From a virus (Duplodnaviria > Heunggongvirae > Uroviricota > Caudoviricetes): a DNA stretch of 64,000 bases. Position numbers and translations under genes: made by a program. Numbering within the stretch: position 1 is the first letter of the stretch; each line of letters begins with the position of its first letter. The stretch is from the IMG/VR virus record IMGVR_UViG_3300009709_000001, positions 317,336 to 381,335 of that record. One strand, written 5' to 3'. Below, in pieces: positions 1 through 64,000 of this stretch. The notes under the pieces were generated by a model, which had not been told where the DNA came from, did not search any database, and saw only the letters and a program-made list of their open reading frames with translations.

Positions 1-52
1 CAGTTCGTCGAGATGATCTTCGATACATGTGACAAGGCAATAATAGAAGACT

Positions 53-238
53 TTATCCTTCGTCATCATCGGGCATCCATTCGATCGTTACCTTGATGGT
101 TCCTTTGGAAATTCCCCATTCGTCTGCCGGTACCTTGCTCATAACCGGATTATAGGATTCGCTCAAAGCTTCGCTGACATCCTGTTCGATATCAATGATA
201 CCTTCGCCGCAATAGGAACGTTCAAAGATTTTGATCAT
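53..238 (-). CDS. hypothetical protein (61 aa)
   Basis: ORF track; its ATG (236-238) overlaps the stop of the upstream 59-aa ORF (ATGA). Confidence 0.5.
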   Translation of the reverse strand: MIKIFERSYCGEGIIDIEQDVSEALSESYNPVMSKVPADEWGISKGTIKVTIEWMPDDDEG

Positions 239-414
239 ACTCTAACTCCAAGCAAGTTGTGATCTGCAAGGCGAGGTCTCGTGTTACCTGAATTGAAAAC
301 TCCTCTGGGGCCAAGGATAAATCCTGTCGGAGTTTTACAATAGGAACACACCACCGGTCCCGATCTGGGGAGTGTCAGAGGCGCACCGCAAGGTTTGCAT
401 TCTTTTTGCATCAT
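235..414 (-). CDS. small zinc-ribbon protein (59 aa, below ORF-track cutoff)
   Basis: Hand translation of minus strand: MMQKECKPCGAPLTLPRSGPVVCSYCKTPTGF...; CxxC...CxxC; fills the 239-410 gap; ATGA overlaps with both neighbours. Confidence 0.55.
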   Translation of the reverse strand: MMQKECKPCGAPLTLPRSGPVVCSYCKTPTGFILGPRGVFNSGNTRPRLADHNLLGVRV

Positions 415-671
415 GATAGCAGATACCGGTGGAACTGATCTTGGTCTACTTCGTAGTCGTAGAGCAGCAGGAAATGTAGTTGATCTTCGGCGCGATCGAA
501 CACGAGCACTTTGTGATTATCGATGAGACGAACATTGTATTTTTTCAACACAGCCTCAACATTATCCCATCCATTTAGCCAATGAACGGTCATGAAGGTT
601 CTCCACCACCGTGGACATTCCCCTAATGAGTTGTCGCCAAGATAGAGAGTGTACCCGGGTGTCTTGGTCAT
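411..671 (-). CDS. hypothetical protein (86 aa)
   Basis: ORF 411..704 trimmed to the ATG at 669-671, which overlaps the stop of 668..946 (ATGA). Confidence 0.5.
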   Translation of the reverse strand: MTKTPGYTLYLGDNSLGECPRWWRTFMTVHWLNGWDNVEAVLKKYNVRLIDNHKVLVFDRAEDQLHFLLLYDYEVDQDQFHRYLLS

Positions 672-946
672 TCTTGTTCCTTGTAGGAGCCGTGCACCGG
701 ACACACATCGCCAAAATCTTCAAGGGAAAAATCTTCCCAGAATTTCGGATAATACCGGTCCTCTTCTGCAAGATAATACGTTCCGTATTTCTTAATCAGA
801 TCAAGATCGGTAATTTCTTTGTTGTGGAGCTTTACACAATCGGCAAGGTACTCGTTGTGCTTGGCAATGATCGGTGCTTGGGCCTTGGCCGCGGCCGCGC
901 GGGTCGCATCATCATAGCGGCGAGTTTTACCAAATCGTTTGGGCAT
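668..946 (-). CDS. hypothetical protein (92 aa)
   Basis: ORF track; co-directional array; no motif recognised. Confidence 0.5.
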   Translation of the reverse strand: MPKRFGKTRRYDDATRAAAAKAQAPIIAKHNEYLADCVKLHNKEITDLDLIKKYGTYYLAEEDRYYPKFWEDFSLEDFGDVCPVHGSYKEQE

Positions 947-1637
947 GGTGTTCCCTTAAAACCGAGTTTGACCATTGATAATAGTAACCGACCGAACCTT
1001 TAAGTCCCATTTTCTTTAGTGCTAAATTCGAACTACCTGTTTCGATATACAAACCCAAGAACTCATCTTTTCTCTTATCTAATTCAGCAAATTTTTTGTT
1101 ATCCTTTTTTCTACACTCTTTGCCACAGGTAAATTTTTTTACAGAATGTAGGAATTCGCAACCACAAACCCGACAAGTTTGAAAAGAATTATCAAAATCG
1201 TTAACTCTACCCTTAAGCCATCTCTGATCTAAATAAATCTGAATTTCAGAAATCTTTATCTTTTTATTCTCTCTTAGATTTCTATTATAGATCCAACAAG
1301 TTCCAAATTGGGAATTATTTTCACCACTCGATGATTCTTTAATCGATGTCTTGGCCCACTGATAAATTCTTCCCGTAAATCTTACTTGCTCCGATGACGA
1401 ACATTTTGCCATCATAATAGCTGCCCAGGCCAGTTTAGCATTTAATGGGTTTGCCTTACTCAATAGAAGATGTGCAACATAGTGTTCTTTTGCGGTTAGT
1501 TCTACAAGATTATTTAGATTGTCGGTTCCGCCCATGCACCGCGGAATAATATGATGCCTTTCGCGATACACTTCGTCGGATAAAACTCTGTCTTTTGCTT
1601 TTTCTATGAGATTATTGTATACTTTTTGATAATCCAA
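927..1637 (-). CDS. HNH homing endonuclease (236 aa)
   Basis: HNH core RERHHIIPRCMGGTDNLNNLVELTAKEHYVAHLLL; very AT-rich; first codon is TTG; paralog of 14903, 28365 and 46924 genes. Confidence 0.8.
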   Translation of the reverse strand: MDYQKVYNNLIEKAKDRVLSDEVYRERHHIIPRCMGGTDNLNNLVELTAKEHYVAHLLLSKANPLNAKLAWAAIMMAKCSSSEQVRFTGRIYQWAKTSIKESSSGENNSQFGTCWIYNRNLRENKKIKISEIQIYLDQRWLKGRVNDFDNSFQTCRVCGCEFLHSVKKFTCGKECRKKDNKKFAELDKRKDEFLGLYIETGSSNLALKKMGLKGSVGYYYQWSNSVLREHHAQTIW

Positions 1638-1638
1638 A

Positions 1639-1671
1639 ATACTTCTACTCCTATGATGGAAGTAGAAGTAT
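1639..1671 (-). promoter_or_regulatory. 11-bp perfect hairpin abutting the HNH start codon (RBS-occluding candidate)
   Basis: atacttctact (1639-1649) pairs with agtagaagtat (1661-1671), 11-nt loop; on the mRNA the only AGGAG lies at the loop/3' arm junction and the TTG start is 1 nt after the stem. Confidence 0.5.
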
Positions 1672-1681
1672 TTATCATTTT

Positions 1682-1760
1682 TGGTACCCCGGACAGGATT
1701 CGAACCTGCATTGACTCCATTACACTTCTACGCTTTAGAAGAGCGCTGTGGTACCGAGGT
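1682..1760 (-). tRNA. tRNA-like gene, 76 nt + encoded CCA; possible anticodon UCU (Arg); non-canonical D region
   Basis: Hand fold of minus strand: acceptor ACCTCGG/CCGGGGT (7 bp, one G-U), T arm GCAGG-TTCGAAT-CCTGT, discriminator A, CCA; only 5-bp/7-nt-loop arm is GCGCT-CTTCTAA-AGCGT, displaced 12 nt toward the 5' end; no canonical D arm found. Confidence 0.5.
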
Positions 1761-1768
1761 CTGAATTA

Positions 1769-2107
1769 TTATCTAAAAGCGAGAATAACTTTCTGTTTGA
1801 TTTCCATGAGGCGCATCGGACTCATCTTTGCCCGATAACACACCTCCAGCATTTCGTATTCTCTATCGCGAATTGGGGCGATCTTATGTTCTTTCCCCGA
1901 AAGCTTCAGGAATGTTTCGTACTCGCCATCAAGGCGAATAAGCATTCCGGTTCCCTCGTATACATAGAACATCGCACCACCACGAATTAGGGTCGAATTC
2001 CCTTTTATATCATATTCGGTGATTTCGATGTCTACGTAATCCTTCAACAATTCGTAGCAACCTGCAGGAAGCTCCCGAACTGCCGAAGCACGAGCGAAGT
2101 AAATCAT
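1769..2107 (-). CDS. hypothetical protein (112 aa)
   Basis: ORF 1769..2179 trimmed to ATG 2105-2107, which overlaps the stop of the 37-aa ORF (ATGA); stop lies 8 nt before the tRNA-like 5' end. Confidence 0.5.
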   Translation of the reverse strand: MIYFARASAVRELPAGCYELLKDYVDIEITEYDIKGNSTLIRGGAMFYVYEGTGMLIRLDGEYETFLKLSGKEHKIAPIRDREYEMLEVCYRAKMSPMRLMEIKQKVILAFR

Positions 2108-2217
2108 TGCATGAGCAGCGGGGCGACAGCCATGCACAACAGTTCGGTATTGGCACCGTAAGCAGTACGATACCACCAAACGGCCATGTAGTTGAGTGCA
2201 TCCAGGATTGTGTCCAT
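2104..2217 (-). CDS. small hydrophobic protein (37 aa, below ORF-track cutoff)
   Basis: Hand translation MDTILDALNYMAVWWYRTAYGANTELLCMAVAPLLMQ; AAGGAG 7 nt upstream of ATG; own TTGACA-17-TAAAAT promoter. Confidence 0.55.
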   Translation of the reverse strand: MDTILDALNYMAVWWYRTAYGANTELLCMAVAPLLMQ

Positions 2218-2239
2218 GATCTTGCTCCTTGTTGCCTAC

Positions 2240-2268
2240 ATTTTATTGTAGGTTTAGAAAGTTGTCAA
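2240..2268 (-). promoter_or_regulatory. sigma70-type promoter TTGACA-17-TAAAAT
   Basis: Minus strand cgctcatTTGACAactttctaaacctacaaTAAAATgtagg; -35 overlaps stop of 2265..2609; ~22-nt leader with AAGGAG before the 37-aa ORF. Confidence 0.65.
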
Positions 2269-2609
2269 ATGAGCGCGGCGAGCACATCGGCATCGTCTAC
2301 GAAGTTGCCGTACGAGATATCCTTGATAGCACCGGGATTAGCACCGATGCTGGTAAACCATTCATGCCAGTCCGTCATCACTGCATGGATGTCACCCTGT
2401 TCAACTTCGTAGGTATCCATCTCGATACCCGAAGTGACATCGCTGGTTACCAGCGCACCGCCACCATATTTCGCTTCCATACGGCCGACCTGTTCGATCA
2501 TATCATCCACCACAATGGCAGAAGGATTGTCGAGCTTGAAGCCAAAGATGTACTCAGTGCCATCATCAAGATCGGCATCGTAGAAAGAGAAAGAGAAAGG
2601 AATTGTCAT
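2265..2609 (-). CDS. hypothetical acidic protein (114 aa)
   Basis: ORF track; 1-nt overlap with upstream gene. Confidence 0.55.
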   Translation of the reverse strand: MTIPFSFSFYDADLDDGTEYIFGFKLDNPSAIVVDDMIEQVGRMEAKYGGGALVTSDVTSGIEMDTYEVEQGDIHAVMTDWHEWFTSIGANPGAIKDISYGNFVDDADVLAALI

Positions 2610-2872
2610 TATTTTACTCCAAAAATTCGTTCAAAGATAGGGCGTACACGGCGATGATATTTTTCTTCGCGCTGCCGGAGATTCAACCATTTCCTATTGT
2701 CCCACACCGGATCGTCGCCGTGTTTCTCTTCTTGGCGCCTGAACCAGAAGTGTGCCTGATATTTTGACCACCACATGATGGCGCCGTCGCAGGAATTCAC
2801 CGTTTTACTGATCCCGCCGGGGCCGGAAAGTGTAACAGCAACCTTCGGTTTAACTTTGATTTTGTCGCGCAT
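2609..2872 (-). CDS. hypothetical protein (87 aa)
   Basis: ORF track; 1-nt overlaps on both sides. Confidence 0.55.
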   Translation of the reverse strand: MRDKIKVKPKVAVTLSGPGGISKTVNSCDGAIMWWSKYQAHFWFRRQEEKHGDDPVWDNRKWLNLRQREEKYHRRVRPIFERIFGVK

Positions 2873-3075
2873 TACAACACCATCAGGACGAAGGCGAGAA
2901 TGAGTTGAAGAAGTAGGATTACAATCTTCATAAATCCATAGCCAGCCGCGATGGAAATGATCTGCAATTTGGTGCTGAGTTGCGAAGCACCAGTTTCACT
3001 CATGATGTAACGGCCGGCATAGAAGCCGCCAACAACCATAAGTACCAGAGAAAAGAGGGCAAATGCAAGTTCCAT
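2872..3075 (-). CDS. small two-TM membrane protein (67 aa)
   Basis: ORF 2872..3123 trimmed to MELAFALFSLVLMVVGGFY...; ATG 3073-3075 follows the stop of the 56-aa ORF by 1 nt; two hydrophobic helices. Confidence 0.55.
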   Translation of the reverse strand: MELAFALFSLVLMVVGGFYAGRYIMSETGASQLSTKLQIISIAAGYGFMKIVILLLQLILAFVLMVL

Positions 3076-3076
3076 A

Positions 3077-3247
3077 TTAATCTTTCGGGATGATGTAAAC
3101 GGCATGGCCGCTATAGTTGCCAATCATCCAATCCTCCATCACCTCATTGTGGGAGAACTGGTATGCTGTGGCACCAAAGGTAGCCACAACATTCAATTTC
3201 TCTTCAGTCTGAATATAGACTTTGATATCATCTAAGCGCATTCGCAT
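3077..3247 (-). CDS. hypothetical protein (56 aa, below ORF-track cutoff)
   Basis: Hand translation MRMRLDDIKVYIQTEEKLNVVATFGATAYQFSHNEVMEDWMIGNYSGHAVYIIPKD; fills the 3124-3227 gap. Confidence 0.45.
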   Translation of the reverse strand: MRMRLDDIKVYIQTEEKLNVVATFGATAYQFSHNEVMEDWMIGNYSGHAVYIIPKD

Positions 3248-3629
3248 CAATCAACTCTTTCAGTTTCTTATGTTGTTGTTGATTCCAGCCCATCGTTGCT
3301 TCACTCTGCACAAATTTCTCTTCAATCCAGACGTTAGGAATTTCCCATAATGACCGATAATTACCGTCGGTAAATCCGTAACGGTAATCTTGTGGCATGC
3401 GACGAACATTCAACCAGCCACAGTGACCAGTGATTGAGGTATACCAGACATGAGCTTTGTCGTATCTCGGTACAGACATGACCACATGTCCACGTTGCCA
3501 ACCAGTAGTGGTTGTATCACATTGCACCTTAAGCATGCAATCAACAGAAGCAACAATCGGACTGGCCGGCAAGTACCATGCCCCGGGGACAATGTCCCAT
3601 AGCAGAAGAGACTTGTGTTTCTTGCTCAC
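3228..3629 (-). CDS. hypothetical protein (133 aa)
   Basis: ORF track; 4-nt overlap with upstream gene. Confidence 0.55.
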   Translation of the reverse strand: MSKKHKSLLLWDIVPGAWYLPASPIVASVDCMLKVQCDTTTTGWQRGHVVMSVPRYDKAHVWYTSITGHCGWLNVRRMPQDYRYGFTDGNYRSLWEIPNVWIEEKFVQSEATMGWNQQQHKKLKELIDANALR

Positions 3630-4252
3630 AGCTTCTCCAAAAGCCGGCCCAGCAATGCATCCATTTCTTCTTCGGTGTAGCGAAGGTATGCATTGGGCGT
3701 CGGAATTGTGTCGCCGAAATCCGTCTTAGTGAAGATGCGCGAACGTTCCTTCACTGTGGGAAACTCGAACACCATGAACGATGTGAGTTGCGTGGGATCG
3801 TTTTCCACGCTGTGAATTTCGGTGTGGCCCTGGAAGTGCATGTCACCGGGACCCAACACTTGCGTATCGTGTACGCGCAAGCCCCTCTTCGTAACCAGTT
3901 CCAGTTTGATCTTCTTTTCCTTGTTGTCCGGATGCAGTGCCGACGTGAGTGCGTAGATGTTGTAGTCATCCCGCTCGTTATCGAGCTTGTAGACAGTGTT
4001 CGTGATGGTGCCGTGGAGCACCAGAATCTGGCTGTCATACAGGTGGTTGTGGATGTTGACTGCGCGCGTCTGCAGTTCGTCTTGCGGCTCCACGATATAA
4101 AGCCGAATAGTGTGCTCCGGAGTGAACTCGAAGCACACGTAATTCAGACCGGGAAAATGGAAATTCTTGATGGACAGATCACAGATCCGTTTCAGATTGT
4201 GTTTGCGCTGGAGTGCAATCCATTGCTTCCAAAAAATCGTGGACTGGTTCAT
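3626..4252 (-). CDS. cupin-fold metalloprotein-like (208 aa)
   Basis: Two cupin-type motifs: VNIHNHLYDSQILVLHG and GPGDMHFQGHTEIHSVEN; start moved to ATG 4252 (CAGGAG upstream) because the promoter -10 lies inside the longer ORF. Confidence 0.5.
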   Translation of the reverse strand: MNQSTIFWKQWIALQRKHNLKRICDLSIKNFHFPGLNYVCFEFTPEHTIRLYIVEPQDELQTRAVNIHNHLYDSQILVLHGTITNTVYKLDNERDDYNIYALTSALHPDNKEKKIKLELVTKRGLRVHDTQVLGPGDMHFQGHTEIHSVENDPTQLTSFMVFEFPTVKERSRIFTKTDFGDTIPTPNAYLRYTEEEMDALLGRLLEKL

Positions 4253-4282
4253 CACAAACTCCTGAACTAATAGGTTGCATGC

Positions 4283-4311
4283 ATTGTAACGCATGCAAGA
4301 CGGTGTGTCAA
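4283..4311 (-). promoter_or_regulatory. sigma70-type promoter TTGACA-17-TACAAT
   Basis: Minus strand gcacTAATTGACAcaccgtcttgcatgcgtTACAATgcatgc; directly follows the stop of 4312..4731. Confidence 0.7.
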
Positions 4312-4731
4312 TTAGTGCAAGATAGGCGGTTTGCCTAGCCGAGTGGATTCTGGAAAAAGGTTATCAACCGCGTCTTTCAAATCCAAATCATCAAGTGTAA
4401 TATCGCTCATTTCATCAAGAAAGTCTTTCTCGATATTCTCCAGCATTTCAGTCTGCTGGCGTTCTTGGCGAAGAATCATTCGAAGAATATTCTTGGCATG
4501 ATCTTCGGTTAAATCCTGAACGAAGTAAGGAACTGCATCCGCGGTGATCCAAATCTCATCTCTATATTCCTTGCCATCGCCATGGGCGATATAGGTCTTA
4601 TGTTCTTGCCATTCGACCGTATATTCTTCGGTTTTGAGATTCTTTCGAATATCGATGAACCATTTATCTTCGGCGATCAATGGAGCAACGAATGCCTTCA
4701 TTTCTTCATAGACAAGGAATGTCTTTTTCAT
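4312..4731 (-). CDS. hypothetical protein (139 aa)
   Basis: ORF track; 1-nt overlap with upstream gene. Confidence 0.55.
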   Translation of the reverse strand: MKKTFLVYEEMKAFVAPLIAEDKWFIDIRKNLKTEEYTVEWQEHKTYIAHGDGKEYRDEIWITADAVPYFVQDLTEDHAKNILRMILRQERQQTEMLENIEKDFLDEMSDITLDDLDLKDAVDNLFPESTRLGKPPILH

Positions 4732-5093
4732 TATAGTTCCTTATAATTCTTTTCAATCCAGTTTGCAATCTTCTTGAAGCTTACACCGCTATCATTTGCA
4801 TCGACAAGAGATTCATACACATTGCCGGAAATAGTAAGATCATCGGCGACTGAACCTTCACCGTTGTCCATCATAGCCCAGTCCCTAACTTCAAGCGGAA
4901 GAATTGCACTCTCTCCGAGATAAAAACGAGGTTGGGATTGTTCCCTGGCAATTTTCGGATGTGCCTGTGCATGTAGATTACACAGAACACCTAGACAACA
5001 GAACCCTTCGTCATTTCGAAGAGCACCTTCGGTCTTTTTGTATTCACCACTACGAAGTGCTTTCACCCACTTTTCTGCAATCTTCTTTTTCAT
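4731..5093 (-). CDS. hypothetical protein (120 aa), KWVKALRSGEY...CCLGVLC type
   Basis: ORF track; N-terminal pattern KWVKALRSGEYKKTEGALRNDEGFCCLGVLCNL recalls a widespread phage protein of unknown function (from memory). Confidence 0.55.
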   Translation of the reverse strand: MKKKIAEKWVKALRSGEYKKTEGALRNDEGFCCLGVLCNLHAQAHPKIAREQSQPRFYLGESAILPLEVRDWAMMDNGEGSVADDLTISGNVYESLVDANDSGVSFKKIANWIEKNYKEL

Positions 5094-5394
5094 TATTGTT
5101 TTCCTCTGTGTAACCTAGTGCTTTCAACATATTATCGCACCATTGTTTCGATTCTTCTAGTGTTTCGCCCTCTAGGCCATAGCACCAATCGAGCCATTCA
5201 TCCCATTTATATTCGACGTATTTTCCACCGTCTTCAAAGTATCCGACATCCTCACGATGATATGCAGCACGGATTCGAACTCGAGGTGTCTTCTCGATAA
5301 GAGCGACACGAGTTTCTACACGGTCAGGATCGGCACCAGAAATAGTCCGAACTACGAAACCATCACATTGAATCCATGGGCTGATTTTTTGCAT
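5050..5394 (-). CDS. hypothetical protein (114 aa)
   Basis: ORF track; only ATG available is 5 nt downstream of a consensus -10 (leaderless layout). Confidence 0.55.
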   Translation of the reverse strand: MQKISPWIQCDGFVVRTISGADPDRVETRVALIEKTPRVRIRAAYHREDVGYFEDGGKYVEYKWDEWLDWCYGLEGETLEESKQWCDNMLKALGYTEENNNEKEDCRKVGESTS

Positions 5395-5399
5395 ACTTA

Positions 5400-5428
5400 A
5401 TTATATGTGAGTTCTCTGGAAAAGTCAA
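5400..5428 (-). promoter_or_regulatory. sigma70-type promoter TTGACT-17-TATAAT, ATG 5 nt after -10
   Basis: Minus strand aagTTGACTtttccagagaactcacaTATAATtaagtATGCAAAAA. Confidence 0.7.
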
Positions 5429-5600
5429 CTTGATTAAGAATAGTGTTTCGTCAATCAAGTTGTTGCCTAAAGGCAACACTTCTTCGAAAATGAAGAATTG
5501 GACGGCGTTTGACTCAAAAGTGTTGGTTCTGAGCAACAAAACGCTCTAATGTTTCAATGATTTTCGTTGTGATCTGATCAGATTTCGAATGAGTTTCGTG

Positions 5601-6176
5601 TCATTCTTCGTCATCAAATTTCGGCTTTGTAGTTCGGAAGAGGACCTCATATTCCATGTCTGATATCTGGCGCATCCTCTCATGTTTTTCGCATAAGACC
5701 TTGGTGCCGGGCATGTTTACCATTTTTCCGGGTGAACCACAATCTTCACAGATTCTTTTCGACATACTCTGCGCCATAAGCAGATAATAACCATGTTCGT
5801 CGGTGCCGTTTAACATACCGATTCTTAATGTACCGAACTTTTGACGAACGCTAGTAATGGTCGGAAGTTCAGCGCGGAATTCCTCTAATCTCTTTTCTTG
5901 TCCGATAATTAACTCTCGAAGGTTACCTGAATCCTTCACATCAGTCTTTTCGCATTCTTCTCGGTAATATTCAAGTCGATTTTCGACCTGCTGTACCTTA
6001 TGATAAATTGTTTCGAAAAAGGTTTCTAGAATACCTGCCCATCCCGGGCCAACTGCAAAATGATCTATATCTGATTTCTCGAATAGATAGGGCCATTGAA
6101 AGACAAAGGGTTCTATTTCTAGATCTGGAATATTATCAGAGCTCATATTGGGTAGATTTGGTAGACGATTAGGCAC
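5601..6176 (-). CDS. hypothetical protein (191 aa) with C-terminal Cys cluster
   Basis: ORF track (first codon GTG at 6176; alternative ATG at 6146); C-terminal CEDCGSPG...LCEKH. Confidence 0.55.
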   Translation of the reverse strand: MPNRLPNLPNMSSDNIPDLEIEPFVFQWPYLFEKSDIDHFAVGPGWAGILETFFETIYHKVQQVENRLEYYREECEKTDVKDSGNLRELIIGQEKRLEEFRAELPTITSVRQKFGTLRIGMLNGTDEHGYYLLMAQSMSKRICEDCGSPGKMVNMPGTKVLCEKHERMRQISDMEYEVLFRTTKPKFDDEE

Positions 6177-6272
6177 ATAGGCACGTTTTCTGTGCGGGAT
6201 TTTCCCGCAGGATTCCTGTGCAAGATTCCAAATCCTGCGTCCAAATCTGATCTGGAAATCTAGGTCAGAAAG

Positions 6273-6734
6273 TTACGCTAGAACTGGACATAGGATACTA
6301 TAGACCGGTGTCTTCTTTCCGTAGTTATAGAAGTTGTCTTTTGTATTCCCGAATTCTTTTGAATGAATTGGTGCATCTTTATTACTCGGGAACTTCGGGC
6401 CATTGAAATACATCTCATAAACTGCAGACATGATGCCAGTCTTACAGTTCATTACAACACCCTTCATCATGCTCGTGACCATAATTGTCTTACCATCGAC
6501 GTTAATGGTTGTAGGCTTGTCGAGTGTGATTAAAAAGTCGCCGCCCGAAATGACTGTATGGTCAACATAGGTTGCGATTAGTGTTGAAGAATCGAAATAG
6601 AGATGTTCACCATTCTTAGAAACAAGACCGTAAACTTCTTTCCATTCCGGTTCAGGAAAAATGAGACCGGCTGTAGCATAAATGCCGACAACAGCGAGAC
6701 CAAGGCAACATAAGATCTTATTCAGTTTTGACAT
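6273..6734 (-). CDS. secreted or membrane-anchored protein (153 aa)
   Basis: N-terminal hydrophobic segment ILCCLGLAVVGIYATAGLIF. Confidence 0.55.
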   Translation of the reverse strand: MSKLNKILCCLGLAVVGIYATAGLIFPEPEWKEVYGLVSKNGEHLYFDSSTLIATYVDHTVISGGDFLITLDKPTTINVDGKTIMVTSMMKGVVMNCKTGIMSAVYEMYFNGPKFPSNKDAPIHSKEFGNTKDNFYNYGKKTPVYSILCPVLA

Positions 6735-7059
6735 ACTTCTTTCTCACTCCATCGGCAATTTGAGCAACCGTTATATTTACATCGATACGCTCAATGACAA
6801 TACGATTGCAGGCCAACTTCATCAGCAATGCTTCACCCGGATCCATCTTGGCATGATAGATGGTAACCAAGCCTTCGTTGCTTCTATTTGCTATGTTTTC
6901 GATGCCGACCTTATATGCATCTTGCACCGTTTGTATGCGATATGGAATGTTTCTTTGTGTAAGGTAAACACCTACATCAAAGCCGTCTGTCCATGGCTCC
7001 AGAATTTTGTAATTCAGAAGGGCCACAGGCTCCGGAAAAAGTTCTTCACGTTCAGCCAT
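6718..7059 (-). CDS. hypothetical protein (113 aa)
   Basis: ORF track; co-directional array. Confidence 0.5.
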   Translation of the reverse strand: MAEREELFPEPVALLNYKILEPWTDGFDVGVYLTQRNIPYRIQTVQDAYKVGIENIANRSNEGLVTIYHAKMDPGEALLMKLACNRIVIERIDVNITVAQIADGVRKKYVKTE

Positions 7060-7355
7060 GGTCTATTTTTTAGAATTGTTACGCCATTGAACAGCATCTT
7101 GAGTGCTGTCATATCTTCATCATCACCAAGAATGACGAAGGTGTAAACCACATATTCGTATGTCCAATTTTCGGGAACTGTGGATCCGTAGGTTACAAAC
7201 CCTACCGCACGCTCAACCTTCTTTGGAATATAATCGAATGGGATCAGCTCTTGCGAGTAATCCGCACTTACACTATAGGCAATACCTTTGCCCTTAAGGT
7301 AAGTGACCATTTCTGTATCATCGCCACTATCAAGTGCAAAGGTAATCCATTTCAT
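7014..7355 (-). CDS. hypothetical protein (113 aa)
   Basis: ORF track; contains ILGDDEDMTALKMLF, a weak match to the EEDA-helix motif. Confidence 0.5.
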   Translation of the reverse strand: MKWITFALDSGDDTEMVTYLKGKGIAYSVSADYSQELIPFDYIPKKVERAVGFVTYGSTVPENWTYEYVVYTFVILGDDEDMTALKMLFNGVTILKNRPWLNVKNFFRSLWPF

Positions 7356-7570
7356 AGTTCTCTAATCTTTCCGGCTGTACAAGCCAATCTTAAGAAAAGC
7401 AATTCGTATTTGGTTAGTTCAACTTCATACTCGATAAACATAGTGAGTATCAAATCTTTTACGGTGCCACGCGAATTGGGTTTTTCTCGTTTCACACCGA
7501 GAAGAGCCAAAGTGGACTTTAGTTCTTCGTGGTGTGTATCTTCAATAATGATGTGGTATCTTTTCTTCAT
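7352..7570 (-). CDS. hypothetical protein (72 aa)
   Basis: ORF track; 4-nt overlap downstream, 1-nt upstream. Confidence 0.5.
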   Translation of the reverse strand: MKKRYHIIIEDTHHEELKSTLALLGVKREKPNSRGTVKDLILTMFIEYEVELTKYELLFLRLACTAGKIREL

Positions 7571-7890
7571 CAGGGTGTGGGTGGGAGGCCATCGACCTTA
7601 ACAGTGATCTTGACCTTGTGTCGTTCGTCTTGTGCTGCTTCTTCGGCAAGCTCTTCTTCTGTACGGGCACGGCGAATCTTCAGATGCTTCATGCCCAGAC
7701 GGAAAGTCAGTGCTGCCTCGGGGTCCATCTCGATAACAGATTCGAGATCGGAATAGCGAGGATCATCGGGATTAACAACCTTGTGCTTTTCGACAACGTT
7801 GTATTCTTCTTCGTTCAGGCGTTGGAGCACTTCATCGAATTTACGCTTATCGCCCTGTTCGTAAGTGAAGGTGTAGTTAGTCCAAGTCAT
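7570..7890 (-). CDS. hypothetical protein (106 aa)
   Basis: ORF track; 4-nt overlap with upstream gene. Confidence 0.55.
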   Translation of the reverse strand: MTWTNYTFTYEQGDKRKFDEVLQRLNEEEYNVVEKHKVVNPDDPRYSDLESVIEMDPEAALTFRLGMKHLKIRRARTEEELAEEAAQDERHKVKITVKVDGLPPTP

Positions 7891-8126
7891 TGTGTTTCCT
7901 TTAGGTTTCCGATAGTCCTAGTAAAATTCATGCAACCATTCAATGGGAAGATTATTTTCATTGCTATTGCATCTTCGCTATCCATTTGCACTGAATACAG
8001 ATAATTTCCTGCACTCATATCAACCGACAGTCGACTATATTCGAGATTGTGGCTTGTTAAAAACTGTTCAAATTCATCACCACGTGGAATTTGAATTTTA
8101 ATGAAGTACCTCGATTTCAAGCTCAT
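7887..8126 (-). CDS. hypothetical protein (79 aa)
   Basis: ORF track; QMDSEDAIAMKIIF is a weak EEDA-helix match. Confidence 0.5.
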   Translation of the reverse strand: MSLKSRYFIKIQIPRGDEFEQFLTSHNLEYSRLSVDMSAGNYLYSVQMDSEDAIAMKIIFPLNGCMNFTRTIGNLKETQ

Positions 8127-8359
8127 TTGATAAATTTATTGAAATATTCGGTTAATGTAAATTTGGTGCTGTCAGCCTTATCATTGATTGAATCAATGAT
8201 CTTCTGCTTTCTCATTGCAGCCTGTTCTTCCTCTAATTCCTTCAACATGGTCTCCTTGAAGATAGGCATTTCGTAATCATAGAAATATTTTGATATCTCA
8301 ATCGACTTCTTAAGACGGATTGTCTCGGAATCAAATACTCGCGGTAATAAGATAATCAC
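8123..8359 (-). CDS. hypothetical protein (78 aa)
   Basis: ORF track; 4-nt overlap downstream. Confidence 0.5.
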   Translation of the reverse strand: MIILLPRVFDSETIRLKKSIEISKYFYDYEMPIFKETMLKELEEEQAAMRKQKIIDSINDKADSTKFTLTEYFNKFIK

Positions 8360-8549
8360 CGTACTTCAACTTTAACCAGACCGCAGCATCTTCCGGGCAG
8401 GTAAAAGTCAATAATGTAAATCCTGTCTTCGTCTTATGAAAAAATGTAGCACTGGTTACAATGCCATCCGAATACAGATCATAACAATCGGCAATGAACG
8501 ATCCATGTACCCTAGAGTTTGTTGGTAATCCGAAATCTTGTGTTATCAT
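8331..8549 (-). CDS. hypothetical protein (72 aa)
   Basis: ORF track; FTCPEDAAVWLKLKY is a weak EEDA-helix match. Confidence 0.5.
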   Translation of the reverse strand: MITQDFGLPTNSRVHGSFIADCYDLYSDGIVTSATFFHKTKTGFTLLTFTCPEDAAVWLKLKYGDYLITASI

Positions 8550-9322
8550 TTTTCTTGTTCTCTAACCAATTGTTCCATGTCGAGAATACGAGTTCGTGTA
8601 TTGCGACTACCTAATAAGATTAGGATACGCTTACCGACAGAGGAATTCATTATCATTACTAGGCATCCACCTGCTGCATTGGTAAAACCAGTCTTTGATA
8701 GGATGATGCTAAATTTCGAAGTAAGTGGATTGGTGTTATGAACACTAATCAACCTGCCTTGCGCCCTAATTTGTGCTGCCGGTAAACTTGACAATTCAGT
8801 AATAACCGAATTATTAGCAGCAACCAACAGCATCTTCAACAGATCCCGAGCAGTGCTTACGTTACCGTAATCAAGGCCTGTGGGTTCATAAAATTTCGTA
8901 TCGTGCATCTCCAACGTTGATGCACGTTCGTTCATCTTCTCTACACAGTTCTCGAGATTCAGGCAAAGAATTTGTGCAGCGAAATTATCAGATCTAACAA
9001 GAGCAAGTGTGAGTAATTCCTTTCGGGTGAGCTGTGTCACCTTACGCGGAATTGTCGAACTTACTTCCCTTGTCTTCAGAATGTTAAGCTCTTCATTTAG
9101 ATCCTGCTCGCTTGCAAGAATACCAATCATTAACTTACTGATTGATGCAATGGATCTAACCTCATTGCCATCCTTCTCGGTAAGGATATTACCGGAGTCA
9201 TCAGCAACAAGGTAGCTCTTCGCACTAAATGTAGGAATAGGTATAGGCTTGGGTTTCTTAGCCGCGTAAGCATTGCCAGTGGCAAGGGCCAGTGTGCAGG
9301 CGATTGTTACCAAGGCTCTCAT
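8546..9322 (-). CDS. secreted D-alanyl-D-alanine carboxy/endopeptidase (peptidase S11, PBP-type)
   Basis: Signal peptide MRALVTIACTLALATGNAYA; SxxK (ASISKLM), SxN (RSDNFAA) and KTG (SKTGFT) in canonical order; start set to ATG 9322 because a promoter lies inside the longer ORF (8546..9346). Confidence 0.8.
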   Translation of the reverse strand: MRALVTIACTLALATGNAYAAKKPKPIPIPTFSAKSYLVADDSGNILTEKDGNEVRSIASISKLMIGILASEQDLNEELNILKTREVSSTIPRKVTQLTRKELLTLALVRSDNFAAQILCLNLENCVEKMNERASTLEMHDTKFYEPTGLDYGNVSTARDLLKMLLVAANNSVITELSSLPAAQIRAQGRLISVHNTNPLTSKFSIILSKTGFTNAAGGCLVMIMNSSVGKRILILLGSRNTRTRILDMEQLVREQEK

Positions 9323-9328
9323 GTTTAT

Positions 9329-9357
9329 AGCATAACACGAGCGCATAGGTTTGTCAA
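9329..9357 (-). promoter_or_regulatory. sigma70-type promoter TTGACA-17-TATGCT, ATG 6 nt after -10
   Basis: Minus strand TAATTGACAaacctatgcgctcgtgtTATGCTataaacATGAGAGCC; -35 directly follows the stop of 9358..9741. Confidence 0.65.
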
Positions 9358-9741
9358 TTAACCCGTAATAAGTCCACTATCTGGTGAGTTCCATAAAGGC
9401 CCAACAGAAACAGGCCCGTATGTCTTCACAGGTGCAGTCATCGTTGTTCCATCATCTAATCTAAAACTTAGGTGACCTGCACGGTTACAGATATCTAGAA
9501 AGTTATCAGTCACCTCAACCATAAATGTTCCTTCTTCCGGAGACAATAAAATGAGTTGACGCATCTTGAACTGTACCGAAGCTGGATTCTTTGGATACCA
9601 GTTAATGGATATAATCCTATCCAGGTCTGTTCCTAATAACCTGAAGTAACTTGGAATGCCGCTTGTGATAACAATGCCGACAAGGCCTGAGCCTTCATAC
9701 GGACTGGAGGGTAATGCCTGGATGCGAGAAATGACTGTCAT
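9358..9741 (-). CDS. hypothetical protein (127 aa)
   Basis: ORF track; 4-nt overlap with upstream gene. Confidence 0.55.
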   Translation of the reverse strand: MTVISRIQALPSSPYEGSGLVGIVITSGIPSYFRLLGTDLDRIISINWYPKNPASVQFKMRQLILLSPEEGTFMVEVTDNFLDICNRAGHLSFRLDDGTTMTAPVKTYGPVSVGPLWNSPDSGLITG

Positions 9742-10076
9742 CTATTATTTATCTGCAAATTATTGTTCCAGTCATAAGAGCCCGATCGAGAAATACCTTT
9801 TCGAAGCTCGAGTGTTCTTTCTTTACTAAGGAAAACTATTCTATCGGATTTTAACCTATTAAATTCCTCGTCAGTTATTAGAGGAACATTATGGCCCCAG
9901 CGAAGCTTTACATATAGGTCGAATCCCTCAGCAGATTCAATAATCCATCCATTGGACCAATCATCAAGTTTTAGATGGCCACGGCCTGTTAACTCTGCAC
10001 TAACACAGACGAGCATACCCGAATAGTCTTCTTCGAGAAGACTAATCTGAGAACTCTTTAGGTAATAGTAGCTCAT
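9738..10076 (-). CDS. hypothetical protein (112 aa)
   Basis: ORF track; 4-nt overlaps on both sides. Confidence 0.55.
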   Translation of the reverse strand: MSYYYLKSSQISLLEEDYSGMLVCVSAELTGRGHLKLDDWSNGWIIESAEGFDLYVKLRWGHNVPLITDEEFNRLKSDRIVFLSKERTLELRKGISRSGSYDWNNNLQINNR

Positions 10077-10357
10077 TTCTTTGTTCTATACTTGTCTTTA
10101 AGCTCGTCGGGAATATAAGAGATTCGCATTCGTTCAGCAAGCCAACTGTTTTGCAACCTAATCATAGTTGCTGTTTCGGAATTAATCTTGCCCCATGTAT
10201 GCCAATAGGTCGTACCATAAGAATCGTCCTGATCTTGTTCTTCGGATATATCAGTACGTTCTAACTGAAATTCATCTTGTAACATTCTAACTTCATGTGC
10301 CATTTCTAGCGCTTCAGCAGCCGTACACATGAATTCGACAAGTACAAATTCTTTCAT
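10073..10357 (-). CDS. hypothetical protein (94 aa)
   Basis: ORF 10073..10477 trimmed to ATG 10355-10357, which overlaps the stop of 10354..10689 (ATGA). Confidence 0.5.
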   Translation of the reverse strand: MKEFVLVEFMCTAAEALEMAHEVRMLQDEFQLERTDISEEQDQDDSYGTTYWHTWGKINSETATMIRLQNSWLAERMRISYIPDELKDKYRTKK

Positions 10358-10689
10358 TCTATTTCTACATATTTGATCTGTATCAATCGTCGGTTGACTA
10401 TCGAACAAGTCGGTGAATAAACTCGACCACGTACTTCGAAATTTTCTATCCTTAGAATTTCGATTGCCCGTGTGCAAGAAATTGACTTGTTCAAGGTTAC
10501 ATTAAGGATTATATCTCGATTATCGTACGATAAATCGAGGCTCTCGATACTCTCCCCAGAGTTCTTGAGCAAGGTTGGTTTCAACAGTGTCTTTTCGGGA
10601 TCGTCATTAATTAACCAGTTCAGGGTAACAACGGTTAACATTAATGACAGGACAACGGTTACCACCCCGTTGCCCAAGAACTTAGTCAT
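10354..10689 (-). CDS. membrane-anchored protein (111 aa)
   Basis: N-terminal TM GVVTVVLSLMLTVVTLNWLI; GGAGAG upstream of ATG. Confidence 0.55.
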   Translation of the reverse strand: MTKFLGNGVVTVVLSLMLTVVTLNWLINDDPEKTLLKPTLLKNSGESIESLDLSYDNRDIILNVTLNKSISCTRAIEILRIENFEVRGRVYSPTCSIVNRRLIQIKYVEIE

Positions 10690-10706
10690 ATTTCTCTCCG
10701 GAAATT

Positions 10707-11204
10707 TTATAGGTTGCAGCTCTTATAGAAATCTTGTAGGTTGGTGTTGAAATCCCGGAGATCGAAAACTGTACGGCGGCGAACGTTGTCAGTGCCTGTC
10801 CATTCAAAGCTAATGGTGCGACCAGTTTTCATGGCTTGCATCATCTGCTTTGTAGATAGGAGCGATTTCATCAGCAGGGGACCATTCTGCTCCCAGGGAC
10901 CATGATCAACGATACGACCGTCAACCTTAACCTCTGGCATTTGCGGAATGTTGCCGATAAGTGTGTTCCAATACAGCGCGATTATCGGCTCTGCTGAGTT
11001 GCCCGGTTTTGTAGAGCAAATCATCCTAAGCCCGGTAACGAACTTTTCATTCTTACCGATTTGTGTGCCGGCTGCACTGACGTGATAAATGAATCCCACA
11101 GTTGCCCTGTCCATATCCTTCACTTCGGTAAGAGTCCAGCCCGTTTGTGCTGACGCTGCAAGCGAAGTAATGGAAAGTAGGAGAGCTGCAAAGACTTTTC
11201 TCAC
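10707..11204 (-). CDS. secreted protein (165 aa)
   Basis: GTG start at 11204 with GAGG 8 nt upstream; signal peptide VRKVFAALLLSITSLAASA/QT; own promoter. Confidence 0.6.
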   Translation of the reverse strand: MRKVFAALLLSITSLAASAQTGWTLTEVKDMDRATVGFIYHVSAAGTQIGKNEKFVTGLRMICSTKPGNSAEPIIALYWNTLIGNIPQMPEVKVDGRIVDHGPWEQNGPLLMKSLLSTKQMMQAMKTGRTISFEWTGTDNVRRRTVFDLRDFNTNLQDFYKSCNL

Positions 11205-11228
11205 GATAGAACCTCTGAAATTTGTAAT

Positions 11229-11258
11229 ATTGTAACTTATAATTACCTGTAAAGTCAA
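11229..11258 (-). promoter_or_regulatory. sigma70-type promoter TTGACT-18-TACAAT
   Basis: Minus strand tgTTGACTttacaggtaattataagtTACAATattac, in the divergent AT-rich gap 11205-11296. Confidence 0.65.
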
Positions 11259-11296
11259 CAGCATAAGAATAAATAACAACATACTTATCGAGAATC

Positions 11297-12355
11297 ATGT
11301 CACAACACGTCTATATCCTTCATAATGAATCTAATGACTATGTCGTTAAAGAAATCTGCAGACGGACAATTGTAAATTCTAGGTATTTTTGCGAAAATCT
11401 AGAACTTACTGAGGATGATTTAATCTATCTGGCCGAACATAGCCCTTCAGATTATTTCTATGTTATTTCGACTAACTATGATCTCGATATTACGTTAAAT
11501 GCATTCGATTACAAGCCACCTGCCTGGGACGGACATTACCTGCATATTTGGCCTGGCGACAATATTCGACTATACAGCAAATACTCGGTACTAGAAAGTC
11601 CCGATAGATATACCGATAAACGATTGTTCGAGGGTAAAGCCGAATTAAAGAGGATGGATAATGTTGTGGCAAAGCATCCAACATTCGATATCATCTTCCT
11701 TAGCTACGACGAGTCATTCGCCGATCAGCATTTTCATGAACTCTCTAGCCGCTATCGTCGTGCCAAGAGAGTTCATGGTGTGAAAGGAATATACGAAGCG
11801 CATAAAGAGGCGGCACGCATTGCCGAAACAGATATGTTCTATGTTGTCGATGCAGATGCCAGAATTTTAGATAGCTTCGATTTTGATTGTTATCATCTGC
11901 ATAGTTTAGATAGGCAATCTGTTCATGTCTGGACATCAAGCAATCCAGTAAATCATCTAAAATACGGATATGGTGGTGTAAAACTATTTCCGACTAAAGC
12001 ACTCAGAAACTACACCGGGTCGCCGATTGATTTTACCACAAGTGTTTCGAATGGATTTAAAGTCATGGATGAAGTCAGTAACCTTACATATTTCAATACC
12101 GACCCATTCTCAACTTGGCGAAGTGCATTTAGAGAATGTACCAAACTTGCCGCTGGATTAATTCGTAATCAAGATCATACCGAAACAGAACACAGACTTA
12201 ATATCTGGTGTACTGTTGGCGATGGGGAGTATGGAGAGTTTGCGCTAATGGGCGCAAATGAGGGAAGGGATTTTGGAACGAAAAACGCTAATCATCCCGA
12301 TATGCTCAGGATGATTAACGACTATACTTGGCTGGAAGATCGATTTAGTTCTTAA
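11297..12355 (+). CDS. GT-A-like glycosyltransferase candidate (352 aa)
   Basis: IIFLSYDESFADQHF (SYNE-like) followed by FYVVDADARILD (DxD-type); one of only three plus-strand genes that is not a homing endonuclease; assignment tentative. Confidence 0.35.
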   Translation: MSQHVYILHNESNDYVVKEICRRTIVNSRYFCENLELTEDDLIYLAEHSPSDYFYVISTNYDLDITLNAFDYKPPAWDGHYLHIWPGDNIRLYSKYSVLESPDRYTDKRLFEGKAELKRMDNVVAKHPTFDIIFLSYDESFADQHFHELSSRYRRAKRVHGVKGIYEAHKEAARIAETDMFYVVDADARILDSFDFDCYHLHSLDRQSVHVWTSSNPVNHLKYGYGGVKLFPTKALRNYTGSPIDFTTSVSNGFKVMDEVSNLTYFNTDPFSTWRSAFRECTKLAAGLIRNQDHTETEHRLNIWCTVGDGEYGEFALMGANEGRDFGTKNANHPDMLRMINDYTWLEDRFSS

Positions 12356-12687
12356 CAGTGAAAGCCGAGATATTTCTCAACTAACTCATTAATGTCTCTT
12401 TCGAGTTTTTCGGTATTGATGAATACCTTAATATCTCGCATCTTCTTGAATGTTTCTTCCATCACTTCCCAGTTCGCATCTTTGTTAACTGGAATTGGAT
12501 GGGTCAATTCGCTACCGCTAAGTTCAACAACATTACCATCATAATACTGCACCAAAATGTGTTCGATGTATTTTGCTGGAATTTCTTTAGCATCTACTTC
12601 TTTCACAATCCGGTCAAAGACTGATGGTTTAGCTATTCTGCTAATAGCCTTGTCGAGATTAAAGCTCGTTGTCCTTTTCGATGGCAT
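12352..12687 (-). CDS. hypothetical protein (111 aa)
   Basis: ORF track; 1-nt overlap with upstream GIY-YIG gene. Confidence 0.55.
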   Translation of the reverse strand: MPSKRTTSFNLDKAISRIAKPSVFDRIVKEVDAKEIPAKYIEHILVQYYDGNVVELSGSELTHPIPVNKDANWEVMEETFKKMRDIKVFINTEKLERDINELVEKYLGFHC

Positions 12688-13223
12688 TAAATAATCTCCT
12701 TATTTTTCTTGGCATTTTTATTGCCAATTTTTGCTAGAGATAATTTCTTTCTATGCTCATCGGACATATTCTTGGTCGCTAACGACAATTTGTCTTTTTG
12801 GGCTTGAGACATAGGGGGCCTGGATTTACCGATTAAACTATTAGAAATATTCTTTTTAGTCTCCTCGGATCTTATAGCACCGAGATGTCTTTGAGAAATT
12901 TTTTCCTTCGATTCTCTAGTATGCTTATATCCGGATGTTCCTTCGACGCCGTTGGTAAAATTCCAAAGTGTTCCTGTTTCTAGATCACGACGACCAAAAA
13001 TTGATATTAAACATTCTTCGAGAAAGAATGAATGTTCTTCGTCCAGTGCATTTATAATTTCGATATTGACGGAAAATCCCGAATCTATAATCTTTTGTTT
13101 TCTAGATTCGACATTTTTATTTTTATCGACTTTAAATCTTCTACCTGTCCCCTTACCGACATAGAATGGCTCATTATTTCTTGTCGGATCTCTAAGAATA
13201 TAGGTAAAGAATTTCTTTGCCAT
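12687..13223 (-). CDS. GIY-YIG homing endonuclease (178 aa)
   Basis: FFTYILRDPTRNNEPFYVGKGTGRR; four NUMOD3-like repeats (HTRESKEKIS, RSEETKKNIS, MSQAQKDKLS, MSDEHRKKLS); AT-rich. Confidence 0.8.
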   Translation of the reverse strand: MAKKFFTYILRDPTRNNEPFYVGKGTGRRFKVDKNKNVESRKQKIIDSGFSVNIEIINALDEEHSFFLEECLISIFGRRDLETGTLWNFTNGVEGTSGYKHTRESKEKISQRHLGAIRSEETKKNISNSLIGKSRPPMSQAQKDKLSLATKNMSDEHRKKLSLAKIGNKNAKKNKEII

Positions 13224-13255
13224 GGTTATCTCCCGTTTACCATATATTTATATGG

Positions 13256-13284
13256 AAAACATGGTTGAATAACAACCATGTTTT
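13256..13284 (-). terminator. hairpin terminator (12-bp stem)
   Basis: aaaacatggttg-aataa-caaccatgtttt, 4 nt after the stop of 13288..14055; A/T tracts form the stem ends, so it could act in both directions. Confidence 0.6.
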
Positions 13285-13287
13285 GGG

Positions 13288-14055
13288 TCAGGCTTTCGCT
13301 GCGCGTTCAGCATCTCTCTTGAGCTTGGCCGCAACCTTAGCATCAAGAGTAGCTTCGGCCTTTTGTACCTTAGCTTCGGCAGCTTTACGTTGATCGCGTT
13401 CACGACGCTTTTGCTTCTGCTCTTCAAGCTTCTGCGCCTTGATTTCTTCCGGCAATGCTGGACGACCACGACCCGGAATAAGTTCCGGATCCAAAGCATA
13501 CGCTTCTTCCCTTAGGGCATCGGCTTTGGCTTCAAGAGCCTGTGCTTCGGTAATGATCTTCTTTGCTCTTGCAACCGGATCAGTCATCAAGCGTGCTGCT
13601 TCTTCGGCGGCCGCAGCCTTTTCAGCCGGAGTACGAGTATCTTCCACTTTAGGTGGAAGAGTCTCGCCACGTTGCTGCGCCATGTACTGATCAACCTTCT
13701 TATCGATTGTTGCATTGATAAGGGCTAGAGGTACTGACTGTCCTGGAAGCGGAACCATTGTTACATTAGCTACCGGCTCCTTACGCAGGAATCCACGTTG
13801 GTGAAGCGAAGTAAGGCAGTTCGTGCCATCCGGGAATGTTCTACGATTTAGAACTTCATAGAAGTTATTCGTTTCTGCAGCTTCTTTCGAATTTAGTGTT
13901 TGAATGACAAAGTCATGGTAACTGTCAGGTAATCTTTCTGTCTCAACGATAAGGCAATGCGAATCGTCGGTTGGAAGAGTTCTGAACACTACAGCTACAC
14001 GTACTCCGGTGTTTACAAGCATCCCGGAGTGCTTTTTGAGGCCTTCAATTGCCAT
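13288..14055 (-). CDS. hypothetical protein (255 aa) with Ala/Lys/Glu-rich coiled-coil tail
   Basis: ORF track; globular N-terminal ~120 aa, then a long charged helical region. Confidence 0.6.
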   Translation of the reverse strand: MAIEGLKKHSGMLVNTGVRVAVVFRTLPTDDSHCLIVETERLPDSYHDFVIQTLNSKEAAETNNFYEVLNRRTFPDGTNCLTSLHQRGFLRKEPVANVTMVPLPGQSVPLALINATIDKKVDQYMAQQRGETLPPKVEDTRTPAEKAAAAEEAARLMTDPVARAKKIITEAQALEAKADALREEAYALDPELIPGRGRPALPEEIKAQKLEEQKQKRRERDQRKAAEAKVQKAEATLDAKVAAKLKRDAERAAKA

Positions 14056-14064
14056 ATTACTCCT

Positions 14065-14487
14065 TTATCCAATGACCGATGCCGGCACATTTGGAAATTT
14101 TCTTTTTAGTTCTTCTCTGAGCTTTGGCTTAACATTGTTTTCGAAATTCTCTTGCACCTTGGCAATACTTGGTGGCCTCGGTGAGAATGGCGCCATAACA
14201 ATCGGCTCGGCCCTTACCCTGATTAAATAATCGATGAGCATATTATTCAACCCATTGTGGGTCATGGCCATATTCATAAGTAAGACTTGAGTGTGCTCAT
14301 CTTCATAATCTAGACTTATAGCCATATAGTAATGTTCGACCCTAACATGCTCACTATGCTCATATTCGTCATCCGTAAGGGTTACTCGATATGAACCAAC
14401 ATTAACGGTTAGATTATTTGCTTCGAAAAAGCATTTAATCAATTCGATGTTTTGTGGTGTTGCGATAATAGTGGTATTCTTAATCAT
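14065..14487 (-). CDS. hypothetical protein (140 aa)
   Basis: ORF track; GGAG upstream of ATG. Confidence 0.55.
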   Translation of the reverse strand: MIKNTTIIATPQNIELIKCFFEANNLTVNVGSYRVTLTDDEYEHSEHVRVEHYYMAISLDYEDEHTQVLLMNMAMTHNGLNNMLIDYLIRVRAEPIVMAPFSPRPPSIAKVQENFENNVKPKLREELKRKFPNVPASVIG

Positions 14488-14516
14488 GTTACTCCATGGG
14501 GCTGAAGCTCCATCGA

Positions 14517-14810
14517 TTACTCTGCTTCTGCGGTTGCGGTTGCGGTTGCTTCAGCTTCTTTTTCCTTGGCCTGTACGCTCTCGACGTATGCAAGGAAGCC
14601 GGCAAGCTTGTTATAAGCCTCGCCAACTTGTGAAAGCTCGGCAGCTTGGAATGCGCCACGACGCGATGCCAAATCGACAATACGTGCTAGGACCTGGAGG
14701 TCAGAAACAGAGAGTTGAACTGGTTCGAGCGAAGCAGTTGCTGGTGCGTTTTCAGCAGCGGTTACAGTTTCTTGTACTTCAGGGACAGCCTTCTTGGTAT
14801 TCTTAGCCAT
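14517..14810 (-). CDS. hypothetical protein (97 aa)
   Basis: ORF 14517..14822 trimmed to MAKNTKK (GGAGA 5 nt upstream of ATG 14810). Confidence 0.55.
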   Translation of the reverse strand: MAKNTKKAVPEVQETVTAAENAPATASLEPVQLSVSDLQVLARIVDLASRRGAFQAAELSQVGEAYNKLAGFLAYVESVQAKEKEAEATATATAEAE

Positions 14811-14902
14811 TGTTTTCTCCATATGTGGTTTAATAATCTACCGTTTTTATTTAGCTGAATTTGCTAAAATCACCCATAATATTGATAATTATCTGGACGA
14901 TT

Positions 14903-15439
14903 TTACAAAGAATACAGCAATGCAGTGATTATAGCGGAATCTTTGGCTTTCTGCAAGTCTAACCAATATTTCTTCCAATATAAATCAACTTCTTCGGGAG
15001 TTTTGAATGGCCGTTGTTTATAGGTGGTATTTCTAAGAGCTTCAGCCCTTTTAGCAATATGCTCGGGTGTTTGTTTACGACCGCGATTAGCATTACCTAT
15101 CTTTTTCTTGTGTTGTTCGGATTTTGGCTTGTCTTTGTGAAGTTTTGAGATTTCTTCAGCCACACGATTTCTTAACCATCCGTACATTTTATTCCTTTTT
15201 ACTTTTCCATCTTTGGACATTCTAACCAATGCGAAAATAAGATATGGATGTTCCGGATATATACGAACTAATAACCTATGTGCAAGCCAATGTTCTTCGG
15301 CTGTTAGTTTAACGATATTTTCGGGATCATCTGTGCCACCTATGCATCGTGGAATTATATGATGCTTTTCGCAATATCCGATAATTTCACGTGATTTGGC
15401 ACATTCGATGAGTTTATTGTATGCTTCTTGATATTTCAT
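14903..15439 (-). CDS. HNH homing endonuclease (178 aa)
   Basis: HHIIPRCIGGTDDPENIVKLTAEEHWLAHRLL; N-terminus MKYQEAYNKLIE parallels MDYQKVYNNLIE of the 927 gene, so the start is set to ATG 15439 (track start 15472 is TTG). Confidence 0.8.
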   Translation of the reverse strand: MKYQEAYNKLIECAKSREIIGYCEKHHIIPRCIGGTDDPENIVKLTAEEHWLAHRLLVRIYPEHPYLIFALVRMSKDGKVKRNKMYGWLRNRVAEEISKLHKDKPKSEQHKKKIGNANRGRKQTPEHIAKRAEALRNTTYKQRPFKTPEEVDLYWKKYWLDLQKAKDSAIITALLYSL

Positions 15440-15501
15440 AACTTGAGATAATACCAGTGGATCTACATCCAAGCCGGCAATTTGGTAAATAATCAGTGCT
15501 C

Positions 15502-15534
15502 AAAAATAAAAAAGGACTGCGCCAACAGTCCTTT
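15502..15534 (-). terminator. rho-independent terminator
   Basis: Minus strand aaaggactg-ttggcg-cagtccttt followed by tttatttttg. Confidence 0.75.
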
Positions 15535-15667
15535 GCGAGTAACAGAAGTGAACTATCCTAAGGGATATGCAGTAAGGCCTTCGTTTAACATACCAGGCCC
15601 TACCACCTTTTGTACTCAAAGTTATTTATCATAAATGTTTCTAGTATTTATCAACATATAGAATCAA

Positions 15668-15695
15668 CCAAGAGAAAGCGCCCCGCGGGGCGCTT
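15668..15695 (-). terminator. GC-rich hairpin terminator after HNH gene 15697..16305
   Basis: aagcgccc-cgcg-gggcgctt starts 1 nt after the stop, followed on the minus strand by tctcttggtt. Confidence 0.6.
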
Positions 15696-15696
15696 G

Positions 15697-16305
15697 TTAG
15701 TCGGAATCCTTATTACTGGGTTCCCGAAGGCGTTGCCTGGGTACATTCACCACATGGATGAGATGCTCGGGCCAATCCACATAGTATGCCCATTCCGGTT
15801 CACGAATTTGAAGTGGCATCGTTTTCTTCTTTGCCAGTATCTCGTAGTAAGTCGGAACATGCGGCATCTTCTTAGGAACAATCTTTGCATTGTCGCCCTT
15901 GGTGCTGTTACAGTCCTTGCAAGCGGTGCAAATATTTTTCCAGTTGGATTTACCACCCATAGACGCAGGGACTACGTGGTCCAGCGTGAGCTCATTCACT
16001 TTGGCTTTTCCGCGGTTTTCCTTGCAATGCTTAGTGATTTGCAGCTGGCACGTGTAGTCGTCACGCAGGTAAATGTTGCCACGTGAATACTTCACCTTCT
16101 TATCCCATGAAACGTGCTTGACCATCATGACAATAGAAGGTACCTTGATCTCAAGCTTTTGAGACTTGATAACCCAGTCGTCGTATTCCTTAACAACCCT
16201 AACCTTACCATTATAGAGCATGTGCAATGCTCGTGCGGCAGGAATCACTGAGAAAGGACTCAGTGACATCGGTTGGCCGTCGGCATTAAGCAGTAATGTA
16301 TCCAT
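15697..16305 (-). CDS. HNH endonuclease (202 aa, McrA-like core)
   Basis: LTLDHVVPASMGGKSNWKNICTACKDCNSTKG. Confidence 0.75.
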   Translation of the reverse strand: MDTLLLNADGQPMSLSPFSVIPAARALHMLYNGKVRVVKEYDDWVIKSQKLEIKVPSIVMMVKHVSWDKKVKYSRGNIYLRDDYTCQLQITKHCKENRGKAKVNELTLDHVVPASMGGKSNWKNICTACKDCNSTKGDNAKIVPKKMPHVPTYYEILAKKKTMPLQIREPEWAYYVDWPEHLIHVVNVPRQRLREPSNKDSD

Positions 16306-16380
16306 AAAGCACCATTATAGTTAGGGAGTTTTAATTCTTGTACCAGTATACGGGAACGTATACTGAAAGGTTAATTGGAG

Positions 16381-16611
16381 TTATCCAATTAATTCAAGGT
16401 AGTCTTGAAATTCGGGCGGGAGTCCGCGTAGACGAAGAGCAACAGCATCTTCTTGTTTTTCGAAATCGACAGTCATGGCATTACGTTCGACTTTATAGAC
16501 GACTTGTTGCTCACAAATCTGATCTACCCAATCCTTGAAGAATAATTCAACTAATAATTTCTTATCAGTCTCGATATTCTCTTTAGTCTTGAATAGTATG
16601 GATGTTCGCAC
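16381..16611 (-). CDS. hypothetical protein (76 aa)
   Basis: ORF track (TTG at 16614); GTG at 16611 has AGGAG 7 nt upstream; FEKQEDAVALRLRG is a weak EEDA-helix match. Confidence 0.5.
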   Translation of the reverse strand: MRTSILFKTKENIETDKKLLVELFFKDWVDQICEQQVVYKVERNAMTVDFEKQEDAVALRLRGLPPEFQDYLELIG

Positions 16612-16643
16612 CAATAGTCTCCTATTGATGCTATTTATCCTTA

Positions 16644-16931
16644 TCAGGATGGAGAAATGAGAAGCTTTAGATTTATGGCCGAAATAACAGCCTCGGCTTC
16701 GATGCGATATGCATCTCTTTGCTCTGCATCGTTATCTGTTGTACCATTCCACAAGGAATCGAATACACGATCCTTTGCATCATCTAGTGCATTGGTCGGA
16801 AGCCTTTTTAAGCTTTCACCAATCATTTGACCAAGTGCCTTGGTTACGTCCCTGTCCCATCGAGTGCGTGCAATCTTCTTTGCAACGAAATCGATAAATT
16901 CTTGATCTGTTGGGAGTAGGTATCCTGACAT
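16644..16931 (-). CDS. hypothetical protein (95 aa)
   Basis: ORF track; 1-nt overlap upstream. Confidence 0.55.
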   Translation of the reverse strand: MSGYLLPTDQEFIDFVAKKIARTRWDRDVTKALGQMIGESLKRLPTNALDDAKDRVFDSLWNGTTDNDAEQRDAYRIEAEAVISAINLKLLISPS

Positions 16932-17122
16932 TAATTCTTTTCCTTAGGTGTATGTTCGACTAGCCATGTAGTCGTATCGCGATAAATTCCCCTGATCGCG
17001 AATTTGGTAAATCCGTCTTCATCTAATACATGATCCCACCAACATGGTAGAAGTATCGAAAGAAGAATAACTCCGAAAGCGAGTCTAATGACTAGCCCTT
17101 CGGTGTGTGTTCTGTTAGCCAC
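16931..17122 (-). CDS. small membrane protein (63 aa), paralog of 17092..17298
   Basis: TM LAFGVILLSILLPCWW; C-terminus WLVEHTPKEKN matches WLTEHTPKG of its neighbour. Confidence 0.55.
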   Translation of the reverse strand: MANRTHTEGLVIRLAFGVILLSILLPCWWDHVLDEDGFTKFAIRGIYRDTTTWLVEHTPKEKN

Positions 17123-17298
17123 TTACAGATGTCCTTATTTATTTCAGAGATCCGCAAGGCCATGCTATCTACGAAATAGGAAAACTGCTTTTGATGCACA
17201 GCCGCACGTTGGGAAGATGCGGGGTCGTAATACCACACACCGAACAAAAACATGGACCACACACCGAACAAAAACATGGCAACTAGAAAGTATTTCAT
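17092..17298 (-). CDS. small membrane protein (68 aa), paralog of 16931..17122
   Basis: Trimmed to MKYFLVAMFLFGVW...; contains a 24-bp in-frame tandem duplication. Confidence 0.55.
   Translation of the reverse strand: MKYFLVAMFLFGVWSMFLFGVWYYDPASSQRAAVHQKQFSYFVDSMALRISEINKDICKWLTEHTPKG
17233..17279. repeat. 24-bp period tandem duplication (2 copies) inside a TM segment
   Basis: ccacacaccgaacaaaaacatgg at 17233-17255 and 17257-17279; encodes the duplicated FGVW(S/Y)MFL-type segment. Confidence 0.85.
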
Positions 17299-17299
17299 A

Positions 17300-17800
17300 T
17301 CAATAGTCGTAAGATCTGTCGGGATCGAAACCGTACTCAAGAACAATTGCAGTACGTTCCGGAGGAGTTAGGCCCCATTTGCCCTCTGCAAAACTGCGGG
17401 CGTTAAGCAACGAAATATTTGCTTTTAGCGCGTGTAAATCTGCAATTTTACGCGAGTTAAGCGCGCTGTAATAATGCCGCGCTATGTTGAGCTCACGCGC
17501 ATTTGCGTTGACCCAAATCGCGGTTGTTGTGTTGGGATTGGCTTTGACATATTCGTTGAGCAGCTCAACTGCATCGCCGTAATACGGTTCTTCGACTCGG
17601 CAAATCTGTGGAGTGTCACCATTGGGCAACTCAACCCAATAACGTGTACCTGAACCACCTGCGCCCAAAGGAATGTTATATTCCTCCGAACGAATGGTCA
17701 GAATCTTGTTCATTTCCAGCTCTGTGAACTTGGGAGTTATGCTTTCCAGCGCAACATCCTCTCTCACGAACAACGGAGCATTTTCAAGGCGTTGTAACAC
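17300..17800 (-). CDS. hypothetical protein (166 aa)
   Basis: ORF track. Confidence 0.55.
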   Translation of the reverse strand: MLQRLENAPLFVREDVALESITPKFTELEMNKILTIRSEEYNIPLGAGGSGTRYWVELPNGDTPQICRVEEPYYGDAVELLNEYVKANPNTTTAIWVNANARELNIARHYYSALNSRKIADLHALKANISLLNARSFAEGKWGLTPPERTAIVLEYGFDPDRSYDY

Positions 17801-18218
17801 TTTTATCCTTGCATTGAAGACCAGTGATATCCGGATACACCTTTACAAACTTGTCATCAGCAATATCACCGATAAACCAAGTATTGTTCGAAGTTTTGTA
17901 GAAGTTGATACCTTCAACAAAGTACCACCCGATCAACTTATCCGGCTCACTGGTATCGTTGAACAACAGGAAGAAGGCACGTTCACGTGCACCGTCAACA
18001 CAGACCTTGGACATACGTGCATACGGTCGCACCATTGCATCGAGCATTTGTTGCGTGGTAGGCTTTTCCACAGGTTCGGCTGCTGGTTGTTCAACTGCCG
18101 ATGCAGCAGCTTCTACCTTGGCCACTTCCTTAGGCTTATCATCAGAGCAGCCGCTCATAGCGGCAGTCACCAATGCAACATTGAGTGCGGTAAGGATGAT
18201 TGTTTTTAACGGCTTCAT
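17784..18218 (-). CDS. lipoprotein (144 aa)
   Basis: Trimmed to MKPLKTIILTALNVALVTAAMSGC (lipobox-like AMSGC). Confidence 0.6.
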   Translation of the reverse strand: MKPLKTIILTALNVALVTAAMSGCSDDKPKEVAKVEAAASAVEQPAAEPVEKPTTQQMLDAMVRPYARMSKVCVDGARERAFFLLFNDTSEPDKLIGWYFVEGINFYKTSNNTWFIGDIADDKFVKVYPDITGLQCKDKSVTTP

Positions 18219-18230
18219 ATATCTCGTAAG

Positions 18231-18252
18231 AATGGGGCATTTCTGCCCCATT
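18231..18252 (-). terminator. 9-bp hairpin after VWA gene (weak T tract)
   Basis: aatggggca-tttc-tgccccatt, 4 nt downstream of the stop of 18257..19456. Confidence 0.45.
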
Positions 18253-18256
18253 GTGT

Positions 18257-19456
18257 TTACCTATTGTTTTGGGGCGAATGGTTGTCCGGCTCGTACCAAG
18301 CAGTCATACCAAACGGTGCGACCAGCCGTCGTTGCGTATCGCCGTGGATGAGGAACAGAGTGTCGCAGTAATTCTCGTCACCCCAGCTACCGCAAGGATA
18401 GCCGTCAGTCATCACGATGAAGCGTTCCGGCATCACATCATTTTCCTTCATGTAATCCCAGTTCACTGTGAAGTCGGTACCGCCACCACCCTTCAGATCG
18501 TAGGTATCGATGTCATCGATATTTTCCGGCGTAAAGATCTGCGGGTTGTAAACGCGAGTGTCGAATGTCCAAACGGTAAGCTTGAAGTCCATGAACTGTT
18601 CCATGATGCCCTTGACTTCGCCGAGCAAGTCACGCAGCATGTCTTCAGACATAGAACCCGATGCGTCAATTGCCACAGCGGCCTCGACACGTACATCTTC
18701 CTTCGTACCCGGCAGGTAGATGCCGCTCGACTGAGACTTACGCGAGCAGCGACTCCAGGTGAAGTCATTGCGAATCATCGACTGAATCTTCATGTTCAGG
18801 ATTTCACGCCAATCCATCTGCGGATTGGTCAAATCCTTCAGCATGCGCTTCACACCTGCAGGCACATTGCCAGCGCCAGCTGCCTTCGAAGCTTGCATCA
18901 CGGCAGCACGGATCTCGTCGCCCAGGATACGGCGTTCTTCCTCTGTCATCGGCTCACCCTTGCCATCGCCTGGCTCCAAGTGGATGTCGAATTCGGGGAA
19001 CTTCTGGCTCGGGTCCTTCATTAGGGCTTCGTACACTTCTTCAGCGAACATACCCTTGAACTTGGGATCGAAGCAGGCAGTCACACCAGATGTCTTGGGG
19101 TCGGGGATCTTACCGACACTGTTCTCGTGGAGTTCCCAGTTGATGACGTAGTCGGCAGCAGCGTTCCAAGCCTTCGGCTTACGCGAACCACGACGACCCA
19201 TGTGGTCATAGACGCAGTGTTCCACTTCGTGCGCAACCAAGAAAATCGTTTCTTGTTTGTTCAACTTCAGAATGAAGTTGCGATTGAAGTAGAAACTGCG
19301 ACCATCGGTGGCAGCAGTGGGGCACCAGCCATCGGGATCGTCGGTAGCGTCCTTCAGAATCAAGCGAGTGGCCAACGTGCCCCAGAACGGCTGTTGCAGA
19401 AGAAGAGAGATGCGTGCTCGCGTCAGCTGTTCAAATGCTTTTTCCTGATCGGTCAT
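18257..19456 (-). CDS. VWA-domain protein with N-terminal HExxH metallopeptidase-like region (MoxR partner, CobT-like)
   Basis: AHEVEHCVYDH (HExxH) and MIDAS AIDASGSMS (DxSxS); GC-rich; own promoter and hairpin. Confidence 0.8.
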   Translation of the reverse strand: MTDQEKAFEQLTRARISLLLQQPFWGTLATRLILKDATDDPDGWCPTAATDGRSFYFNRNFILKLNKQETIFLVAHEVEHCVYDHMGRRGSRKPKAWNAAADYVINWELHENSVGKIPDPKTSGVTACFDPKFKGMFAEEVYEALMKDPSQKFPEFDIHLEPGDGKGEPMTEEERRILGDEIRAAVMQASKAAGAGNVPAGVKRMLKDLTNPQMDWREILNMKIQSMIRNDFTWSRCSRKSQSSGIYLPGTKEDVRVEAAVAIDASGSMSEDMLRDLLGEVKGIMEQFMDFKLTVWTFDTRVYNPQIFTPENIDDIDTYDLKGGGGTDFTVNWDYMKENDVMPERFIVMTDGYPCGSWGDENYCDTLFLIHGDTQRRLVAPFGMTAWYEPDNHSPQNNR

Positions 19457-19483
19457 AAATTTCCTTATTTGTTGCTTAATTAC

Positions 19484-19513
19484 ACTGTAGCATCACCATT
19501 GACGGACTGTCAA
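19484..19513 (-). promoter_or_regulatory. sigma70-type promoter TTGACA-18-TACAGT
   Basis: Minus strand cccTTTGACAgtccgtcaatggtgatgcTACAGTgtaat; AAGGA before ATG 19456. Confidence 0.6.
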
Positions 19514-19731
19514 AGGGTAGCAAACTTGAGTGCGAAGAGTGTGGCTGTCTCTTCATTCTCAAACTCAATATATGGTGTCCCAAAATGGTCAATCATTCCG
19601 TACTCTGCCTTCATTTTTCTCCAGAACTCCTTAACCTCTTCAGAATCAATATCACCATTGGTTCCATAGATGCTGACATAGTTATTCCAGGCTTTGCCAA
19701 ATTGACCTTCGTATACATTCACGAGATGCAT
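19510..19731 (-). CDS. EEDA-helix small protein family member (73 aa)
   Basis: C-terminus YIEFENEETATLFALKFATL. Confidence 0.6.
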   Translation of the reverse strand: MHLVNVYEGQFGKAWNNYVSIYGTNGDIDSEEVKEFWRKMKAEYGMIDHFGTPYIEFENEETATLFALKFATL

Positions 19732-19741
19732 TTTATTCTTA

Positions 19742-19963
19742 TTATGTCCATTTTAGGAGGAAGATTGTTACATCCTCCTCGGTTTCAAATTCGAGTTTAT
19801 GTCGATCAACAACTCTGATACATTTGATGTCTCTGAATGCTCGTTCAAGGCCTCCTTTGCCATCGAATTGAACTTGATCGACAAAGTTAGACCATGCGTT
19901 ATTATTCTTTTCGGAGGCCTTGGGACCGGTAACAGTTAGGTATCGAGACATTATACTGACCAC
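19742..19963 (-). CDS. EEDA-helix small protein family member (73 aa)
   Basis: C-terminus LEFETEEDVTIFLLKWT. Confidence 0.6.
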   Translation of the reverse strand: MVSIMSRYLTVTGPKASEKNNNAWSNFVDQVQFDGKGGLERAFRDIKCIRVVDRHKLEFETEEDVTIFLLKWT

Positions 19964-20169
19964 CTCAGAAGAAATGCAGTTGCATCCTCATCTTCTTCAA
20001 ATTCAATATATGGTGTGTCCCACAAATTATGTCCACCGAATTTTGCCAACTCTTCGAAGATGTCGTAGTAGGGTGTCGGACTATTTTCCGAAATATAATC
20101 ACGAAATCTTAACCATTCGGTTCGGTGTAAACCACCATTGACTATATCTAATCTTGTTGTCATGCCCAT
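19951..20169 (-). CDS. EEDA-helix small protein family member (72 aa)
   Basis: C-terminus YIEFEEDEDATAFLLRWSV. Confidence 0.6.
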   Translation of the reverse strand: MGMTTRLDIVNGGLHRTEWLRFRDYISENSPTPYYDIFEELAKFGGHNLWDTPYIEFEEDEDATAFLLRWSV

Positions 20170-20357
20170 CTGAGCTTGAAGATCAATTCCTGTTCTTCAG
20201 ACTGGAACGGAATTTTTAGCCAATTAATATTCGTACCTAGGTTGAATTGTCGACCTTGATCAACTAACCAGGCCTCGTATTCAAGGCCAGTACCGCCAAT
20301 ATACTTACGAAAATAATCATAAGCATTTTCGAAATAGGGTTGTATCGGGAGTGCCAT
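20160..20357 (-). CDS. EEDA-helix small protein family member (65 aa)
   Basis: C-terminus IPFQSEEQELIFKLRWA. Confidence 0.6.
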   Translation of the reverse strand: MALPIQPYFENAYDYFRKYIGGTGLEYEAWLVDQGRQFNLGTNINWLKIPFQSEEQELIFKLRWA

Positions 20358-20418
20358 AATTTATATCATATATTTTAACAAAATTAGTTATAGTCTGCAA
20401 GATATAAACATAAATACT

Positions 20419-21405
20419 ATGGTAAATGTATTCTATAAGGAATTTCTAAAGATGAAGACACACAAATGCGAAAATATGACTTGCCAGAATAAATCCGAAA
20501 AGGATAAGTACGGCAATTATAAAAGATACTGCTCGGATGAATGCAAAAAGGTATCGAGATTATTAAAATTCAAAGAAACATATCAACATAAAGATATGGG
20601 TGCAATATTACAAAAACGAAAAGATACATTATTGTCTAAGTATGGTGTCGAGAACGCAGCATGTATATCTGAGGTCAAAGAAAAACTGCGTATAACCACT
20701 ACTAATACCGCGCAAATCCGCACAATAAAAACTAAAGAGACAAACTTAGCACGTTACGGCGTTGAGAGTACAAATTCCCTTGAGTCTGTTCAAGAGAAGA
20801 AAAAGCAAACCTTACTTGAAAGGTACGGCGTAGATCATCAACTTAAAATACCAGGAGTAGCTGCCGAAGTTTCGAAGAAGAATTCGGAAAATGCTAAGGA
20901 GCGACTAGTAAAGTCGAAGAAGACCAATCTTGAAAGATATGGATGTGAAAATCCATCTGCAAACGAAGATATCAAACTCAAAAGAACTGCAACTATGATT
21001 GAACGGTTCGGTGTAGAGAATGCATCGCAGAATGCTAAGGTTCAGTCGAAAAAAGTCAGGGCCGGCTTTAAGACTAAAAAATATACTTTCCCGTCCGGAA
21101 GAATAGACCATGTCCAAGGATATGAACCTTTGGCACTCAGTCAACTTTTACAGGAGGGATATCAAGAAAATGACATTATTACGCTTGATGAATTGATGCC
21201 GGAACTATGGTATCATGAATCGGATGGATCTAAGCGCAGATATTTCCCAGATATTTATATCCCGAAAGAAAATCTATTAATCGAAGTTAAATCCGAATAT
21301 ACTTATCGCGGATTTATTGGTTGGCTAATAACCAACCAATTAAAAGAGCAATGTGCCAGAGATGCTGGATTTAATTATCGACTAATGATAATGGTAAAGA
21401 AATAA
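20419..21405 (+). CDS. repeat-rich PD-(D/E)xK-like homing endonuclease candidate (328 aa)
   Basis: Five ~35-aa modules (KYGVENAAC, RYGVESTNS, RYGVDHQLK, RYGCENPSA, RFGVENASQ); C-terminal YFPDIYIPKENLLIEVKSEYT (D...ExK); AT-rich, antisense to the gene array; alternative start at 20452. Confidence 0.55.
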   Translation: MVNVFYKEFLKMKTHKCENMTCQNKSEKDKYGNYKRYCSDECKKVSRLLKFKETYQHKDMGAILQKRKDTLLSKYGVENAACISEVKEKLRITTTNTAQIRTIKTKETNLARYGVESTNSLESVQEKKKQTLLERYGVDHQLKIPGVAAEVSKKNSENAKERLVKSKKTNLERYGCENPSANEDIKLKRTATMIERFGVENASQNAKVQSKKVRAGFKTKKYTFPSGRIDHVQGYEPLALSQLLQEGYQENDIITLDELMPELWYHESDGSKRRYFPDIYIPKENLLIEVKSEYTYRGFIGWLITNQLKEQCARDAGFNYRLMIMVKK

Positions 21406-21432
21406 AAAAGCCCGGTTTAACCGGGCTTTTTG
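21405..21432. terminator. bidirectional rho-independent terminator
   Basis: aaaaagcccgg-tttaa-ccgggcttttt between convergent genes 20419..21405 (+) and 21484..22710 (-). Confidence 0.8.
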
Positions 21433-21483
21433 TTGATAACTTACTTTGCAAAGGCGTTGTAAGTCATTGATTTTAAAGGATTT

Positions 21484-22710
21484 TCAGTCCTCGAGGATGA
21501 ACTTGCCGTACTTGTCGTGGAACGACTTGAACTGCTTCAGCTCACGGTGGTTGATCGGCAACGAATAGTCCCGCAGCGCGGTCTTGGCTCCCAGAACGAT
21601 CATCTCAGTCTGGAAGTTGTCCATCATGAACTTGAAGAAGTGGTCCACGCACTCGTGCCATTGCTTCATGTCGAAGCCGTCGCCATCGCCCTTGCCGTTG
21701 TTCTGCTTGGCCTTCAGCGACCATTCCTGCAGCGTGTAGCAGAGGCTGATGGTCAGCGAGTACATGGCAGACAGGTCCTTGACGTTCAGCGTCTTTTCCT
21801 TGCCCATCAGCACGTCTTCCGACTTCGGCATCTTCGCCGCAACGCGACGGTGTGCAGTGAACTCGGTAGCGTTGCCTTCACCGACGGTACCTGCCACGAG
21901 GGAGGTGTTCATCGATTCCGGCAGGCTGTCGCTGATCAGCTGGGACACGAAAGTCCAGGAACGCGGCGTAGCGAACGCCTTGTCCGGCGACTTCGGATCG
22001 AAGTCGAACAGCTTCTGCTTGTGGTGCGACAGGAAGCCCACAACGTCCGGGTGAACCTTGGCGCCGATCGCCCACTTCTGCCAGTCTTCGAAGTTCGAAG
22101 TCATCTCGATGTGAACCAGACGGTTTGCCAGCGGGCTGGGCATACGGTAGGTCACGCCCTTGTCGCTGTCGCGGTTACCAGCGCACAGCATGGACACGCC
22201 ATCGGGCAGGTGGTATTCGCCGACACGACGGTTCAGGATGAGCTGGTAAGCAGCAGCCTGCACGCTCGGAGGAGCAGCGTTGATTTCGTCCAGGAACAGG
22301 ATCGCGTTGCTCATGTCGTAAGCGGCGCGGATCGACAGGGCGTATTCGCGAGCAGTTTCAGCTTCTTCGCTGACGTCCTTCTCGTCGAACTTGGCCGCAG
22401 CGGCCTCTGCCTTCTCGACGTCCTTCTTCTTGATGGACTTCGGCAGGTCGGCAGGATGTGCCCACTTCATGGTCTTGGTCTCGACGTCGAAGTAGGGGAT
22501 GCCCTTGATGTCAGTCGGTTCGAGCAGCAGCAAGCGCATGTCGATCACCTTGCGACCGGCCTTTGCGCCGATTTCAGCGATCAGTTCCGATTTGCCAATG
22601 CCCGGGGGACCCCAGATCATTGCGGGGCGGCGCACTTCCATGCAGCGCTCCAGAAGAGTCTTGACGTCCTTCGGACGTTCTTGACGGGAAGTAGAATGAT
22701 TTGCAGCCAT
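21484..22710 (-). CDS. MoxR-type AAA+ ATPase (CobS-like, 408 aa)
   Basis: Walker A GPPGIGKS, Walker B ILFLDEINAA; GC-rich; own promoter and terminator. Confidence 0.85.
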   Translation of the reverse strand: MAANHSTSRQERPKDVKTLLERCMEVRRPAMIWGPPGIGKSELIAEIGAKAGRKVIDMRLLLLEPTDIKGIPYFDVETKTMKWAHPADLPKSIKKKDVEKAEAAAAKFDEKDVSEEAETAREYALSIRAAYDMSNAILFLDEINAAPPSVQAAAYQLILNRRVGEYHLPDGVSMLCAGNRDSDKGVTYRMPSPLANRLVHIEMTSNFEDWQKWAIGAKVHPDVVGFLSHHKQKLFDFDPKSPDKAFATPRSWTFVSQLISDSLPESMNTSLVAGTVGEGNATEFTAHRRVAAKMPKSEDVLMGKEKTLNVKDLSAMYSLTISLCYTLQEWSLKAKQNNGKGDGDGFDMKQWHECVDHFFKFMMDNFQTEMIVLGAKTALRDYSLPINHRELKQFKSFHDKYGKFILED

Positions 22711-22751
22711 GTGTTCTCCAGTTGGCGGGGTTAAAATTGCGTTGTGTCTGT

Positions 22752-22780
22752 ATTATGTCTGCATGCAACGAATGAGTCAA
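22752..22780 (-). promoter_or_regulatory. sigma70-type promoter TTGACT-17-CATAAT
   Basis: Minus strand gccgtTTGACTcattcgttgcatgcagaCATAATacag; ~40-nt leader with GGAGA before ATG 22710. Confidence 0.7.
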
Positions 22781-22806
22781 ACGGCAAATGCAGGTACTTG
22801 GGGAAA

Positions 22807-23478
22807 TTAAGAATAATGACCACCTTTTAGGATTTTCATAATTCGAATTTGGTCTGCTTCGTATTTGGCCTGTGCAGCCTCGAAGTCTTCATCGGCCCAT
22901 TGTTGGGCAAGGCTGGGCCAATCTTCCAAAAAGATAATTACATCCCAGCCCCATTCTTCGTTACCACCTCCCCCACTGGAAGTTTTAATTCCAACAAAGT
23001 TGAGGAGATTACTCATCGGGTAAGAACCAAAATTGGTAGTACGGCTTAGGGAACCTCGACAATAACCAGTCCACCCGGGATAACCGGTAGGTTTGTTCTT
23101 ATCTTGAGCACACCAATTCATGAGTCCCCAATCAGGACGTACATGAGAATTTGATGCATGCTTAAATGATGACATATCGAGCTTGATATTTGATATGTCA
23201 TCATTTGCGTGGAAAAAGTCTCCCCACTTGCCAGCCCTAATTGTATTACACCAATCCATAAGTTGTTTCTGGTGCTTTTGAATCCAGGGGCAGATTTCAT
23301 GAAGGTAACTTACTTCTTTCTTCAGTTCGCGAAGTTCCTTCAGAATGTTCGATACAGTCTTTTCGTACCTTGCTTGTGCTACCCGTTTCTTACGGAGTTC
23401 AAGAAGGTGTTCACCATATTCAGCTCTATCTGTGAATATAGAACCAGTGAAAGGACATTTATTAACGATGATTCTCAT
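22807..23478 (-). CDS. hypothetical protein (223 aa)
   Basis: ORF track; no motif recognised. Confidence 0.55.
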   Translation of the reverse strand: MRIIVNKCPFTGSIFTDRAEYGEHLLELRKKRVAQARYEKTVSNILKELRELKKEVSYLHEICPWIQKHQKQLMDWCNTIRAGKWGDFFHANDDISNIKLDMSSFKHASNSHVRPDWGLMNWCAQDKNKPTGYPGWTGYCRGSLSRTTNFGSYPMSNLLNFVGIKTSSGGGGNEEWGWDVIIFLEDWPSLAQQWADEDFEAAQAKYEADQIRIMKILKGGHYS

Positions 23479-23749
23479 ATTTCAATTTAAAAATCGTTGC
23501 ATGTTCTTCATGAAGAAAATAGAATGAGAATTCGTATCTCCAGACTACATCTTTTGACCAACACCAATCGTCACCAAACTGCTCGTCACAATAGTCGAAT
23601 ATTTCATTAAATTTTAGTCCCGGGACATTGTCAAAAGAGACTTTTGTCCAATCTTGCACCTTTTCTTGCCAATTGTCGGATGTAAGTTCGAATTTAGCAA
23701 CCTTCCGAGCAAGGCTCAGGGCCTTAATATCGGCCATCGTATAACTCAT
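23462..23749 (-). CDS. EEDA-helix small protein family member (95 aa)
   Basis: C-terminus FYFLHEEHATIFKLKYENHR. Confidence 0.55.
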   Translation of the reverse strand: MSYTMADIKALSLARKVAKFELTSDNWQEKVQDWTKVSFDNVPGLKFNEIFDYCDEQFGDDWCWSKDVVWRYEFSFYFLHEEHATIFKLKYENHR

Positions 23750-24087
23750 TTAACCTTCCCGGCTAAGACTTCCCACATCAACTTAGCTTCGGCCTCTTCG
23801 ATAAACGAGGGCCAGATCTCTAAAAGCTTTTCAGGCGAAATTTTGACATAGCCCTTGCGTAGTTTGCTCTCACGCAGCTTGTTTAGGTCATGACCCGTAA
23901 TATCCGCCTTAAACTGCATGGCTTTGCCCCTGCGTCCCCAGAATATGCAGCAGTTATAGCCCCAGTCTTTAGTAGTCCATGCAGCCGCATCGGGTGTGGG
24001 GCGCAAGAAGTAACCCCAGATCTTGTCCGAATTTCCCTCTTGGCACCAACCAATAAACACAAATTCTGTAGTCATAGTGTTATTCAA
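23746..24087 (-). CDS. WGR-domain protein (113 aa)
   Basis: NSDKIWGYF ... FWGRRGKAMQFK ... KLRKGYVKI matches the WGR pattern (recalled from PARP/MolR-type proteins). Confidence 0.6.
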   Translation of the reverse strand: MNNTMTTEFVFIGWCQEGNSDKIWGYFLRPTPDAAAWTTKDWGYNCCIFWGRRGKAMQFKADITGHDLNKLRESKLRKGYVKISPEKLLEIWPSFIEEAEAKLMWEVLAGKVK

Positions 24088-24128
24088 TAGTCATAAGATA
24101 AATATAGTTTAGCAGGAGAATAGAAATT

Positions 24129-24881
24129 ATGCAAGAATTTAAACCAACATGGTTATACATAAAGAAACACAATATCACTGGTTTACAATATTTCGGTAAA
24201 ACAAATAGATATCATCCCGAGAAATATATAGGGTCTGGAAAATACTGGCTAGCGCATTTAAGGGTGCATGGAAAAGATATATCAACAACATGGTGTGAAC
24301 TATTCTTCGACCAGCAAACATTGGTAGAATATGCGCTTAAATTTTCAAAAGAAAATAATATAGCCGAATCAAGTGAATGGGCCAATCTTAAGTTTGAAAA
24401 CGGTCTTGATGGAGGTCACAGTGGCGTGGCAAGGAGCGATGAGACAAAGGAAAAATTATCTAAGAAAAATAGAGGAAAACGACATACAAAGGAAACCAAA
24501 AATAAAATTTCAGATTCCAATAAAGGTAAACATAACATGGTAAGACCTGCAGATGTCGGAGCCAAAATTTCGAAAGCACTGACCGGTAAAAAACGAGGTC
24601 CAATGCCAGATGAAACAAAAAGAAAAATTGGTGATGCAAATAAAGGAAAACCTTCATCAAAGAAGGGTATACCAATGCCAGATGAAACAAAAAGAAAAAT
24701 TGGTGATGCAAATAAAGGAAAACCTTCATCAAAGAAGGGTATACCTAGGTCAGCTATTGATAAAGATAAAATCAGAAAAGGCCAAGAAAATGTACCCGAA
24801 ATAACTTGCCCACACTGTCATATTTCAAATAAACCCGGATGTATGAAAAGATGGCACTTTGATAATTGTAAAAAGAAATAA
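24129..24881 (+). CDS. GIY-YIG-type (Seg-like) homing endonuclease (250 aa)
   Basis: WLYIKKHNITGLQYFGKTN; NUMOD3-like repeats (RSDETKEKLS, HTKETKNKIS, PMPDETKRKIG x2); C-terminal CPHC...KRWHFDNC zinc finger; AGGAGA RBS. Confidence 0.75.
   Translation: MQEFKPTWLYIKKHNITGLQYFGKTNRYHPEKYIGSGKYWLAHLRVHGKDISTTWCELFFDQQTLVEYALKFSKENNIAESSEWANLKFENGLDGGHSGVARSDETKEKLSKKNRGKRHTKETKNKISDSNKGKHNMVRPADVGAKISKALTGKKRGPMPDETKRKIGDANKGKPSSKKGIPMPDETKRKIGDANKGKPSSKKGIPRSAIDKDKIRKGQENVPEITCPHCHISNKPGCMKRWHFDNCKKK
24600..24744. repeat. perfect 72-bp tandem duplication (2 copies) inside the endonuclease gene
   Basis: caatgccagatgaaacaaaaagaaaaattggtgatgcaaataaaggaaaaccttcatcaaagaagggtatac at 24601-24672 and 24673-24744; duplicates 24 aa PMPDETKRKIGDANKGKPSSKKGI. 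Confidence 0.95.
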
Positions 24882-24903
24882 GGTGACTTAGTCACCTTAT
24901 TTA
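24879..24903. terminator. bidirectional hairpin terminator
   Basis: taaggtgac-tta-gtcacctta (9 bp); T-rich flank on the minus strand (tttcttttt), weaker (ttt) on the plus strand; lies between convergent genes. Confidence 0.65.
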
Positions 24904-24921
24904 GATTGACGTCAACTGGCT

Positions 24922-25545
24922 TTAGAAGAACAAGCCGCCGAATGCAATGCAGATAATCGTCAGGACGAGCATGACCCAGAAGCCAAGCCATTCGCCGTCG
25001 GTTTTGAGGTCGCCAAAGCTCTTCGGGATGCGAATCAGCTTCGTGCCCTTGAAGAATCCACCCAGGTACGAATATTCCACCTTCTCGTAACGGGCAGTGA
25101 ACAGGCGCTTGTAGATCACACGCACCATCGTCAGGCCCACCGTCAAGAAGATCACACCGTAGAGTGCCTTCATCAGCGCTGCACCAGCGACCTTCCAGAT
25201 GATGATCAGTGCGGTCAGCTTACCCGCGTCAGACTTGAGGAAGTCATTTATCGTGACATTCAGTTCCTTGGCTGCGATGCCCATGGCCTTGGCAAAGCCT
25301 TCGGCTGCGGCAGCGGCCTGTTGGCCCCAGGTTGCAGCGAGTGTCATTGTGGCACCCACATCCTTGGCGGGCGCAGCAGCATCGGCGACACCCTTGGCCT
25401 GTTGTGCGACGATCTGGGCAGCGTGTGCCTTCAGGTCTGCGATCTGGGCATCGGACAGACCCGATGTATCGATATTCGTGCTAGCCGCGAAAGAGGTTGC
25501 GGCGCACAGTGCGAGTGCCATACCGGCGATCATTTTGCGAAACAT
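24922..25545 (-). CDS. membrane protein with signal peptide (207 aa), GC-rich
   Basis: MFRKMIAGMALALCAATSFAAS; C-terminal TMs (LTALIIIWKVAGAALM, GVIFLTVGLTMV, LGFWVMLVLTIICIAFGGLFF); AAGGA RBS. Confidence 0.65.
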   Translation of the reverse strand: MFRKMIAGMALALCAATSFAASTNIDTSGLSDAQIADLKAHAAQIVAQQAKGVADAAAPAKDVGATMTLAATWGQQAAAAAEGFAKAMGIAAKELNVTINDFLKSDAGKLTALIIIWKVAGAALMKALYGVIFLTVGLTMVRVIYKRLFTARYEKVEYSYLGGFFKGTKLIRIPKSFGDLKTDGEWLGFWVMLVLTIICIAFGGLFF

Positions 25546-25583
25546 GGTTTTCCTTTCAGAACAAAGTTTTAACTGACAAATGC

Positions 25584-25613
25584 ATTATAGGGCCACCAGG
25601 GCCCTATAGTCAA
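25584..25613 (-). promoter_or_regulatory. sigma70-type promoter TTGACT-18-TATAAT whose spacer is a 9-bp hairpin
   Basis: Minus strand cagTTGACTatagggccctggtggcccTATAATgcatttg; tatagggcc/ggccctata stem spans the spacer and -10. Confidence 0.65.
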
Positions 25614-25641
25614 CTGAGTTTTACGTCAATTGGAACTGGTT

Positions 25642-26820
25642 TTACCAGTCGCTGCTGCCGGAATCGCTGCTGGAGCTGCTGCCGGAGTCGGACGAACCCC
25701 AGCTGCTGCCGCTGTCGCTGCTCGAACTGGACCAGCTGCTGGAACGGCTGCTGCTGTCGTCATCGTCACGGCTGGACGAATAGCTCGGAGCAGGGGCCGG
25801 CGCGTAGTACGGTGCAGGGGCGGGAGCCGGTTCCGGGGCAGAGCTGGAGCTGAACTCGGAAGTACCACCCCACTCGGCGTCGTCCTTGGCCGAGCTGCTG
25901 AAGGTCGGTGCAGGTGCCGTGATCACGGGCGGGGTGTACGTCGAAGCACTCGAACTGTAGTCACTGGTGCCCGAGGATTCCTCGCGGCGTCGACGAGTCA
26001 CAGTGTCATCATCATGACGATGACGGAGCGCATCGCTGATCATGTTGCCAGCAACCACACCACCTGCCACTGCCACACCCGTTTCCAGAGCCGACGGACC
26101 GGTATGGACCACGGTCGGAGGAACATAGGTGGGTGCCGGAGGAGCCGTATAGGTGCGCGACGGACGGGACCATGCAGCCGGGCTCGGTGCCGGAGGCGTC
26201 GAATAGGTGCTGCGAGTGGTACCCATACCGCTACTGGCCGTGGTCACAGAGGAGGGAGCCGAGGTAGCGGTTGCAGTCACAGGACTGGAGAAGTCGACGC
26301 CACCGTCTTCAGACTTGGTCCGGCGATACCAGTAGTAGCCCAGGCCACCCAGCGTGAACAGGAACAGCAGAACCAGGAACTTGGAACCGAACGAGCTGCC
26401 TTCATCGGCCGGCTTCGTTACCGCCACGGGTTGTGCCTGCACTTGAGGTGCAGCTTGGACGACCACGGGAGGAGGGGGCGGCACATAGGCCTGGACCACC
26501 GGCTGACGGGCGCCGGCGATGTCGCGTTCCATCTTGGCGAACAGGCGCGAACCGAGCACGTCACCCTTGTGATCGTATGCGCGGACGGCGTCCAGTTCAC
26601 GCTGGGCGAGATTGGGGTCTCGTTCCAGACACATGATCGTTGCCGCATTCAGCAGGTGAGCGCGAGCGCTATCCGGGCGCGACACCAGGATCTCATTCAC
26701 GTAATTGCGCGCTTGGGCGCAGTTGCCGTTTTCCAGGGCGGATTCGACCTGCTTCGGACTGGGGAGGGCCATTGCGGTCGCAGACAGCAAGGCAAGGGAA
26801 AGGGACAGAATACGCTTCAT
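25642..26820 (-). CDS. signal peptide + helical-repeat (TPR-like) domain + TM + Ser/Pro/Thr-rich tail (392 aa), GC-rich
   Basis: MKRILSLSLALLSATAMA; TM FLVLLFLFTLGGLGYYWY; tail ends SSSSDSGSSDW; AAGGAG 6 nt before ATG. Confidence 0.65.
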   Translation of the reverse strand: MKRILSLSLALLSATAMALPSPKQVESALENGNCAQARNYVNEILVSRPDSARAHLLNAATIMCLERDPNLAQRELDAVRAYDHKGDVLGSRLFAKMERDIAGARQPVVQAYVPPPPPVVVQAAPQVQAQPVAVTKPADEGSSFGSKFLVLLFLFTLGGLGYYWYRRTKSEDGGVDFSSPVTATATSAPSSVTTASSGMGTTRSTYSTPPAPSPAAWSRPSRTYTAPPAPTYVPPTVVHTGPSALETGVAVAGGVVAGNMISDALRHRHDDDTVTRRRREESSGTSDYSSSASTYTPPVITAPAPTFSSSAKDDAEWGGTSEFSSSSAPEPAPAPAPYYAPAPAPSYSSSRDDDDSSSRSSSWSSSSSDSGSSWGSSDSGSSSSSDSGSSDW

Positions 26821-26838
26821 GTGTAGCTCCTTGGGGGT

Positions 26839-26865
26839 GAAAACTGGGGCCCCGAAGGGCCCCAG
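26839..26865 (-). terminator. rho-independent terminator
   Basis: Minus strand ctggggccc-ttcg-gggccccag followed by ttttc, 3 nt after the stop of 26869..27966. Confidence 0.8.
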
Positions 26866-26868
26866 GGG

Positions 26869-27966
26869 TCAGATTGCAGCCATCCAGTCGTAGTTGGCGC
26901 GGCCGTACACCTCACGGGTGAACACCACGACCGTCTGCGCCGGCGTACCTTCGTCGACCACGTAAGTGAACGTACCCGCTTCCGGTTCGATGCGCTTCAG
27001 GTGCTTCGGATTCAGCTCCAGGGTGAAGCTGTCGTCCTTGTCTTCCGGGCAGCCGGCCGACTCGCCAACGCTGATGTTCAGCTCTTCGCTGGCCACCGGG
27101 CTTCCGCGCCACGTGTCGGGGTAGATGCGGTTGGTGTCGATCGCCTTGCCTTCGCGGATGATGCTGACCTTGTGGCGCATGCTGCTGTCGGCGAACGGTT
27201 TCGCGTTGAGCAGTTCCAGCACTTGGTGCGGCGTCTCGTTGTAGCGGTTCATGTCTTCGACCAGCGCCTTCAGCATGTCGAAGTTGAAGCTTTCGTACAG
27301 CATGGCCAGACGGCAGATCGTCGGGATGTGCGTCTTGTCGTTGAGGCGATCGTTGCAGTATTCTTCGATGAACGCTGCGTCGATGCCCTTGTACTCCAGG
27401 CAGTAGAAGACACGACCCGGCCGATTGCGCATGTGGCTGTTGACGCGGTACTTGTCGTTGCAGGTCAGGATGAACAGCTTCTTGCTCGGGAACACGCCGT
27501 CGAGCAGGGTCAGGATAGCTTCCTGTTCCTTTTCGCCGAACACCTTCTCGAACTCGTCGAACACGACCACGCACGGCTGGTTGATGTTCTGAATGAAGGC
27601 GTTGAAGCCGTCACCGCAGAAGTCGCTGTTGATGACCAGGACGGGCATGTTGTGCGCTTCAACCGCGTTCTTGGCGATGAGCTTGGCCAACATCGTCTTG
27701 CCCGAACCCTTTTCGCCGGTCAGCAGCACACCAGTGCTGTTCGGGCGATCGAGGAAGGTGCTCATGATGCGATCAGCACGGCCGTGGATGTTGCCGTAGA
27801 TCTTGCCGTCGATGTTGAAGTTGTTGATGGGCTTCAAGAAGAAGCCTCGGCCCGGCATTGCACCGACCGTGTACGTGCCCGGGGGCAGCGTCTCGTGCAT
27901 GTCGAGCGCCGCTTTCGGGGTGGGGAAAAACAAGCCGCCTTCGCGGGAGAAAATGGTGCTACTCAT
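26869..27966 (-). CDS. AAA+ ATPase (365 aa), GC-rich
   Basis: Walker A LLTGEKGSGKT, Walker B VVVFDEFEK. Confidence 0.8.
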   Translation of the reverse strand: MSSTIFSREGGLFFPTPKAALDMHETLPPGTYTVGAMPGRGFFLKPINNFNIDGKIYGNIHGRADRIMSTFLDRPNSTGVLLTGEKGSGKTMLAKLIAKNAVEAHNMPVLVINSDFCGDGFNAFIQNINQPCVVVFDEFEKVFGEKEQEAILTLLDGVFPSKKLFILTCNDKYRVNSHMRNRPGRVFYCLEYKGIDAAFIEEYCNDRLNDKTHIPTICRLAMLYESFNFDMLKALVEDMNRYNETPHQVLELLNAKPFADSSMRHKVSIIREGKAIDTNRIYPDTWRGSPVASEELNISVGESAGCPEDKDDSFTLELNPKHLKRIEPEAGTFTYVVDEGTPAQTVVVFTREVYGRANYDWMAAI

Positions 27967-28021
27967 CGCTTCTTTCTTGGTTGCGGGATAAATCCCTGGT
28001 TAAATTTGTTTAACAGTCTCT

Positions 28022-28050
28022 ATTTTATGCAGACGCGTGCGGTGACGCAA
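28022..28050 (-). promoter_or_regulatory. sigma70-type promoter TTGCGT-17-TAAAAT
   Basis: Minus strand cagTTGCGTcaccgcacgcgtctgcaTAAAATagag. Confidence 0.55.
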
Positions 28051-28056
28051 CTGATT

Positions 28057-28287
28057 TTATAGGTTGTAGTTTCTGATCCAGGAAGCCGTTTCTTCGTTGT
28101 CGGTATACAACATAATTTTCGAATGCGGATCGTAACCCTGCTTTTCGATAATATATGTTTTCGAATCAACGGAATCCTTCAGAGAGCGGAAGAAATCCGC
28201 CATTTCCAAAAGATTCTCCATATTGATCTGGCCAAAGTTGAAACCAAACTTGGCCTTCCGTGCTTTCACTTCAACAAAGACACTCAT
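28057..28287 (-). CDS. hypothetical protein (76 aa)
   Basis: ORF track; YTDNEETASWIRNYNL is a weak EEDA-helix match. Confidence 0.5.
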   Translation of the reverse strand: MSVFVEVKARKAKFGFNFGQINMENLLEMADFFRSLKDSVDSKTYIIEKQGYDPHSKIMLYTDNEETASWIRNYNL

Positions 28288-28364
28288 AGCGTACCCACCA
28301 CAGTTTCATCTTTTAATTTCCAAATGCCATCGCCAATTATTGGTCCAAAAAGATAAATAAACAT

Positions 28365-29192
28365 ATGAATACTCCATTTCTAAATAACAAATATACTGCC
28401 CGATATTATAAAATTATTAATACCGTTTTAGAATTAAATCGAAAGAAATTAAAAAGAAATAACCCTGATTACAGGTATTATGAATTGCATCATATTATTC
28501 CCAAATCATTAGGTGGTGACAATTCTTCTGCAAATCTTATACCTTTGACACCAAGGGAACATTATATATGCCACCTTTTACTCACCCGAATGACTGAAGG
28601 TAAAAATAGATATAAGATGCTCTGTGCATTCAACAGAATAACAAATAGAGGCCAGGCAGAAATTAAAAATTCTAGATTATATAATTCTATTCGAGAAGAC
28701 TTTTCGAAATCGCAGGCCGAAAATTATAAAGGTGATAAAAATCATTTTTATGGAAAGACTCACACAAAAGAAATCAGAGATTATTTAGCTGAGGTATGTC
28801 CACGATTCGGTAAAGATAATGGCAATTTTGGTAAATCATTATCTCAATCACAAAAAGATGCAATTTCGAAAAGTAATAAATCCAGAAAAATTATACCTCC
28901 ACCTCCGCAACTCGGTTCAAAAAATCATTTTTCTAAGATTTATAAAATAATCGACCCAACCGGTAATAAATTTACAATAAAATGCATGAGTGAATTTTGT
29001 GAAAGAAACAATCTTTGTAGTCGAACAATGATTTTATTTAAGGACAAAGGAAAAATTCCTGAATTGCAATTCGAACGAGAATATCGTGTAAAGAATCTCC
29101 AAGCAAAGAAGAACTGTGAAGGTTATTCTATTATTTCAATGACCTCGCCCCTTGGTCCTTTTCCATCAATCGACCATACAGTTACCGGATAA
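28365..29192 (+). CDS. HNH homing endonuclease (275 aa)
   Basis: LHHIIPKSLGGDNSSANLIPLTPREHYICHLLL; a 70-nt sample at the 5' end is 23% G+C by hand count; 3' end overlaps the macro-domain gene by 70 nt (convergent). Confidence 0.8.
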   Translation: MNTPFLNNKYTARYYKIINTVLELNRKKLKRNNPDYRYYELHHIIPKSLGGDNSSANLIPLTPREHYICHLLLTRMTEGKNRYKMLCAFNRITNRGQAEIKNSRLYNSIREDFSKSQAENYKGDKNHFYGKTHTKEIRDYLAEVCPRFGKDNGNFGKSLSQSQKDAISKSNKSRKIIPPPPQLGSKNHFSKIYKIIDPTGNKFTIKCMSEFCERNNLCSRTMILFKDKGKIPELQFEREYRVKNLQAKKNCEGYSIISMTSPLGPFPSIDHTVTG

Positions 29193-29626
29193 GTAACTGT
29201 TTCTTCAATAATGCTCTTAATTATATTCCACGAACCTCCGCCGAGGCCAGCACCAATAAACGGAATATGAATTTCCTTGGGTTGAAGATCTGCCATGCTT
29301 TCGAAGCCAGCATTTAGGTAATCCTCAACTTGTTGAAAACAAGTCTGAACTGCGTCATAACTTGTATGACGACCTGGACCACCAAACCCGTCTTGTGTCA
29401 CGGCATTCCAAATCTTGAGATTGATCGTTGCCAGAGATGGATATGCATTACCGAGTTTAAGCTTACCGGCTTCATATAGCTCACGGTAATCAAGATACAC
29501 ACTCGGATAAAGATTCTTGACTCCGAGCGCAACACCCGAACCCATCACACCTTGTGCGTTACAACCATGGACAATATGTCCGGCTGTGACATTGAACAAA
29601 TTACCGGTTTTGACTTGGATCTTCAT
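29123..29626 (-). CDS. macro-domain protein (ADP-ribose binding/hydrolase type, 167 aa)
   Basis: GHIVHGCNAQGVMGSGVALGVK and FIGAGLGGG. Confidence 0.8.
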   Translation of the reverse strand: MKIQVKTGNLFNVTAGHIVHGCNAQGVMGSGVALGVKNLYPSVYLDYRELYEAGKLKLGNAYPSLATINLKIWNAVTQDGFGGPGRHTSYDAVQTCFQQVEDYLNAGFESMADLQPKEIHIPFIGAGLGGGSWNIIKSIIEETVTYPVTVWSIDGKGPRGEVIEIIE

Positions 29627-29636
29627 TTCTTACCTT

Positions 29637-30092
29637 TCAGTATTCGGCAGGACCTTCTTCGATCTCGGGACGAACAATTTCGACACGAGCGCAATACTTC
29701 TCTTTCCACGACTTGTAAGCTTCCTTGACAAAGCCGTCCGGATCATTGCGATGTGCTTCCTTATATTCTTGGCGTTTCTCACTAAACCAAGACATTAGCG
29801 CTACGAAGCCTATTGCAAGGCCAAGGACAGCGATGACACCCATGGCGAGCTGGGCAACCTCGCTGAAGATGAACATGCCATACCAGAGGCTGAAACCGAT
29901 GCCAACAAGTATTTGCGACACGACAAAAGATGCAAGAGTTACACCGAGCAGAATAAGCCCGATTGTCAACAATGAAAACAGGAAGTATCTTGTGTAGGAA
30001 CAAATATCCACAAGGTCACGATCGCGTGCCGGTGTATATTTGTAAATCATCTTGTAATGCCAGCTATCGGGGCTAAACTTGAGAGTTTTCAT
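29637..30092 (-). CDS. multi-pass membrane protein (151 aa)
   Basis: Trimmed to MKTLKFSPDSW (ATG 30092 overlaps upstream stop, TAATG); several hydrophobic helices. Confidence 0.55.
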   Translation of the reverse strand: MKTLKFSPDSWHYKMIYKYTPARDRDLVDICSYTRYFLFSLLTIGLILLGVTLASFVVSQILVGIGFSLWYGMFIFSEVAQLAMGVIAVLGLAIGFVALMSWFSEKRQEYKEAHRNDPDGFVKEAYKSWKEKYCARVEIVRPEIEEGPAEY

Positions 30093-30544
30093 TATTCGAT
30101 CCTTTGGTTGAGTGTTTTGGTTACATCTTCGATCAGAATGTCCTCGGGGATCCATTCGACCTTGTGACTTTCGTACACACGGGTATAGAACTCGCTGCTG
30201 CCGAACAGATCGTGCACAAATTCATGAGCACAATCACCGAAGTCTTCGGTGTCGAGATATTCGGCAATGTTCTCATCGGGCATTGCTTCCGGAGGATGCC
30301 TCTTGAATAGTGTGCGCATTGCAGCAACGTAGGTCTTTTGCTCCCTGTCATTAGGCTCATACATATTACCGAAACCAGCCGGCCAGTTGTTCTTCGATTT
30401 GTGTAGAAGGGCAAGTTCGACCAACAACTTGACTTGAGGAAGAGTAAGACCTTCGGTAATGGTTGTGTTGTAACTATCACCGTCATTTTCCCATGACGTG
30501 ACAGTCAATCGGTAACCCTTAGGGATTCGTGTTTGGACGCTCAT
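30092..30544 (-). CDS. hypothetical protein (150 aa)
   Basis: ORF track; 4-nt overlap upstream. Confidence 0.55.
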   Translation of the reverse strand: MSVQTRIPKGYRLTVTSWENDGDSYNTTITEGLTLPQVKLLVELALLHKSKNNWPAGFGNMYEPNDREQKTYVAAMRTLFKRHPPEAMPDENIAEYLDTEDFGDCAHEFVHDLFGSSEFYTRVYESHKVEWIPEDILIEDVTKTLNQRIE

Positions 30545-30759
30545 TTCTTACCTTTCAGTTTTTCTACTACCTTTTCCATATCGTATAATGCCTTGCATTC
30601 AGGTGGCATACCGATACTTCCTACGACTGCCATACAAGTGGTGCAGCGATAACTGATTCCACTTGAGATATCGAATTCTGCAATACTTCCACAGAGCAAC
30701 TCGATGTCAGGCTCATTACTCGGTTCTATATAAGACCAATCAGGATTTGATTTCCACAT
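30541..30759 (-). CDS. small Cys-rich protein (72 aa)
   Basis: ORF track; CGS...CTTC...PEC. Confidence 0.5.
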   Translation of the reverse strand: MWKSNPDWSYIEPSNEPDIELLCGSIAEFDISSGISYRCTTCMAVVGSIGMPPECKALYDMEKVVEKLKGKK

Positions 30760-30762
30760 CTT

Positions 30763-31035
30763 TTATAAATTCTTTCCGGAGAGTTTCGCAATTATTTGTT
30801 CTTCTTCAATAAATTTCTTCGCTTCGGTTATGAACGTAAGTAGCTCATTCGGACTTACCTTAGTGCTTAGGCTGAAATTACCCTGAGACATAATCAGTTC
30901 GCCATTGCTCTTGATTGCTATTCTAACATCCTTACTGGCATAACCAGTACTTGCATCACACTGTTGGACTTCAATGCCGATTCGATCGGATTGACCTTCC
31001 ATCTCATTAACCGTTAAATACCGTACAGTTGTCAT
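30763..31035 (-). CDS. hypothetical protein (90 aa)
   Basis: ORF track. Confidence 0.55.
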   Translation of the reverse strand: MTTVRYLTVNEMEGQSDRIGIEVQQCDASTGYASKDVRIAIKSNGELIMSQGNFSLSTKVSPNELLTFITEAKKFIEEEQIIAKLSGKNL

Positions 31036-31112
31036 TGTGTTTGTGTGCGTGTGGCGTTGCGTATTGTGCGTTGGAATTTAACGTTAAAACCGTGCAATTT
31101 AGCGTGGCTGCT

Positions 31113-31307
31113 TTAGATTCTGCCCTGTAGCTTTAAAAAGGTATAGCGCTCTTGCAAAGCTTCGTTAAACTCTTCGAGTGTCCAACCCCTCATTTCGCAA
31201 ATCTTGGTTAGTACTGCCGCATCTGTTATCGACGTGTTCATTCGATAAATTGCAAGTTCATTTCGCAATACATCAAAATCACACTTTACAATAGGTGAAT
31301 GGTCCAT
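31113..31307 (-). CDS. hypothetical protein (64 aa)
   Basis: ORF track. Confidence 0.5.
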   Translation of the reverse strand: MDHSPIVKCDFDVLRNELAIYRMNTSITDAAVLTKICEMRGWTLEEFNEALQERYTFLKLQGRI

Positions 31308-31334
31308 GCAACATTATTGCACGGACCATCGAAA

Positions 31335-31359
31335 ACTACAACAGGGCCAAGGGCCCTGT
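31335..31359 (-). terminator. rho-independent terminator of the SPFH operon
   Basis: Minus strand acagggcc-ctt-ggccctgt followed by tgtagttttc, 5 nt after the stop at 31365. Confidence 0.7.
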
Positions 31360-31364
31360 GTTTC

Positions 31365-32612
31365 TTAGCGCTTGTTGGTTGCTGCGCCGCCCTTGACCGA
31401 CAAGTCGATGCCCATTTCACGAGCAGTCTTTGCCGTCATCAGGTCCACCAGATCAGTTGCACGGCTGGCCGAACCACCCGAACCCGATGCGCCCATCACC
31501 ACTTGCGGGCTCCAAGCACCCGGTTGTGCCTTCTCGATCGCCGCTGCGTACAGGCCGTTGATCTTGACCAGCGCTTCCAGCTTCTTGTCCAGTTGACCGT
31601 CAGCTTCCATGACCAGGCGCTTGCGAGTTGCTTCACCTTCACCGCGCAGCACTTCAGACTTCTTGAACGCTTCTGCTTCCTTGACTTGCGCTTCCGCGAT
31701 CGTCACTCGAGCTTGGGCTTCAGCAATCGTCTTCGCAGCCAGGGTCTTTTGTTCCCATTCGGCCTTGGCAGCGTTTGCCTTACCTTGAGCTTCGGCAGTC
31801 AGCGTATCCTGGTCGGCCTTCTTCGCAGTTGCGATGGCCACCACAGCCGCGTTCGTTGCCGCCTGTTGTTCCTGAATCTGCTTCTCGACACGGTCCTCGT
31901 ACTTGAAGCCCGAGATCGTCATCGGCAGCATCTGCACGTTGTACTTCTGCACATAGCTGGCCTGAGCACGCAGCGGAGCACCCTTTTCATCCTTGATGAT
32001 CTCGGTGACCGTCATGTCCTTTTCCACACCAGCGATGTCCTTGGCACGAACCACCACGCTTCGCGTCTTGTAGACGCCGTTCAGCGTTTGATCGTTCATG
32101 ATCTGCAGGAGTTCGTTGCGACGACCAGCTGCCGATTCGAACGAAGTCATCGTCGGACCGGAGAAGGTTGCAGCCGATTCCATGGAGCGTCGGATGGCTT
32201 GCAGCTCGAAGGCTTCGGCCGAACGGAACTCCTTGTGGATCTCGATCACGTCTTTCGGCGTCAGGGGCATCAGCCACGAGATGGAGCCGCAGAGTGCCGC
32301 GTTACCGCCGTCATAGAAACGAATCGCCAGACCAGCGGATGCTTGCGCATGAGCTTTGTCAGTGTCGTTCTTGGCGCAGGCCGGGTCGATGAACTTCAGT
32401 TCGTTACGACGCGGGTACTTGGTGACAGTGCCGAAGCCTTGCCATTTCCAGCCCGGGTCGGTATATACCGCCAGTTCGCCCGACATCGGGCTTTGGATCA
32501 CCATGATCTCCGATGCATCCAGGTTCTCCACCAGCATGGGCGCCGAGATCATCAGGAACAGGGCCACGAAAGCGGCACTGCCGCCAATCAAAACACGTTT
32601 CAAGGACATCAT
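31365..32612 (-). CDS. SPFH/band-7-like membrane protein (415 aa)
   Basis: N-terminal TM GGSAAFVALFLMISAPML, ~250-aa domain, then a long Ala/Glu/Lys coiled coil; family assigned from overall pattern, not one motif. Confidence 0.55.
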   Translation of the reverse strand: MMSLKRVLIGGSAAFVALFLMISAPMLVENLDASEIMVIQSPMSGELAVYTDPGWKWQGFGTVTKYPRRNELKFIDPACAKNDTDKAHAQASAGLAIRFYDGGNAALCGSISWLMPLTPKDVIEIHKEFRSAEAFELQAIRRSMESAATFSGPTMTSFESAAGRRNELLQIMNDQTLNGVYKTRSVVVRAKDIAGVEKDMTVTEIIKDEKGAPLRAQASYVQKYNVQMLPMTISGFKYEDRVEKQIQEQQAATNAAVVAIATAKKADQDTLTAEAQGKANAAKAEWEQKTLAAKTIAEAQARVTIAEAQVKEAEAFKKSEVLRGEGEATRKRLVMEADGQLDKKLEALVKINGLYAAAIEKAQPGAWSPQVVMGASGSGGSASRATDLVDLMTAKTAREMGIDLSVKGGAATNKR

Positions 32613-32857
32613 TCCTTCTTCTCCAGTTGTGCCTTACGGCGGTTGATTTCATCCAGTTCTTCGCGAAGGTGAACGTATTCACGCGCTTCTTCGAGCTCGT
32701 GCTCGGCAGCGTCGACCTTCACCTTCTGCTCCGTATCCTTGCGGAAATTCGGGAAAAGAGGAGTGCCGTACGCCAGCGGCAGACCGACTTGGGTTACGAA
32801 TAGAATCGCAACGCCAAACAGGGCGGCCAAAATCAGCAAATCAAGCAAAACAATCAT
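32609..32857 (-). CDS. small TM + coiled-coil protein (82 aa)
   Basis: MIVLLDLLILAALFGVAILFV; AGGAGA RBS; stop overlaps the SPFH ATG (ATGA). Confidence 0.6.
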   Translation of the reverse strand: MIVLLDLLILAALFGVAILFVTQVGLPLAYGTPLFPNFRKDTEQKVKVDAAEHELEEAREYVHLREELDEINRRKAQLEKKE

Positions 32858-32902
32858 TTTTCCATCTCCTGCGGCGCAAGCAAAATTGTTGACCGCAAAT
32901 GC

Positions 32903-32930
32903 ATTATAACAGTTACAGGAAGTGGGTCAA
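32903..32930 (-). promoter_or_regulatory. sigma70-type promoter TTGACC-16-TATAAT
   Basis: Minus strand ccagTTGACCcacttcctgtaactgtTATAATgcatttg; shares TATAATGCATTTG with the 25584 promoter. Confidence 0.65.
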
Positions 32931-33292
32931 CTGGCTTGCTTAGTGAGCCAGCCAAAAGATAGAATTTTAATTTCACGTTTTGCCTTTAGCATGCCGTGTT
33001 CTACCAAATCCGGACGAAATAGTGTAAATCTCCACCATCGTCGACATTTACCCAAAACATACATTCGATCACCCACAAAATTTCGACCTTCGAAAACGAA
33101 ATTAATTCGATGATGATTGTAGCCGGGCTTCACGGGATCCTTGTGCGTAGGCACAGACACCCCTTCTGGGATTTTGAGGAGGTAAAGATCGCATTTGAAA
33201 AATTCAGAAATCCAAAGCGGCATTTTAAAGTAACCGCTTCCTTGTCGACCTTCAATCCATTTAAAGCTCATCAGCCAGATCCTCAAGTTCAC
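32927..33292 (-). CDS. hypothetical protein (121 aa)
   Basis: ORF track; start uncertain (32-nt overlap with upstream gene). Confidence 0.5.
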   Translation of the reverse strand: MNLRIWLMSFKWIEGRQGSGYFKMPLWISEFFKCDLYLLKIPEGVSVPTHKDPVKPGYNHHRINFVFEGRNFVGDRMYVLGKCRRWWRFTLFRPDLVEHGMLKAKREIKILSFGWLTKQAS

Positions 33293-34337
33293 GAATCAAC
33301 GTAACAAGGGTACCATCCTTGCACTTGTTGAATACATTGTCGATTGTCCAATCGGCACCCGAATAGAAGACATGACTTGTCTTTCCAGACTTAATCACAT
33401 CTTCAATGCAATCGTAAATAGCCTGGTCGTCGTCTCTGAATGTATCACTCTTTAGCGCATCCAACGCCAAATTGGCAAGGTTTCGAGATTCCGCGAAATC
33501 TCTATTTGCCTTGTAACTCAAGAACATATAGTATCCTGTTCTTAGATACCTATCCTTTTTAATGGTATTCTCGATTGCTGTAGCCAAGCAATAATCGATA
33601 ACTCCCGCTTTTTCTCCGGGAACCGCTTTCTGTACTTCATCCAGGATGTTTACCCCGGCTTGCATCAATGTTGCAACAAGGCGCGGATTTCCCAGGATTT
33701 TCTTGTTAACAGTTTCGGTATCTTTTTCGATGCGAGCCTTCTTATCAGCTTCTCTAGTTTCAGTAAGCCAACGAGCATAGTTTCTCTCGTATTCCTGCAA
33801 CTGGTATCTGATTGAGGGAAGATTAGTTTTCGGAACTGTTCGATTCAAGTCGCCGATATAACCTGCAGTATGTGTGATCTGCTTTTTTGTGCGGCTACGA
33901 GAGGTGGGATATTCATAGGTGCTGTAATTCGGAGTAACACCCAGACGTGTCATAATTTCAGTAACACGCTCGACAATCTTCTTATTGTGATCAGCAAGAG
34001 GAATATTTTCGAGTTCAATGACCTCGATGTGAGCTTTCTGTGCTGCGATGGCAGCCAATACTTGCTTATCAATCTCTTCAAGACTAGTTCGTGTCCTAGG
34101 TCCCCATTGACTTGATGATTTCGGCTCATACAATTCCCGATAATCGGGAAGACTATTAACCGCATCTTTTAGTGGTAAAAATCCAACATTTTCGTCGAAT
34201 CCTGCAATTTTCTCTGCCTTGGCGAACTCACGTGTGACACGATCGCGCAAATCGACAAGTTTATCAAAGATTTGGTTCAATTCGGGATCAGTGCCGTACT
34301 TGAAGGGATTATCTTTTTTGGTAATTGGAAGTGTCAT
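33261..34337 (-). CDS. hypothetical protein (358 aa)
   Basis: ORF track; no motif recognised. Confidence 0.6.
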   Translation of the reverse strand: MTLPITKKDNPFKYGTDPELNQIFDKLVDLRDRVTREFAKAEKIAGFDENVGFLPLKDAVNSLPDYRELYEPKSSSQWGPRTRTSLEEIDKQVLAAIAAQKAHIEVIELENIPLADHNKKIVERVTEIMTRLGVTPNYSTYEYPTSRSRTKKQITHTAGYIGDLNRTVPKTNLPSIRYQLQEYERNYARWLTETREADKKARIEKDTETVNKKILGNPRLVATLMQAGVNILDEVQKAVPGEKAGVIDYCLATAIENTIKKDRYLRTGYYMFLSYKANRDFAESRNLANLALDALKSDTFRDDDQAIYDCIEDVIKSGKTSHVFYSGADWTIDNVFNKCKDGTLVTLIRELEDLADEL

Positions 34338-34340
34338 ATG

Positions 34341-34586
34341 TCACCAGGTAAGTCTAAGTTTTGTAATCAGTTCTGCTTGAGGGTGATTGATTAGCGGGAG
34401 TGGTAAACCAAACGGGCAATGGTCTCTTAGAAGAACGACATTCGTACAATAGTCGGAACCGTTATATACGGTAGTACCCCAGATATTCACAAACTCAAAA
34501 CCGATTGGAAATGTGGCTGCTTCAGCTGGGGTAATCAGTGCAAGTGTTTCATCCCATTTTATCATTTTGCTTTGAGGCTTCTTCAA
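34341..34586 (-). CDS. hypothetical protein (81 aa)
   Basis: ORF track; start uncertain. Confidence 0.5.
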   Translation of the reverse strand: MKKPQSKMIKWDETLALITPAEAATFPIGFEFVNIWGTTVYNGSDYCTNVVLLRDHCPFGLPLPLINHPQAELITKLRLTW

Positions 34587-34833
34587 ATAGCTCGTCTATC
34601 GTCCATCCATTATCGGAATAATAATTATGCCATTCTGATGACGGGCGCCCATGCGGCAATGGAGTTTTATCATTGTTAAGACGAGCCCACATCCTGATAA
34701 TCATTTGTATTCTGGATTCTCTTGAGCTACGGGCGAATATTGTCTGCGATACATGATCCACAACTTCAAGGAATGGAGTACGTGTCAGAAGACGAAATGT
34801 CTTCTCTTCCGGAGTTTCATTTTCGCGAACCAT
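34549..34833 (-). CDS. TFxxLxRTPF/GWT small protein family member (94 aa)
   Basis: KTFRLLTRTPFLEV ... DNGWTIDELFEEA. Confidence 0.6.
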   Translation of the reverse strand: MVRENETPEEKTFRLLTRTPFLEVVDHVSQTIFARSSRESRIQMIIRMWARLNNDKTPLPHGRPSSEWHNYYSDNGWTIDELFEEASKQNDKMG

Positions 34834-35131
34834 TTTTGGTGAACAATTCTTTATCTTCGTGTAATGGCAAGGTCACTCTACGCCGGCATTCATTTACAGT
34901 ATCAAACCATGTCCAATTGTGCTTTGCTAGAAATTCAGGACAAGAAAGTCTTGTCAGATTTTCTGTGGGATTACCCGAATACGACCAACGATAAACAATA
35001 TCGTCGAGTGTATAGTTTCCATAGTGGCAAAATTCCTTGATATAATCAGCAATCATTATCTCAAATGGGGTTCGTGTCAACGCCTCAAATGTATCGTCGA
35101 CTGTCGGGACCTTTTTACGAAATGGCCACAT
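34817..35131 (-). CDS. TFxxLxRTPF/GWT small protein family member (104 aa)
   Basis: DTFEALTRTPFEIM ... KHNWTWFDTVNEC. Confidence 0.6.
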   Translation of the reverse strand: MWPFRKKVPTVDDTFEALTRTPFEIMIADYIKEFCHYGNYTLDDIVYRWSYSGNPTENLTRLSCPEFLAKHNWTWFDTVNECRRRVTLPLHEDKELFTKNGSRK

Positions 35132-35313
35132 TACCGTGTATTGGAGTAATAGCCTTCAAGCCATGCAAAAAATTCATCAGTACCGTATTCGTATGGAATA
35201 GCACCAAGGCGAATTAGTTCCTGCATGTCCTTTTCAACAGGATTGTGGACAGCGTAAATAAAGCCTTCCTTCCAGGCTTGATATTCACGTGTCCCTTCGA
35301 CATAACTACTCAT
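35131..35313 (-). CDS. hypothetical protein (60 aa)
   Basis: ORF track; 1-nt overlap downstream. Confidence 0.5.
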   Translation of the reverse strand: MSSYVEGTREYQAWKEGFIYAVHNPVEKDMQELIRLGAIPYEYGTDEFFAWLEGYYSNTR

Positions 35314-35566
35314 TATTATCCTTTTTATATTTTACAGATTCATCTAACAATTCCCGAAATGTCCATCCATGTGATTTATAAAATTCAATCATTTTAACGG
35401 ACGGCCAACAATTGTCAGACGATAGTGTCCAATTTGTATAATGTCGACTCCAACCCCCGATAACCTCATCAATACTAGATCTCGGTGAATATCGAGAAAT
35501 TGCATATTCTATCACCTTAATAAAAGGTGTTCGTCTCAAGGTATTGAATGTATCATCTTCTGACAT
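35306..35566 (-). CDS. TFxxLxRTPF/GWT small protein family member (86 aa)
   Basis: DTFNTLRRTPFIKV ... SHGWTFRELLDES. Confidence 0.6.
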   Translation of the reverse strand: MSEDDTFNTLRRTPFIKVIEYAISRYSPRSSIDEVIGGWSRHYTNWTLSSDNCWPSVKMIEFYKSHGWTFRELLDESVKYKKDNNE

Positions 35567-35618
35567 ACATATTCTGAAAAATTAGCACTCGAGAAAATAC
35601 CCATCTATAAGAATTGGA

Positions 35619-36884
35619 TTAGCCCTTGACACATAACACCTGCTTCAAGGTGTGTACAACCTTGACCAAGTCAGTTTGGCTGAGCATCACATCGTCAATG
35701 GACTTATAGGCTGCCGGACTTTCGTCAATCATGCCTTCGTCCTTACGGCATTCCACACCTGCAGTGGCCGCCACGTGTTCTTCAACCGTAATTTCCTTCT
35801 TTGCTTTGGAACGGCTCATCTTGCGTCCTGCACCATGGCTGCATGAGCAGAAGCTTTCAACATTACCCAGGCCTTCAACGATGAAGCTCTTTGCACCCAT
35901 CGAGCCCGGGATGATGCCCAACTCACCAGCTTGTGCGCTTACCGCGCCCTTACGAGTAACGATCACGTTTTCACCAAAGTGAACTTCTTCGTTGATGTAG
36001 TTGTGGTGGCAATTGATAGCTTCCTTCGTGATCTTGAAGACAGGAAGATGACGAGTCAGCGCCGTAATAACCAGTTCCAACATTGCGTCACGGTTGCGAC
36101 GTGCGTATTCCTGCGCCCAGCTCATTGCCTCGACATAATCGTCGTAATGTTGGCTACCTTCCTGCAAGTAAGCCAGATCCTTGTTCGGAAGAACAATCTT
36201 CTGTTCTTCAGCGTCTTTCTGTGCCAGCTCGATAAAGTAACGACCGATTGCATTACCAATGCCGCGAGAACCACTGTGGAGCATAATCCACACATCGTTG
36301 TTTTCATCGATGCACAGTTCGATGAAGTGATTGCCTCCGCCCAACGAACCGAGCTGAGTACGCGCCTTCTTTTCAGCGTCCTTGACCATCTTGTCGATGC
36401 CAGGATGCTTTGCAACGATTGCTTCCAGGCCAGTCTTCAGATTCTTGAACTGGTTGTTCAGAACGGTGCGTGTATTTTGATGACCCTTGCCATTCAAACG
36501 GTCGGTACTGTGTTCGTCGAACCCAACAGGCACCATCAATTCGATTTCGGAACGAACCTTGTGCAGATTGTCCGGAAGCTGATCAGCAGTCAAGCTGGTA
36601 CGACATGCAATCATGCCGCAACCAATATCAACGCCAACAGCCGCAGGAATTACAGTGCCGTGCGTTGCAAGCACCGTACCAACAGTAGAACCAGTACCAA
36701 CGTGTACGTCCGGCATCGCAGCCACGTGCTTAAATACAAAAGGCAGTTTGGTAATGCTGCGAAGTTGATCGATCGCGCCGGATTCGACGGGGACGTGCTT
36801 AGTCCACATTTTCACATCAACAAGGTCTCCTCGAATTAAATTATATGGGAGATATTTCTCATCATTAATATCTTCTTGCATCAT
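35619..36884 (-). CDS. rtcB: RtcB RNA 3'-phosphate ligase (421 aa)
   Basis: HSGSRGIGN, CHHNY and CSCSHGAGR motifs; full length. Confidence 0.95.
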   Translation of the reverse strand: MMQEDINDEKYLPYNLIRGDLVDVKMWTKHVPVESGAIDQLRSITKLPFVFKHVAAMPDVHVGTGSTVGTVLATHGTVIPAAVGVDIGCGMIACRTSLTADQLPDNLHKVRSEIELMVPVGFDEHSTDRLNGKGHQNTRTVLNNQFKNLKTGLEAIVAKHPGIDKMVKDAEKKARTQLGSLGGGNHFIELCIDENNDVWIMLHSGSRGIGNAIGRYFIELAQKDAEEQKIVLPNKDLAYLQEGSQHYDDYVEAMSWAQEYARRNRDAMLELVITALTRHLPVFKITKEAINCHHNYINEEVHFGENVIVTRKGAVSAQAGELGIIPGSMGAKSFIVEGLGNVESFCSCSHGAGRKMSRSKAKKEITVEEHVAATAGVECRKDEGMIDESPAAYKSIDDVMLSQTDLVKVVHTLKQVLCVKG

Positions 36885-37558
36885 TTTTCCTTACAATTAT
36901 CGAAATGCCATCTTTTCATTTGGCTATTACCGCCAATTTTACCACAATATGGGCACTCAATTTTTATACGAGGAACTCTCATTTTTATTTTTTGTTCCTC
37001 GCTCATTGGTCTATTTTTACTAAATGGTTCTCTACCTTTGTTAGCCAAAGAAATTTTATTTTTCGTTTCTTGAGTTGTAATATGCCCCTTCAGGGAATTG
37101 GATCGTTTTATATTTTCTTCTATTGAAGGTTTTCTACCGGGTACACCTTTCTTAGATTTCGAAATTTTTTCTTTTGTAGAGGCTAAACACGGGCCGGTAC
37201 TCTTTCCAATTTTTGCTACAGACATTTTGGACTTGGCGGCTTCAGAATGTTTTCTTCCACCCGGACCTTCGCCGCCATCTGTTAGATTAAGCAACGGACC
37301 TTTACCGAGATCTTTTCTTCCAAATTTAGAAATAAGTTCTTCCTCAATTAAGTGCGCCAGTTCTTCATCGAGGCCAGAATAAATACCAATAATCGGAATA
37401 ATTTGGTTTCTTTCCATTAATTTTAATCGTTGTATTAATGGATGTTTTCCTTTTCTCTTTAAATGACTCCATGCACGACTATCTCTGCCTTTACCGACAT
37501 ATATCGGTTCATTATTTCGAGAAGGATCGTAGTAGATATAGGTGTAATAATTATTCAT
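36881..37558 (-). CDS. GIY-YIG homing endonuclease (225 aa)
   Basis: YYTYIYYDPSRNNEPIYVGKGRDSRAWSH; NUMOD3-like repeats; C-terminal CPYC...KRWHFDNC zinc finger; stop overlaps the rtcB ATG (ATGA). Confidence 0.8.
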   Translation of the reverse strand: MNNYYTYIYYDPSRNNEPIYVGKGRDSRAWSHLKRKGKHPLIQRLKLMERNQIIPIIGIYSGLDEELAHLIEEELISKFGRKDLGKGPLLNLTDGGEGPGGRKHSEAAKSKMSVAKIGKSTGPCLASTKEKISKSKKGVPGRKPSIEENIKRSNSLKGHITTQETKNKISLANKGREPFSKNRPMSEEQKIKMRVPRIKIECPYCGKIGGNSQMKRWHFDNCKEK

Positions 37559-37573
37559 TACACTATTTATCTA

Positions 37574-37663
37574 TCAGATAAGGTCAACAAGGTCGCCCTT
37601 GATCACGTTATAGAGGTAATCACCAACTTCGTCTTCGTCAATCTTCACTTGCTCAGTCATCAT
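37574..37663 (-). CDS. possible acidic micro-protein (29 aa)
   Basis: Hand translation MMTEQVKIDEDEVGDYLYNVIKGDLVDLI; ATG overlaps the stop of 37660..38082 (ATGA); fills the 100-nt gap. Confidence 0.3.
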   Translation of the reverse strand: MMTEQVKIDEDEVGDYLYNVIKGDLVDLI

Positions 37664-38082
37664 ATACCTTTCAATCGTTCAATGATGCGCTTTTCGCGCT
37701 CGTCGTAAACTTTCTCAGCCAACGTCATCATTGGCGCTTCCATCTTTATAATTGTACTGCAAACCGTTGTGTCGCTATACATGGTATCAGTGGTTTTTTG
37801 AATATTAGTCTCGAGAGTCGTTACTTCGGCCTGTTCGAATATACAATCTTTTAGAAGATGTTGACCATCCCATGTGCTGACACGATAGAGAGTGCTATCG
37901 ATATATTCCTCTGCCTCAAAGATACCTTCGTCAGCATCTCTCCAATGGCCACGCGCCTTCTGTAGTTTACGACCACGAGAACCATACAACGTTACATTCC
38001 ACAATACCCGGTTAGTTTTCGTATTTCTAATTCGAAATCTACGTTCGACTTCCTTAACCCGAACTGTTTTCTTAACCGTCAT
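37660..38082 (-). CDS. hypothetical protein (140 aa)
   Basis: ORF track; 4-nt overlap upstream. Confidence 0.55.
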   Translation of the reverse strand: MTVKKTVRVKEVERRFRIRNTKTNRVLWNVTLYGSRGRKLQKARGHWRDADEGIFEAEEYIDSTLYRVSTWDGQHLLKDCIFEQAEVTTLETNIQKTTDTMYSDTTVCSTIIKMEAPMMTLAEKVYDEREKRIIERLKGI

Positions 38083-38351
38083 CTTAATCTCTGGACGATT
38101 AAATCTTGCCGGATATCATCGACAATCTCCAGAATCCATCTCTCGCTCGGAACTTCTGTAAATTCGTATGCAAGAATTTGATGGTCGGAAAAATCTATCT
38201 CGACATTATTTTTGATCTGTTGTTCAATCCAATATTTTACTTCATGATAGTCCGAGGGCTCTACATGATAGGTGTAATGCGGACCGTTCCAATGATTTAG
38301 GATTGCAAATTCGTCAGTTGAGCGTTTTCTGATCTTGTAATATTTAAGCAT
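38079..38351 (-). CDS. hypothetical protein (90 aa)
   Basis: ORF track. Confidence 0.55.
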   Translation of the reverse strand: MLKYYKIRKRSTDEFAILNHWNGPHYTYHVEPSDYHEVKYWIEQQIKNNVEIDFSDHQILAYEFTEVPSERWILEIVDDIRQDLIVQRLR

Positions 38352-38676
38352 TCTTTCTTTTAAGTTTTTCTGCCACGGCTTCTAGGGACGCTTCTTCGAT
38401 TAGACTTTTTGCTGTTTCCGAAGGTTCGCGCACCTCCCAAGTCCATGTCTCAACTTCGAAATCATCTGCGAAGTCGATTTTCGAACATAGAGTTAGAAGA
38501 CGTTTTAGGTGGTCTATTGTTATTGCTTTACACACCGGCCTTGCATCATTACCGAATTGGGCATGAAGGCCATAATCCCCAATAGTTTTCTGCCAACGAG
38601 CTTTGGATATCTTTCCAGCTTTAAAAGCTGGAAAGATATTTTCCCGTCGACTTACGCTTAATCGCGTAATATTCAA
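38344..38676 (-). CDS. hypothetical protein (110 aa)
   Basis: ORF track; 4-nt overlap upstream. Confidence 0.55.
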   Translation of the reverse strand: MNITRLSVSRRENIFPAFKAGKISKARWQKTIGDYGLHAQFGNDARPVCKAITIDHLKRLLTLCSKIDFADDFEVETWTWEVREPSETAKSLIEEASLEAVAEKLKRKNA

Positions 38677-39281
38677 CCCTCGACTTCGTCAGCGCCATCG
38701 GCCATTTCCTTCTTCATGCGATCGATATTATCCTGAAGAATTTTGGCAACAAAGTCGTTAAAAGTCATATCTGCTTCATGAGCCAATTTCATTGCAGACA
38801 ACATCACATCGTCTTCCAGATTGATTTCAACCATGATGCGTGTATCGTAGGGTTCGCCTCGATACAATGCCGATGCCTTTTCCAACACGTCGGCAGCTAC
38901 TTCAAGATCAATGTATTTTCTTCCATCGATACTTTCTTCCGGATTTTGATTTCGTTCTTTGTGTTCGTTGAAGAGTGCTTCCTTGAAATCAGGACGGACC
39001 CAACGATACTCTCGATTATTGGCATAATCCCATATTTCCATCTCATACACAATATGCGAGCGCGTATCGTATACGACACTGATGCTACGACCATCAGCGT
39101 GTTTGCCGTCCCAATATTCCATGTGCATTGCATTCGGGCCATAACAATCGAACAAGAATGCATCACCCGTGGTGGCATCGTAATTGATGGTTTCCAGAAA
39201 GTCGGTAAGAGTAATCATGATTTTCAAAGTCCTAAAATTGGTGAAGTCAATATTGACACCCCTGCCAATTATTGACTTCAC
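38673..39281 (-). CDS. hypothetical protein (202 aa)
   Basis: ORF track; alternative start at MITLTDF (39218). Confidence 0.55.
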   Translation of the reverse strand: MKSIIGRGVNIDFTNFRTLKIMITLTDFLETINYDATTGDAFLFDCYGPNAMHMEYWDGKHADGRSISVVYDTRSHIVYEMEIWDYANNREYRWVRPDFKEALFNEHKERNQNPEESIDGRKYIDLEVAADVLEKASALYRGEPYDTRIMVEINLEDDVMLSAMKLAHEADMTFNDFVAKILQDNIDRMKKEMADGADEVEG

Positions 39282-39319
39282 ACTTATTACCTACAACTAT
39301 AATGCATCTTCAAGAAAAC

Positions 39320-40312
39320 TTAAAGAGTGCGCTTTTCAATATATTCATCAACCTCAAGTTTGGTAAACACTCGTGGCTCGATTTCTTTAAAGCTTGTTTC
39401 AGTCGCTTTGTAGAATTTCCAATTTTCGAGTTCAATGCAGGTTAATCCTGCCCAGCCCGGCGGAGGTGCAGAATAATCACCATACGGTGTACTTGTTGTA
39501 GGAACCGAAGCATATGCACAGGTATCGATATTAGTTTGACCATCCAATGTTAATGGATGCATCATAATAGTGTGGCCCGAAATAATATGCGACAATTCCG
39601 GATTAAAGTTATTAAGGCGCGGTCTGTATGCAACAAGTTTCTTTATCACATGACTTCTATCCGATGTATCATTTTTGTAGAACGGCATATAAAGGGCACG
39701 ATTCCACAAGAATGCATCACCATCGCCGGCGGTAATCTTAGCAAGAGCTTCGACATTGGATGCCTGTGATAATCTTTCATCGGTGATCTTACCTACGTTA
39801 AGTGGTAATTCCGCATGCAGAATATGATACTTTTTGCCTGCCCTTGTATTCACTGTGATGAGATATGGCATCTCATCAACAAGTTCTAACAAATCGATAA
39901 CTTCTTGATTTTCAGTAGTTGGATATCTGTGAGCAGGATCGTTATTCGGTAATTTGCTCGCCATATAATCGTTTACTGCTTCAGCTCCCCAGAAGCCACC
40001 GTTCTGAAACCAGTATCTACCCATGTATCCGCCGTCGAAGCACGATTGCATGAGTTGTTCATGATTGGCAAGAACAGGATGGAACCAGGGCTGACGAAGT
40101 AACTCTAGGCACTTCTTGCTTTCTGGTCCACGGTCGATTAAATCGCCTACAGAAAACATTCTATCCACTGTAGGATCGAAGTTTATGTTTTTCAGAAGAT
40201 TTTCAAATACGCGATATGCGCCGTGCAAATCGCCTATAACAAAGTCTCGTCCTTTCTCATTCGCCTGAAACGTCTTCAGGGGAAATTTCATTGTCGCTGC
40301 CATCCTTGTCAT
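39320..40312 (-). CDS. Ser/Thr protein phosphatase-family metallophosphoesterase (330 aa)
   Basis: VIGDLHGAY, SVGDLIDRGPES, LANHEQ, SGHT; start ambiguous (ATGs at 40312, 40303, 40291). Confidence 0.85.
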   Translation of the reverse strand: MTRMAATMKFPLKTFQANEKGRDFVIGDLHGAYRVFENLLKNINFDPTVDRMFSVGDLIDRGPESKKCLELLRQPWFHPVLANHEQLMQSCFDGGYMGRYWFQNGGFWGAEAVNDYMASKLPNNDPAHRYPTTENQEVIDLLELVDEMPYLITVNTRAGKKYHILHAELPLNVGKITDERLSQASNVEALAKITAGDGDAFLWNRALYMPFYKNDTSDRSHVIKKLVAYRPRLNNFNPELSHIISGHTIMMHPLTLDGQTNIDTCAYASVPTTSTPYGDYSAPPPGWAGLTCIELENWKFYKATETSFKEIEPRVFTKLEVDEYIEKRTL

Positions 40313-41183
40313 TTTCTTCTTCTTTTTCTTCTTCTTGTTTCTTGAGCTTGTTAATCGCTCTTTGTAATTGCTTCGACTGTGTAGATTTACCAGTTAGCAT
40401 TTCAGCTGTCAAGTCAAGCATCATGACTTCTCTGAGTGTATCGTCCATTTCCCAATCGCTTAAAGCATTCTTTTCGGACATACCCGCAATGAAAAGTGCC
40501 CATTGCTTAACCGTGAGCTTGGATTTAGCAATGTTGTCTACCGTTAGCAACTTGATGATATCGGGATGCTTTCTGATAACTTCACGAATGTCAGTCTTAG
40601 TCGAGCATGTCGATGCATACTTAATGAAGACTTCTTTAAATTTCTCGTCATGCTTAATAAGCTTCAACCAGAAATTAGCATAAGTGGAAAAGCCGGTAAA
40701 ATCAGTAATGTGCTTATCGAATACCCATTTATTGGATTGAATAAGTGTACTAAGGTCACCTGATGTCAGTTTCGATGGTACAGGCTGGCCAGCATCAAGA
40801 ATTCTCTTTGGAATCTGTGCAAATAGGTTACCCTGTGCTCTAACACCCATTCCTTTGTAAAGATCTATATCAAAATATTTCTTTGGATCCTTAGCCATTA
40901 GTCTCGATTTTTGTGCGTCGGATAAGACTTCAAGTTCCTTGGTGGTTAATGTGATTAGCTTACTAGCCGAAACATTCACACCTTCGATTGCATAAACCTT
41001 TTCTCCAATACTAGAAAACTTAATCTTACTAGCCACTTCCGGCACATTGTTAAGGAGCGCAATCTTTTCACTTAGTGATAGATTTGTGAATGAAAATAAT
41101 TCAGGCTGAGACTTAGCCAATTCCACAATGTCCTTTAAGCATCCTGATAAGATACTCTTTGTCGATCCATAATAGTAACTCAT
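40257..41183 (-). CDS. hypothetical protein (308 aa) with acidic C-terminus
   Basis: ORF track; 4-nt overlap upstream. Confidence 0.6.
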   Translation of the reverse strand: MSYYYGSTKSILSGCLKDIVELAKSQPELFSFTNLSLSEKIALLNNVPEVASKIKFSSIGEKVYAIEGVNVSASKLITLTTKELEVLSDAQKSRLMAKDPKKYFDIDLYKGMGVRAQGNLFAQIPKRILDAGQPVPSKLTSGDLSTLIQSNKWVFDKHITDFTGFSTYANFWLKLIKHDEKFKEVFIKYASTCSTKTDIREVIRKHPDIIKLLTVDNIAKSKLTVKQWALFIAGMSEKNALSDWEMDDTLREVMMLDLTAEMLTGKSTQSKQLQRAINKLKKQEEEKEEENDKDGSDNEISPEDVSGE

Positions 41184-41638
41184 AGCAATCCTTTTCTTGT
41201 TCTTCTAGCTATTTCTTTTTTGTATTGTTTCGGAGGAAGCTTCTGCCCATCAATCCAGTATTGTTTTGGTCCACCCGGATCTTCAATGGCAGGTCCATCA
41301 AGTCGATGGAGCTTTCCGTCCTTCATCCAAATCTTTGTGTCTTTGTGTATAATCGCCGGACCACCTTCACGGTGTCTTATGCCGTGAATATACCATTCTT
41401 CAATTTCATATTTGAAACCGATGTAGGCAGGGCCATATACGCGATGATAACGTCCTTCATCATCACGATACGCAATATCTTTAGGGTGTTCGTCTGTGTT
41501 ATGATTCCACCAGTACCACCGGTTAAAATCACTTCTCCAGGCGTCCCCTCCATAGCCGCCGTATAGGCCGCCTCGGGGATCTTCGTATCGTTTTTCTAGT
41601 GTTAGACGTTCAAAAAGTGCATCAAGATTCTCGTCCAT
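41180..41638 (-). CDS. MORN-repeat-variant-like protein (152 aa)
   Basis: Repeats of the type hR.dGPA...W..dGk: YHRVYGPAYI, RHREGGPAIIHKDTKIWMKDGKLHRLDGPAIE, YWIDGQKL; ATG 6 nt after a consensus -10. Confidence 0.5.
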   Translation of the reverse strand: MDENLDALFERLTLEKRYEDPRGGLYGGYGGDAWRSDFNRWYWWNHNTDEHPKDIAYRDDEGRYHRVYGPAYIGFKYEIEEWYIHGIRHREGGPAIIHKDTKIWMKDGKLHRLDGPAIEDPGGPKQYWIDGQKLPPKQYKKEIARRTRKGLL

Positions 41639-41644
41639 GCTTTA

Positions 41645-41673
41645 ATTATAGCATACTTTTCAATATCTGTCAA
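41645..41673 (-). promoter_or_regulatory. perfect consensus sigma70 promoter TTGACA-17-TATAAT, ATG 6 nt after -10
   Basis: Minus strand ccTAATTGACAgatattgaaaagtatgcTATAATtaaagcATGGACGAA. Confidence 0.75.
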
Positions 41674-42040
41674 TTAGGAAACAGTTCTCCAAGAACTGTT
41701 CAATTCCACCGCAGAGTTTTACGGTCATTGCATCCATTTCAGAAAAGAGTATAAGACGACGAGATGTAAAGAAGTAAGGATATTCCATATTAGCCATACC
41801 TGCATGGTGCCTGGCTTTAATTGTTTCTGGAATCTCGAAACTATAGACTGTGAAAATTCGCTTCAGGATAAGAAATCCCGAGTATGTCAACCTTAAGCCA
41901 TCTCTGTGATGAAAAATACGTTGATGGAGTTGTTCATCATTAAGTTCGGCCGCTTCTGCATTCTGTTTGCGGACCTCTTCAAAAATGGCCAACTTGAGTG
42001 GTGTCATAATCGTATTTATATTCTCGTTCTGTTCGGACAT
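41660..42040 (-). CDS. hypothetical protein (126 aa)
   Basis: ORF track. Confidence 0.55.
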   Translation of the reverse strand: MSEQNENINTIMTPLKLAIFEEVRKQNAEAAELNDEQLHQRIFHHRDGLRLTYSGFLILKRIFTVYSFEIPETIKARHHAGMANMEYPYFFTSRRLILFSEMDAMTVKLCGGIEQFLENCFLIDRY

Positions 42041-42059
42041 TTTTTAGATAAATAGTGAT

Positions 42060-42428
42060 ATGAAACTTCGCGAAATTCTACTAGAACACATGGTAACGCA
42101 CTTGCTCGAATTATGCAAACGTGAACTAGAAATTGATCAATTTCCTCAAATACAGCTTATCAACGAGCCAACAACTCGTAGCGGCACATCATTCGGCGAA
42201 TTTGACGGAAATATTGTGGTAGTTATTAAGGGAAGACACCCGATGGATGTTATGAGAACTCTTGCACACGAGTTGGTGCACTGGAAACAAAGAGTTGAAA
42301 ATTTGGAACTAGATGGTTCCGATGGAAGTGATACCGAAAATCAGGCAAATGCGATTGCCGGTATCATAATGCGAAAATTCGGGCAAATGTATCCCGAATA
42401 TTTCTTTGAAACTCTTCCAAAATCTTAA
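42060..42428 (+). CDS. small HExxH-motif protein (122 aa), putative metallopeptidase-like
   Basis: TLAHELVHWKQ; occupies a gap in the minus-strand array. Confidence 0.45.
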   Translation: MKLREILLEHMVTHLLELCKRELEIDQFPQIQLINEPTTRSGTSFGEFDGNIVVVIKGRHPMDVMRTLAHELVHWKQRVENLELDGSDGSDTENQANAIAGIIMRKFGQMYPEYFFETLPKS

Positions 42429-42721
42429 TCGTCACTTTCGGTACACAATGTACCTTCGATTAACTTGTAGACTGCAAAGTCTTCGGTCTTGAACATCTTA
42501 TTCAATCTTTCTGCAAGGTTGAAAGCATGTCCCGAATTTGAAAAACTAACCTTCTTGTATTTTGGTCCCGGATAAGATATCAGGTGGCTGAGTGTTCTTA
42601 GATTGATTGGTTTACCTTGATAGAAAACCGCATAGATAGCTTCGGCCTCTAAAACTTGCTCAGCCTTGTAAGTTTTGGAATTAACATTCTCTAGAATGAT
42701 ATTTGGTTTAGGTCTTGCCAC
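42425..42721 (-). CDS. hypothetical protein (98 aa)
   Basis: ORF track. Confidence 0.5.
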   Translation of the reverse strand: MARPKPNIILENVNSKTYKAEQVLEAEAIYAVFYQGKPINLRTLSHLISYPGPKYKKVSFSNSGHAFNLAERLNKMFKTEDFAVYKLIEGTLCTESDD

Positions 42722-42804
42722 TTCAATGTCTCCTTTATAGTAGTATTTATCTGATCGGAATGAAAAACACTCCGGTTGAAATAAATACTAAACTGGGAGA
42801 AACT

Positions 42805-43041
42805 ATGAAGTTATACGAATTGGCTGAAGGTTATTGGAAAAATATCGACATTGCTCGACAGGAAAGACCTGCTCCGCCATCTGTGTTAAACAAGCCTAAA
42901 AGATTTCATGTTCTTATCAATGGTAAGGTTTGGAAGAAAAATGGAGAACCTGTAGAATTTACTTCACAGGGATCAGCTCAACGTGCAGCCGATACTATTC
43001 GTACACGTCGTAACATTACCACTCAGGTTGTTCCGGCTTAA
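42805..43041 (+). CDS. hypothetical basic protein (78 aa)
   Basis: ORF 42715..43041 trimmed to MKLYELAEGYW (GGAGA 5 nt upstream of ATG 42805). Confidence 0.5.
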   Translation: MKLYELAEGYWKNIDIARQERPAPPSVLNKPKRFHVLINGKVWKKNGEPVEFTSQGSAQRAADTIRTRRNITTQVVPA

Positions 43042-43429
43042 GTGGTCCACCTAGCACCAGCTCCCCACGCATTTTCATAATCGAAATTTGCATCAAGAAC
43101 TCTTCTGCAATAGAAGATCCACATTTACCAAGAAACTTATCGTTTTCTATAACTCTGAAATTTTTCGACTTATCGGCTAACTCTTGAGTTAGTTCTTCGA
43201 AGTCGTCTACCTTTTCGATTGTAATAGATTTACCAATCTTACCGTAGAACTTGTAATAGATCTTGTCTGGCTTACGGAACTTACGATTTACTTCGTCCCA
43301 GTAATCATAAACCATCTTGTCCTGATCTTTAGGCACGAAGTATCCCCAAAAGGAACCCTTGTTCGCATCCTTGCGAATGCCAACCCATTTAAGATCAATA
43401 TAACCGTTAATCGATAAAGGATCCGCCAT
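43016..43429 (-). CDS. WGR-like protein (137 aa), tentative
   Basis: NKGSFWGYFV ... FYGKIGKSITIEK parallels NSDKIWGYF ... FWGRRGKAMQFK of 23746..24087. Confidence 0.4.
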   Translation of the reverse strand: MADPLSINGYIDLKWVGIRKDANKGSFWGYFVPKDQDKMVYDYWDEVNRKFRKPDKIYYKFYGKIGKSITIEKVDDFEELTQELADKSKNFRVIENDKFLGKCGSSIAEEFLMQISIMKMRGELVLGGPLKPEQPEW

Positions 43430-43607
43430 CTAATATCTTCGGTGTTGTCGATACTTCTTTGACTACAACTTGGGCTGGCTTTTTAGCCTGTTCAACAAGT
43501 GCATCAATTTCGGTTAACAAATTCCTAGCCTCCGTAACTGTCATTCTGTATTCGGGAACACCTTTAGATATATTCTTTAGGCGAGTTCTTAGTTTTTCAA
43601 TTTCCAT
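43407..43607 (-). CDS. hypothetical protein (66 aa)
   Basis: ORF track. Confidence 0.5.
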   Translation of the reverse strand: MEIEKLRTRLKNISKGVPEYRMTVTEARNLLTEIDALVEQAKKPAQVVVKEVSTTPKILDGGSFID

Positions 43608-43947
43608 ATTGTCGTCCCTGTAATACCGAGAATGTCATATCGATGACTGTATCCTCGAGTAGATTCCAGACTTCGCCTAACGGATGTGAAATTCCTTCGT
43701 GCGAAATATCTTCATAGATCTGTTTCAGATTGAAGATTTCGGCTCTAATATTTTTCAGACCAAAATTCTGCAGAGATCCGAGTGATTTGCAATACGATAC
43801 CGTACCGTTAACAAGTCCAACCATGTAAGATTGAAATAGCTGATCTTTTATGATATTACCGCATGATCCGGTTGGTCTAAAGATGAGGACGTGCAACTCC
43901 TCATCTCCATCCATTCTACGACCAATGAAATCAATTTTATAATGCAT
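43597..43947 (-). CDS. hypothetical protein (116 aa)
   Basis: ORF track. Confidence 0.55.
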   Translation of the reverse strand: MHYKIDFIGRRMDGDEELHVLIFRPTGSCGNIIKDQLFQSYMVGLVNGTVSYCKSLGSLQNFGLKNIRAEIFNLKQIYEDISHEGISHPLGEVWNLLEDTVIDMTFSVLQGRQYGN

Positions 43948-44233
43948 CTTTCAACACTTTCATCGAAAGTTGTATTTCGATATCGCGTATTACCTCTGGA
44001 AAGCTCGACTTAATTCTTTCCATCGAAATATCTTTCCAGCCCTGCGTTAATTTTGTAGATCTTGTCGATCTCGGTATTTCAAAGGACCAATGAATTCTAT
44101 TCATATGCATGTGGGCCGATTTGCATTCACCGTAGACACGATAAGCATCTTGTCCGACTGTAATCGTTCCATAGAGATGATGCTTCCCGCGTTGATCGCG
44201 TTTATGCACCATCCATACTAACGACCAGCTCAT
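43937..44233 (-). CDS. WGR-like protein (98 aa), tentative
   Basis: KLTQGWKDISMERIKSSFPEV parallels KLRKGYVKISPEKLLEIWPSF of 23746..24087. Confidence 0.4.
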   Translation of the reverse strand: MSWSLVWMVHKRDQRGKHHLYGTITVGQDAYRVYGECKSAHMHMNRIHWSFEIPRSTRSTKLTQGWKDISMERIKSSFPEVIRDIEIQLSMKVLKDAL

Positions 44234-44727
44234 TTCTTGCTGTTATTTTCTTTACGAAGTTTGTTCAACGCCAAACGCATTTCTGCTTCGGTCTTAAACG
44301 GACCGGCATATTCGTATGTTTGTAGAGTTGAGTATTTCGGGCAATGTGCAGGCATCCAATTCTTAGGGAAATGGAGACAGTAATAACCGGCACTGTAATA
44401 AACATCACTTGTCGGCTTCTTGCTGAACAATGGCAATTTATTTCCTTTGATGATTACTTCATGTGGGCTATCGAAATCTACAGGATAACCATTGATGAAA
44501 TAATCCTTCTTTACTTCTTCTTCGGGTTCGACAGCAACAACATTGTCGAATACATTTTCCTTGAAGTAACCATTTACGTCTTTCTGGGAGAGGAACAATT
44601 TCTTTTCACCCTTTACCATCAGGACATACTGATCTCTAATTTCCGACAGAAGACCAATTCGCATCTCTTCTGTGTCGCCCAATACTAACCAGCTCTTTTC
44701 TGTTATTGGTTTTAGTTTTACCGTCAT
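44230..44727 (-). CDS. hypothetical protein (165 aa)
   Basis: ORF track; 4-nt overlaps on both sides. Confidence 0.55.
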   Translation of the reverse strand: MTVKLKPITEKSWLVLGDTEEMRIGLLSEIRDQYVLMVKGEKKLFLSQKDVNGYFKENVFDNVVAVEPEEEVKKDYFINGYPVDFDSPHEVIIKGNKLPLFSKKPTSDVYYSAGYYCLHFPKNWMPAHCPKYSTLQTYEYAGPFKTEAEMRLALNKLRKENNSKK

Positions 44728-44924
44728 TTGATCTCGATTATAGATTCTTTCTTAATACATACCATATCTTGACTATGTGTCAAGATGGCGTAACCCTGCA
44801 GGTCGGTACACTGTCTTCTAAATTTTGAATAAGGACTATCCCTTAGGTCACCGCGTTCAGCACGAGCAAAGCTCAAGCCAGCCAGAATAAGAACTAACAA
44901 TAGAACACCGACTGCAGATTTCAT
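44724..44924 (-). CDS. small secreted/membrane protein (66 aa)
   Basis: MKSAVGVLLLVLILAGLSFA. Confidence 0.55.
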   Translation of the reverse strand: MKSAVGVLLLVLILAGLSFARAERGDLRDSPYSKFRRQCTDLQGYAILTHSQDMVCIKKESIIEIK

Positions 44925-45976
44925 TATACATACCTAGATTTTAGCATTGGCATGAACTTCTCAGAGTGATTGCCAATTCTTTGCAGATCCCATTTACCAC
45001 AGAAGCGCATAAATCCCATACCAATCTCGATTGCCGGCACTGGTGGACGATTTACTGTTTCATTGATGATAGCTAAGCTCGATGCTTTAATATCTGCAGG
45101 GATTTCAGAAAGATCAATGAGCTTCTTATTCAGCTCGTATCTTTCTTTAACACGCTGCTCGACATCATTATGATCGACCCATTTCTGCAACATGAAATTG
45201 TTCCATGCGTATCCCTTACCATTCATGTCACCGTAGGCTTCGCGAATACCGACAGTAGTCTTGGTACCCTTTTCACGAACACCGGGATATGCACTGAAAA
45301 TGTTATCGGTATTATCACCACGAATGCACTTTAGGAACAATGCATATTCATACCATTTGTCTTCGCATACAAATGTCGGATCTTTCTTACCTACTTTAAT
45401 CTTCGCCTGGCTGGTAACAGTAAACGATAACTTATTGCCGTCATCGTCATATACACCATCTTGTTTGATCAGGATATCCTTAACCGGATCGTATAATGTT
45501 ACATTCGGGAAACGCAACAACTGGAAGAAGTCTGAATCTGAACTAACCAGAATGTGCTTATCATCTGGATGCGCTTCAATAAAGATTGCAATCATATCAT
45601 CAGCTTCGGCAACTGGATTGCGCAGAACTGTGATATTGGTCTTTGTTGATAAGAATTCAACGAAATCGTCAAATGCTTCCACCGCGATCATGTGATCTTC
45701 TTGTTCTTTCGGTGTCTGCTTGGCAAAGGTGACTGCTCTATTCAGTTTATATTCTGGATAGATATTCCTGCGCCAAGAACGACCTTCCATGTAAAACACG
45801 GTATGCGTACCACCCCACTTGTTATACTCCTTTTTCATGGAGTTAAAGATCATGTGGAGTGCCATACCGATAGCACTATCCAAACCCAACGAAGGGTTGG
45901 TCATATTAATCTGTCTATGAAACAGATTACTGCCGTCGGTATGAATAAAAACGTGTGGCTTTTTCTCTTCAGTCAT
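44924..45976 (-). CDS. 5'-3' exonuclease / RNase H (FEN-type, T4 RNase H-like, 350 aa)
   Basis: HTDGSNLFHR, YPEYKLNR, AEADDMIA, SSDSDFFQL. Confidence 0.8.
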   Translation of the reverse strand: MTEEKKPHVFIHTDGSNLFHRQINMTNPSLGLDSAIGMALHMIFNSMKKEYNKWGGTHTVFYMEGRSWRRNIYPEYKLNRAVTFAKQTPKEQEDHMIAVEAFDDFVEFLSTKTNITVLRNPVAEADDMIAIFIEAHPDDKHILVSSDSDFFQLLRFPNVTLYDPVKDILIKQDGVYDDDGNKLSFTVTSQAKIKVGKKDPTFVCEDKWYEYALFLKCIRGDNTDNIFSAYPGVREKGTKTTVGIREAYGDMNGKGYAWNNFMLQKWVDHNDVEQRVKERYELNKKLIDLSEIPADIKASSLAIINETVNRPPVPAIEIGMGFMRFCGKWDLQRIGNHSEKFMPMLKSRYV

Positions 45977-46247
45977 TAGCGAAATGTTCCCTCATTGCCT
46001 TGTACTGTTCCGGATGTGAACGCCAGTACATGGTATAGGCCTTATGTCCGGCATTGTAGTATCTATCGAAAATACGGCCACGAACTCTTTCGCTGCGAAC
46101 TTTGTGACCAATATTACCAGGACACTGATGTGTTCTATGCTCGAGAAGCTTGTCCCGAACTGTTCGATTGCATCCAATTCTGTTCTTAAAAGGAACGTGA
46201 CTTGTAGTGCCGATTTTGGCTGCTGTATGTGCGTTTACCGAAATCAT
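45969..46247 (-). CDS. hypothetical basic protein (92 aa)
   Basis: ORF track. Confidence 0.5.
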   Translation of the reverse strand: MISVNAHTAAKIGTTSHVPFKNRIGCNRTVRDKLLEHRTHQCPGNIGHKVRSERVRGRIFDRYYNAGHKAYTMYWRSHPEQYKAMREHFAND

Positions 46248-46882
46248 TTGTAACCCTTTCTTCCGTCCTTAAAGACTTCTGTTTCAAAACTCCAGCGTTT
46301 CATGGCTTCAAGGTTTGCTTCCGAATCAGCAGTGAAATCACCAGTACCATCAAATTCTTCGAGTGCTACGTTTCTGCATACTTCCATAAACCATTGGTTT
46401 ACCAGATGATCAGCAGATGGGCCTACATATCCTTCAGACTTTAGCTTTTCAACAAAAGCATCGTTCCAGTCTAATTCAAAACTACCTTCGAGTGATGTAG
46501 ACTTACCGAAGTCCATATGTACCACCGTAACCCACGGCTCTCCCTTAAGTGTAGCACATTTTTTAGAATATTCTGTATCCCCAATTGAGCCTTCACGAAA
46601 GTCAAGTTCCGCCTTTGCTAAGGCACGAAGTTTATCGTCCTTAATCAAATCTAACAATCCATGTTCGTATTCTGACCTTGTGATCTTGGCATACTTCAGC
46701 CTGAGGTCTAACATTCTCTGATTGAAGTCTTCCGATGACATTTCATCTTGGCGAATTTGGAGTAATTTTTCTTCTCTCTCAAATCCAGTAAGCTCGTATT
46801 CAGCTTTAGCAGTCTCTCTTGTCTTTCCGGCTAGGCCCCAACTATAGGGCCACCAGGAAAAAGGAATTAATCGTTTAGACAT
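46244..46882 (-). CDS. hypothetical protein (212 aa)
   Basis: ORF track. Confidence 0.6.
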   Translation of the reverse strand: MSKRLIPFSWWPYSWGLAGKTRETAKAEYELTGFEREEKLLQIRQDEMSSEDFNQRMLDLRLKYAKITRSEYEHGLLDLIKDDKLRALAKAELDFREGSIGDTEYSKKCATLKGEPWVTVVHMDFGKSTSLEGSFELDWNDAFVEKLKSEGYVGPSADHLVNQWFMEVCRNVALEEFDGTGDFTADSEANLEAMKRWSFETEVFKDGRKGYK

Positions 46883-46923
46883 TATTTCAGCTCCCAGAAA
46901 CTTATGCGTTGATAAATATATTT

Positions 46924-47592
46924 ATGATCAATATTCATTTTTATAAAACATTTTTAGGTAACAAATACTCGAAATGGTATTTGTCTATTATTGTTGCTGC
47001 ACAATCGAAAAATCGTAAAAAATCCGAAGATTGCTATTACGAGCGTCATCATATTATACCCAAATCTATAAATCCTGAGATTTCGAACTTAAAATTAAAT
47101 CCCTGGAATGGAGTATTACTAACCGCGAAAGAGCATTTCATTTGTCATCTTCTTCTTACAAAAATGGCTATAGGAAAAGATAAGAATAAGATGATTTATG
47201 CATTATGGAATCTACGTAATCAGAAAACTAAATCTCAGGACCAGAGATTTACCTCAAATCTATACAACGTATACAAGAAACAGATGCAAGAAGCATTATC
47301 TGTAGATCGAAAAGGTAAATCTCTGGAAGAACGATACGGGATTACTCGTGCATCGGAGATTAAAGCATCCTACCGCACAAGAATCCCTCGTGGGAAAGTT
47401 TCCAATGAAGAAAAGGGTAAACTTTCTGAAAATATGAAAACTCTTCATCAAACCCGGCCTTGGAAAAGATTTATGCAAACCAACGGTGTTCTTCCAAAAA
47501 ATACCTGCCCGCATTGTAATAAAACAATGGATGTCGGTAATTATGGAAGATATCACGGGGACAAATGTAAATTACGCGAGATTAGCAAATAG
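46924..47592 (+). CDS. HNH homing endonuclease (222 aa)
   Basis: RHHIIPKSINPEISNLKLNPWNGVLLTAKEHFICHLLL; C-terminal CPHC...YHGDKC zinc finger; first ATG is 46924 (track start 46909 is TTG); 3' end overlaps the QueE 3' end by 21 nt. Confidence 0.8.
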   Translation: MINIHFYKTFLGNKYSKWYLSIIVAAQSKNRKKSEDCYYERHHIIPKSINPEISNLKLNPWNGVLLTAKEHFICHLLLTKMAIGKDKNKMIYALWNLRNQKTKSQDQRFTSNLYNVYKKQMQEALSVDRKGKSLEERYGITRASEIKASYRTRIPRGKVSNEEKGKLSENMKTLHQTRPWKRFMQTNGVLPKNTCPHCNKTMDVGNYGRYHGDKCKLREISK

Positions 47593-48453
47593 ATGCATTT
47601 GCATTTGCATTCTGTAACCGTGCTCCATACAATATCTACCCACGTATTCGTGATTTTCTTGTATCTTCTGCATATTTAATAATCCCGGTTCGAAGAAATT
47701 AATAACTTCATCAACAGTTGAGCGCTCATCCATTGTGATATTGCCTTTTTCGTTGTGTAGAATTTTAATCTTCTGTGGAAGGCTGTTATACACATTCATC
47801 GGGCTAAGATATACTTCCTTAGTAGGATTATTTCTTTTCCACTCATGTGCCCATTCCGGAATTTGATTGTATGGGCTATCTGTTTCGGCACTAACGACAA
47901 ACTTCAAGCAATCTGCTCTTTCCAAAATTTGTTTGGTAGGAGAAAGATACTTAGTAGCCACACCATTCTTTTCAGCACATTTCGGGCTGCAAACGAGTGT
48001 AACACCTTCAGGAATAGGAAGATTTACAGTACCATTGCTTTCGATTTGTACTGCTCTGAAGTTAGGAACTTGTCTTTCTAGGAATGCTGTAAGGTTTGAT
48101 TGTAGTGTGGGTTCACCACCTGTAATAACCATAACAATGTTCGGGAAACTATATGCCTTCTTATCTGGATGTGCCCAAATAGGTGCTACACCACCTTTGT
48201 CTTCCCAATATTTATAGATCGTGTCACCTACCTTCTTTTCCAGTTCTTCATAAGTCATCCAATCTCCATCATCGAAGAATGTATCACAGAAAGAACAAGC
48301 TAGGTTACATTTTGTCAATCTAATGAATAGTGCAGGAGAACCGGCGTATGGACCCTCGCCTTGAAGTGTAAAGAACATACTTGTAACAAATAAACTATTC
48401 TCTGGTGCATCTTTGAAAAATTTCTGGCCAATAATTTGGTTAGTTCCGAACAT
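47572..48453 (-). CDS. queE: 7-carboxy-7-deazaguanine synthase QueE-like radical SAM enzyme (293 aa)
   Basis: TLQGEGPYAG followed by CNLACSFCDT (CxxxCxxC). Confidence 0.8.
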   Translation of the reverse strand: MFGTNQIIGQKFFKDAPENSLFVTSMFFTLQGEGPYAGSPALFIRLTKCNLACSFCDTFFDDGDWMTYEELEKKVGDTIYKYWEDKGGVAPIWAHPDKKAYSFPNIVMVITGGEPTLQSNLTAFLERQVPNFRAVQIESNGTVNLPIPEGVTLVCSPKCAEKNGVATKYLSPTKQILERADCLKFVVSAETDSPYNQIPEWAHEWKRNNPTKEVYLSPMNVYNSLPQKIKILHNEKGNITMDERSTVDEVINFFEPGLLNMQKIQENHEYVGRYCMEHGYRMQMQMHLFANLA

Positions 48454-48985
48454 CTATTAATTCCTTCATTTCGTTTAGTGATAGAAATAACTTTTCACAG
48501 CTAAAACCATCTTTCTTATATTTGCTATTTTCTAAACACCAGCTTCTTATTGTTGTGTGATAAACACCGTAGAATTTGGCAGCGTGTTCTAGGGATGGAA
48601 ATTTTCCGTCTAGTGTGGTTACCAACATTTTCCATCCTTTTGCATCATCTCTGTCAATTTTGCCGAGAGAACACTCAACTTCTGGAACAACATATTCTCT
48701 AGAAAGGTAATTTATTGCACTTTGTAGAAGAGAAATATCATCCTTGAATAACCCGAGTGCGGTGTTGCAGTCAGTGCATAGTAGACCTCTGATTTTTCCA
48801 GATACATGATTATGATCAACTGCTAGATCTCTTCCGCAATAGTCGACTTGCTGGCAGATGCAACAGACACCATTTTGATCGGATTTTATTGCTTCATATT
48901 GATCGTAGTTTATTCCAAACTTCAAAAGAAGCCCATTTTTCTTTCTTCTTTTTTTAGATCTTTCCGGTGTATTAATTATTCCCAT
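48440..48985 (-). CDS. Endonuclease VII-type (HNH-like) homing endonuclease candidate (181 aa)
   Basis: CCICQ...LAVDHNHVSGKIRGLLCTDCNTALG; C-terminal HTH-like tail; AT-rich. Confidence 0.75.
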   Translation of the reverse strand: MGIINTPERSKKRRKKNGLLLKFGINYDQYEAIKSDQNGVCCICQQVDYCGRDLAVDHNHVSGKIRGLLCTDCNTALGLFKDDISLLQSAINYLSREYVVPEVECSLGKIDRDDAKGWKMLVTTLDGKFPSLEHAAKFYGVYHTTIRSWCLENSKYKKDGFSCEKLFLSLNEMKELIDVRN

Positions 48986-48991
48986 AAAAAT

Positions 48992-49018
48992 CTCCTTGTT
49001 TCTTATTTATACAAGGAG
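48992..49018 (-). promoter_or_regulatory. hairpin sequestering the Shine-Dalgarno of the EndoVII-type gene
   Basis: mRNA CTCCTTG-tataaataagaaa-CAAGGAG-attttt-ATG; the 3' arm contains the AAGGAG RBS. Confidence 0.55.
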
Positions 49019-49023
49019 CTGGT

Positions 49024-49049
49024 AAACACTATAGAAATCTATAGTGTTT
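49024..49049 (-). terminator. 11-bp hairpin overlapping the stop of 49048..49629
   Basis: aaacactatag-aaat-ctatagtgttt; T tract lies within the stem end. Confidence 0.5.
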
Positions 49050-49629
49050 ATTCATCGGTCCCTTTTAACTTTTCAATAATTTTAGAGGATTCCAGCATGA
49101 AAGTCAAGTCATCTGCTGTCAGGGCGCCTTTCTCCTTCGCAAACCGAATTACATCTTCAAAGACTTGATCTCGAATCTTACATTTCAGAGCGTGACTAAT
49201 ACCGAGTTTATTTTCGACACTAAAATTCAGCATCTTTTCAAATTGTCGGGATGCTTCATTGACATCTACTTCGGGCGCCCATTCGACTGATCCATCCTTA
49301 TTCAGACGAACAAGTTCTTTACCTGCGGCAGAATAGATTGTCAACAATGTCTTATCAGTTGCTGAGCTGCTGAATACATATGAAGAAGCTGGCGGAGACG
49401 CCGGCATTGTAAACCAACTCGACGAAACTCCTACGCCACCAGTAAGAATACCACTTGTGAACATTCCGCTGCTACTACCGGTAGTAGTGATCGAGCCCAT
49501 ATTAATTCCCGATGATCCTACTGCACCGACATTAGTCATTGGTGTTCCACTTGCATTACCTGTTGGTGCTGGTGGTACTACATTATTCAACGGAGTCTCT
49601 TGTCTTTTCTTAAAATATTTTTCAAACAT
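49048..49629 (-). CDS. hypothetical protein (193 aa) with Gly/Ser/Thr-rich N-terminal half
   Basis: ORF track. Confidence 0.55.
   Translation of the reverse strand: MFEKYFKKRQETPLNNVVPPAPTGNASGTPMTNVGAVGSSGINMGSITTTGSSSGMFTSGILTGGVGVSSSWFTMPASPPASSYVFSSSATDKTLLTIYSAAGKELVRLNKDGSVEWAPEVDVNEASRQFEKMLNFSVENKLGISHALKCKIRDQVFEDVIRFAKEKGALTADDLTFMLESSKIIEKLKGTDE
49079..49107 (-). promoter_or_regulatory. internal sigma70-type promoter TTGACT-17-TAAAAT upstream of the EndoVII-type gene
   Basis: Minus strand gacTTGACTttcatgctggaatcctcTAAAATtattg, inside the 3' end of 49048..49629. Confidence 0.5.
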
Positions 49630-49913
49630 TATTCCTCCTTGCCAGCTGCCGGTCCATTAACCAGTGCTAGAATAGTTTGATATGCATCATATGCTTCCTT
49701 GAGTGCTGGATATTTCTCATGTAACTCAAGGTGCGGATGTAGAATTAGAAGCCGTGTCTCAATATTGCTGAGGCGTGCTTCTATTTGTGCAAGATTTTCT
49801 TGCGTCTTATCGGTTGTCGTTGTCCAATAAGCGGTTGTGCCTGTGCTGCCGCTCATCAGAACATTGCCAAGTGCACCGTAATTTGTCGGAAGTATTGAAT
49901 TTGTTGTACTCAT
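49629..49913 (-). CDS. hypothetical protein (94 aa)
   Basis: ORF track; 1-nt and 4-nt overlaps. Confidence 0.55.
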   Translation of the reverse strand: MSTTNSILPTNYGALGNVLMSGSTGTTAYWTTTTDKTQENLAQIEARLSNIETRLLILHPHLELHEKYPALKEAYDAYQTILALVNGPAAGKEE

Positions 49914-50188
49914 TTTGAAAACCTTATTTTGAAAACTAATGCATCTTCAGGATTTTCAAAGCCCACGAAGACTATTACATTTCCGTGATTGCTGAGCACT
50001 TTCACATCTGCTGACCCCGACGTATTATCGTGGAGCCAGTAGAGCAATTCTAAATACATTTCCTGCTGATACGGAAACTTGATTATAGTTCTGAATTTTT
50101 CGTCGAAGTTAACCACTAATGGTTCCGGCTCCAGACTTACTGTCGGTTGCTTCCGGAACATATTCCAAAGTTGCGCCATTTTCCCCAT
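49910..50188 (-). CDS. EEDA-helix small protein family member (92 aa)
   Basis: C-terminus VFVGFENPEDALVFKIRFSK; start uncertain (overlaps the QueD-like 3' end). Confidence 0.55.
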   Translation of the reverse strand: MGKMAQLWNMFRKQPTVSLEPEPLVVNFDEKFRTIIKFPYQQEMYLELLYWLHDNTSGSADVKVLSNHGNVIVFVGFENPEDALVFKIRFSK

Positions 50189-50495
50189 CTTCGCTAACCT
50201 CTACGGAAATTTTACGATTTGGATAGGTCTTGCTGATGTAGTCAATTAAGTCTTCAGCAAGCATTTCGCAACTCTTGAAATCTACCTGCAATGTTGCTTC
50301 GGAATACAGAGCTTCGAGTTCTCTCTTAAATAGGATGAACTCGATATCCCTGTCATTGTGAAATACTTCCACTGTAACCCTGAAGTGGAAAATATGTCTG
50401 TGTGGATGTTTTAGAAATTCTACACCTTCTGGTGCATCGGGATACCTATGAATCCCTTCTTTCTGAAATGTTACGAAAATTGTCCGTGAAATCAT
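50109..50495 (-). CDS. queD: QueD/6-pyruvoyl-tetrahydropterin synthase-like protein (128 aa)
   Basis: TFQKEGIHRYPDAPEGVEFLKHPHRHIFHFRVTVEV aligns by eye with the E. coli QueD N-terminus ([30 protein letters not shown], from memory). Confidence 0.55.
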   Translation of the reverse strand: MISRTIFVTFQKEGIHRYPDAPEGVEFLKHPHRHIFHFRVTVEVFHNDRDIEFILFKRELEALYSEATLQVDFKSCEMLAEDLIDYISKTYPNRKISVEVSEDGENGATLEYVPEATDSKSGAGTISG

Positions 50496-50701
50496 TTTAT
50501 TCTTTTTGTCTTAACCTTATACCTAGATTTGAATTCCATCTTCTTTAATTTCCGATAGTATTCTTCGAAAGTATATGGTCGAAAAATCATTGCCGCACCA
50601 ACTGGTGCAAAGCTTGTCTTGTCTTCATGCCACAGAGAAACTAAGCGTCCACTTAGTTTCTCTATGATATATAACTTCTCTGCTTCGGCACGAGTTGTCA
50701 T
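50492..50701 (-). CDS. hypothetical protein (69 aa)
   Basis: ORF track; 4-nt overlap downstream. Confidence 0.5.
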   Translation of the reverse strand: MTTRAEAEKLYIIEKLSGRLVSLWHEDKTSFAPVGAAMIFRPYTFEEYYRKLKKMEFKSRYKVKTKRIK

Positions 50702-51583
50702 TTACTTCTTCTTAGATGCCGCCTTTTTCGCACCCGATTCTTGGGTTTCGGTCGTGCCATCTGCATGAGCATAGAGATCAGCGACTTCCTGCTTCGTCGA
50801 GCTTCCTTGCGAAAGAACAACTTCACTCTTGACTTCTTCATCCGCTTCAGCCTTTAGTTGAGAAGGTGAGGTTGGGTCAAGGCCGAGAGATGCATCGTTC
50901 TGCACGGGTGTCTCGGCCTTCTCAACAGCCTTAACCTGCTTTGCGATCAAATCACTCGGATCGATGTAAGTAATCTCTCGTTCTGGCTCCTTGCGAACAA
51001 CATATGGAGGCATCGGTGTAGGTAATACATCATGAGACGGTGATGCAGAGATATTAACCTGACCGGTAACATCTTCATCAGTCACATAATCTTGCCAATC
51101 AGTGAAACGATTGCTGTCGGTTAATTCAGTGAAATGCCTGCACCATACACCTGGATTAGTTGCCTTGAAATCAATATCATCGATCTTAACCGTTAGATTA
51201 GGACTAGACATTTCGATCTTAGGAATACGAACACTGAGCAAGGGCACGAATAAACGAGATTGCCATACACCAGCACTGAAGATGTTTAAGACATCCTTAT
51301 GTTGATGTGCCTGATAATCGATTGTTACCCAAAAACCACGATCGAGCAAGTGTGTTGCAAGATCATTCCAATTCTTGTTTTCGACATCAGAATTTGCCTC
51401 AACATCAAATGAATGATTTGCGCCAAGGAATACATGCTGTACCTTATATTGGCGAGCATATTTTTCCACTTCTTGTGGACTCTGATATCCGACTACAAAG
51501 AGTGTCTTTTTCGAGTATGCCGGAGTATGTTCAACTTCCGGTCCAATGAAATATTTTGTTTTTTCGTGTCCTGCTCTATTCAT
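50702..51583 (-). CDS. hypothetical protein (293 aa): unknown N-domain + acidic/Lys-rich disordered tail
   Basis: ORF track; no motif recognised; embedded in the deazaguanine gene set. Confidence 0.6.
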   Translation of the reverse strand: MNRAGHEKTKYFIGPEVEHTPAYSKKTLFVVGYQSPQEVEKYARQYKVQHVFLGANHSFDVEANSDVENKNWNDLATHLLDRGFWVTIDYQAHQHKDVLNIFSAGVWQSRLFVPLLSVRIPKIEMSSPNLTVKIDDIDFKATNPGVWCRHFTELTDSNRFTDWQDYVTDEDVTGQVNISASPSHDVLPTPMPPYVVRKEPEREITYIDPSDLIAKQVKAVEKAETPVQNDASLGLDPTSPSQLKAEADEEVKSEVVLSQGSSTKQEVADLYAHADGTTETQESGAKKAASKKK

Positions 51584-51592
51584 AATTTCCTT

Positions 51593-52783
51593 TTAGTATT
51601 TTTCGCGGCCGACGTGCTTTCTATAATCTAGTCCGTTTCGTGCCCACTGTGCGCCGTTACCCTTTTCGCCACCCTCAAGGATATCGATGGTACGGTCAAT
51701 TGTTCCATTCTGCCAATCGCTGACTGCACCAGTTGTAAACTTTGCAGGATTGTTCAGCATTGCGGTTAGCTTTGCTGCGGCATCATCTAAGCTCCACGGA
51801 ATATACAAGTTATTCGCATTATTTGCGAACACTTCCGGGAAACTACGATAAGCTGGGAACAAGGTCAGTGTTCCAAATGTGTCGGCTTCGCTAACAGTGT
51901 TACTTACCCAATCTTGAAGGGCACAGTTGAATAAAACGACACTGTCTGCGACAATTTCGTAATAATCGTTCTTCTTCAGACCGGTATAGACCTTGAAATT
52001 AGCAGTTCCGCTAGATTCCAGGTATTTCGCAAACTCGATGTTTTGCGGATTGTTGCTCTTCAATTCAGGATGTCCAGTCACTACCGCAAATTCCACATCA
52101 GGGTGTGTCTTGAACATTTTCTGTGCGAGCTGCATATAGAAGTCGGGTTGCTTCTCATCATCCCAACGAGCTGCAAACACGACACGTTGTTCACGCGAGG
52201 TAATTGGCTTGATGTACTCAACACGTTCAAGCACTTCTTCTTTGCCAAACGGAAGACCAGTAACATAGATAGGTGCCTTGAATCCTGCGATACGCAGATT
52301 AGCAACCATTTCTTCACTTGCCACAAGGATGCCCGATACAAATTCGTCGATCATCAACTCATAGTTACGCATCCAATGACCCATTCCTTCGCGGTTAACG
52401 AAATCATCGGGATCAATGGATTGTGCAAGACAACGAACATAAACCTTCGGACGATACTTCTTAGGCACCTGGTCCATGATGTACGGTAAACATTCAATGC
52501 CTGGAGTAAACATATCTTCGTAGAAGATAACGTCATTACTTGTGACTTTACCTTCCTTCATCAGCTTGATCAGATTTGCAGTCTGCATCATGCTGTAATA
52601 TGTTCGACCGTGTGCATCAAGTACACTACCGGTAACAATGTTCTTGTCGGCAGTTAATTCTGCACCTTTGACAATCTCGTAGTCGATGCCACGAGCTTGA
52701 AATACACGTTCATTCCAGTCTTGGAGTTGCAGTGTGTATCGAGCTTCGTATGCTTCCAAGCCCATATAGAACAGTTTTTTCAT
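51593..52783 (-). CDS. GT-B-like glycosyltransferase candidate (396 aa)
   Basis: Trimmed to MKKLFYMGLEAY (ATGA overlap with upstream stop); C-terminal half RVVFAARWDDEKQPDFY ... VSEADTFGTLTLFP resembles a GT-B Rossmann domain; size similar to T4 alpha-glucosyltransferase; tentative. Confidence 0.4.
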   Translation of the reverse strand: MKKLFYMGLEAYEARYTLQLQDWNERVFQARGIDYEIVKGAELTADKNIVTGSVLDAHGRTYYSMMQTANLIKLMKEGKVTSNDVIFYEDMFTPGIECLPYIMDQVPKKYRPKVYVRCLAQSIDPDDFVNREGMGHWMRNYELMIDEFVSGILVASEEMVANLRIAGFKAPIYVTGLPFGKEEVLERVEYIKPITSREQRVVFAARWDDEKQPDFYMQLAQKMFKTHPDVEFAVVTGHPELKSNNPQNIEFAKYLESSGTANFKVYTGLKKNDYYEIVADSVVLFNCALQDWVSNTVSEADTFGTLTLFPAYRSFPEVFANNANNLYIPWSLDDAAAKLTAMLNNPAKFTTGAVSDWQNGTIDRTIDILEGGEKGNGAQWARNGLDYRKHVGREKY

Positions 52784-53151
52784 AGGTCTTCCTTGTTGAT
52801 TCCCCATTTTACTTTAAGTGTATGTATATCGTCAAAGGGGCCAGTCATTGGCTGCACTCCGAGAAGTTCATCGGCAATAATGTTAGGCATAATTCGATTA
52901 ATCATTGGAATTCTTATACCCTTAGGCTTTGGAGGGGCCTTAAGTTTTTCGATAATCTTTTCAGCCTCAATTTCCTCTGTTGTCATACCCGCAAGACGCA
53001 ATTCTTCTGCAGCCTCTGCATCAATCTTTTCGGCAAAAATCCTGGCTTGTTCTTCCAGCATATACTTGACGATATCATTATTACTACTGGTAATCGAATC
53101 TATTAATTCTTTCTTGGATTCGTTCCAGTTTTCGAATAATTTCTTTGTCAT
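52780..53151 (-). CDS. 123-aa protein carrying a T4 gp23-type capsid motif
   Basis: INRIMPNIIADELLGVQPMTGP versus T4 gp23 VRRAIPNLIAFDICGVQPMNSP (from memory). Confidence 0.5.
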   Translation of the reverse strand: MTKKLFENWNESKKELIDSITSSNNDIVKYMLEEQARIFAEKIDAEAAEELRLAGMTTEEIEAEKIIEKLKAPPKPKGIRIPMINRIMPNIIADELLGVQPMTGPFDDIHTLKVKWGINKEDL

Positions 53152-53432
53152 TTCGACATTCTCAATACATAGGCCACGGCATCGGGTCCGTCGAGTTTAA
53201 TTGACGCGTCGCTATAAATCTGATATCCTGCCTCGGGCATCCAACCATAGCCAGACTTGGCAAGTGGCTTTACCTTGATTGTTTTCGGACTAATTGTAGT
53301 GACCTTGCTGACGATTAATTGGTTTTGTCTAGCAAATGCTACTGTATCGCCTAATTTTAGTTCAGTACCTAGAAGATCTTTTTGGACTAACGGTTCTTTC
53401 TTTTTTCTTGTTGTTTTTATTTCTTCAGTCAC
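53148..53432 (-). CDS. hypothetical protein (94 aa)
   Basis: ORF track. Confidence 0.55.
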   Translation of the reverse strand: MTEEIKTTRKKKEPLVQKDLLGTELKLGDTVAFARQNQLIVSKVTTISPKTIKVKPLAKSGYGWMPEAGYQIYSDASIKLDGPDAVAYVLRMSK

Positions 53433-53445
53433 TTACCTACTTTCC

Positions 53446-53913
53446 TTAAATCCAGGTACCCTCTCTCGATACCTTGTTATCAATACCTGCCAATTTATTC
53501 ATCGTTTTTTGCTGATTTGCAAATTCAGTTTCTTGATCGATGCGCTTCTTTAGATATGTTCTAATCACGTCACGATGATACCAAATGAATTCTTCATATT
53601 TGGATAGACCATTACATGGACAACACAATACGAAATTAATGCCATTGATAATACGACCTGATACTGCATCGCTGTCGTAATGCAAGATCACTTTATCAGG
53701 ACTTTCTTTATATCGAAACTCGCAATGTTCTGCCCAGTTCTTTTCATCTTCTTCGTCACACTCAGACCAACCCCAATCGACATTGACGCACAAATGTTCA
53801 CGTCCGCACCAATTGCAATCCATCTGATAAGAACCGTGGCCAGGTTCTGCTTCACGGCAGGCATCTAAAAAAAGCTCCGTTGGAGCTTTTGGGCAATCTT
53901 TAGGATTTTTCAT
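53446..53913 (-). CDS. Cys/Trp-rich hypothetical protein (155 aa)
   Basis: ORF track; CNWCGREHLC ... LCCPC. Confidence 0.55.
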   Translation of the reverse strand: MKNPKDCPKAPTELFLDACREAEPGHGSYQMDCNWCGREHLCVNVDWGWSECDEEDEKNWAEHCEFRYKESPDKVILHYDSDAVSGRIINGINFVLCCPCNGLSKYEEFIWYHRDVIRTYLKKRIDQETEFANQQKTMNKLAGIDNKVSREGTWI

Positions 53914-54145
53914 GTCCGTCCTTTATAATATCGAATATAGTGCTCTTATACTCGTATTCAGTCGCAAAGAATATCTTGTTCATGATCATATCAAATCTTG
54001 TCCAATAGGGTTGATGAACTTGTTTTCTTAGTACAAATTCTAACCAAACTGTTTCTTTGTCATTGATCTTAACTGGATGCCAAGCAAACCAGCGGTGCCA
54101 TACTAAGCGTGGATTTTCTGACGGATTATAAACTTTCCATCTCAT
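53900..54145 (-). CDS. hypothetical protein (81 aa)
   Basis: ORF track. Confidence 0.5.
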   Translation of the reverse strand: MRWKVYNPSENPRLVWHRWFAWHPVKINDKETVWLEFVLRKQVHQPYWTRFDMIMNKIFFATEYEYKSTIFDIIKDGHEKS

Positions 54146-54978
54146 GGTTCAAAGTCCTTTGCCTGCTCGTGTGTTCTTTTAAAGCCGGATGCAGTCTTGT
54201 GGCCACCGCCTCCAAAGATTTCGGCAATCTCAGCAACATTCATACCTTCTGCAGTCGAACGTAGACCAAATTCTCTATGTGTGGCAGTGTCGTAATAATA
54301 CGCTGCGAAAGGCTCGTTTTTCGCCAAAATTGAGCAAATATCAGAACCAAACTGATAGGGAACGTTAGCAGCTGGAACATTAAACCCTGCAATATTCAGA
54401 CGTCTAACGACAACGCCAAGTAATTCCTTGACATTTTTCATGTTGGCACGCTCGATAGCTGTACCATCTCTGATTTGCTCTTCAATGCTTTGTTCCGCAA
54501 TCATGTCCCAGTTTTCGAAGTTGTATTCGTAGCTGAAAATGCTCGCGTTGACTTCACGGCAGCCCGGAATTAAAAACTTCCAACGATCCCTATCATCGAC
54601 ATAGCGGATAAACGGTGGAACTTCTAGATCCTTGAAGAAATACTTCCAAGCCAGCATTGCACCGCTTTCAGTATTCTTTGGACTGTAGAAAGATTCGAAT
54701 TTAGGATCCGAAAAACCTTCCATGTCACGAATTGCTGTTTCGTGATGGTCAATGTGAATAACCTGTTTTGCGTCACGAACAATTTGTTCCATGATCGGAC
54801 GCTTATAGCTGAAGTCGACGATGTAGACAATCTTGTCTTTTACATCAGGCGGCTCTTCTTTGTAGACGCCAGGATGATATACAATACTTTCATCCTTGCC
54901 GTGTGCTGCTCTGACTACCCATGCAGCAGTAAATCCATCAATGCATTTGCCGTGATAGATACATACAATTCCACTCAT
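54142..54978 (-). CDS. DHH/DHHA1-family phosphoesterase (278 aa)
   Basis: HGKCIDGFTAAW, HIDHHETA, FGGGGHKTASGF. Confidence 0.8.
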   Translation of the reverse strand: MSGIVCIYHGKCIDGFTAAWVVRAAHGKDESIVYHPGVYKEEPPDVKDKIVYIVDFSYKRPIMEQIVRDAKQVIHIDHHETAIRDMEGFSDPKFESFYSPKNTESGAMLAWKYFFKDLEVPPFIRYVDDRDRWKFLIPGCREVNASIFSYEYNFENWDMIAEQSIEEQIRDGTAIERANMKNVKELLGVVVRRLNIAGFNVPAANVPYQFGSDICSILAKNEPFAAYYYDTATHREFGLRSTAEGMNVAEIAEIFGGGGHKTASGFKRTHEQAKDFEP

Positions 54979-55175
54979 TTGTTCCCGGCTCCGTGGCTCT
55001 GTGCGATAAACGCCTTCAACTCAGCTTCATGTGCCCTCATGAATTGCTCAGCGATAAGAAGGGAAATTCCGGTGGTTCCACCGATTACCTTCGTTGCTAT
55101 ATGTGCTTCTTGCGCTTCTTGCAGGGCGGTAAACACCTCCCCTACAGTTAGCGGATATTGAGCTAGATTTCTCAT
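54975..55175 (-). CDS. hypothetical protein (66 aa)
   Basis: ORF track; 4-nt overlaps. Confidence 0.5.
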   Translation of the reverse strand: MRNLAQYPLTVGEVFTALQEAQEAHIATKVIGGTTGISLLIAEQFMRAHEAELKAFIAQSHGAGNK

Positions 55176-55396
55176 TTCTTTCCTTTGTGTCGAACCCGTG
55201 ATTCGCGCCTAATCTTTTTCGGCATAACATAAAAGTCGGGTTTCATACCAGAAATTAGAGAATGAGAATAAATCATCCCGTTCATCATACCATGCATGTA
55301 CTGGGAGGGTTCACTTGCGGAGGACTGTAAACAATCCTCCTGTATGCCCATCATTTCCTCTAATTTTTTCAGGCGCTTTTGCAGCTCGTCATTCAT
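55172..55396 (-). CDS. hypothetical protein (74 aa; start uncertain)
   Basis: ORF 55172..55477 trimmed to MNDELQKRLKKLEE to limit the overlap with the DpdA-like gene; no clear RBS. Confidence 0.4.
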   Translation of the reverse strand: MNDELQKRLKKLEEMMGIQEDCLQSSASEPSQYMHGMMNGMIYSHSLISGMKPDFYVMPKKIRRESRVRHKGKK

Positions 55397-56954
55397 CGAT
55401 CTTAGAATGATCATCTTGACCTTGATCTGCCATTTCTTCACCAGATGGTGTTTCAGCACGATGGCCATCGATATCACCCCACATTACTGTGTTGGTCATT
55501 GTAGTAGTGGTTTTCTTATCGCCAAAACTTACAAAGTCGAGGAATTTCTGATTCTCTGCCAACATATTGTAAGGGTCTTTGTTGGAAGGGTCAAGTAATT
55601 CCTCAACAAAGGAGTTGAAATACAAAATTGAGTTTGGAACAAAGTTACTAATCGGTGTACTGCTCTTTTTATCACCGGGGCGATAATCTTTCCAACTAAT
55701 TTTAGGCTTCAAAATATATTCGATGTCTGCAAGACGATTAATTTCTTGCACAGCCTGAATATGATTGTATACATTATGTGCCATGACAAGAGCATAAGTG
55801 GTTGTATCCCAACTTGTCTTGCCTTCTTTGCCATGCTTGTTCAAATCGCCGGGCCCCATCACACACATATCAGATGCGTATAATCTTTCCATAATCGGTC
55901 CTTGGAACGGCATTGCAATTTTCTTATCTTTCAAATCCTTGCTATCAATGCCCCTGCCCATCGCATAGGTAAGTTGATCGGGTTTGAAATAATTGTAATT
56001 GTAGGAGAGTGCATAACCACCAGCCGCAACAAAAGGTGATGCAGCGTCGAAGCTGATATTGATATTAGGATTATCGTATTTCTTCAACAGACGCTCGATA
56101 CTAGACAAATAACATGCCCAATCTAAACGACCAATACCCAGAAAGTGAATCCAATCTTTACCCTCTAACAGTCCATCTCTGCGCAAGTCAAGAATACGTT
56201 CAAGAACAGTTTTCATGTTCTTCATGTTGATACCTGCAAATGCCCAACCTTCTAATGTTCTATCCTTGGAATAGCCCATAGCTTCAACACTCGATGGAAT
56301 ACTGAAGTGTTTTACTGTTTCATACCAATCACGAGAATTGCTATTATCACTACCCGAAAGAACATTAAGAAACTTAGTTGCTCCCGGAACCCGATTCTTC
56401 ATGAAATAATGCAAATTGTATTCGGTAACATCCAGACAGTCCTGAAACTTAGTAAGTCCAGTTTTTGCACTCAATGGTGGAAGAGCAGCAAATGCCGGCA
56501 CGTCCAATGTCATTGACCAATCAGCAGTATGTTCTAGGTAACGTAGAATTTCTTCACGTAGCTTATCACCTGCGTCTGTCATGACTGTTGACCAATCAAG
56601 CTTAATAACGCCGGTTGCAATCTGGAAGCCGCCAGAGTCGCCAATCAGTACGGTGTCATCTCCACGCTTGTGAATCATCGGTTCACGATCGTCACAACGT
56701 GATAAATTTCTATCAGCATGTCCTGCTGAATACAAACCCCACTTGTAGTGAAAATAACTATCTTCTGATTTTAGGAAATCGAGTCCTTGAATACCATATT
56801 CAAATTTTTCAGGCACACGTTCTTTCGGTACAAAGTTCTCGTCTGCAAGATCTTTACCGAGATGAGTGGTATAAAAACCACTAATGGCGGGAAGGTATTT
56901 TGCCCAACCGCCTTCGATATGTCTTTCGGTAAAATCTACTCTATTTTTTGTCAT
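55389..56954 (-). CDS. dpdA: DpdA-like tRNA-guanine-transglycosylase-family protein (521 aa), putative DNA 7-deazaguanine transglycosylase
   Basis: LIGDSGGFQIATG (TGT DSGGFQ), WSMTLDVPAF, WIHFLGIGRLDW. Confidence 0.7.
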   Translation of the reverse strand: MTKNRVDFTERHIEGGWAKYLPAISGFYTTHLGKDLADENFVPKERVPEKFEYGIQGLDFLKSEDSYFHYKWGLYSAGHADRNLSRCDDREPMIHKRGDDTVLIGDSGGFQIATGVIKLDWSTVMTDAGDKLREEILRYLEHTADWSMTLDVPAFAALPPLSAKTGLTKFQDCLDVTEYNLHYFMKNRVPGATKFLNVLSGSDNSNSRDWYETVKHFSIPSSVEAMGYSKDRTLEGWAFAGINMKNMKTVLERILDLRRDGLLEGKDWIHFLGIGRLDWACYLSSIERLLKKYDNPNINISFDAASPFVAAGGYALSYNYNYFKPDQLTYAMGRGIDSKDLKDKKIAMPFQGPIMERLYASDMCVMGPGDLNKHGKEGKTSWDTTTYALVMAHNVYNHIQAVQEINRLADIEYILKPKISWKDYRPGDKKSSTPISNFVPNSILYFNSFVEELLDPSNKDPYNMLAENQKFLDFVSFGDKKTTTTMTNTVMWGDIDGHRAETPSGEEMADQGQDDHSKIDE

Positions 56955-57153
56955 ATATTTCTTGTACTTTGGCTATCAGTAATTCAACTGTCCAACCGTG
57001 TTTTGCGATAGTGTCTAATGCACCAGATGGAAACCATACAGATTCATCCTGCCGAACTTCGTATAAGCGACCATATTTGGCTATCATCTCTGTGTGCAGA
57101 GTATGAAAGCTTGATCTCTTTAATCGTTCGAATGTAAGGTCAATGTCTTCCAT
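56941..57153 (-). CDS. TFxxLxRTPF/GWT small protein family member (70 aa)
   Basis: LTFERLKRSSFHTL ... KHGWTVELLIAKV. Confidence 0.55.
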   Translation of the reverse strand: MEDIDLTFERLKRSSFHTLHTEMIAKYGRLYEVRQDESVWFPSGALDTIAKHGWTVELLIAKVQEIYDKK

Positions 57154-57371
57154 TATTCTTGAATTGGCACTATTTGAAAGATCCTATATTTAGATTTGTT
57201 CGGGAACATTGGATCTTTTTTCTGGTTTGCATTTAGGAAATCTCTTGATGATTTTGCACGGTGAAGTGTTCCGTGAAATATTTCACCACCACTTGTGTAA
57301 AAACCAACCTCAGAATTGGGGTTGGTTTCGTCCCAGAGAAATCCTAATGCGAAATATGCATTATCGTTCAT
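57153..57371 (-). CDS. hypothetical protein (72 aa)
   Basis: ORF 57153..57431 trimmed to MNDNAYFALGFLW (ATG 57371, 1 nt after the clamp stop). Confidence 0.5.
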   Translation of the reverse strand: MNDNAYFALGFLWDETNPNSEVGFYTSGGEIFHGTLHRAKSSRDFLNANQKKDPMFPNKSKYRIFQIVPIQE

Positions 57372-57372
57372 C

Positions 57373-58125
57373 TTAGCTCTTGCTTGCTGGAAGAATGTAG
57401 GAATACTTACCAATGCCACTATCGATCTCAATCTTCATTGCACCCATGTCTGAGAAGTACATGGTTGTATCCTTGGCAGTTTCGCTCAACTTCAAAATGC
57501 TGAGAACTTGTGCAAGAGGCCAAGACCACTGATGCTTTAAGCTACCGGTAACATTTTCGGCAAACGGAACAACAGTTCTATCAGTTGGACCTGTACCTAC
57601 AGAGAAGTTCAATGTGTTATTTGCATCGACACTTGCAATGAAGCGCTTTTCAAATCCACCCAATACACCCGAGAAGTAAGAAAGTTCTGCAATCTTCTTC
57701 TTTTCTGGAGTTACAGTCAGATTCCAAGTTGCACCCTTGAATGGCGGAACTTTAATCTGCTCACTAACCATAGCTTCACTCATAAAGCGATAGTTAGATA
57801 CGTGGCCTGTGCCGCTTGCGAATTTGATTTCAGTTGGCATTACATCGCCATTGCGTGTTTCTGTAACGACTTCGACCTTTGCTTTATCTCCAGCAAATGG
57901 TGGGAAGTCGATATAACCCTTGAGAATGCCCATTCTGGACAATCCAATAGTTTTATCAAGTCCATCGATTGGTTGATACATGCTGCCGAAAATAACGACA
58001 GTCTTATCAGCATCGATTGCTTCAATCTTTGCATCGTTAGCTTCGCCAACGATTTTAACCATATCAATAAAGCCCAGCGAACTGGTGTGCTTCACGATAT
58101 CTTTCATGTTATCTAAAATGCTCAT
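57373..58125 (-). CDS. putative sliding clamp (gp45-like, 250 aa)
   Basis: Size and position immediately downstream of PolB, own promoter; no diagnostic motif, so tentative. Confidence 0.4.
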   Translation of the reverse strand: MSILDNMKDIVKHTSSLGFIDMVKIVGEANDAKIEAIDADKTVVIFGSMYQPIDGLDKTIGLSRMGILKGYIDFPPFAGDKAKVEVVTETRNGDVMPTEIKFASGTGHVSNYRFMSEAMVSEQIKVPPFKGATWNLTVTPEKKKIAELSYFSGVLGGFEKRFIASVDANNTLNFSVGTGPTDRTVVPFAENVTGSLKHQWSWPLAQVLSILKLSETAKDTTMYFSDMGAMKIEIDSGIGKYSYILPASKS

Positions 58126-58165
58126 AGTTGTTCCTTATGTTTCTAGTATTTCTACAGCTTTTCAC

Positions 58166-58194
58166 AGTTTAAAGACTTTCAGCGCGAAAGTCAA
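58166..58194 (-). promoter_or_regulatory. sigma70-type promoter TTGACT-17-TAAACT
   Basis: Minus strand aaaTTTGACTttcgcgctgaaagtcttTAAACTgtg; the spacer pairs with the PolB 3' end (ttcagcgcg/cgcgctgaa). Confidence 0.6.
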
Positions 58195-58199
58195 ATTTT

Positions 58200-61151
58200 T
58201 CAAAACGCGCTGAAGTCGAATAATGTTTCAAGGTGTGCGTGTTCTTTATTAGTTCTCGAAAGATCCCAATTCAAAACACCTAGAAGATTCTTAACCTTCT
58301 GATCGACAATCGAACCCATCATTTCATCACTGTCAAATGGGAGGTTCAAGAACCAATCTGGTAAATGGGCTTCATCAACCGGATATGCAATGCTACTCAA
58401 ATTGTTTTCGGCATTGATCTTGAGTTTACAAACAATAATCTTCTGTCCGTCAATAATCCTCATTGCATGCTGGTCACGATGAATTTCTTTCAATCGATTC
58501 CACGCAAGGCTTGCTGTAACGTGTCCTGGTACATGCAAGTTACCGACTGTAATACCTTTTGCTTTCTGAATACCTGCAAGTTCAATCTTATCACGATAGT
58601 GAGTTAGCTTGTTAACTGCTCGCGGAGTTCCTTGTTTCCAAGGCTTCAAATCTTCAAACTGTTCTTTAAACAGGCGAATTTTCTCAATAACGGCATTTTC
58701 GCCCTTGTCTAGTAGAGTATCAAGTAAGATCTCAGACAAGAATTTTTGCACGAATTTAGGTGTATCTGCACGCTTCAAATCGAGACCCATAGCCTTGACT
58801 TTACCCGGCTTTCCGTCGACATCATATCTAATGCCGTCCTTATCGTACATCAAGCAAGCATATCTCTTCTTAACAATCCAAATACCTGTTTCGGACACAG
58901 TTTCACGAGACGATGCAATAACACCAGTCGAACGCTTTTGTGGCACATTCAATTTCTTGTTCAAGAACTCGGGGAATGTAGCAGAAACTGCTTTTGCCAA
59001 ATCATTGTAAAGATCGACAATGCTTTCCTTTGTCCACATAATATCACCACGTGCAATTTCTTCACGTAGAATTGGATATGCAGAGAAATAGCACGAGTCC
59101 GTATCACCATAAACAATTGCCTTGCCGTAATGATTATATTCACCAGCAATCATTTCATTTGTCTGAGCTGCCATGTGCTTCGTGATTGTACGACCAGTAA
59201 GCGTTGTGGATTGTCCTAGACGTTGATCGAAGAATCGACTACCTGCATTCAACAAAGCGCCGTATGCCGAGTTCAAGTTAATCTTCTTAACGAGCTGACG
59301 TTTGTCCCAGAAGCCAACAATACGCTTCAAATCCTTTTGATCGCGATGAATTGCTTTACCGTCCTTGACCATAAGGTTGTGTTGATTCATGTACTGAACA
59401 ACTCTCTTCTTATGACCTTCGGCGATAATTTCCTTCAGTTTCTTCGGCTTGTACGATTCCGATTCTGAATAGGGATTAGCCTTCAATTCTACATCACTGA
59501 TATCATCATTTGTGAACAATTCTGCCGGAACTAGAGTACCTTCAATTTTGGAGTTATCCTGAATGTCTTCATAGTTGGTCATAATACCTTGAAGCGTCTT
59601 ACGCTCGGTATACCAACGTGTCAGAATTCCCGGAATAATACCGTCAATATCTGTTCTAAAGATTGTACCGTTTGCACTGATACACCATGGCTGTCCACTC
59701 TTGAAAATCAAGTCATGCAATTCCTTGCCAGTGACTTCAAATTCAGAGCCGTCTTCCATATCAAGAGTTAGCTTATTGGCAATATCTTGATTATAAAAGT
59801 CTTCCATTTCTAGAACGTTGAATCTATCGTTCCACCAGTTAGCGAATGTGTATTTCGCACCTTTCTTTTCCCAAATGCCGATTGCATCGTTTGTACGATC
59901 TAGACGAATCTGTCCAACAATTGTTTCTGGACTCATATTCAGTGCTCTAAGAACCGACGGATACAGAGACTTCATGTCAGTTGAACCAATCCAGCGATGG
60001 AATCCCTTTCTTGGAGTTGCAACCCAGCCACCTGCAGCACGATTTGCTTCTTCGTCGCTACCACGCTTCTTATCTGGACAGATAAGTCCGCGATTGTGTG
60101 CTTCGACAAGTACAGCCTGGTCAGTAACTGCAACCGCACCCATTGTGGTCTGAATTAGAACACAGTTGGCATGTGCAATCGAATTTGCAAGATCCATGAA
60201 CTGGAGCTTCTTATCTAATCGATCAAGAAGTCGCGTATCCTGGATGTTATACTGTAAGAACTGCTCAAAGTCGTCATTGTAGAGTTCGTCAAGCGTACCT
60301 TCGTATTGTACCTTAGTTTCGTTAAGTTCAATTTCCGAGATAGCATTCAACGCATAACTATGTCTTTCTTCATAGTTGTATTTCTTGTAAAGCTGAAGAT
60401 AATCAACGTGAACACGACCAATAAGGTCGTAAGTTGGTTGAGTCTTGCCGCCGCGTTCAAATTCACGAACTTTAGGTTGCTGGTCCCACAGACAAAGTCT
60501 GCGAGCTTCATGCTTACCAAGAACACGCTTGATACGATTTACAACATAAGGAATATCGTATGCTTCACTATTCCATCCACTAAGAATGTCTGCATCTTCG
60601 ACAACGTCAATGAATGCATTAAGCATGTCTGCTTCGTTCTTGAATAGAACTACATTACCTACCTTATTTGCAATTTCATTAGCTTCATCCCAGGTCAATG
60701 TCTCTGGTGGCAATGCCAAGCAGATAATTTCATCTAGCCATTGCAGATGAACAGAAATTGAAGTGATGTAATTTAGTGCTTCGCTTGCTTCTGACCAGCC
60801 CGACTCTTTATCAAAGCTGGTTTCAATGTCGAAGAATGCAATGTTAAGGGAAGGAGCATCTTGCCCCTGATAATTGTGTTCAATACAGCGGAAGATTGGA
60901 TCTACATCCGATTCCCATGTTTTCGTATTGCTTGCCACAGTTTTCATTAGCTTCTGCTTTTCAGCATAGGTGCGTGGCGCTACCTTTTTTACGGAATTAC
61001 CGTAGATGGTCTTATTAAGACCCTTCGGGTCATTAATGAAGAAGTGATAGTCAGGTTGGAATTCCCGGTAAACTCTCTTACCGTTAACACGTTCAACAAT
61101 TTTGATTACTTCGCTATCACCGCCTCTTTTGAACAAGGCGTCAATATACAT
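58200..61151 (-). CDS. family B DNA polymerase (T4 gp43-like, 983 aa)
   Basis: Exo I FFDIETS, Exo II WNSEAYDIPY, Exo III YNIQDTRLL, motif A DMKSLYPS, motif B KINLNSAYG, motif C YGDTDS; uninterrupted. Confidence 0.97.
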   Translation of the reverse strand: MYIDALFKRGGDSEVIKIVERVNGKRVYREFQPDYHFFINDPKGLNKTIYGNSVKKVAPRTYAEKQKLMKTVASNTKTWESDVDPIFRCIEHNYQGQDAPSLNIAFFDIETSFDKESGWSEASEALNYITSISVHLQWLDEIICLALPPETLTWDEANEIANKVGNVVLFKNEADMLNAFIDVVEDADILSGWNSEAYDIPYVVNRIKRVLGKHEARRLCLWDQQPKVREFERGGKTQPTYDLIGRVHVDYLQLYKKYNYEERHSYALNAISEIELNETKVQYEGTLDELYNDDFEQFLQYNIQDTRLLDRLDKKLQFMDLANSIAHANCVLIQTTMGAVAVTDQAVLVEAHNRGLICPDKKRGSDEEANRAAGGWVATPRKGFHRWIGSTDMKSLYPSVLRALNMSPETIVGQIRLDRTNDAIGIWEKKGAKYTFANWWNDRFNVLEMEDFYNQDIANKLTLDMEDGSEFEVTGKELHDLIFKSGQPWCISANGTIFRTDIDGIIPGILTRWYTERKTLQGIMTNYEDIQDNSKIEGTLVPAELFTNDDISDVELKANPYSESESYKPKKLKEIIAEGHKKRVVQYMNQHNLMVKDGKAIHRDQKDLKRIVGFWDKRQLVKKINLNSAYGALLNAGSRFFDQRLGQSTTLTGRTITKHMAAQTNEMIAGEYNHYGKAIVYGDTDSCYFSAYPILREEIARGDIMWTKESIVDLYNDLAKAVSATFPEFLNKKLNVPQKRSTGVIASSRETVSETGIWIVKKRYACLMYDKDGIRYDVDGKPGKVKAMGLDLKRADTPKFVQKFLSEILLDTLLDKGENAVIEKIRLFKEQFEDLKPWKQGTPRAVNKLTHYRDKIELAGIQKAKGITVGNLHVPGHVTASLAWNRLKEIHRDQHAMRIIDGQKIIVCKLKINAENNLSSIAYPVDEAHLPDWFLNLPFDSDEMMGSIVDQKVKNLLGVLNWDLSRTNKEHAHLETLFDFSAF

Positions 61152-61402
61152 TAGCCGAGACCTCCAGCCTTGTATAGTTCTTCAAGTTCGTCCCAATCTT
61201 CACGGGCGTCATTCATTCGACCCTTTTGAACGATCTTGATTAGCTTATTCAACTGTGCTGGTTTGACTTCTAGTTCCTCGGCGATTGCCTTCACTGTTTC
61301 ATTGAGACCTTGCTTCAGGTCTTCGCATTCCTGAAGAACTGATACACCATCTTGAACGAGTTGTTTCAGACGTGTGATATTTTCTTGGCTAAGTTTCGCC
61401 AT
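61151..61402 (-). CDS. hypothetical protein (83 aa)
   Basis: ORF track; 1-nt overlap with PolB. Confidence 0.55.
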
Positions 61403-62000
61403 TTTTATTTTTCTCCTGCTCTAATTTTCTTTTAGCCCATCGCTCTTTCATCGATGCACTCTGTTTCATTTTTGCTTCAGGCGTCTGTGGTTGTCCCTTA
61501 TTATAAGGCACTCTACCAGACATATTCTTACTCATTGATTCTTTTGCGGATTCTGTGTGTTTGCGACCCAACATCGGGTGCTGCAATTTAGATCTTGCTT
61601 CGGTTGCTTTTTCATAAACCCAGTCGGGTTGTCTTTTGCCGAAAAATGAGCTATTTTCACCAGAGTGTTGCTGTCTTAATTTTTCTCTAATTTCCGGTGT
61701 TTTAGCATCAGACATTTTCTGTTTGGTTTCAGCAGTATGTTTTCTTCCCGAGGCGCCTTCACCACCGTCGGTTAAATTTCTAAGAATACCTGTTCCGATA
61801 TCTTTTCTGCCATACCAACGAATATATCTTCGTTCTAGTGCAAATGCACCTATTTCTGTAAGATTAGACTCGAGTATAATAATCCGAAATTTATCCGGTG
61901 GGACATTTACAGTATGTCGACCGAGAAATCTTTTACCTGATCCTTTACCGATATAATAAGGAGTATTATCTACTCTAAGATAAGCGTAAACATAGAACAT
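61389..62000 (-). CDS. GIY-YIG homing endonuclease (203 aa)
   Basis: [24 protein letters not shown]; NUMOD3-like repeats ([20 protein letters not shown]). Confidence 0.8.
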
Positions 62001-62021
62001 AAATTACTTACCATTTCAGTA

Positions 62022-62050
62022 AGTATACTCTAGACAACATTGAAAGTCAA
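62022..62050 (-). promoter_or_regulatory. sigma70-type promoter TTGACT-17-TATACT
   Basis: Minus strand actcTTGACTttcaatgttgtctagagTATACTtactg. Confidence 0.65.
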
Positions 62051-62079
62051 GAGTTTCAATGCAAGTCAAAAAAGGGAGA

Positions 62080-62670
62080 TCAGAATCTTCCGTAGGCATC
62101 CCCGGTAATAGGATCGTTGGTTCCCTTATACATATGGGGATCATAGCCGTGAATTGGAGACAATAAACCCTTGGCTTGATTGTCATCACGTACATCACCG
62201 GTAAATCTGTACATTTGGTCAGGCATTACTCGCTTGAACCATTCGACAATTAGCGGTCTAACATCTTGACCGGGCTCTGATTCTTCGATTGACTTGAACT
62301 GATCTGTTAATTCATCGTCATCAATTAGGCCTTCAATAAAAATCGGTGCTATCACAGCAGGGATTGGTTTCTCAAGCATTTTCTTTGCAAGCTCAAAATC
62401 ATCATTTGAGAGTGGCAAACGATGTACTGCTTCAGATAAGGTATTTGACATGCACATTTCCGGAACTAGGCCTTTAAGTTCACGATAATCTGCACGAAGC
62501 TTATCTTTTAGGAATTCTCTGCCGTTAGGAGATGTTCCTGGGTGCATAATCTTATCAACATATCGATCCATGCGTCCTTGGAGCATGTCAATACGCATGG
62601 CTGTTTGCGGCGAGAGGCTACGATCACTCATAGCCCCTTTCGGTAATAATAGTTCTAGAATTCGCATCAT
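62080..62670 (-). CDS. hypothetical protein (196 aa)
   Basis: ORF track. Confidence 0.55.
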   Translation of the reverse strand: MMRILELLLPKGAMSDRSLSPQTAMRIDMLQGRMDRYVDKIMHPGTSPNGREFLKDKLRADYRELKGLVPEMCMSNTLSEAVHRLPLSNDDFELAKKMLEKPIPAVIAPIFIEGLIDDDELTDQFKSIEESEPGQDVRPLIVEWFKRVMPDQMYRFTGDVRDDNQAKGLLSPIHGYDPHMYKGTNDPITGDAYGRF

Positions 62671-62696
62671 GTATTTATCACATGATGCGTCGGTTA

Positions 62697-63068
62697 TTAA
62701 CCGATAGCGAATTCTTCCGCTACGCTTGTAGGAATAAGATCGACATCAAATTCCTTAGCAAATTCAACCAACATTGGAAGAACAAAAACAGTTCCCGGGA
62801 TCGCAAGCAAGAATGCAAAGCGAGTAGAAACCATCAATTCATGTGCTATCTTGTTGGCCTTGGCAATTTCATTTACCGATGCATCACCGGTAGTTGCCTT
62901 CTGATAAATCTGCCACATTTCCTTGCTGTTCTTGGATTCAGCTTGGAAAACGGCCTTAACCTTTTCAAGCAATGCCTTCACATCAGTTTCGTTCTTTGGA
63001 AACTGAGTAAGGTAGCTCGAAGTTACTTTGAAAAATTCTTGTGGGGTCTTTGGAATGGGTCTGAACAT
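62697..63068 (-). CDS. hypothetical protein (123 aa)
   Basis: ORF 62697..63101 trimmed to MFRPIPK (AGGAGA 6 nt upstream of ATG 63068). Confidence 0.55.
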   Translation of the reverse strand: MFRPIPKTPQEFFKVTSSYLTQFPKNETDVKALLEKVKAVFQAESKNSKEMWQIYQKATTGDASVNEIAKANKIAHELMVSTRFAFLLAIPGTVFVLPMLVEFAKEFDVDLIPTSVAEEFAIG

Positions 63069-63169
63069 ATAGTGTCTCCTGTTTATTATTGTGCATTGCA
63101 CGATATTTGTAATGTAGCATATTTACCTCTTGCAGTGCAACATTTCCTTATTACGCGGTAAATATTTGT

Positions 63170-63709
63170 ATGAATACTATCAAATATTGTGCATTACCCG
63201 AATGTGGTAAACCTTTCACTAATTGGAGAAGTTCTTGTTGTTGCAAAAGCCATCAGGGAATCTTTTCGGCTAAAAGTCGACATGGAACACTTGGTAAGCC
63301 TAACATATCAAAAGAGGAATTGAAGATAAAGGCAAAAGATAGAAAAATTCTAAATCAAGAATTTATAGGCCCAAAGAAACCAAAAGAAAAAAGAGTCTAT
63401 ACCAAGAAAGTAAAAACATCTTCCGAATATATAACAATCGAAGAAAGAAAGGCTAAATGGGCAGCTTATATTGCAAATAGGAAGAAGAAAAGGGATCAGT
63501 CAATGCCAGCATGGGCTGACAAAGATAAGATTTTAGAATTCTATATAGAAGCAAGAAAACTTACAAAAGAAACTGGAATACTTCATGAGGTTGATCATAT
63601 TATCCCTTCTAATCATAAGTTAGTCTGTGGTTTACACAATGAGTTTAATCTTCAGATATTAACCAAAGATGAAAATCGTAAGAAAAGTAATAAATTCAAA
63701 ATAGAATAA
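63170..63709 (+). CDS. HNH endonuclease (179 aa)
   Basis: HEVDHIIPSNHKLVCGLHNEFNLQILTKDENRKKSNKF; N-terminal Cys cluster; AT-rich. Confidence 0.8.
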   Translation: MNTIKYCALPECGKPFTNWRSSCCCKSHQGIFSAKSRHGTLGKPNISKEELKIKAKDRKILNQEFIGPKKPKEKRVYTKKVKTSSEYITIEERKAKWAAYIANRKKKRDQSMPAWADKDKILEFYIEARKLTKETGILHEVDHIIPSNHKLVCGLHNEFNLQILTKDENRKKSNKFKIE

Positions 63710-64000
63710 TTATTCCGAAATCCTGAGCGAGCGGAAGACTCTACGAAATAGTTCCTTCTTATCTTTGTCGGATAATAGTGTTGGACACCATTTGAAAAAT
63801 TCTTCAAGCTTACCTTGCTGTGCATACTTTCGCATCTTGGATGCACTAACACCATTTACCTTGCCTGAATTATTTCTGAGGCCGGCCGATTTAACATCTA
63901 ATTCAATGCCCCATTCCTTAGCGTAGGGCATCATTCGTTCTGTAAATTCGGAAACTTGATCACTACCCACAATAAGAATGGCTTTATCGTAATTTTTCGA
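63710..64000 (-). CDS. cytidylyltransferase-superfamily nucleotidyltransferase (NMNAT-like), C-terminal part; continues beyond the window
   Basis: In-frame to the window edge (SKNYDKAILIVGSDQ...); GVSASKMRKY resembles the ISxTxxR motif; its stop abuts the stop of the HNH gene (TAATTA). Confidence 0.45.
   Translation of the reverse strand, partial: SKNYDKAILIVGSDQVSEFTERMMPYAKEWGIELDVKSAGLRNNSGKVNGVSASKMRKYAQQGKLEEFFKWCPTLLSDKDKKELFRRVFRSLRISE

Follow-up and report, generated by a model that had tools for sequence, protein, structure and literature searches.

Iyer et al. (2021, PMC7824862) suggested that the 'BCS1 orthologues' of jumbo phages are translocases for membrane-proximal assembly; they also described the MoxR-vWA pair found in group 2.2 of these phages and proposed MoxR-vWA and 'BCS1-like' AAA+ proteins as jumbo-phage assembly chaperones. 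The locus analyzed here, a block of three genes, was read within one 64-kb stretch (64,000 nucleotides, hereafter the window) of a contig of approximately 385 kb. By its sequence, the source is a Rak2/Atu_ph07-type uncultivated jumbo phage, whose DNA polymerase is 40–43% identical to the polymerases of Phosso, Atu_ph07, and RaK2. Compared by description, it resembles the BCS1 case of Iyer et al. (PMC7824862) in being of the group-2.2 type, with MoxR and peptidase-vWA genes, in encoding an AAA+ ATPase of the classical clade, and in having Bcs1 as the top structural match. Unlike Bcs1, the present ATPase has no hydrophobic segment in its 365 aa, and hence no N-terminal TM anchor, and the Bcs1-specific N-terminal domain (Pfam BCS1_N) was absent among its Pfam matches at E ≤ 0.01.

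Two further phage proteins, phi92 gp190 (annotated 'ATPase or Zn metalloprotease') and gp160 of Microbacterium phage Pumpernickel, belong to the same family, PHROG 2376. Homology to them is full-length, N-terminal beta domain included, at 32–33% identity to phi92-like phages and 50% to Pumpernickel, the best cultured-phage match coming from a Microbacterium (actinobacterium) phage. In those phages, the gene lies among tRNA genes or beside nrdD/nrdG and tRNA-synthetase-like genes and, unlike here, has no homologue of either membrane protein nearby.

The locus also recalls the FtsH-HflK/C and Psp modules that serve bacteria in quality control and stress response at the inner membrane: besides the AAA+ ATPase it has small membrane proteins and, at a distance of 3.4 kb, an SPFH protein, and in two relatives a PspA gene adjoins the 392-aa family gene. 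Unlike in those modules, the ATPase has neither a protease domain nor a TM segment, and the genes are scattered and transcribed separately. The membrane proteins showed no sequence homology to HflK/C partners or PspB/C, and the likeness is one of theme only.

Bacterial membrane proteins of the YgcG/TPM or DUF2076 type have an extracytoplasmic domain, one TM segment, and a Gly/Ser-rich tail ending in Trp. The 392-aa protein of the block shares this overall architecture, and JGI labels members of its family 'membrane protein YgcG'; its N-terminal domain, however, appears to be a TPR-like hairpin and is not a TPM domain. DUF2076 scored 22.3 bits on the 392-aa family, below the Pfam cutoff of 38 bits, in a match that rests on the low-complexity tail.

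The preliminary description knew of no described system with this composition, and we agree: Pfam, PHROGs, NCBIfam, and PADLOC gave only generic or unnamed matches. The 392-aa and 207-aa proteins had no named match in Pfam, PHROGs, or NCBIfam, and thus none to a superinfection-exclusion, holin, or antiholin family; PADLOC returned only P-loop-level matches to the ATPase (E ≥ 2e-4) and none to the other block proteins. On balance, we favor the view that these are three adjacent, independent genes of a conserved jumbo-phage region with host-style codons, forming neither an imported island nor a three-part system. The features are collected in Table 1.

Table 1. Features of the three-gene block and of other genes in the window
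Feature	Position	Strand	Basis or detail
Peptidase-vWA: DUF2201_N metallopeptidase + vWA-like protein, MoxR partner	18257-19456	-	GC3 0.65
MoxR-like AAA+ ATPase	21484-22710	-	GC3 0.79, own promoter
NUMOD3 homing-endonuclease-like gene, 35% G+C	24129-24881	+	Pfam NUMOD3 E=7e-14; context only
12-bp hairpin closing the 207-aa gene	24876-24902		z -4.9 minus, -5.6 plus
207-aa inner-membrane protein (mem207), predicted	24922-25545	-	PHROG 19575, hydrophobicity
Strong sigma-70-like promoter, 207-aa gene	25584-25613	-	TTGACT-18-TATAAT, 11/12 match
392-aa bitopic membrane protein, predicted	25642-26820	-	ORF + hydrophobicity prediction
392-aa TM segment	~26311-26385	-	About residues 142-162
392-aa TPR-like periplasmic domain, ~90 aa	26491-26760	-	Below-threshold Pfam TPR
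G+C-rich hairpin	26840-26865	-	9-bp stem, TTCG loop, then TTTT
Classical-clade AAA+ ATPase, 365 aa	26869-27966	-	Pfam, PHROG, motifs
ATPase RPGR arginines	27412-27429	-	R182-P-G-R185
ATPase Walker B	27544-27573	-	VVVFDEFEK; VVVFDE = residues 133-138
ATPase pore-loop-like FCGD	within 27601-27630	-	F116-C-G118-D119
ATPase Walker A	27694-27717	-	GEKGSGKT, residues 84-91 (within TGEKGSGKT)
Promoter-like site, ATPase	28022-28050	-	TTGCGT-17-TAAAAT
HNH/NUMOD3 homing-endonuclease gene, 32% G+C	28365-29192	+	Pfam HNH, NUMOD3; context only
SPFH/Band-7 domain protein	31365-32612	-	GC3 0.69

Predicted products of the three genes

The three minus-strand genes were confirmed as ORFs with the motifs first read in them (TGEKGSGKT, VVVFDEFEK, and SSSSDSGSSDW). 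The product of gene 1 would be a soluble classical-clade AAA+ ATPase from a very widespread phage family, PHROG 2376 (E = 5e-92, residues 8–279 on profile positions 5–280 of 363). Pfam PF00004 matched residues 80–186 at 47.4 bits against a cutoff of 21.2, and the protein consists of an N-terminal beta domain (1–58), the AAA module (about 76–255), and a C-terminal beta-rich domain (260–365). The Walker A and Walker B columns were invariant in 37 homologues. In the second region of homology, sensor-1 N170 and the two arginine fingers of the RPGR motif, which aligns to the RPGR of p97, were likewise invariant in the alignment, as were G118 and D119 of pore loop 1 (consensus PFxGD). Since the motifs of an active substrate-threading ring are all present, the ATPase is most likely a protein unfoldase or remodelling chaperone. 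With the AlphaFold2 model (pLDDT 78), the first-ranked Foldseek match in the PDB was Bcs1 (8t14_A, E = 1.7e-7), at a TM-score of only 0.41, and FtsH and YjoB scored nearly as well; PDB matches by sequence favored p97, NVL, and YjoB.

The predicted product of gene 2 is a bitopic protein of the inner membrane; its periplasmic part would be a small TPR-like domain and its cytoplasmic tail disordered, acidic, and rich in Ser. A hydrophobic signal-like segment (residues 4–22) is followed by the TPR-like domain, a Pro-rich linker, the TM segment, a Thr/Ser/Pro-rich region, a Gly-zipper-like stretch (AVAGGVVAG), RRRR, and a Ser/Asp/Trp-rich tail (38% Ser). The preliminary description had named most of these features, and all were seen except that the TPR-like domain appeared only below threshold: TPR_16 matched with E = 0.005 and 17.6 bits against a gathering score of 32.7, and homologues reached 20–25 bits on TPR_19, TPR_2, and TPR_8, just below the cutoffs, and gave below-threshold matches to TPR_16 as well. 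One or two TPR-like hairpins are present at most. The family counts 89 proteins, some of them in Burkholderiales records.

Gene 3, with its own strong promoter, would encode a clade-conserved inner-membrane protein. It matched PHROG 19575 (E = 1.6e-20, residues 2–201 on positions 2–193 of 199) and has 235 homologues at 58–80% identity; the superfamily comprises 957 clusters at 50% identity, whose full-length members nearly all measure about 170–230 aa. A signal-like N-terminus and an Ala-rich helical periplasmic region precede a long hydrophobic helix (106–148), a conserved beta-hairpin loop (149–185), and a C-terminal TM segment (186–207); the hydrophobic segments themselves were read at 107–149 and 182–207. 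Both ends are probably periplasmic and the loop cytoplasmic. The AlphaFold2 model had a pLDDT of 64, and its BFVD matches were uncharacterised proteins of phages Noxifer and ACP17.

Prediction of localisation and topology, proposed earlier as a check, placed both membrane proteins in the inner membrane, and their location in the envelope is well supported. Superinfection exclusion, envelope remodelling, and lysis timing, the actions that the preliminary description suggested, are speculative.

Promoter-like sites and hairpins

The block had been thought to be punctuated by promoters and terminators of its own. The sites were read and are conserved in relatives, but the −35 of the ATPase site matches at only 3/6 positions; it fails the scanner criteria and is weak in this genome. 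In two relatives, L020 and L022, the orthologous genes have this site upstream as TTGC[GA]T-17-TATAAT.

A G+C-rich hairpin (−22.4 kcal/mol, z −3.2) fills the space between the stop codon of the ATPase gene and the ribosome-binding site of the 392-aa gene; in L020 and L022 it is kept, with changes in its stem that compensate each other. Taken at first for a strong terminator (26839–26865), it is indeed stable and conserved, but it is followed by only four T and was therefore missed by the terminator scan. Its role would be either partial termination or stabilisation of the mRNA. No promoter was found between the hairpin and the 392-aa gene. Lying behind the hairpin and lacking a promoter, gene 2 probably depends for its expression on read-through from gene 1.

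The spacer of the 207-aa gene promoter contains a 9-bp palindrome, TATAGGGCC-CTGGT-GGCCCTATA; promoter and palindrome are conserved in L020 and L022 and occur in a variant form in L013. The hairpin closing this gene, earlier called a bidirectional terminator (24879–24903), forms on both strands but has a clear T-run on the minus strand only, and it overlaps the stop codon of the convergent GIY-YIG gene (24129–24881). The product of the latter has a GIY-YIG-like N-terminus when read by eye, and the GIY-YIG Pfam domain was not detected in it. The gene occupies the site that in relatives carries the promoter for the following gene, with a TTGACG −35 remnant at about 24909–24914. On the other flank, the HNH and NUMOD3 matches of the endonuclease gene are just below gathering scores, and L026 and L029 have a homologue at this site.

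Linkage of the three genes

Dozens of contigs share the gene order macro, ATPase, (TPR), mem207, p223/p113, MoxR, peptidase-vWA. In many contigs of related jumbo phages, the ATPase and 207-aa genes have syntenic orthologues whose identities are about as high as those of the genes beside them, which argues for vertical inheritance. The 392-aa gene lies between these two only in the window, L020/21, and L022/23, and the complete trio was found in three phages only, the window phage and two others. Members of its family were also carried by L049, L053, L060, L048, a T4-like contig (L024), and a prophage-like Pararobbsia region; where present, the gene usually comes directly after the ATPase (window, L020, L022, L049, L053, L060). 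It looks like a sporadic accessory, the only block gene to resemble a mobile one, and its acquisition on its own is plausible. Tested as a conserved three-gene operon, the genes did not co-occur as a set across lineages, and each was also found without the others nearby. The co-occurrence proposed as a check was seen in two other phages, and the three genes are separable.

A different reading, which we regard as unlikely, joins the products into one membrane-anchored AAA+ machine, in which the soluble ATPase ring would be held by the 207-aa protein, via its cytoplasmic loop, and/or by the 392-aa protein, via its tail. This would be a split Bcs1/FtsH-like translocase or extractor at the inner membrane, acting in superinfection exclusion, lysis timing, or membrane-proximal assembly. 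Most jumbo-phage loci of the clade have the 207-aa gene directly after the ATPase gene, an adjacency that may reflect a functional link, and the usual place of the 392-aa family right after the ATPase fits the same picture. So do the membrane anchoring of Bcs1 and FtsH, the best structural neighbors of the ATPase, the conserved cytoplasmic segments in both membrane proteins, and the codon class common to all three genes. In other phage lineages, the ATPase adjoins a gene for a protein of about 720 aa, putatively rIIA-like; rIIA is a membrane-associated protein in T4.

However, separate promoters, and hairpins between the genes, argue against a single machine, and the 207-aa gene lies downstream in only 8 of about 66 non-redundant ATPase loci, 43 of which have a non-membrane gene there. 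Conversely, the 207-aa gene directly follows a macro-domain gene in L014/L037, L017, and L033, where about 7 kb around it contain no ATPase gene, and in L031 and L032, whose shorter upstream sequence has none either; L015 also lacks the ATPase. More distant relatives of the 207-aa gene lie among unrelated genes, and the 392-aa family occurs alone, without the other block genes, in the T4-like contig and the prophage-like region. Further, at least 486 viral contigs carry a member of PHROG 2376, most of them lacking the two membrane genes, and no homologues of the two membrane proteins were seen in its phi92-like, Herelleviridae, crAss-like, and actinophage carriers.

Codon usage and the origin of the G+C richness

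As first described, the block is GC-rich (57–64% G+C), with 59.2% in the ATPase gene, 63.5% in the 392-aa gene, and 56.9% in the 207-aa gene against 43.2% in the window and 31.6% in the flanking HNH gene (GC3 23%). Its edges are sharp, at 0.30–0.40 outside and about 0.6 within. The GC1/GC2/GC3 values of the ATPase gene were 0.54/0.38/0.86 (GC3 0.855), the last being about 4 sd from the median of 0.39 (sd 0.11) in the set of about 117 window ORFs used for the GC3 statistics. GC3 was at least 0.62 in only 7 of these ORFs, and four of the seven lie scattered outside the block: the genes for the MoxR ATPase, its peptidase-vWA partner, and the SPFH/Band-7 protein, and a 222-aa ORF (p222). The composition shift is real but tracks single genes, and the block is not its limit. 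Orthologues in relatives likewise show a graded GC3 excess, which varies in step among the genes across genomes.

In the high-GC3 genes, CTA, TTA, AGA, AGG, GGA, GGG, TCA, CCA, ACA, GTA, and ATA are near zero, mostly at 0–2% (in some subsets ACA up to 10% and AGG/GTA/GGA 4–5%). The GC-rich rare codons GGG, AGG, and CGG are among those avoided, while GAA is kept at 61–74%, along with substantial CGT and GGT. This avoidance of rare codons, GC-rich ones such as GGG and AGG included, together with the retained GAA, CGT, and GGT, points to translational selection, as judged from the codon pattern, and in this sense the suspicion of constraints different from those of the neighbors is supported. The favored view of three independent genes would explain the G+C richness as synonymous-codon optimisation to the preferred codons of a G+C-rich proteobacterial host, possibly (we infer this only weakly) in Burkholderiales.

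The codon class would then comprise the three block genes, those for the MoxR ATPase, peptidase-vWA, and SPFH protein, and one unknown ORF. The sigma-70-type promoters on nearly all of the class would imply strong expression by host machinery. By domain annotations and neighborhood, the class resembles a chaperone and inner-membrane maintenance set, which may keep the cytoplasmic membrane and proteome working, or serve as a membrane-proximal assembly platform, in a long infection. A bolder version, which we consider doubtful, is a dispersed, co-regulated 'inner-membrane and proteostasis kit' with host-optimal codons and host-type promoters. Its parts would be the Bcs1/FtsH-like ATPase, the 207-aa protein, the TPR-TM-Ser-tail protein, an SPFH scaffold, MoxR and peptidase-vWA, and PspA in some relatives, and in infected cells the ATPase would stabilise or remodel the cytoplasmic membrane via the 207-aa and/or 392-aa proteins.

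That the block is host-derived, as the preliminary description considered possible, or was recently acquired as an island from another G+C-rich genome with the donor composition kept, is improbable. The sharp G+C boundaries and the homing-endonuclease genes on both flanks could suggest it, as could the Microbacterium phage match of the ATPase and the Burkholderiales records of the 392-aa family. However, the sharp edges are the product of AT-rich endonuclease insertions, and the ATPase and 207-aa orthologues are syntenic at the same site in relatives, only the 392-aa gene being variably present. The excess in the ATPase gene affects codon position 3 only, avoidance of GGG, AGG, and CGG does not fit a G+C-rich donor, and the pattern recurs in four non-adjacent genes and in relatives without flanking endonuclease genes. 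The lone match of the 392-aa family in 185,579 species genomes, in Burkholderiales, is itself prophage-like and lies between DNA methylase genes.

Import of the G+C richness by recombination or homing-endonuclease co-conversion from a G+C-richer related phage, for which the two flanking endonuclease genes and a block GC3 higher in the window than in most relatives might speak, is highly improbable, as GC3 is elevated in the same way in L020, L022, L013, and L004 with no endonuclease at these sites, the bias extends to the MoxR, SPFH, and vWA genes and to the p222 ORF with no flanking endonuclease, and the phage collection contained no DNA match of at least 85% identity.

Relative to a 2017 study (PMC5683454), the contrast in codon usage in this phage is extreme, with GC3 of 0.65–0.86 against a median of 0.39 in about 6% of ORFs, and the bias is concentrated in chaperone and membrane-type genes. 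Sigma-70-like matches of 10–11/12 were found upstream of mem207, MoxR, vWA, p82-SPFH, and p222, the SPFH promoter lying upstream of a small ORF (32609–32857). Five of the six high-GC3 transcription units thus have a strong sigma-70-like promoter and the ATPase has a conserved weaker one, compared with matches of at least 10/12 at 8 of 109 other ORFs; several low-GC3 genes are likewise preceded by sigma-70-like promoters.

Gene anatomy and control elements

The window comes from a jumbo phage that has not been cultivated. The family-B DNA polymerase that it encodes shares 40-43% identity with the enzymes of Sinorhizobium phage Phosso, Agrobacterium phage Atu_ph07 and Klebsiella phage RaK2. Neither the block nor bases 1-24000 had a megablast match in the phage collection. 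A JGI/Logan contig of 385,394 bp is the recorded source of the 207-aa and 392-aa proteins.

The preliminary description had read three genes, for an AAA+ ATPase, a 392-aa protein and a 207-aa membrane protein, together with promoters and hairpins. We found all three ORFs exactly as described, on the minus strand, and confirmed the control elements, whose conservation in relatives adds phylogenetic support. The promoter-like site upstream of the ATPase gene is kept as TTGC[GA]T-17-TATAAT in two relatives. Directly 3' of the ATPase stop codon lies a hairpin that is preserved in relatives by compensatory changes. The 392-aa gene has its ribosome-binding site immediately after this hairpin and no promoter of its own, so its expression probably relies on read-through.

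Features of the window and the evidence on which each was assigned
Feature	Position	Strand	GC3	Evidence or remark
222-aa ORF	3626-4294		0.68	
DUF2201 peptidase-vWA	18257-19456		0.65	domain search
MoxR ATPase	21484-22710		0.79	domain search
Antisense ORF, 405 aa	21517-22734	+		opposite a high-GC3 gene
NUMOD3 homing-endonuclease gene	24129-24881	+		AT-rich, flanks block; GIY-YIG-like N-terminus read by eye
12-bp hairpin closing 207-aa gene	24902-24876	-		hairpin scan
207-aa membrane protein	24922-25545	-	0.70	ORF
207-aa gene promoter, TTGACT-18-TATAAT	25584-25613	-		11/12 match
Antisense ORF, 398 aa	25630-26826	+		opposite a high-GC3 gene
392-aa protein	25642-26820	-	0.69	ORF
Hairpin, 9-bp G+C stem, TTCG loop, four T	26865-26844	-		-22.4 kcal/mol, z -3.2
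AAA+ ATPase, 365 aa	26869-27966	-	0.86	ORF
Antisense ORF, 353 aa	27001-28062	+		opposite a high-GC3 gene
ATPase promoter-like site, TTGCGT-17-TAAAAT	28050-28022	-		sequence; -35 too weak for scanner
HNH/NUMOD3 homing-endonuclease gene	28365-29192	+		AT-rich, flanks block
Macro-domain protein	29123-29626	-		3' end overlaps HNH gene by 70 nt
SPFH/Band-7 protein, 415 aa	31365-32612	-	0.69	domain search
82-aa ORF	32609-32857	-		precedes SPFH/Band-7 gene; own promoter, 11/12
RtcB RNA ligase	35619-36884	-		same conserved region as macro-domain gene
Family-B DNA polymerase	58200-61151			

The spacer of the 207-aa gene promoter is a 9-bp palindrome conserved in relatives. In several sigma-70-like promoters of the clade, the spacer that separates the -35 hexamer from the -10 hexamer holds a short G+C-rich palindrome, such as TAGGGCC-CTGGT-GGCCCTA or TGCATGCA: those at 25584-25613, about 22760-22790 and about 4283-4311 in the window, and at 6760-6790 and about 8835-8865 in the related loci L013 and L020. 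The palindrome may act as an operator to which a regulator of phage or host origin binds.

In relatives, a promoter of the TTGAC[AG]-N17-TA[TC]AAT type for the next gene lies just past the stop codon of the 207-aa gene. When the window (24903-24921) was compared with L020 (8826-8915), L022 (8579-8670) and L004 (8613-8716), only the -35 part was left in the window (CCAGTTGACG), followed by the hairpin and the convergent NUMOD3 endonuclease gene, which seems to have been inserted into that promoter. A motif CCAGTT..TTGACGT after two stop codons was considered as a repeat, showed no excess over chance in the window, and more likely represents the -35 region of promoters.

Separability of the three genes in related phages

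The reading that we favour, with somewhat better than even confidence, is that the genes of the block are core or accessory genes, each independent and codon-optimised, and that the block is neither a cassette nor an island. We fetched about 45 loci via the 207-aa protein and 80 via the ATPase and searched them with the proteins of the window. The gene order in the clade is RtcB ... SPFH ... macro, (small ORF), (ATPase), (392-aa family), 207-aa, p223/p113, MoxR, peptidase-vWA. Among the fetched loci, the complete trio is present in three phages, that of the window and two others (L020/21 and L022/23), and most relatives have the ATPase gene followed directly by the 207-aa gene, with no 392-aa family gene. 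On the related contigs L014/L037, L017 and L033, the 207-aa gene comes right after the macro gene and there is no ATPase within about 7 kb; the same macro to 207-aa order is seen on L031 and L032, short contigs with 1.4-2.8 kb upstream only. The ATPase is also absent from L015, and L049 has the ATPase and a 392-aa family gene without the 207-aa gene.

Given these single absences and the separate control of the genes, we conclude that the three are gained, lost and transcribed independently. The earlier view of the block as one unit is therefore not supported: the trio occurs in three phages, and each gene is also found without the others nearby. A genuine machine of ATPase and membrane protein, for which the adjacency of the two genes in most relatives would speak, is in our judgement unlikely: in about 66 non-redundant ATPase loci, the 207-aa gene is downstream in 8 and a non-membrane gene in 43. 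Two distant members of the 207-aa superfamily have unrelated neighbour genes. The ATPase family itself was found in at least 486 IMG/VR contigs and 395 deposited phages, its carriers including phi92-like, phAPEC8-like, Herelleviridae, CBB/BF jumbo and crAss-like phages.

In phage Pumpernickel, the ATPase orthologue lies among tRNA genes, near RtcB and ADP-ribosyltransferase genes. In relatives, a few hundred bases separate the MoxR ATPase gene from that of its DUF2201_N peptidase-vWA partner; in the window (18257-22710), four small ORFs and a homing-endonuclease gene on the plus strand (20419-21405) lie between the two. The SPFH/Band-7 protein is 94% identical to its L020 orthologue.

Codon usage of a small gene class

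The G+C content of the three block genes is 57-64%, against 43.2% for the window, which bears out the G+C-rich block noticed earlier. In the ATPase gene, GC1, GC2 and GC3 are 0.54, 0.38 and 0.86, the excess being nearly all synonymous; the 392-aa gene is G+C-rich at positions 1 and 2 too because its product is rich in Ala, Pro, Gly and Ser. Among about 117 ORFs in the window, with a median GC3 of 0.39 (sd 0.11), only 7 have a GC3 >= 0.62. High GC3 is thus also found outside the block, and the shift in composition therefore tracks single genes. The block looks like an island because three such genes adjoin and are bounded by endonuclease genes of only 32-35% G+C.

In the seven high-GC3 genes, CTA, TTA, AGA, AGG, GGA, GGG, TCA, CCA, ACA, GTA and ATA are at or near zero (0-2% for most; in some subsets up to 10% for ACA and 4-5% for AGG, GTA and GGA). 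The avoided codons include the GC-rich but rare GGG and AGG, while GAA is kept at 61-74% and CGT and GGT remain substantial. These codon tables argue against plain G+C pressure. Retention of GAA, CGT and GGT together with avoidance of rare codons is typical of highly expressed genes in G+C-rich proteobacteria. The high-GC3 genes would be strongly expressed by the host machinery, and their codons offer a possible clue to the host, which may be a G+C-rich proteobacterium, perhaps of the Burkholderiales.

Orthologues in related contigs show the same GC3 pattern, graded and coordinated genome-wide. MoxR has the top GC3 among the compared genes in nearly every locus (0.48-0.83), and the ATPase ranges from 0.36 to 0.86 across loci, moving in step with the 207-aa gene. 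This gradation fits host-dependent selection on a fixed gene subset and not recent import. A foreign island, suggested by the contiguity of the three genes, is accordingly hard to reconcile with the relatives and very improbable, and we give no more credit to co-conversion driven by the endonucleases whose genes flank the block. Of the preliminary interpretation, the very different constraints, the regulatory punctuation and the predicted membrane proteins stand; the host-derived, one-unit block does not, since the GC3 excess goes gene by gene, extends outside the block and is repeated in the relatives' orthologues. A compositional island in a phage genome should thus not automatically be read as horizontal transfer.

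Phage temporal gene classes differ in codon usage (PMC5683454); gene-class codon bias is already known, and it is unusually sharp in this phage. The G+C signal marks a small gene class, probably highly expressed and recognisable by sequence alone, and indicates the chaperone and membrane-associated genes in which the phage appears to invest most.

Five of the six high-GC3 transcription units, with operons and one start codon assigned partly by hand, have a sigma-70-like promoter matching 10-11/12 positions immediately upstream, compared with 8/109 other ORFs; the sixth, that of the ATPase, has the weaker conserved site. An automated single-ORF test gave a weak signal at 9/12 (p=0.11) and a modest one at 10/12 (p=0.018).

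GC3-rich coding has produced the long antisense ORFs as a by-product. The gene caller of Logan chose the 353-aa one in place of the ATPase, and the true ATPase protein is therefore absent from that record. The 222-aa ORF was considered as PspA and rejected, having no Pfam match. The NUMOD3 endonuclease gene contains a perfect 72-bp tandem duplication (24600-24745; 2.0 copies, 100% match), through which a 24-aa segment containing NUMOD3 is present twice; this suggests that the event was very recent.

Protein families and their possible role

The ATPase passes all sequence tests for the classical AAA clade, with a Pfam match above threshold. Walker A and B, the sensor-1 Asn, the RPGR arginines and, in the F-C-G-D pore loop, the G and D are invariant in 37 homologues. 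Its model (pLDDT 78) has a small N-terminal beta domain, an AAA module and a C-terminal beta-rich domain. The best sequence matches are p97, NVL and YjoB, and the closest solved structures are Bcs1, then FtsH and YjoB. Although Bcs1 is the top structural match, we did not file the ATPase as Bcs1, because it lacks a TM segment and gave no Bcs1_N match in the Pfam search. The family may be the 'BCS1 orthologues' of jumbo phages for which Iyer et al. proposed a membrane-proximal assembly role (PMC7824862).

In the predicted topology of the 392-aa protein, a signal sequence that is cleaved off precedes a TPR-like hairpin domain in the periplasm and a single TM segment with basic residues behind it. 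The cytoplasmic tail would be long and disordered, and it contains a Gly-zipper-like stretch, RRRR and an end rich in Ser, Asp and Trp. This architecture is well conserved in the 89 family members, of which those with a named source come from Burkholderia anthina and Limnohabitans; the family was also seen, with no ATPase, in a T4-like contig. It had a single match in 185,579 species genomes and is therefore not a common bacterial gene; that copy, in Pararobbsia silviterrae, lies between two DNA-methylase genes, apparently a prophage-like setting. PspA/IM30-family genes adjoin 392-aa family genes in the related loci L048 (3240-3908, 121 bits) and L053 (6311-6964, 50.7 bits; cutoff 33.9), and this points to a possible link with inner-membrane stress.

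For the 207-aa protein, we predicted a signal-like N-terminus and, in the periplasm, an Ala-rich helical part; a long hydrophobic helix, a beta-hairpin loop that is basic and conserved, and a TM segment at the C-terminus follow. Clustering at 50% identity gives 957 clusters for its superfamily, whose full-length members nearly all have about 170-230 aa. The only structural relatives are uncharacterised phage proteins of Noxifer and ACP17, and since the model is of low confidence (pLDDT 64), these fold matches serve only to confirm family relatives. Neither this protein nor the 392-aa protein had a tblastn match in the phage collection, which low-complexity filtering and divergence would probably explain; distant relatives in phages were recovered with PHROG and BFVD. 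PADLOC and NCBIfam searches returned nothing meaningful, and none of the three products matched a defence, exclusion or lysis family in PHROGs, PADLOC or NCBIfam.

Each block gene is a member of an existing, uncharacterised phage family. The ATPase would be a ring unfoldase or remodelling enzyme, and the inner membrane may be the site of action of the 207-aa and 392-aa proteins. With SPFH and MoxR-vWA (and, in relatives, PspA), the block could serve membrane or proteome maintenance or membrane-proximal assembly. The very widespread phage AAA+ ATPase and the two membrane-protein families are candidates for functional study. In a different set of phage contigs (L073, L086, L090, L095, L096, L120 and L126; about 5190-7600 in each), the gene after the ATPase orthologue encodes a protein of about 720-777 aa, whose N-terminus (MILNNAPVNEAVLSNVGEIGEFRIRNSAKAFNILS) we take to resemble T4 rIIA.

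Follow-up and report, generated by a model that had tools for sequence, protein, structure and literature searches.

Leaderless mRNAs have been described for individual phage genes, lambda cI among them, for one Thermus phage and in certain bacterial phyla. The lambda cI transcript made from PRM is the classic phage example: the -10 element lies approximately 6 nt before the ATG, the message begins with the AUG and it is translated without a Shine-Dalgarno (SD) sequence, as reportedly described by Shean and Gottesman in 1992. PRM is a weak, activator-dependent promoter. In the large myovirus phiYS40 of Thermus thermophilus, a large share of the transcripts is leaderless, late ones included, and infection was reported to raise IF2 and to lower IF3 (PMC3594737). 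Leaderless genes are common in the host phylum of this phage, and in validated leaderless genes of Deinococcus about 6-7 bp separate the -10 from the ORF (PMC12340547). In T4-related or jumbo phages, leaderless mRNAs have so far not been described as a systematic trait. For the RaK2-like phages, RpoD-like promoters were predicted in a small-gene region together with an ATAAATA late motif, and no leaderless transcripts were reported for CBB (PMC5259590). Transcriptome experiments on the unrelated jumbo phages phiKZ and AR9 found no leaderless transcripts (PMC8244752, PMC5312081). No report of such transcripts in T4-like or RaK2-like phages was found in the literature searched, which is absence of evidence only.

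The window, the whole stretch of 64,000 nucleotides analysed here (part of an approximately 385-kb contig), stems from an uncultured giant T4-related phage. Judged by the DNA polymerase, RaK2-like phages (RaK2, CBB, GAP32, Vibrio phage 2.275.O) are among the closest cultured relatives, with about 40% identity; Sinorhizobium phage Phosso ranks ahead of them and Agrobacterium phage Atu_ph07 alongside them. A first-pass annotation had drawn attention to three promoter motifs directly in front of start codons. All three were found where it had placed them, on the minus strand, which it had left unsaid. The promoters and the genes behind them are as follows:

41645..41673, minus strand: site 1 promoter, -35 TTGACA at 41673-41668, 17-nt spacer with TG at 41653-41652, -10 TATAAT at 41650-41645
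41180..41638, minus strand: site 1 gene, 152-aa MORN-repeat-like protein
9329..9357, minus strand: site 2 promoter, -35 TTGACA at 9357-9352, 17-nt spacer with TG at 9337-9336, -10 TATGCT at 9334-9329
8546..9322, minus strand: site 2 gene, secreted S11 D-Ala-D-Ala carboxypeptidase or endopeptidase
5400..5428, minus strand: site 3 promoter, -35 TTGACT at 5428-5423, 17-nt spacer, -10 TATAAT at 5405-5400
5050..5394, minus strand: site 3 gene, 114-aa protein with no assigned function, N-terminus M-x-K-I/V-S-P-W kept from residue 1

Each site thus has a sigma70-type promoter, with a TTGACA-like -35 and a TATAAT-like -10 at 17 +/- 1 bp. The site 1 promoter matches the consensus at 12/12 positions and is followed by the discriminator taaagc and the ATG (41638-41636), and site 2 (10/12) is followed by ataaac and the ATG (9322-9320), giving a gap of 6 nt between -10 and ATG in both cases. 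At site 3 (11/12) the discriminator taagt leaves a gap of 5 nt before the ATG (5394-5392). An extended -10 TGn was named for sites 1 and 2, not for site 3. No SD-like run was found between the -10 and the ATG at any of the three sites, in agreement with the first-pass annotation. Rfam returned no RNA family at these sites, ARAGORN found no tRNA, and when the 5' ends of the three predicted mRNAs were folded (50 nt each), they proved not to be unusually structured. The TAATTGACA shared by sites 1 and 2 was considered as an extended motif and rejected: relatives vary at these bases, and its TAA is the stop codon of the upstream gene at site 2 and coding sequence at site 1.

Akin to lambda cI and PRM, a sigma70-type promoter places its -10 about 6 nt ahead of the ATG. 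However, in lambda a single regulatory gene is concerned, whereas here the layout serves several unrelated genes (MORN-like, secreted peptidase, small proteins without known function) and is found clade-wide, and the promoters are near-consensus in contrast to the weak PRM.

Promoter-like matches of at least 9/12 are no more frequent in the window than in shuffled sequence; all seven matches of at least 11/12 lie on the coding (minus) strand. The geometry was defined as a promoter of at least 10/12 followed, after 4-8 nt, by the initial ATG of an ORF that encodes 60 aa or more. It occurred three times on the minus strand and not at all on the plus strand, with 0.055 occurrences expected per strand (mean of 200 second-order Markov simulations, none of which reached three). 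Chance as the source of the three sites is effectively refuted. An SD match of at least 4 nt was found at 47% of the 121 ORF starts in the window, compared with 15.5% of control positions. That many other genes have AGGAG-type sites, as had been stated, is therefore true but incomplete, and with roughly half of the genes lacking an SD its absence is not special to the three genes and was rejected as a mark of them.

The annotated ATGs are confirmed as the true starts by N-terminal conservation, the N-termini being conserved from residue 1 in all three families. In the site 1 family M1, E10 and L12 are invariant across 43 orthologs, and no in-frame ATG occurs within the next 40 codons. At site 2, the signal peptide MRALVTIACTLALATGNAYA begins at the Met of the ATG at 9322-9320. 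A further in-frame ATG at 9346 sits within the promoter spacer and is missing from the ortholog in locus L113, and the start is therefore placed at 9322. The upstream genes reach into or up to these promoters: at site 1 the stop codon TGA (41662-41660) falls inside the spacer, and at site 2 the stop codon TAA (9360-9358) adjoins the -35. The -35 of site 1 overlaps coding sequence, being encoded by the C-terminal codons I-D-R of the upstream gene; this overlap was counted against a leaderless reading. Site 3 sits in a 200-nt intergenic gap, which holds a further element upstream of the promoter:

5455..5482, minus strand: short, conserved hairpin GTTGCC-TTTA-GGCAAC

In relatives the hairpin is followed by ATTTTTGAG; in the window no T-run is present. 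It is tentatively a candidate terminator, which would insulate the transcription unit. Neither Pfam nor PHROGs assigned the MORN-like protein, the 114-aa protein or the products of neighbouring genes to a family. The bacterial proteins closest to the peptidase come from gammaproteobacteria and share only 32-38% identity with it, a weak hint as to the host. The neighbourhood of the sites consists of many small genes without known function, which is compatible with an early class and not diagnostic of it.

To assess conservation, orthologous loci on divergent metagenomic jumbo-phage contigs were compared. Among 50,697 phage records, megablast gave no match to the site 1 region; viral-contig orthologs of site 1 were found using an alignment of homologs, a single-protein scan having found nothing. 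With the count restricted to promoters of at least 10/12 that end 5-6 nt before the ATG, the site 1 layout was present in 16 of 29 non-redundant orthologous loci (proteins 42-68% identical); composition-preserving shuffles averaged 0.09 and never exceeded 2. TGn accompanied 13/18 of the site 1 ortholog promoters. The close relatives L118-L120 keep the layout, an 18-nt spacer being paired with a 5-nt gap in L120. The -35 is likewise retained in L009, L016 and L021, in which it is not overlapped by any gene on its strand. For site 2, about 18 of 25 orthologous loci share the layout (L110, L113 and approximately 15 of 22 viral-contig orthologs), five viral contigs having perfect 12/12 promoters. 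The site 3 layout was found in 5 of 10 orthologs and is kept in L110, L113, L124 and L128, its place being taken in the more distant orthologs by a leader of roughly 21 nt or by an SD. Members of a single gene family alternate between a 5-6-nt gap and an SD or a 16-21-nt leader. Across the three families the hexamers, TGn, the 16-18-nt spacer length and the 5-6-nt gap are kept, while the sequences of spacer and discriminator drift. Such a pattern supports the view that the layout behaves as a selected feature. About one third of the orthologs lack the promoter; their ATG lies 1-8 nt behind an upstream stop codon, also without an SD, and hence these genes can be expressed without a promoter of their own.

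The same layout was observed with a second promoter type. In T4, the late promoter TATAAATA occupies positions -13 to -6 and hence ends 5 nt before the start (PMC1524935). At least eight cases of a T4-late-like ATAAATA followed by 4-5 nt and an ATG occur in the window. Among them are:

42007..42020, minus strand: T4-late-like promoter TATAAATA-cgatt-ATG (42007) of the gene upstream of site 1, layout also in L118 and L120/L121
42048..42062, plus strand: ATAAATA-gtgat-ATG of a divergent 122-aa gene (42060-42428)
37556..37570, minus strand: ATAAATA-gtgta-ATG of a homing-endonuclease-like gene (36881-37558)
9739..9752, minus strand: ATAAATA-atag-ATG of a 127-aa gene (9358-9741) just upstream of site 2, layout also in L110 and L113
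28353..28367, plus strand: ATAAATA-aacat-ATG of an HNH/NUMOD3 endonuclease gene (28365-29192)
46912..46926, plus strand: ATAAATA-tattt-ATG of a homing-endonuclease gene (46924-47592)

For the gene upstream of site 1, the true start is probably at 42007, giving a protein of 115 aa and not 126 aa. Across the clade, the commonest spacings between ATAAATA and the ATG are 5 nt (52 cases) and 4 nt (43 cases). Counting the window promoters that have a downstream ORF, 3/12 sigma70-like and 8/14 late-like ones abut the ATG; about 11 of roughly 115 window genes are built in this way. Such a large share resembles phiYS40, which, unlike the present T4-related phage, lies outside the T4 superfamily. A tblastn search with T4 gp55 and gp45 gave no match in the 64 kb window of the approximately 385-kb contig. 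The first-pass annotation had regarded the three sites as a distinct, probably early and host-RNAP-dependent class. A distinct early class is not supported, for the zero-leader layout is at least as common at ATAAATA promoters, both in the window and across the clade: the sigma70-type layout is one face of a clade-wide design shared with the ATAAATA promoters and no special early class.

The distance between sigma70-like promoter and ATG is bimodal across the clade, being either 4-7 nt or at least 13 nt: of 144 promoters, 63 fall at 4-7 nt, 2 at 8-12 nt and 74 at 13 nt or more. The window's own promoters at 13 nt or more carry an SD. T4 shares the early sigma70 and late promoter motifs (PMC1524935), and belongs to the same superfamily with a DNA polymerase (gp43) related to the one found here. 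However, neither promoter type occurs 4-7 nt ahead of an ORF-opening ATG within 100 kb of T4, and the late motifs are 13-40 nt upstream, while roughly half are at 4-7 nt in this clade. Zero-leader geometry was likewise not found in 50 kb of RaK2 and 50 kb of a Vibrio jumbo phage. A fixed short distance between -10 and start (5-6 nt here) and two gene populations, one marked by a -10 motif and the other by an SD, are features shared with Deinococcus-Thermus and mycobacteria (PMC12340547, PMC4633059). Those are cellular genomes in which the -35 is weak or dispensable, whereas here a full -35 and TGn are conserved.

At gaps of 5-6 nt across the clade, the start codon was ATG in 33 cases, GTG in one and TTG in none; GTG or TTG open 24% of the window genes under the longest-ORF rule. 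GUG and UUG are tolerated poorly at the 5' end of an mRNA. TGn occurs in 21/33 geometry sites. The base at -1 was a pyrimidine in 31/33 cases compared with 45% at all window starts (Fisher p = 2e-7), which fits the rule that the modal start is a purine 7 bp from the -10, with a pyrimidine just before it (PMC5730371). This modal position 7 is taken by the A of the ATG at sites 1 and 2, where C stands at -1. Purines at -1 are frequent in the site 2 family. Site 3 and roughly half of the orthologs have a gap of 5 nt, so that the A falls at position 6, one base upstream of the mode and rare for E. coli polymerase (PMC5730371), a rule that is E. coli's and may not be the host's. Starting on the G of the ATG at these sites would destroy the start codon.

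Taken together, the three sites are quite probably functional sigma70-type promoters that give rise to leaderless mRNAs. This reading is well supported because the geometry exceeds chance, recurs in orthologs and belongs to a bimodal distribution of distances; the genes open with an ATG that has no SD and is the true start, and two discrete leader solutions exist. That the mRNAs would begin at or next to the AUG, as first proposed, is further backed by the use of ATG and the pyrimidine at -1. RNA polymerase would start on, or within one base of, the A of the ATG, the resulting mRNAs would have no 5' untranslated region, and a ribosome with initiator tRNA would bind the 5'-terminal AUG directly without SD pairing. 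We infer the start at the ATG, the translation of an AUG-first RNA, and the acting sigma factor and timing from sequence features.

Coincidental promoter-like sequences would be in keeping with the shuffled-sequence frequency of matches of at least 9/12, yet the three geometries far exceed expectation and dozens of diverged orthologous loci share the layout, so that coincidence has a negligible probability. Nor is it probable that the promoters are idle and the genes are translated from polycistronic RNA, by SD-independent initiation or termination-reinitiation, the A/T-rich TATAAT keeping the start unstructured. With about half of the window ORF starts lacking an SD, internal initiation that needs none is evidently open to these genes, which counts against the leaderless reading; the promoter-less site 1 orthologs close behind a stop codon fit idle promoters too, and at sites 1 and 2 only 21 and 35 nt, free of any terminator, separate the end of the upstream gene from the ATG. 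However, an unstructured A/T stretch would need neither a TTGACA 16-18 nt upstream nor TGn nor a fixed 5-6-nt gap, all of which are conserved. Moreover, the -35 persists where it is non-coding, the distances show a sharp gap at 8-12 nt, and site 3 stands in its intergenic gap of 200 nt.

Slightly less probable still is that real promoters start inside or after the ATG, for example at its G, and serve downstream genes, the first ORF being translated from read-through RNA only. A 5-nt gap would favour this, with G at position 8 and T at -1, a favoured combination, while the A occupies position 6, from which starts are rare (PMC5730371), and downstream genes do overlap or abut the first ORF, for example by ATGA at 41183-41180 behind site 1. 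Against it stand the fixed register of promoter and ATG across several gene families, the avoidance of GTG and TTG, and, at sites 1 and 2, an A that sits in the modal position 7 and follows a C; moreover, most 5-nt discriminators look purine-rich by inspection, and such discriminators move starts upstream (PMC5730371). Unlikely, but of more weight, is that the RNAs are leaderless and depend on a phage sigma70-like factor or are made at middle or late times, with no early class of the host polymerase. RaK2-like jumbo phages encode a sigma70-family factor of their own (CBB, PMC5259590), a gene driven by a late-like motif immediately precedes the site 1 promoter, and sequence leaves the timing unfixed. 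On the other hand, TTGACA, 17 nt, TGn and TATAAT are the consensus of housekeeping bacterial sigma factors, such promoters form the early class in T4-type phages (PMC1524935), and no phage sigma gene was found in the 64 kb window of the approximately 385-kb contig.

If the leaderless reading is extended beyond the window, it is conceivable, though we hold it only tentatively, that an environmental clade of T4-superfamily jumbo phages uses leaderless mRNAs routinely, at -35/-10 promoters as well as at gp55-type late (ATAAATA) promoters, possibly in a proteobacterial host; in proteobacteria, such mRNAs are usually scarce and inefficiently translated. If the leaderless reading holds, gene callers that rely on an SD would mis-start such genes. 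In locus L110, two orthologs of the three families are called at other in-frame ATGs, leaving the site 3 protein too short and the site 2 protein too long, and a third gene with the geometry there also appears truncated. Promoter and start codon would form a compact cassette of about 40 nt (about 15 nt for the late type), which the homing endonucleases of this phage also use. The question would arise whether the clade or its host favours ribosome loading on 5'-terminal AUGs. The clade-wide reading would imply either that the phage biases the ribosome pool towards 5'-AUG messages, as was proposed for phiYS40, or that the host translates them unusually well.

Three promoter-ATG junctions lie on the minus strand, and when read on that strand their motifs match exactly those transcribed in the first-pass annotation, which had proposed them as leaderless layouts.

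Site 1, minus strand: TTGACA 41673-41668, 17 nt ending TGc, TATAAT 41650-41645, taaagc, ATG 41638
Site 2, minus strand: TTGACA 9357-9352, 17 nt ending TGt, TATGCT 9334-9329, ataaac, ATG 9322
Site 3, minus strand: TTGACT 5428-5423, 17 nt, TATAAT 5405-5400, taagt, ATG 5394

From such a layout, RNA polymerase would start on the A of the ATG and produce an mRNA without a 5' leader. Site 1 precedes a gene for a 152-aa protein with MORN-like G-x-x-H-R-x-x-G-P-A repeats, for which no family was found in Pfam or PHROGs. The site 2 product is a 258-aa S11 D-Ala-D-Ala carboxypeptidase with a signal peptide, and that of site 3 a 114-aa protein without assigned function. The window is a piece of an uncultured jumbo phage, and proteins identical to its own occur on a contig of about 385 kb. 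The family-B DNA polymerase of this phage, a distant relative of T4 gp43, is ~40% identical to those of Sinorhizobium phage Phosso, Agrobacterium phage Atu_ph07, a Vibrio jumbo phage and the RaK2 group. Nearly all window genes are on the minus strand.

The start codons themselves are well defined. At site 1, the alignment of 43 orthologs begins at Met1, E10 and L12 are invariant in it, and the first 40 codons contain no other in-frame ATG. At site 2, the Met at ATG 9322 is the first residue of the signal peptide; the upstream in-frame ATG 9346, chosen by the ORF finder, is missing from the ortholog in L113 (L numbers denote viral or metagenomic contig loci). The site 3 N-terminus M-x-K-I-S-P-W is kept from residue one, and in the L110 ortholog the automatic gene caller took a downstream ATG, thereby dropping conserved N-terminal residues. 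Taken together, the automatic starts of L110 zero-leader genes appear to be wrong at 10001 (too short) and 5666 (too long), and the call at 14392 is probably too short (132 aa, versus 172 aa from the promoter-abutting ATG near 14270). The absence of a Shine-Dalgarno (SD) sequence is the probable cause of these mis-started calls.

We defined the geometry as a promoter matching at least 10 of the 12 positions of TTGACA plus TATAAT, a gap of 4-8 nt and an ATG at the head of an ORF of 60 codons or more. The window has three instances on the minus strand and none on the plus strand, while Markov simulations give 0.055. Weak promoter-like matches are no commoner than in shuffled sequence. Strong ones are non-random: the seven that score 11/12 or better are all on the coding strand. 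Distances from -10 to ATG are 5, 6 and 6 nt, the next value being 21 nt. The other strong promoters lie 21-45 nt from their ATG, with AGGAG- or AAGGA-type SD sequences. The earlier description of many genes as having AGGAG-type sites holds, but about half of the window genes have no SD.

The main evidence for the leaderless reading comes from orthologous loci. For site 1 these were taken from viral and metagenomic contigs (proteins 42-68% identical). Of 29 non-redundant loci, 16 have a promoter scoring 10/12 or better that ends 5-6 nt ahead of the ATG, and in two more the gap is 9 nt; shuffled upstream regions gave a mean of 0.09 loci (maximum 2). The hexamers, the extended -10 TGn (13/18) and both spacings are kept while spacer and discriminator sequences vary freely, and in L120 an 18-nt spacer is coupled with a 5-nt gap. 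In the window the -35 is coded by the final codons (I-D-R) of the upstream gene; L009, L016 and L021 lack this gene, yet retain the -35. Where orthologs code I-D-R as ATAGATAGA, the -10 is missing and the ATG directly follows the stop codon. Among promoter-less orthologs, including L013, L015, L031 and L035, the ATG lies 1-8 nt past the upstream stop without an SD. The site 1 family seems to choose between two SD-independent modes, upstream-gene coupling or a promoter abutting the ATG.

The site 2 arrangement TTGAC(A/G), 17 nt, TGt, TATGCT, 6 nt, ATG is kept in L110 and L113, and the layout recurs in 15 of 22 further viral-contig orthologs (52-63% identical), five of them perfect 12/12 matches; the L135 ortholog has a 16-nt gap with GAGG in its place. 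Site 3 is kept in L110, L113, L124 and L128, and its more distant orthologs show a 21-nt gap or an SD without an abutting promoter. Other families at these loci share the layout, namely a 74-aa protein, a 70-72-aa protein and a secreted Hydrolase_2 protein.

Across 97 pooled clade loci (550 kb), enriched for the three site families and hence biased in counts, the first ATG that opens an ORF lies 4-7 nt from a strong promoter in 63 cases, 8-12 nt in two and 13-60 nt in 74. With a gap of 5-6 nt, 33 genes start with ATG, one with GTG and none with TTG, and the base ahead of the ATG is T or C in 31/33, versus 45% of all window starts (p = 2e-7). Neither feature was part of the search pattern, and both would be expected if transcription starts on the A. 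A start codon at the 5' terminus generally has to be AUG. E. coli polymerase prefers to start 7 bp past the -10, on a purine after a pyrimidine (PMC5730371), and in experimentally validated Deinococcus leaderless genes the -10 lies about 6-7 bp ahead of the ORF (PMC12340547).

The T4-late-like motif ATAAATA, missed in the first-pass annotation, shows the same abutting layout. In T4 the late motif TATAAATA spans -13 to -6, leaving 5 nt to the start site (PMC1524935). The window cases, all without an SD, are as follows.

42048-42062, plus strand: ATAAATA 4-5 nt before ATG of gene 42060
42007-42020, minus strand: ATAAATA 4-5 nt before ATG of gene 42007
37556-37570, minus strand: ATAAATA 4-5 nt before ATG of gene 37558
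28353-28367, plus strand: ATAAATA 4-5 nt before ATG of gene 28365
46912-46926, plus strand: ATAAATA 4-5 nt before ATG of gene 46924
9739-9752, minus strand: ATAAATA 4-5 nt before ATG of gene 9741
62668-62678, minus strand: ATAAATA 1-2 nt before ATG of gene 62670
20410-20421, plus strand: ATAAATA 1-2 nt before ATG of gene 20419

Other ATAAATA genes of the window have 17-36 nt between motif and start codon, with an SD. Clade-wide, this distance peaks at 5 nt (n=52) and 4 nt (n=43), drops to two cases at 8-12 nt and has a further mode at 13-40 nt; the start codon is ATG in 96/98. T4 has ATAAATA 13-40 nt upstream of the start and none at 4-5 nt. Orthologs of the divergent gene pair beside site 1 keep ATAAATA-N5-ATG with differing N5 sequence. 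The 4-7 nt layout, with either promoter type, was found nowhere in 100 kb of T4, 50 kb of RaK2 or 50 kb of Vibrio phage 2.275.O. Of about 115 genes in the window, about 11 have the zero-leader layout, as do 11 of the 26 predicted promoters. Since it also occurs at ATAAATA, it is a general clade habit that is not bound to one promoter class, and the proposal of a distinct early class is not supported.

Several further features were observed. The gene upstream of site 1 (41660-42040, minus) probably starts at ATG 42007 (115 aa) rather than at 42040 (126 aa); L118 and L120/L121 keep TATAAATA-cgatt-ATG, and their gene calls give 115 aa. L009, L016 and L021 share an opposite-strand block (~2925-2960) upstream of the MORN-like gene, AGATAAATA-(a)gtgtAGTTCGCGAT, with a late-like motif and no ATG at the usual distance; TTCGCGA is common to this block and the start of window gene 42060 (plus). 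Five scattered homing-endonuclease-like genes (HNH, NUMOD3, DUF7487; 20419-21405, 24129-24881, 28365-29192 and 46924-47592, plus; 36881-37558, minus) each have their own ATAAATA, four of the five in leaderless layout and four of the five opposite to most genes; together with the abutting motif they look like compact mobile expression cassettes. A G+C-rich island at 25600-28000 (0.61 versus about 0.42 elsewhere) contains a 392-aa ORF without family and a 365-aa AAA/STAND-type NTPase, a type also present in the relative L118, and is preceded by the GC-rich hairpin GGGGCCC-TTCG-GGGCCCC and promoter-like sites with leaders. At 4275-4311 (minus) the -10 of a strong promoter, TTGACA-17-TACAAT, lies within the perfect inverted repeat TTGCATGC-N8-GCATGCAA, which resembles an operator that overlaps the -10; the downstream gene carries an AGGAG SD. 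An Rfam tRNA-like match at 1685-1760 (minus; 35.2 bits, gathering score 29), for which ARAGORN makes no call, lies in an inter-ORF gap just upstream of an ATAAATA motif.

Conservation, bimodal spacing, ATG use and the -1 pyrimidine uphold the proposed layout, from which we infer the leaderless RNA itself; for the three sites this reading is well supported. Where the gap is 5 nt, as at site 3 and in half of the orthologs, the A falls at position 6, rarely used by E. coli polymerase, which may differ from the host's, and the G of the ATG competes as a start. Most of the discriminators concerned look purine-rich, and purine-rich discriminators move starts upstream (PMC5730371). SD-independent translation from longer transcripts may contribute to expression; with about half of the genes lacking an SD and the promoter-less site 1 orthologs coupled to an upstream stop codon, this route is available alongside leaderless initiation. 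RaK2-like phages encode their own sigma70-family factor (PMC5259590). No gp55 or gp45 homolog was found within the 64-kb window.

Lambda cI transcribed from PRM is a single-gene precedent for leaderless phage mRNA. A phage-wide precedent is the Thermus phage phiYS40: most of its middle and late mRNAs lack a leader, and IF2 and IF3 levels are reported to shift during its infection (PMC3594737). Among cells, precedents come from Deinococcus-Thermus and mycobacteria (PMC12340547, PMC4633059). No leaderless phage transcripts appear in the transcriptome maps of jumbo phages phiKZ and AR9 (PMC8244752, PMC5312081), none are mentioned in the promoter survey of CBB, a RaK2-like phage (PMC5259590), and no report of them in T4-like phages was found in the literature searched. 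Unlike the sampled T4 and RaK2, this clade abuts both promoter types to the ATG, and this clade-wide habit, shared by two promoter types, is the newer and more testable side of the finding.
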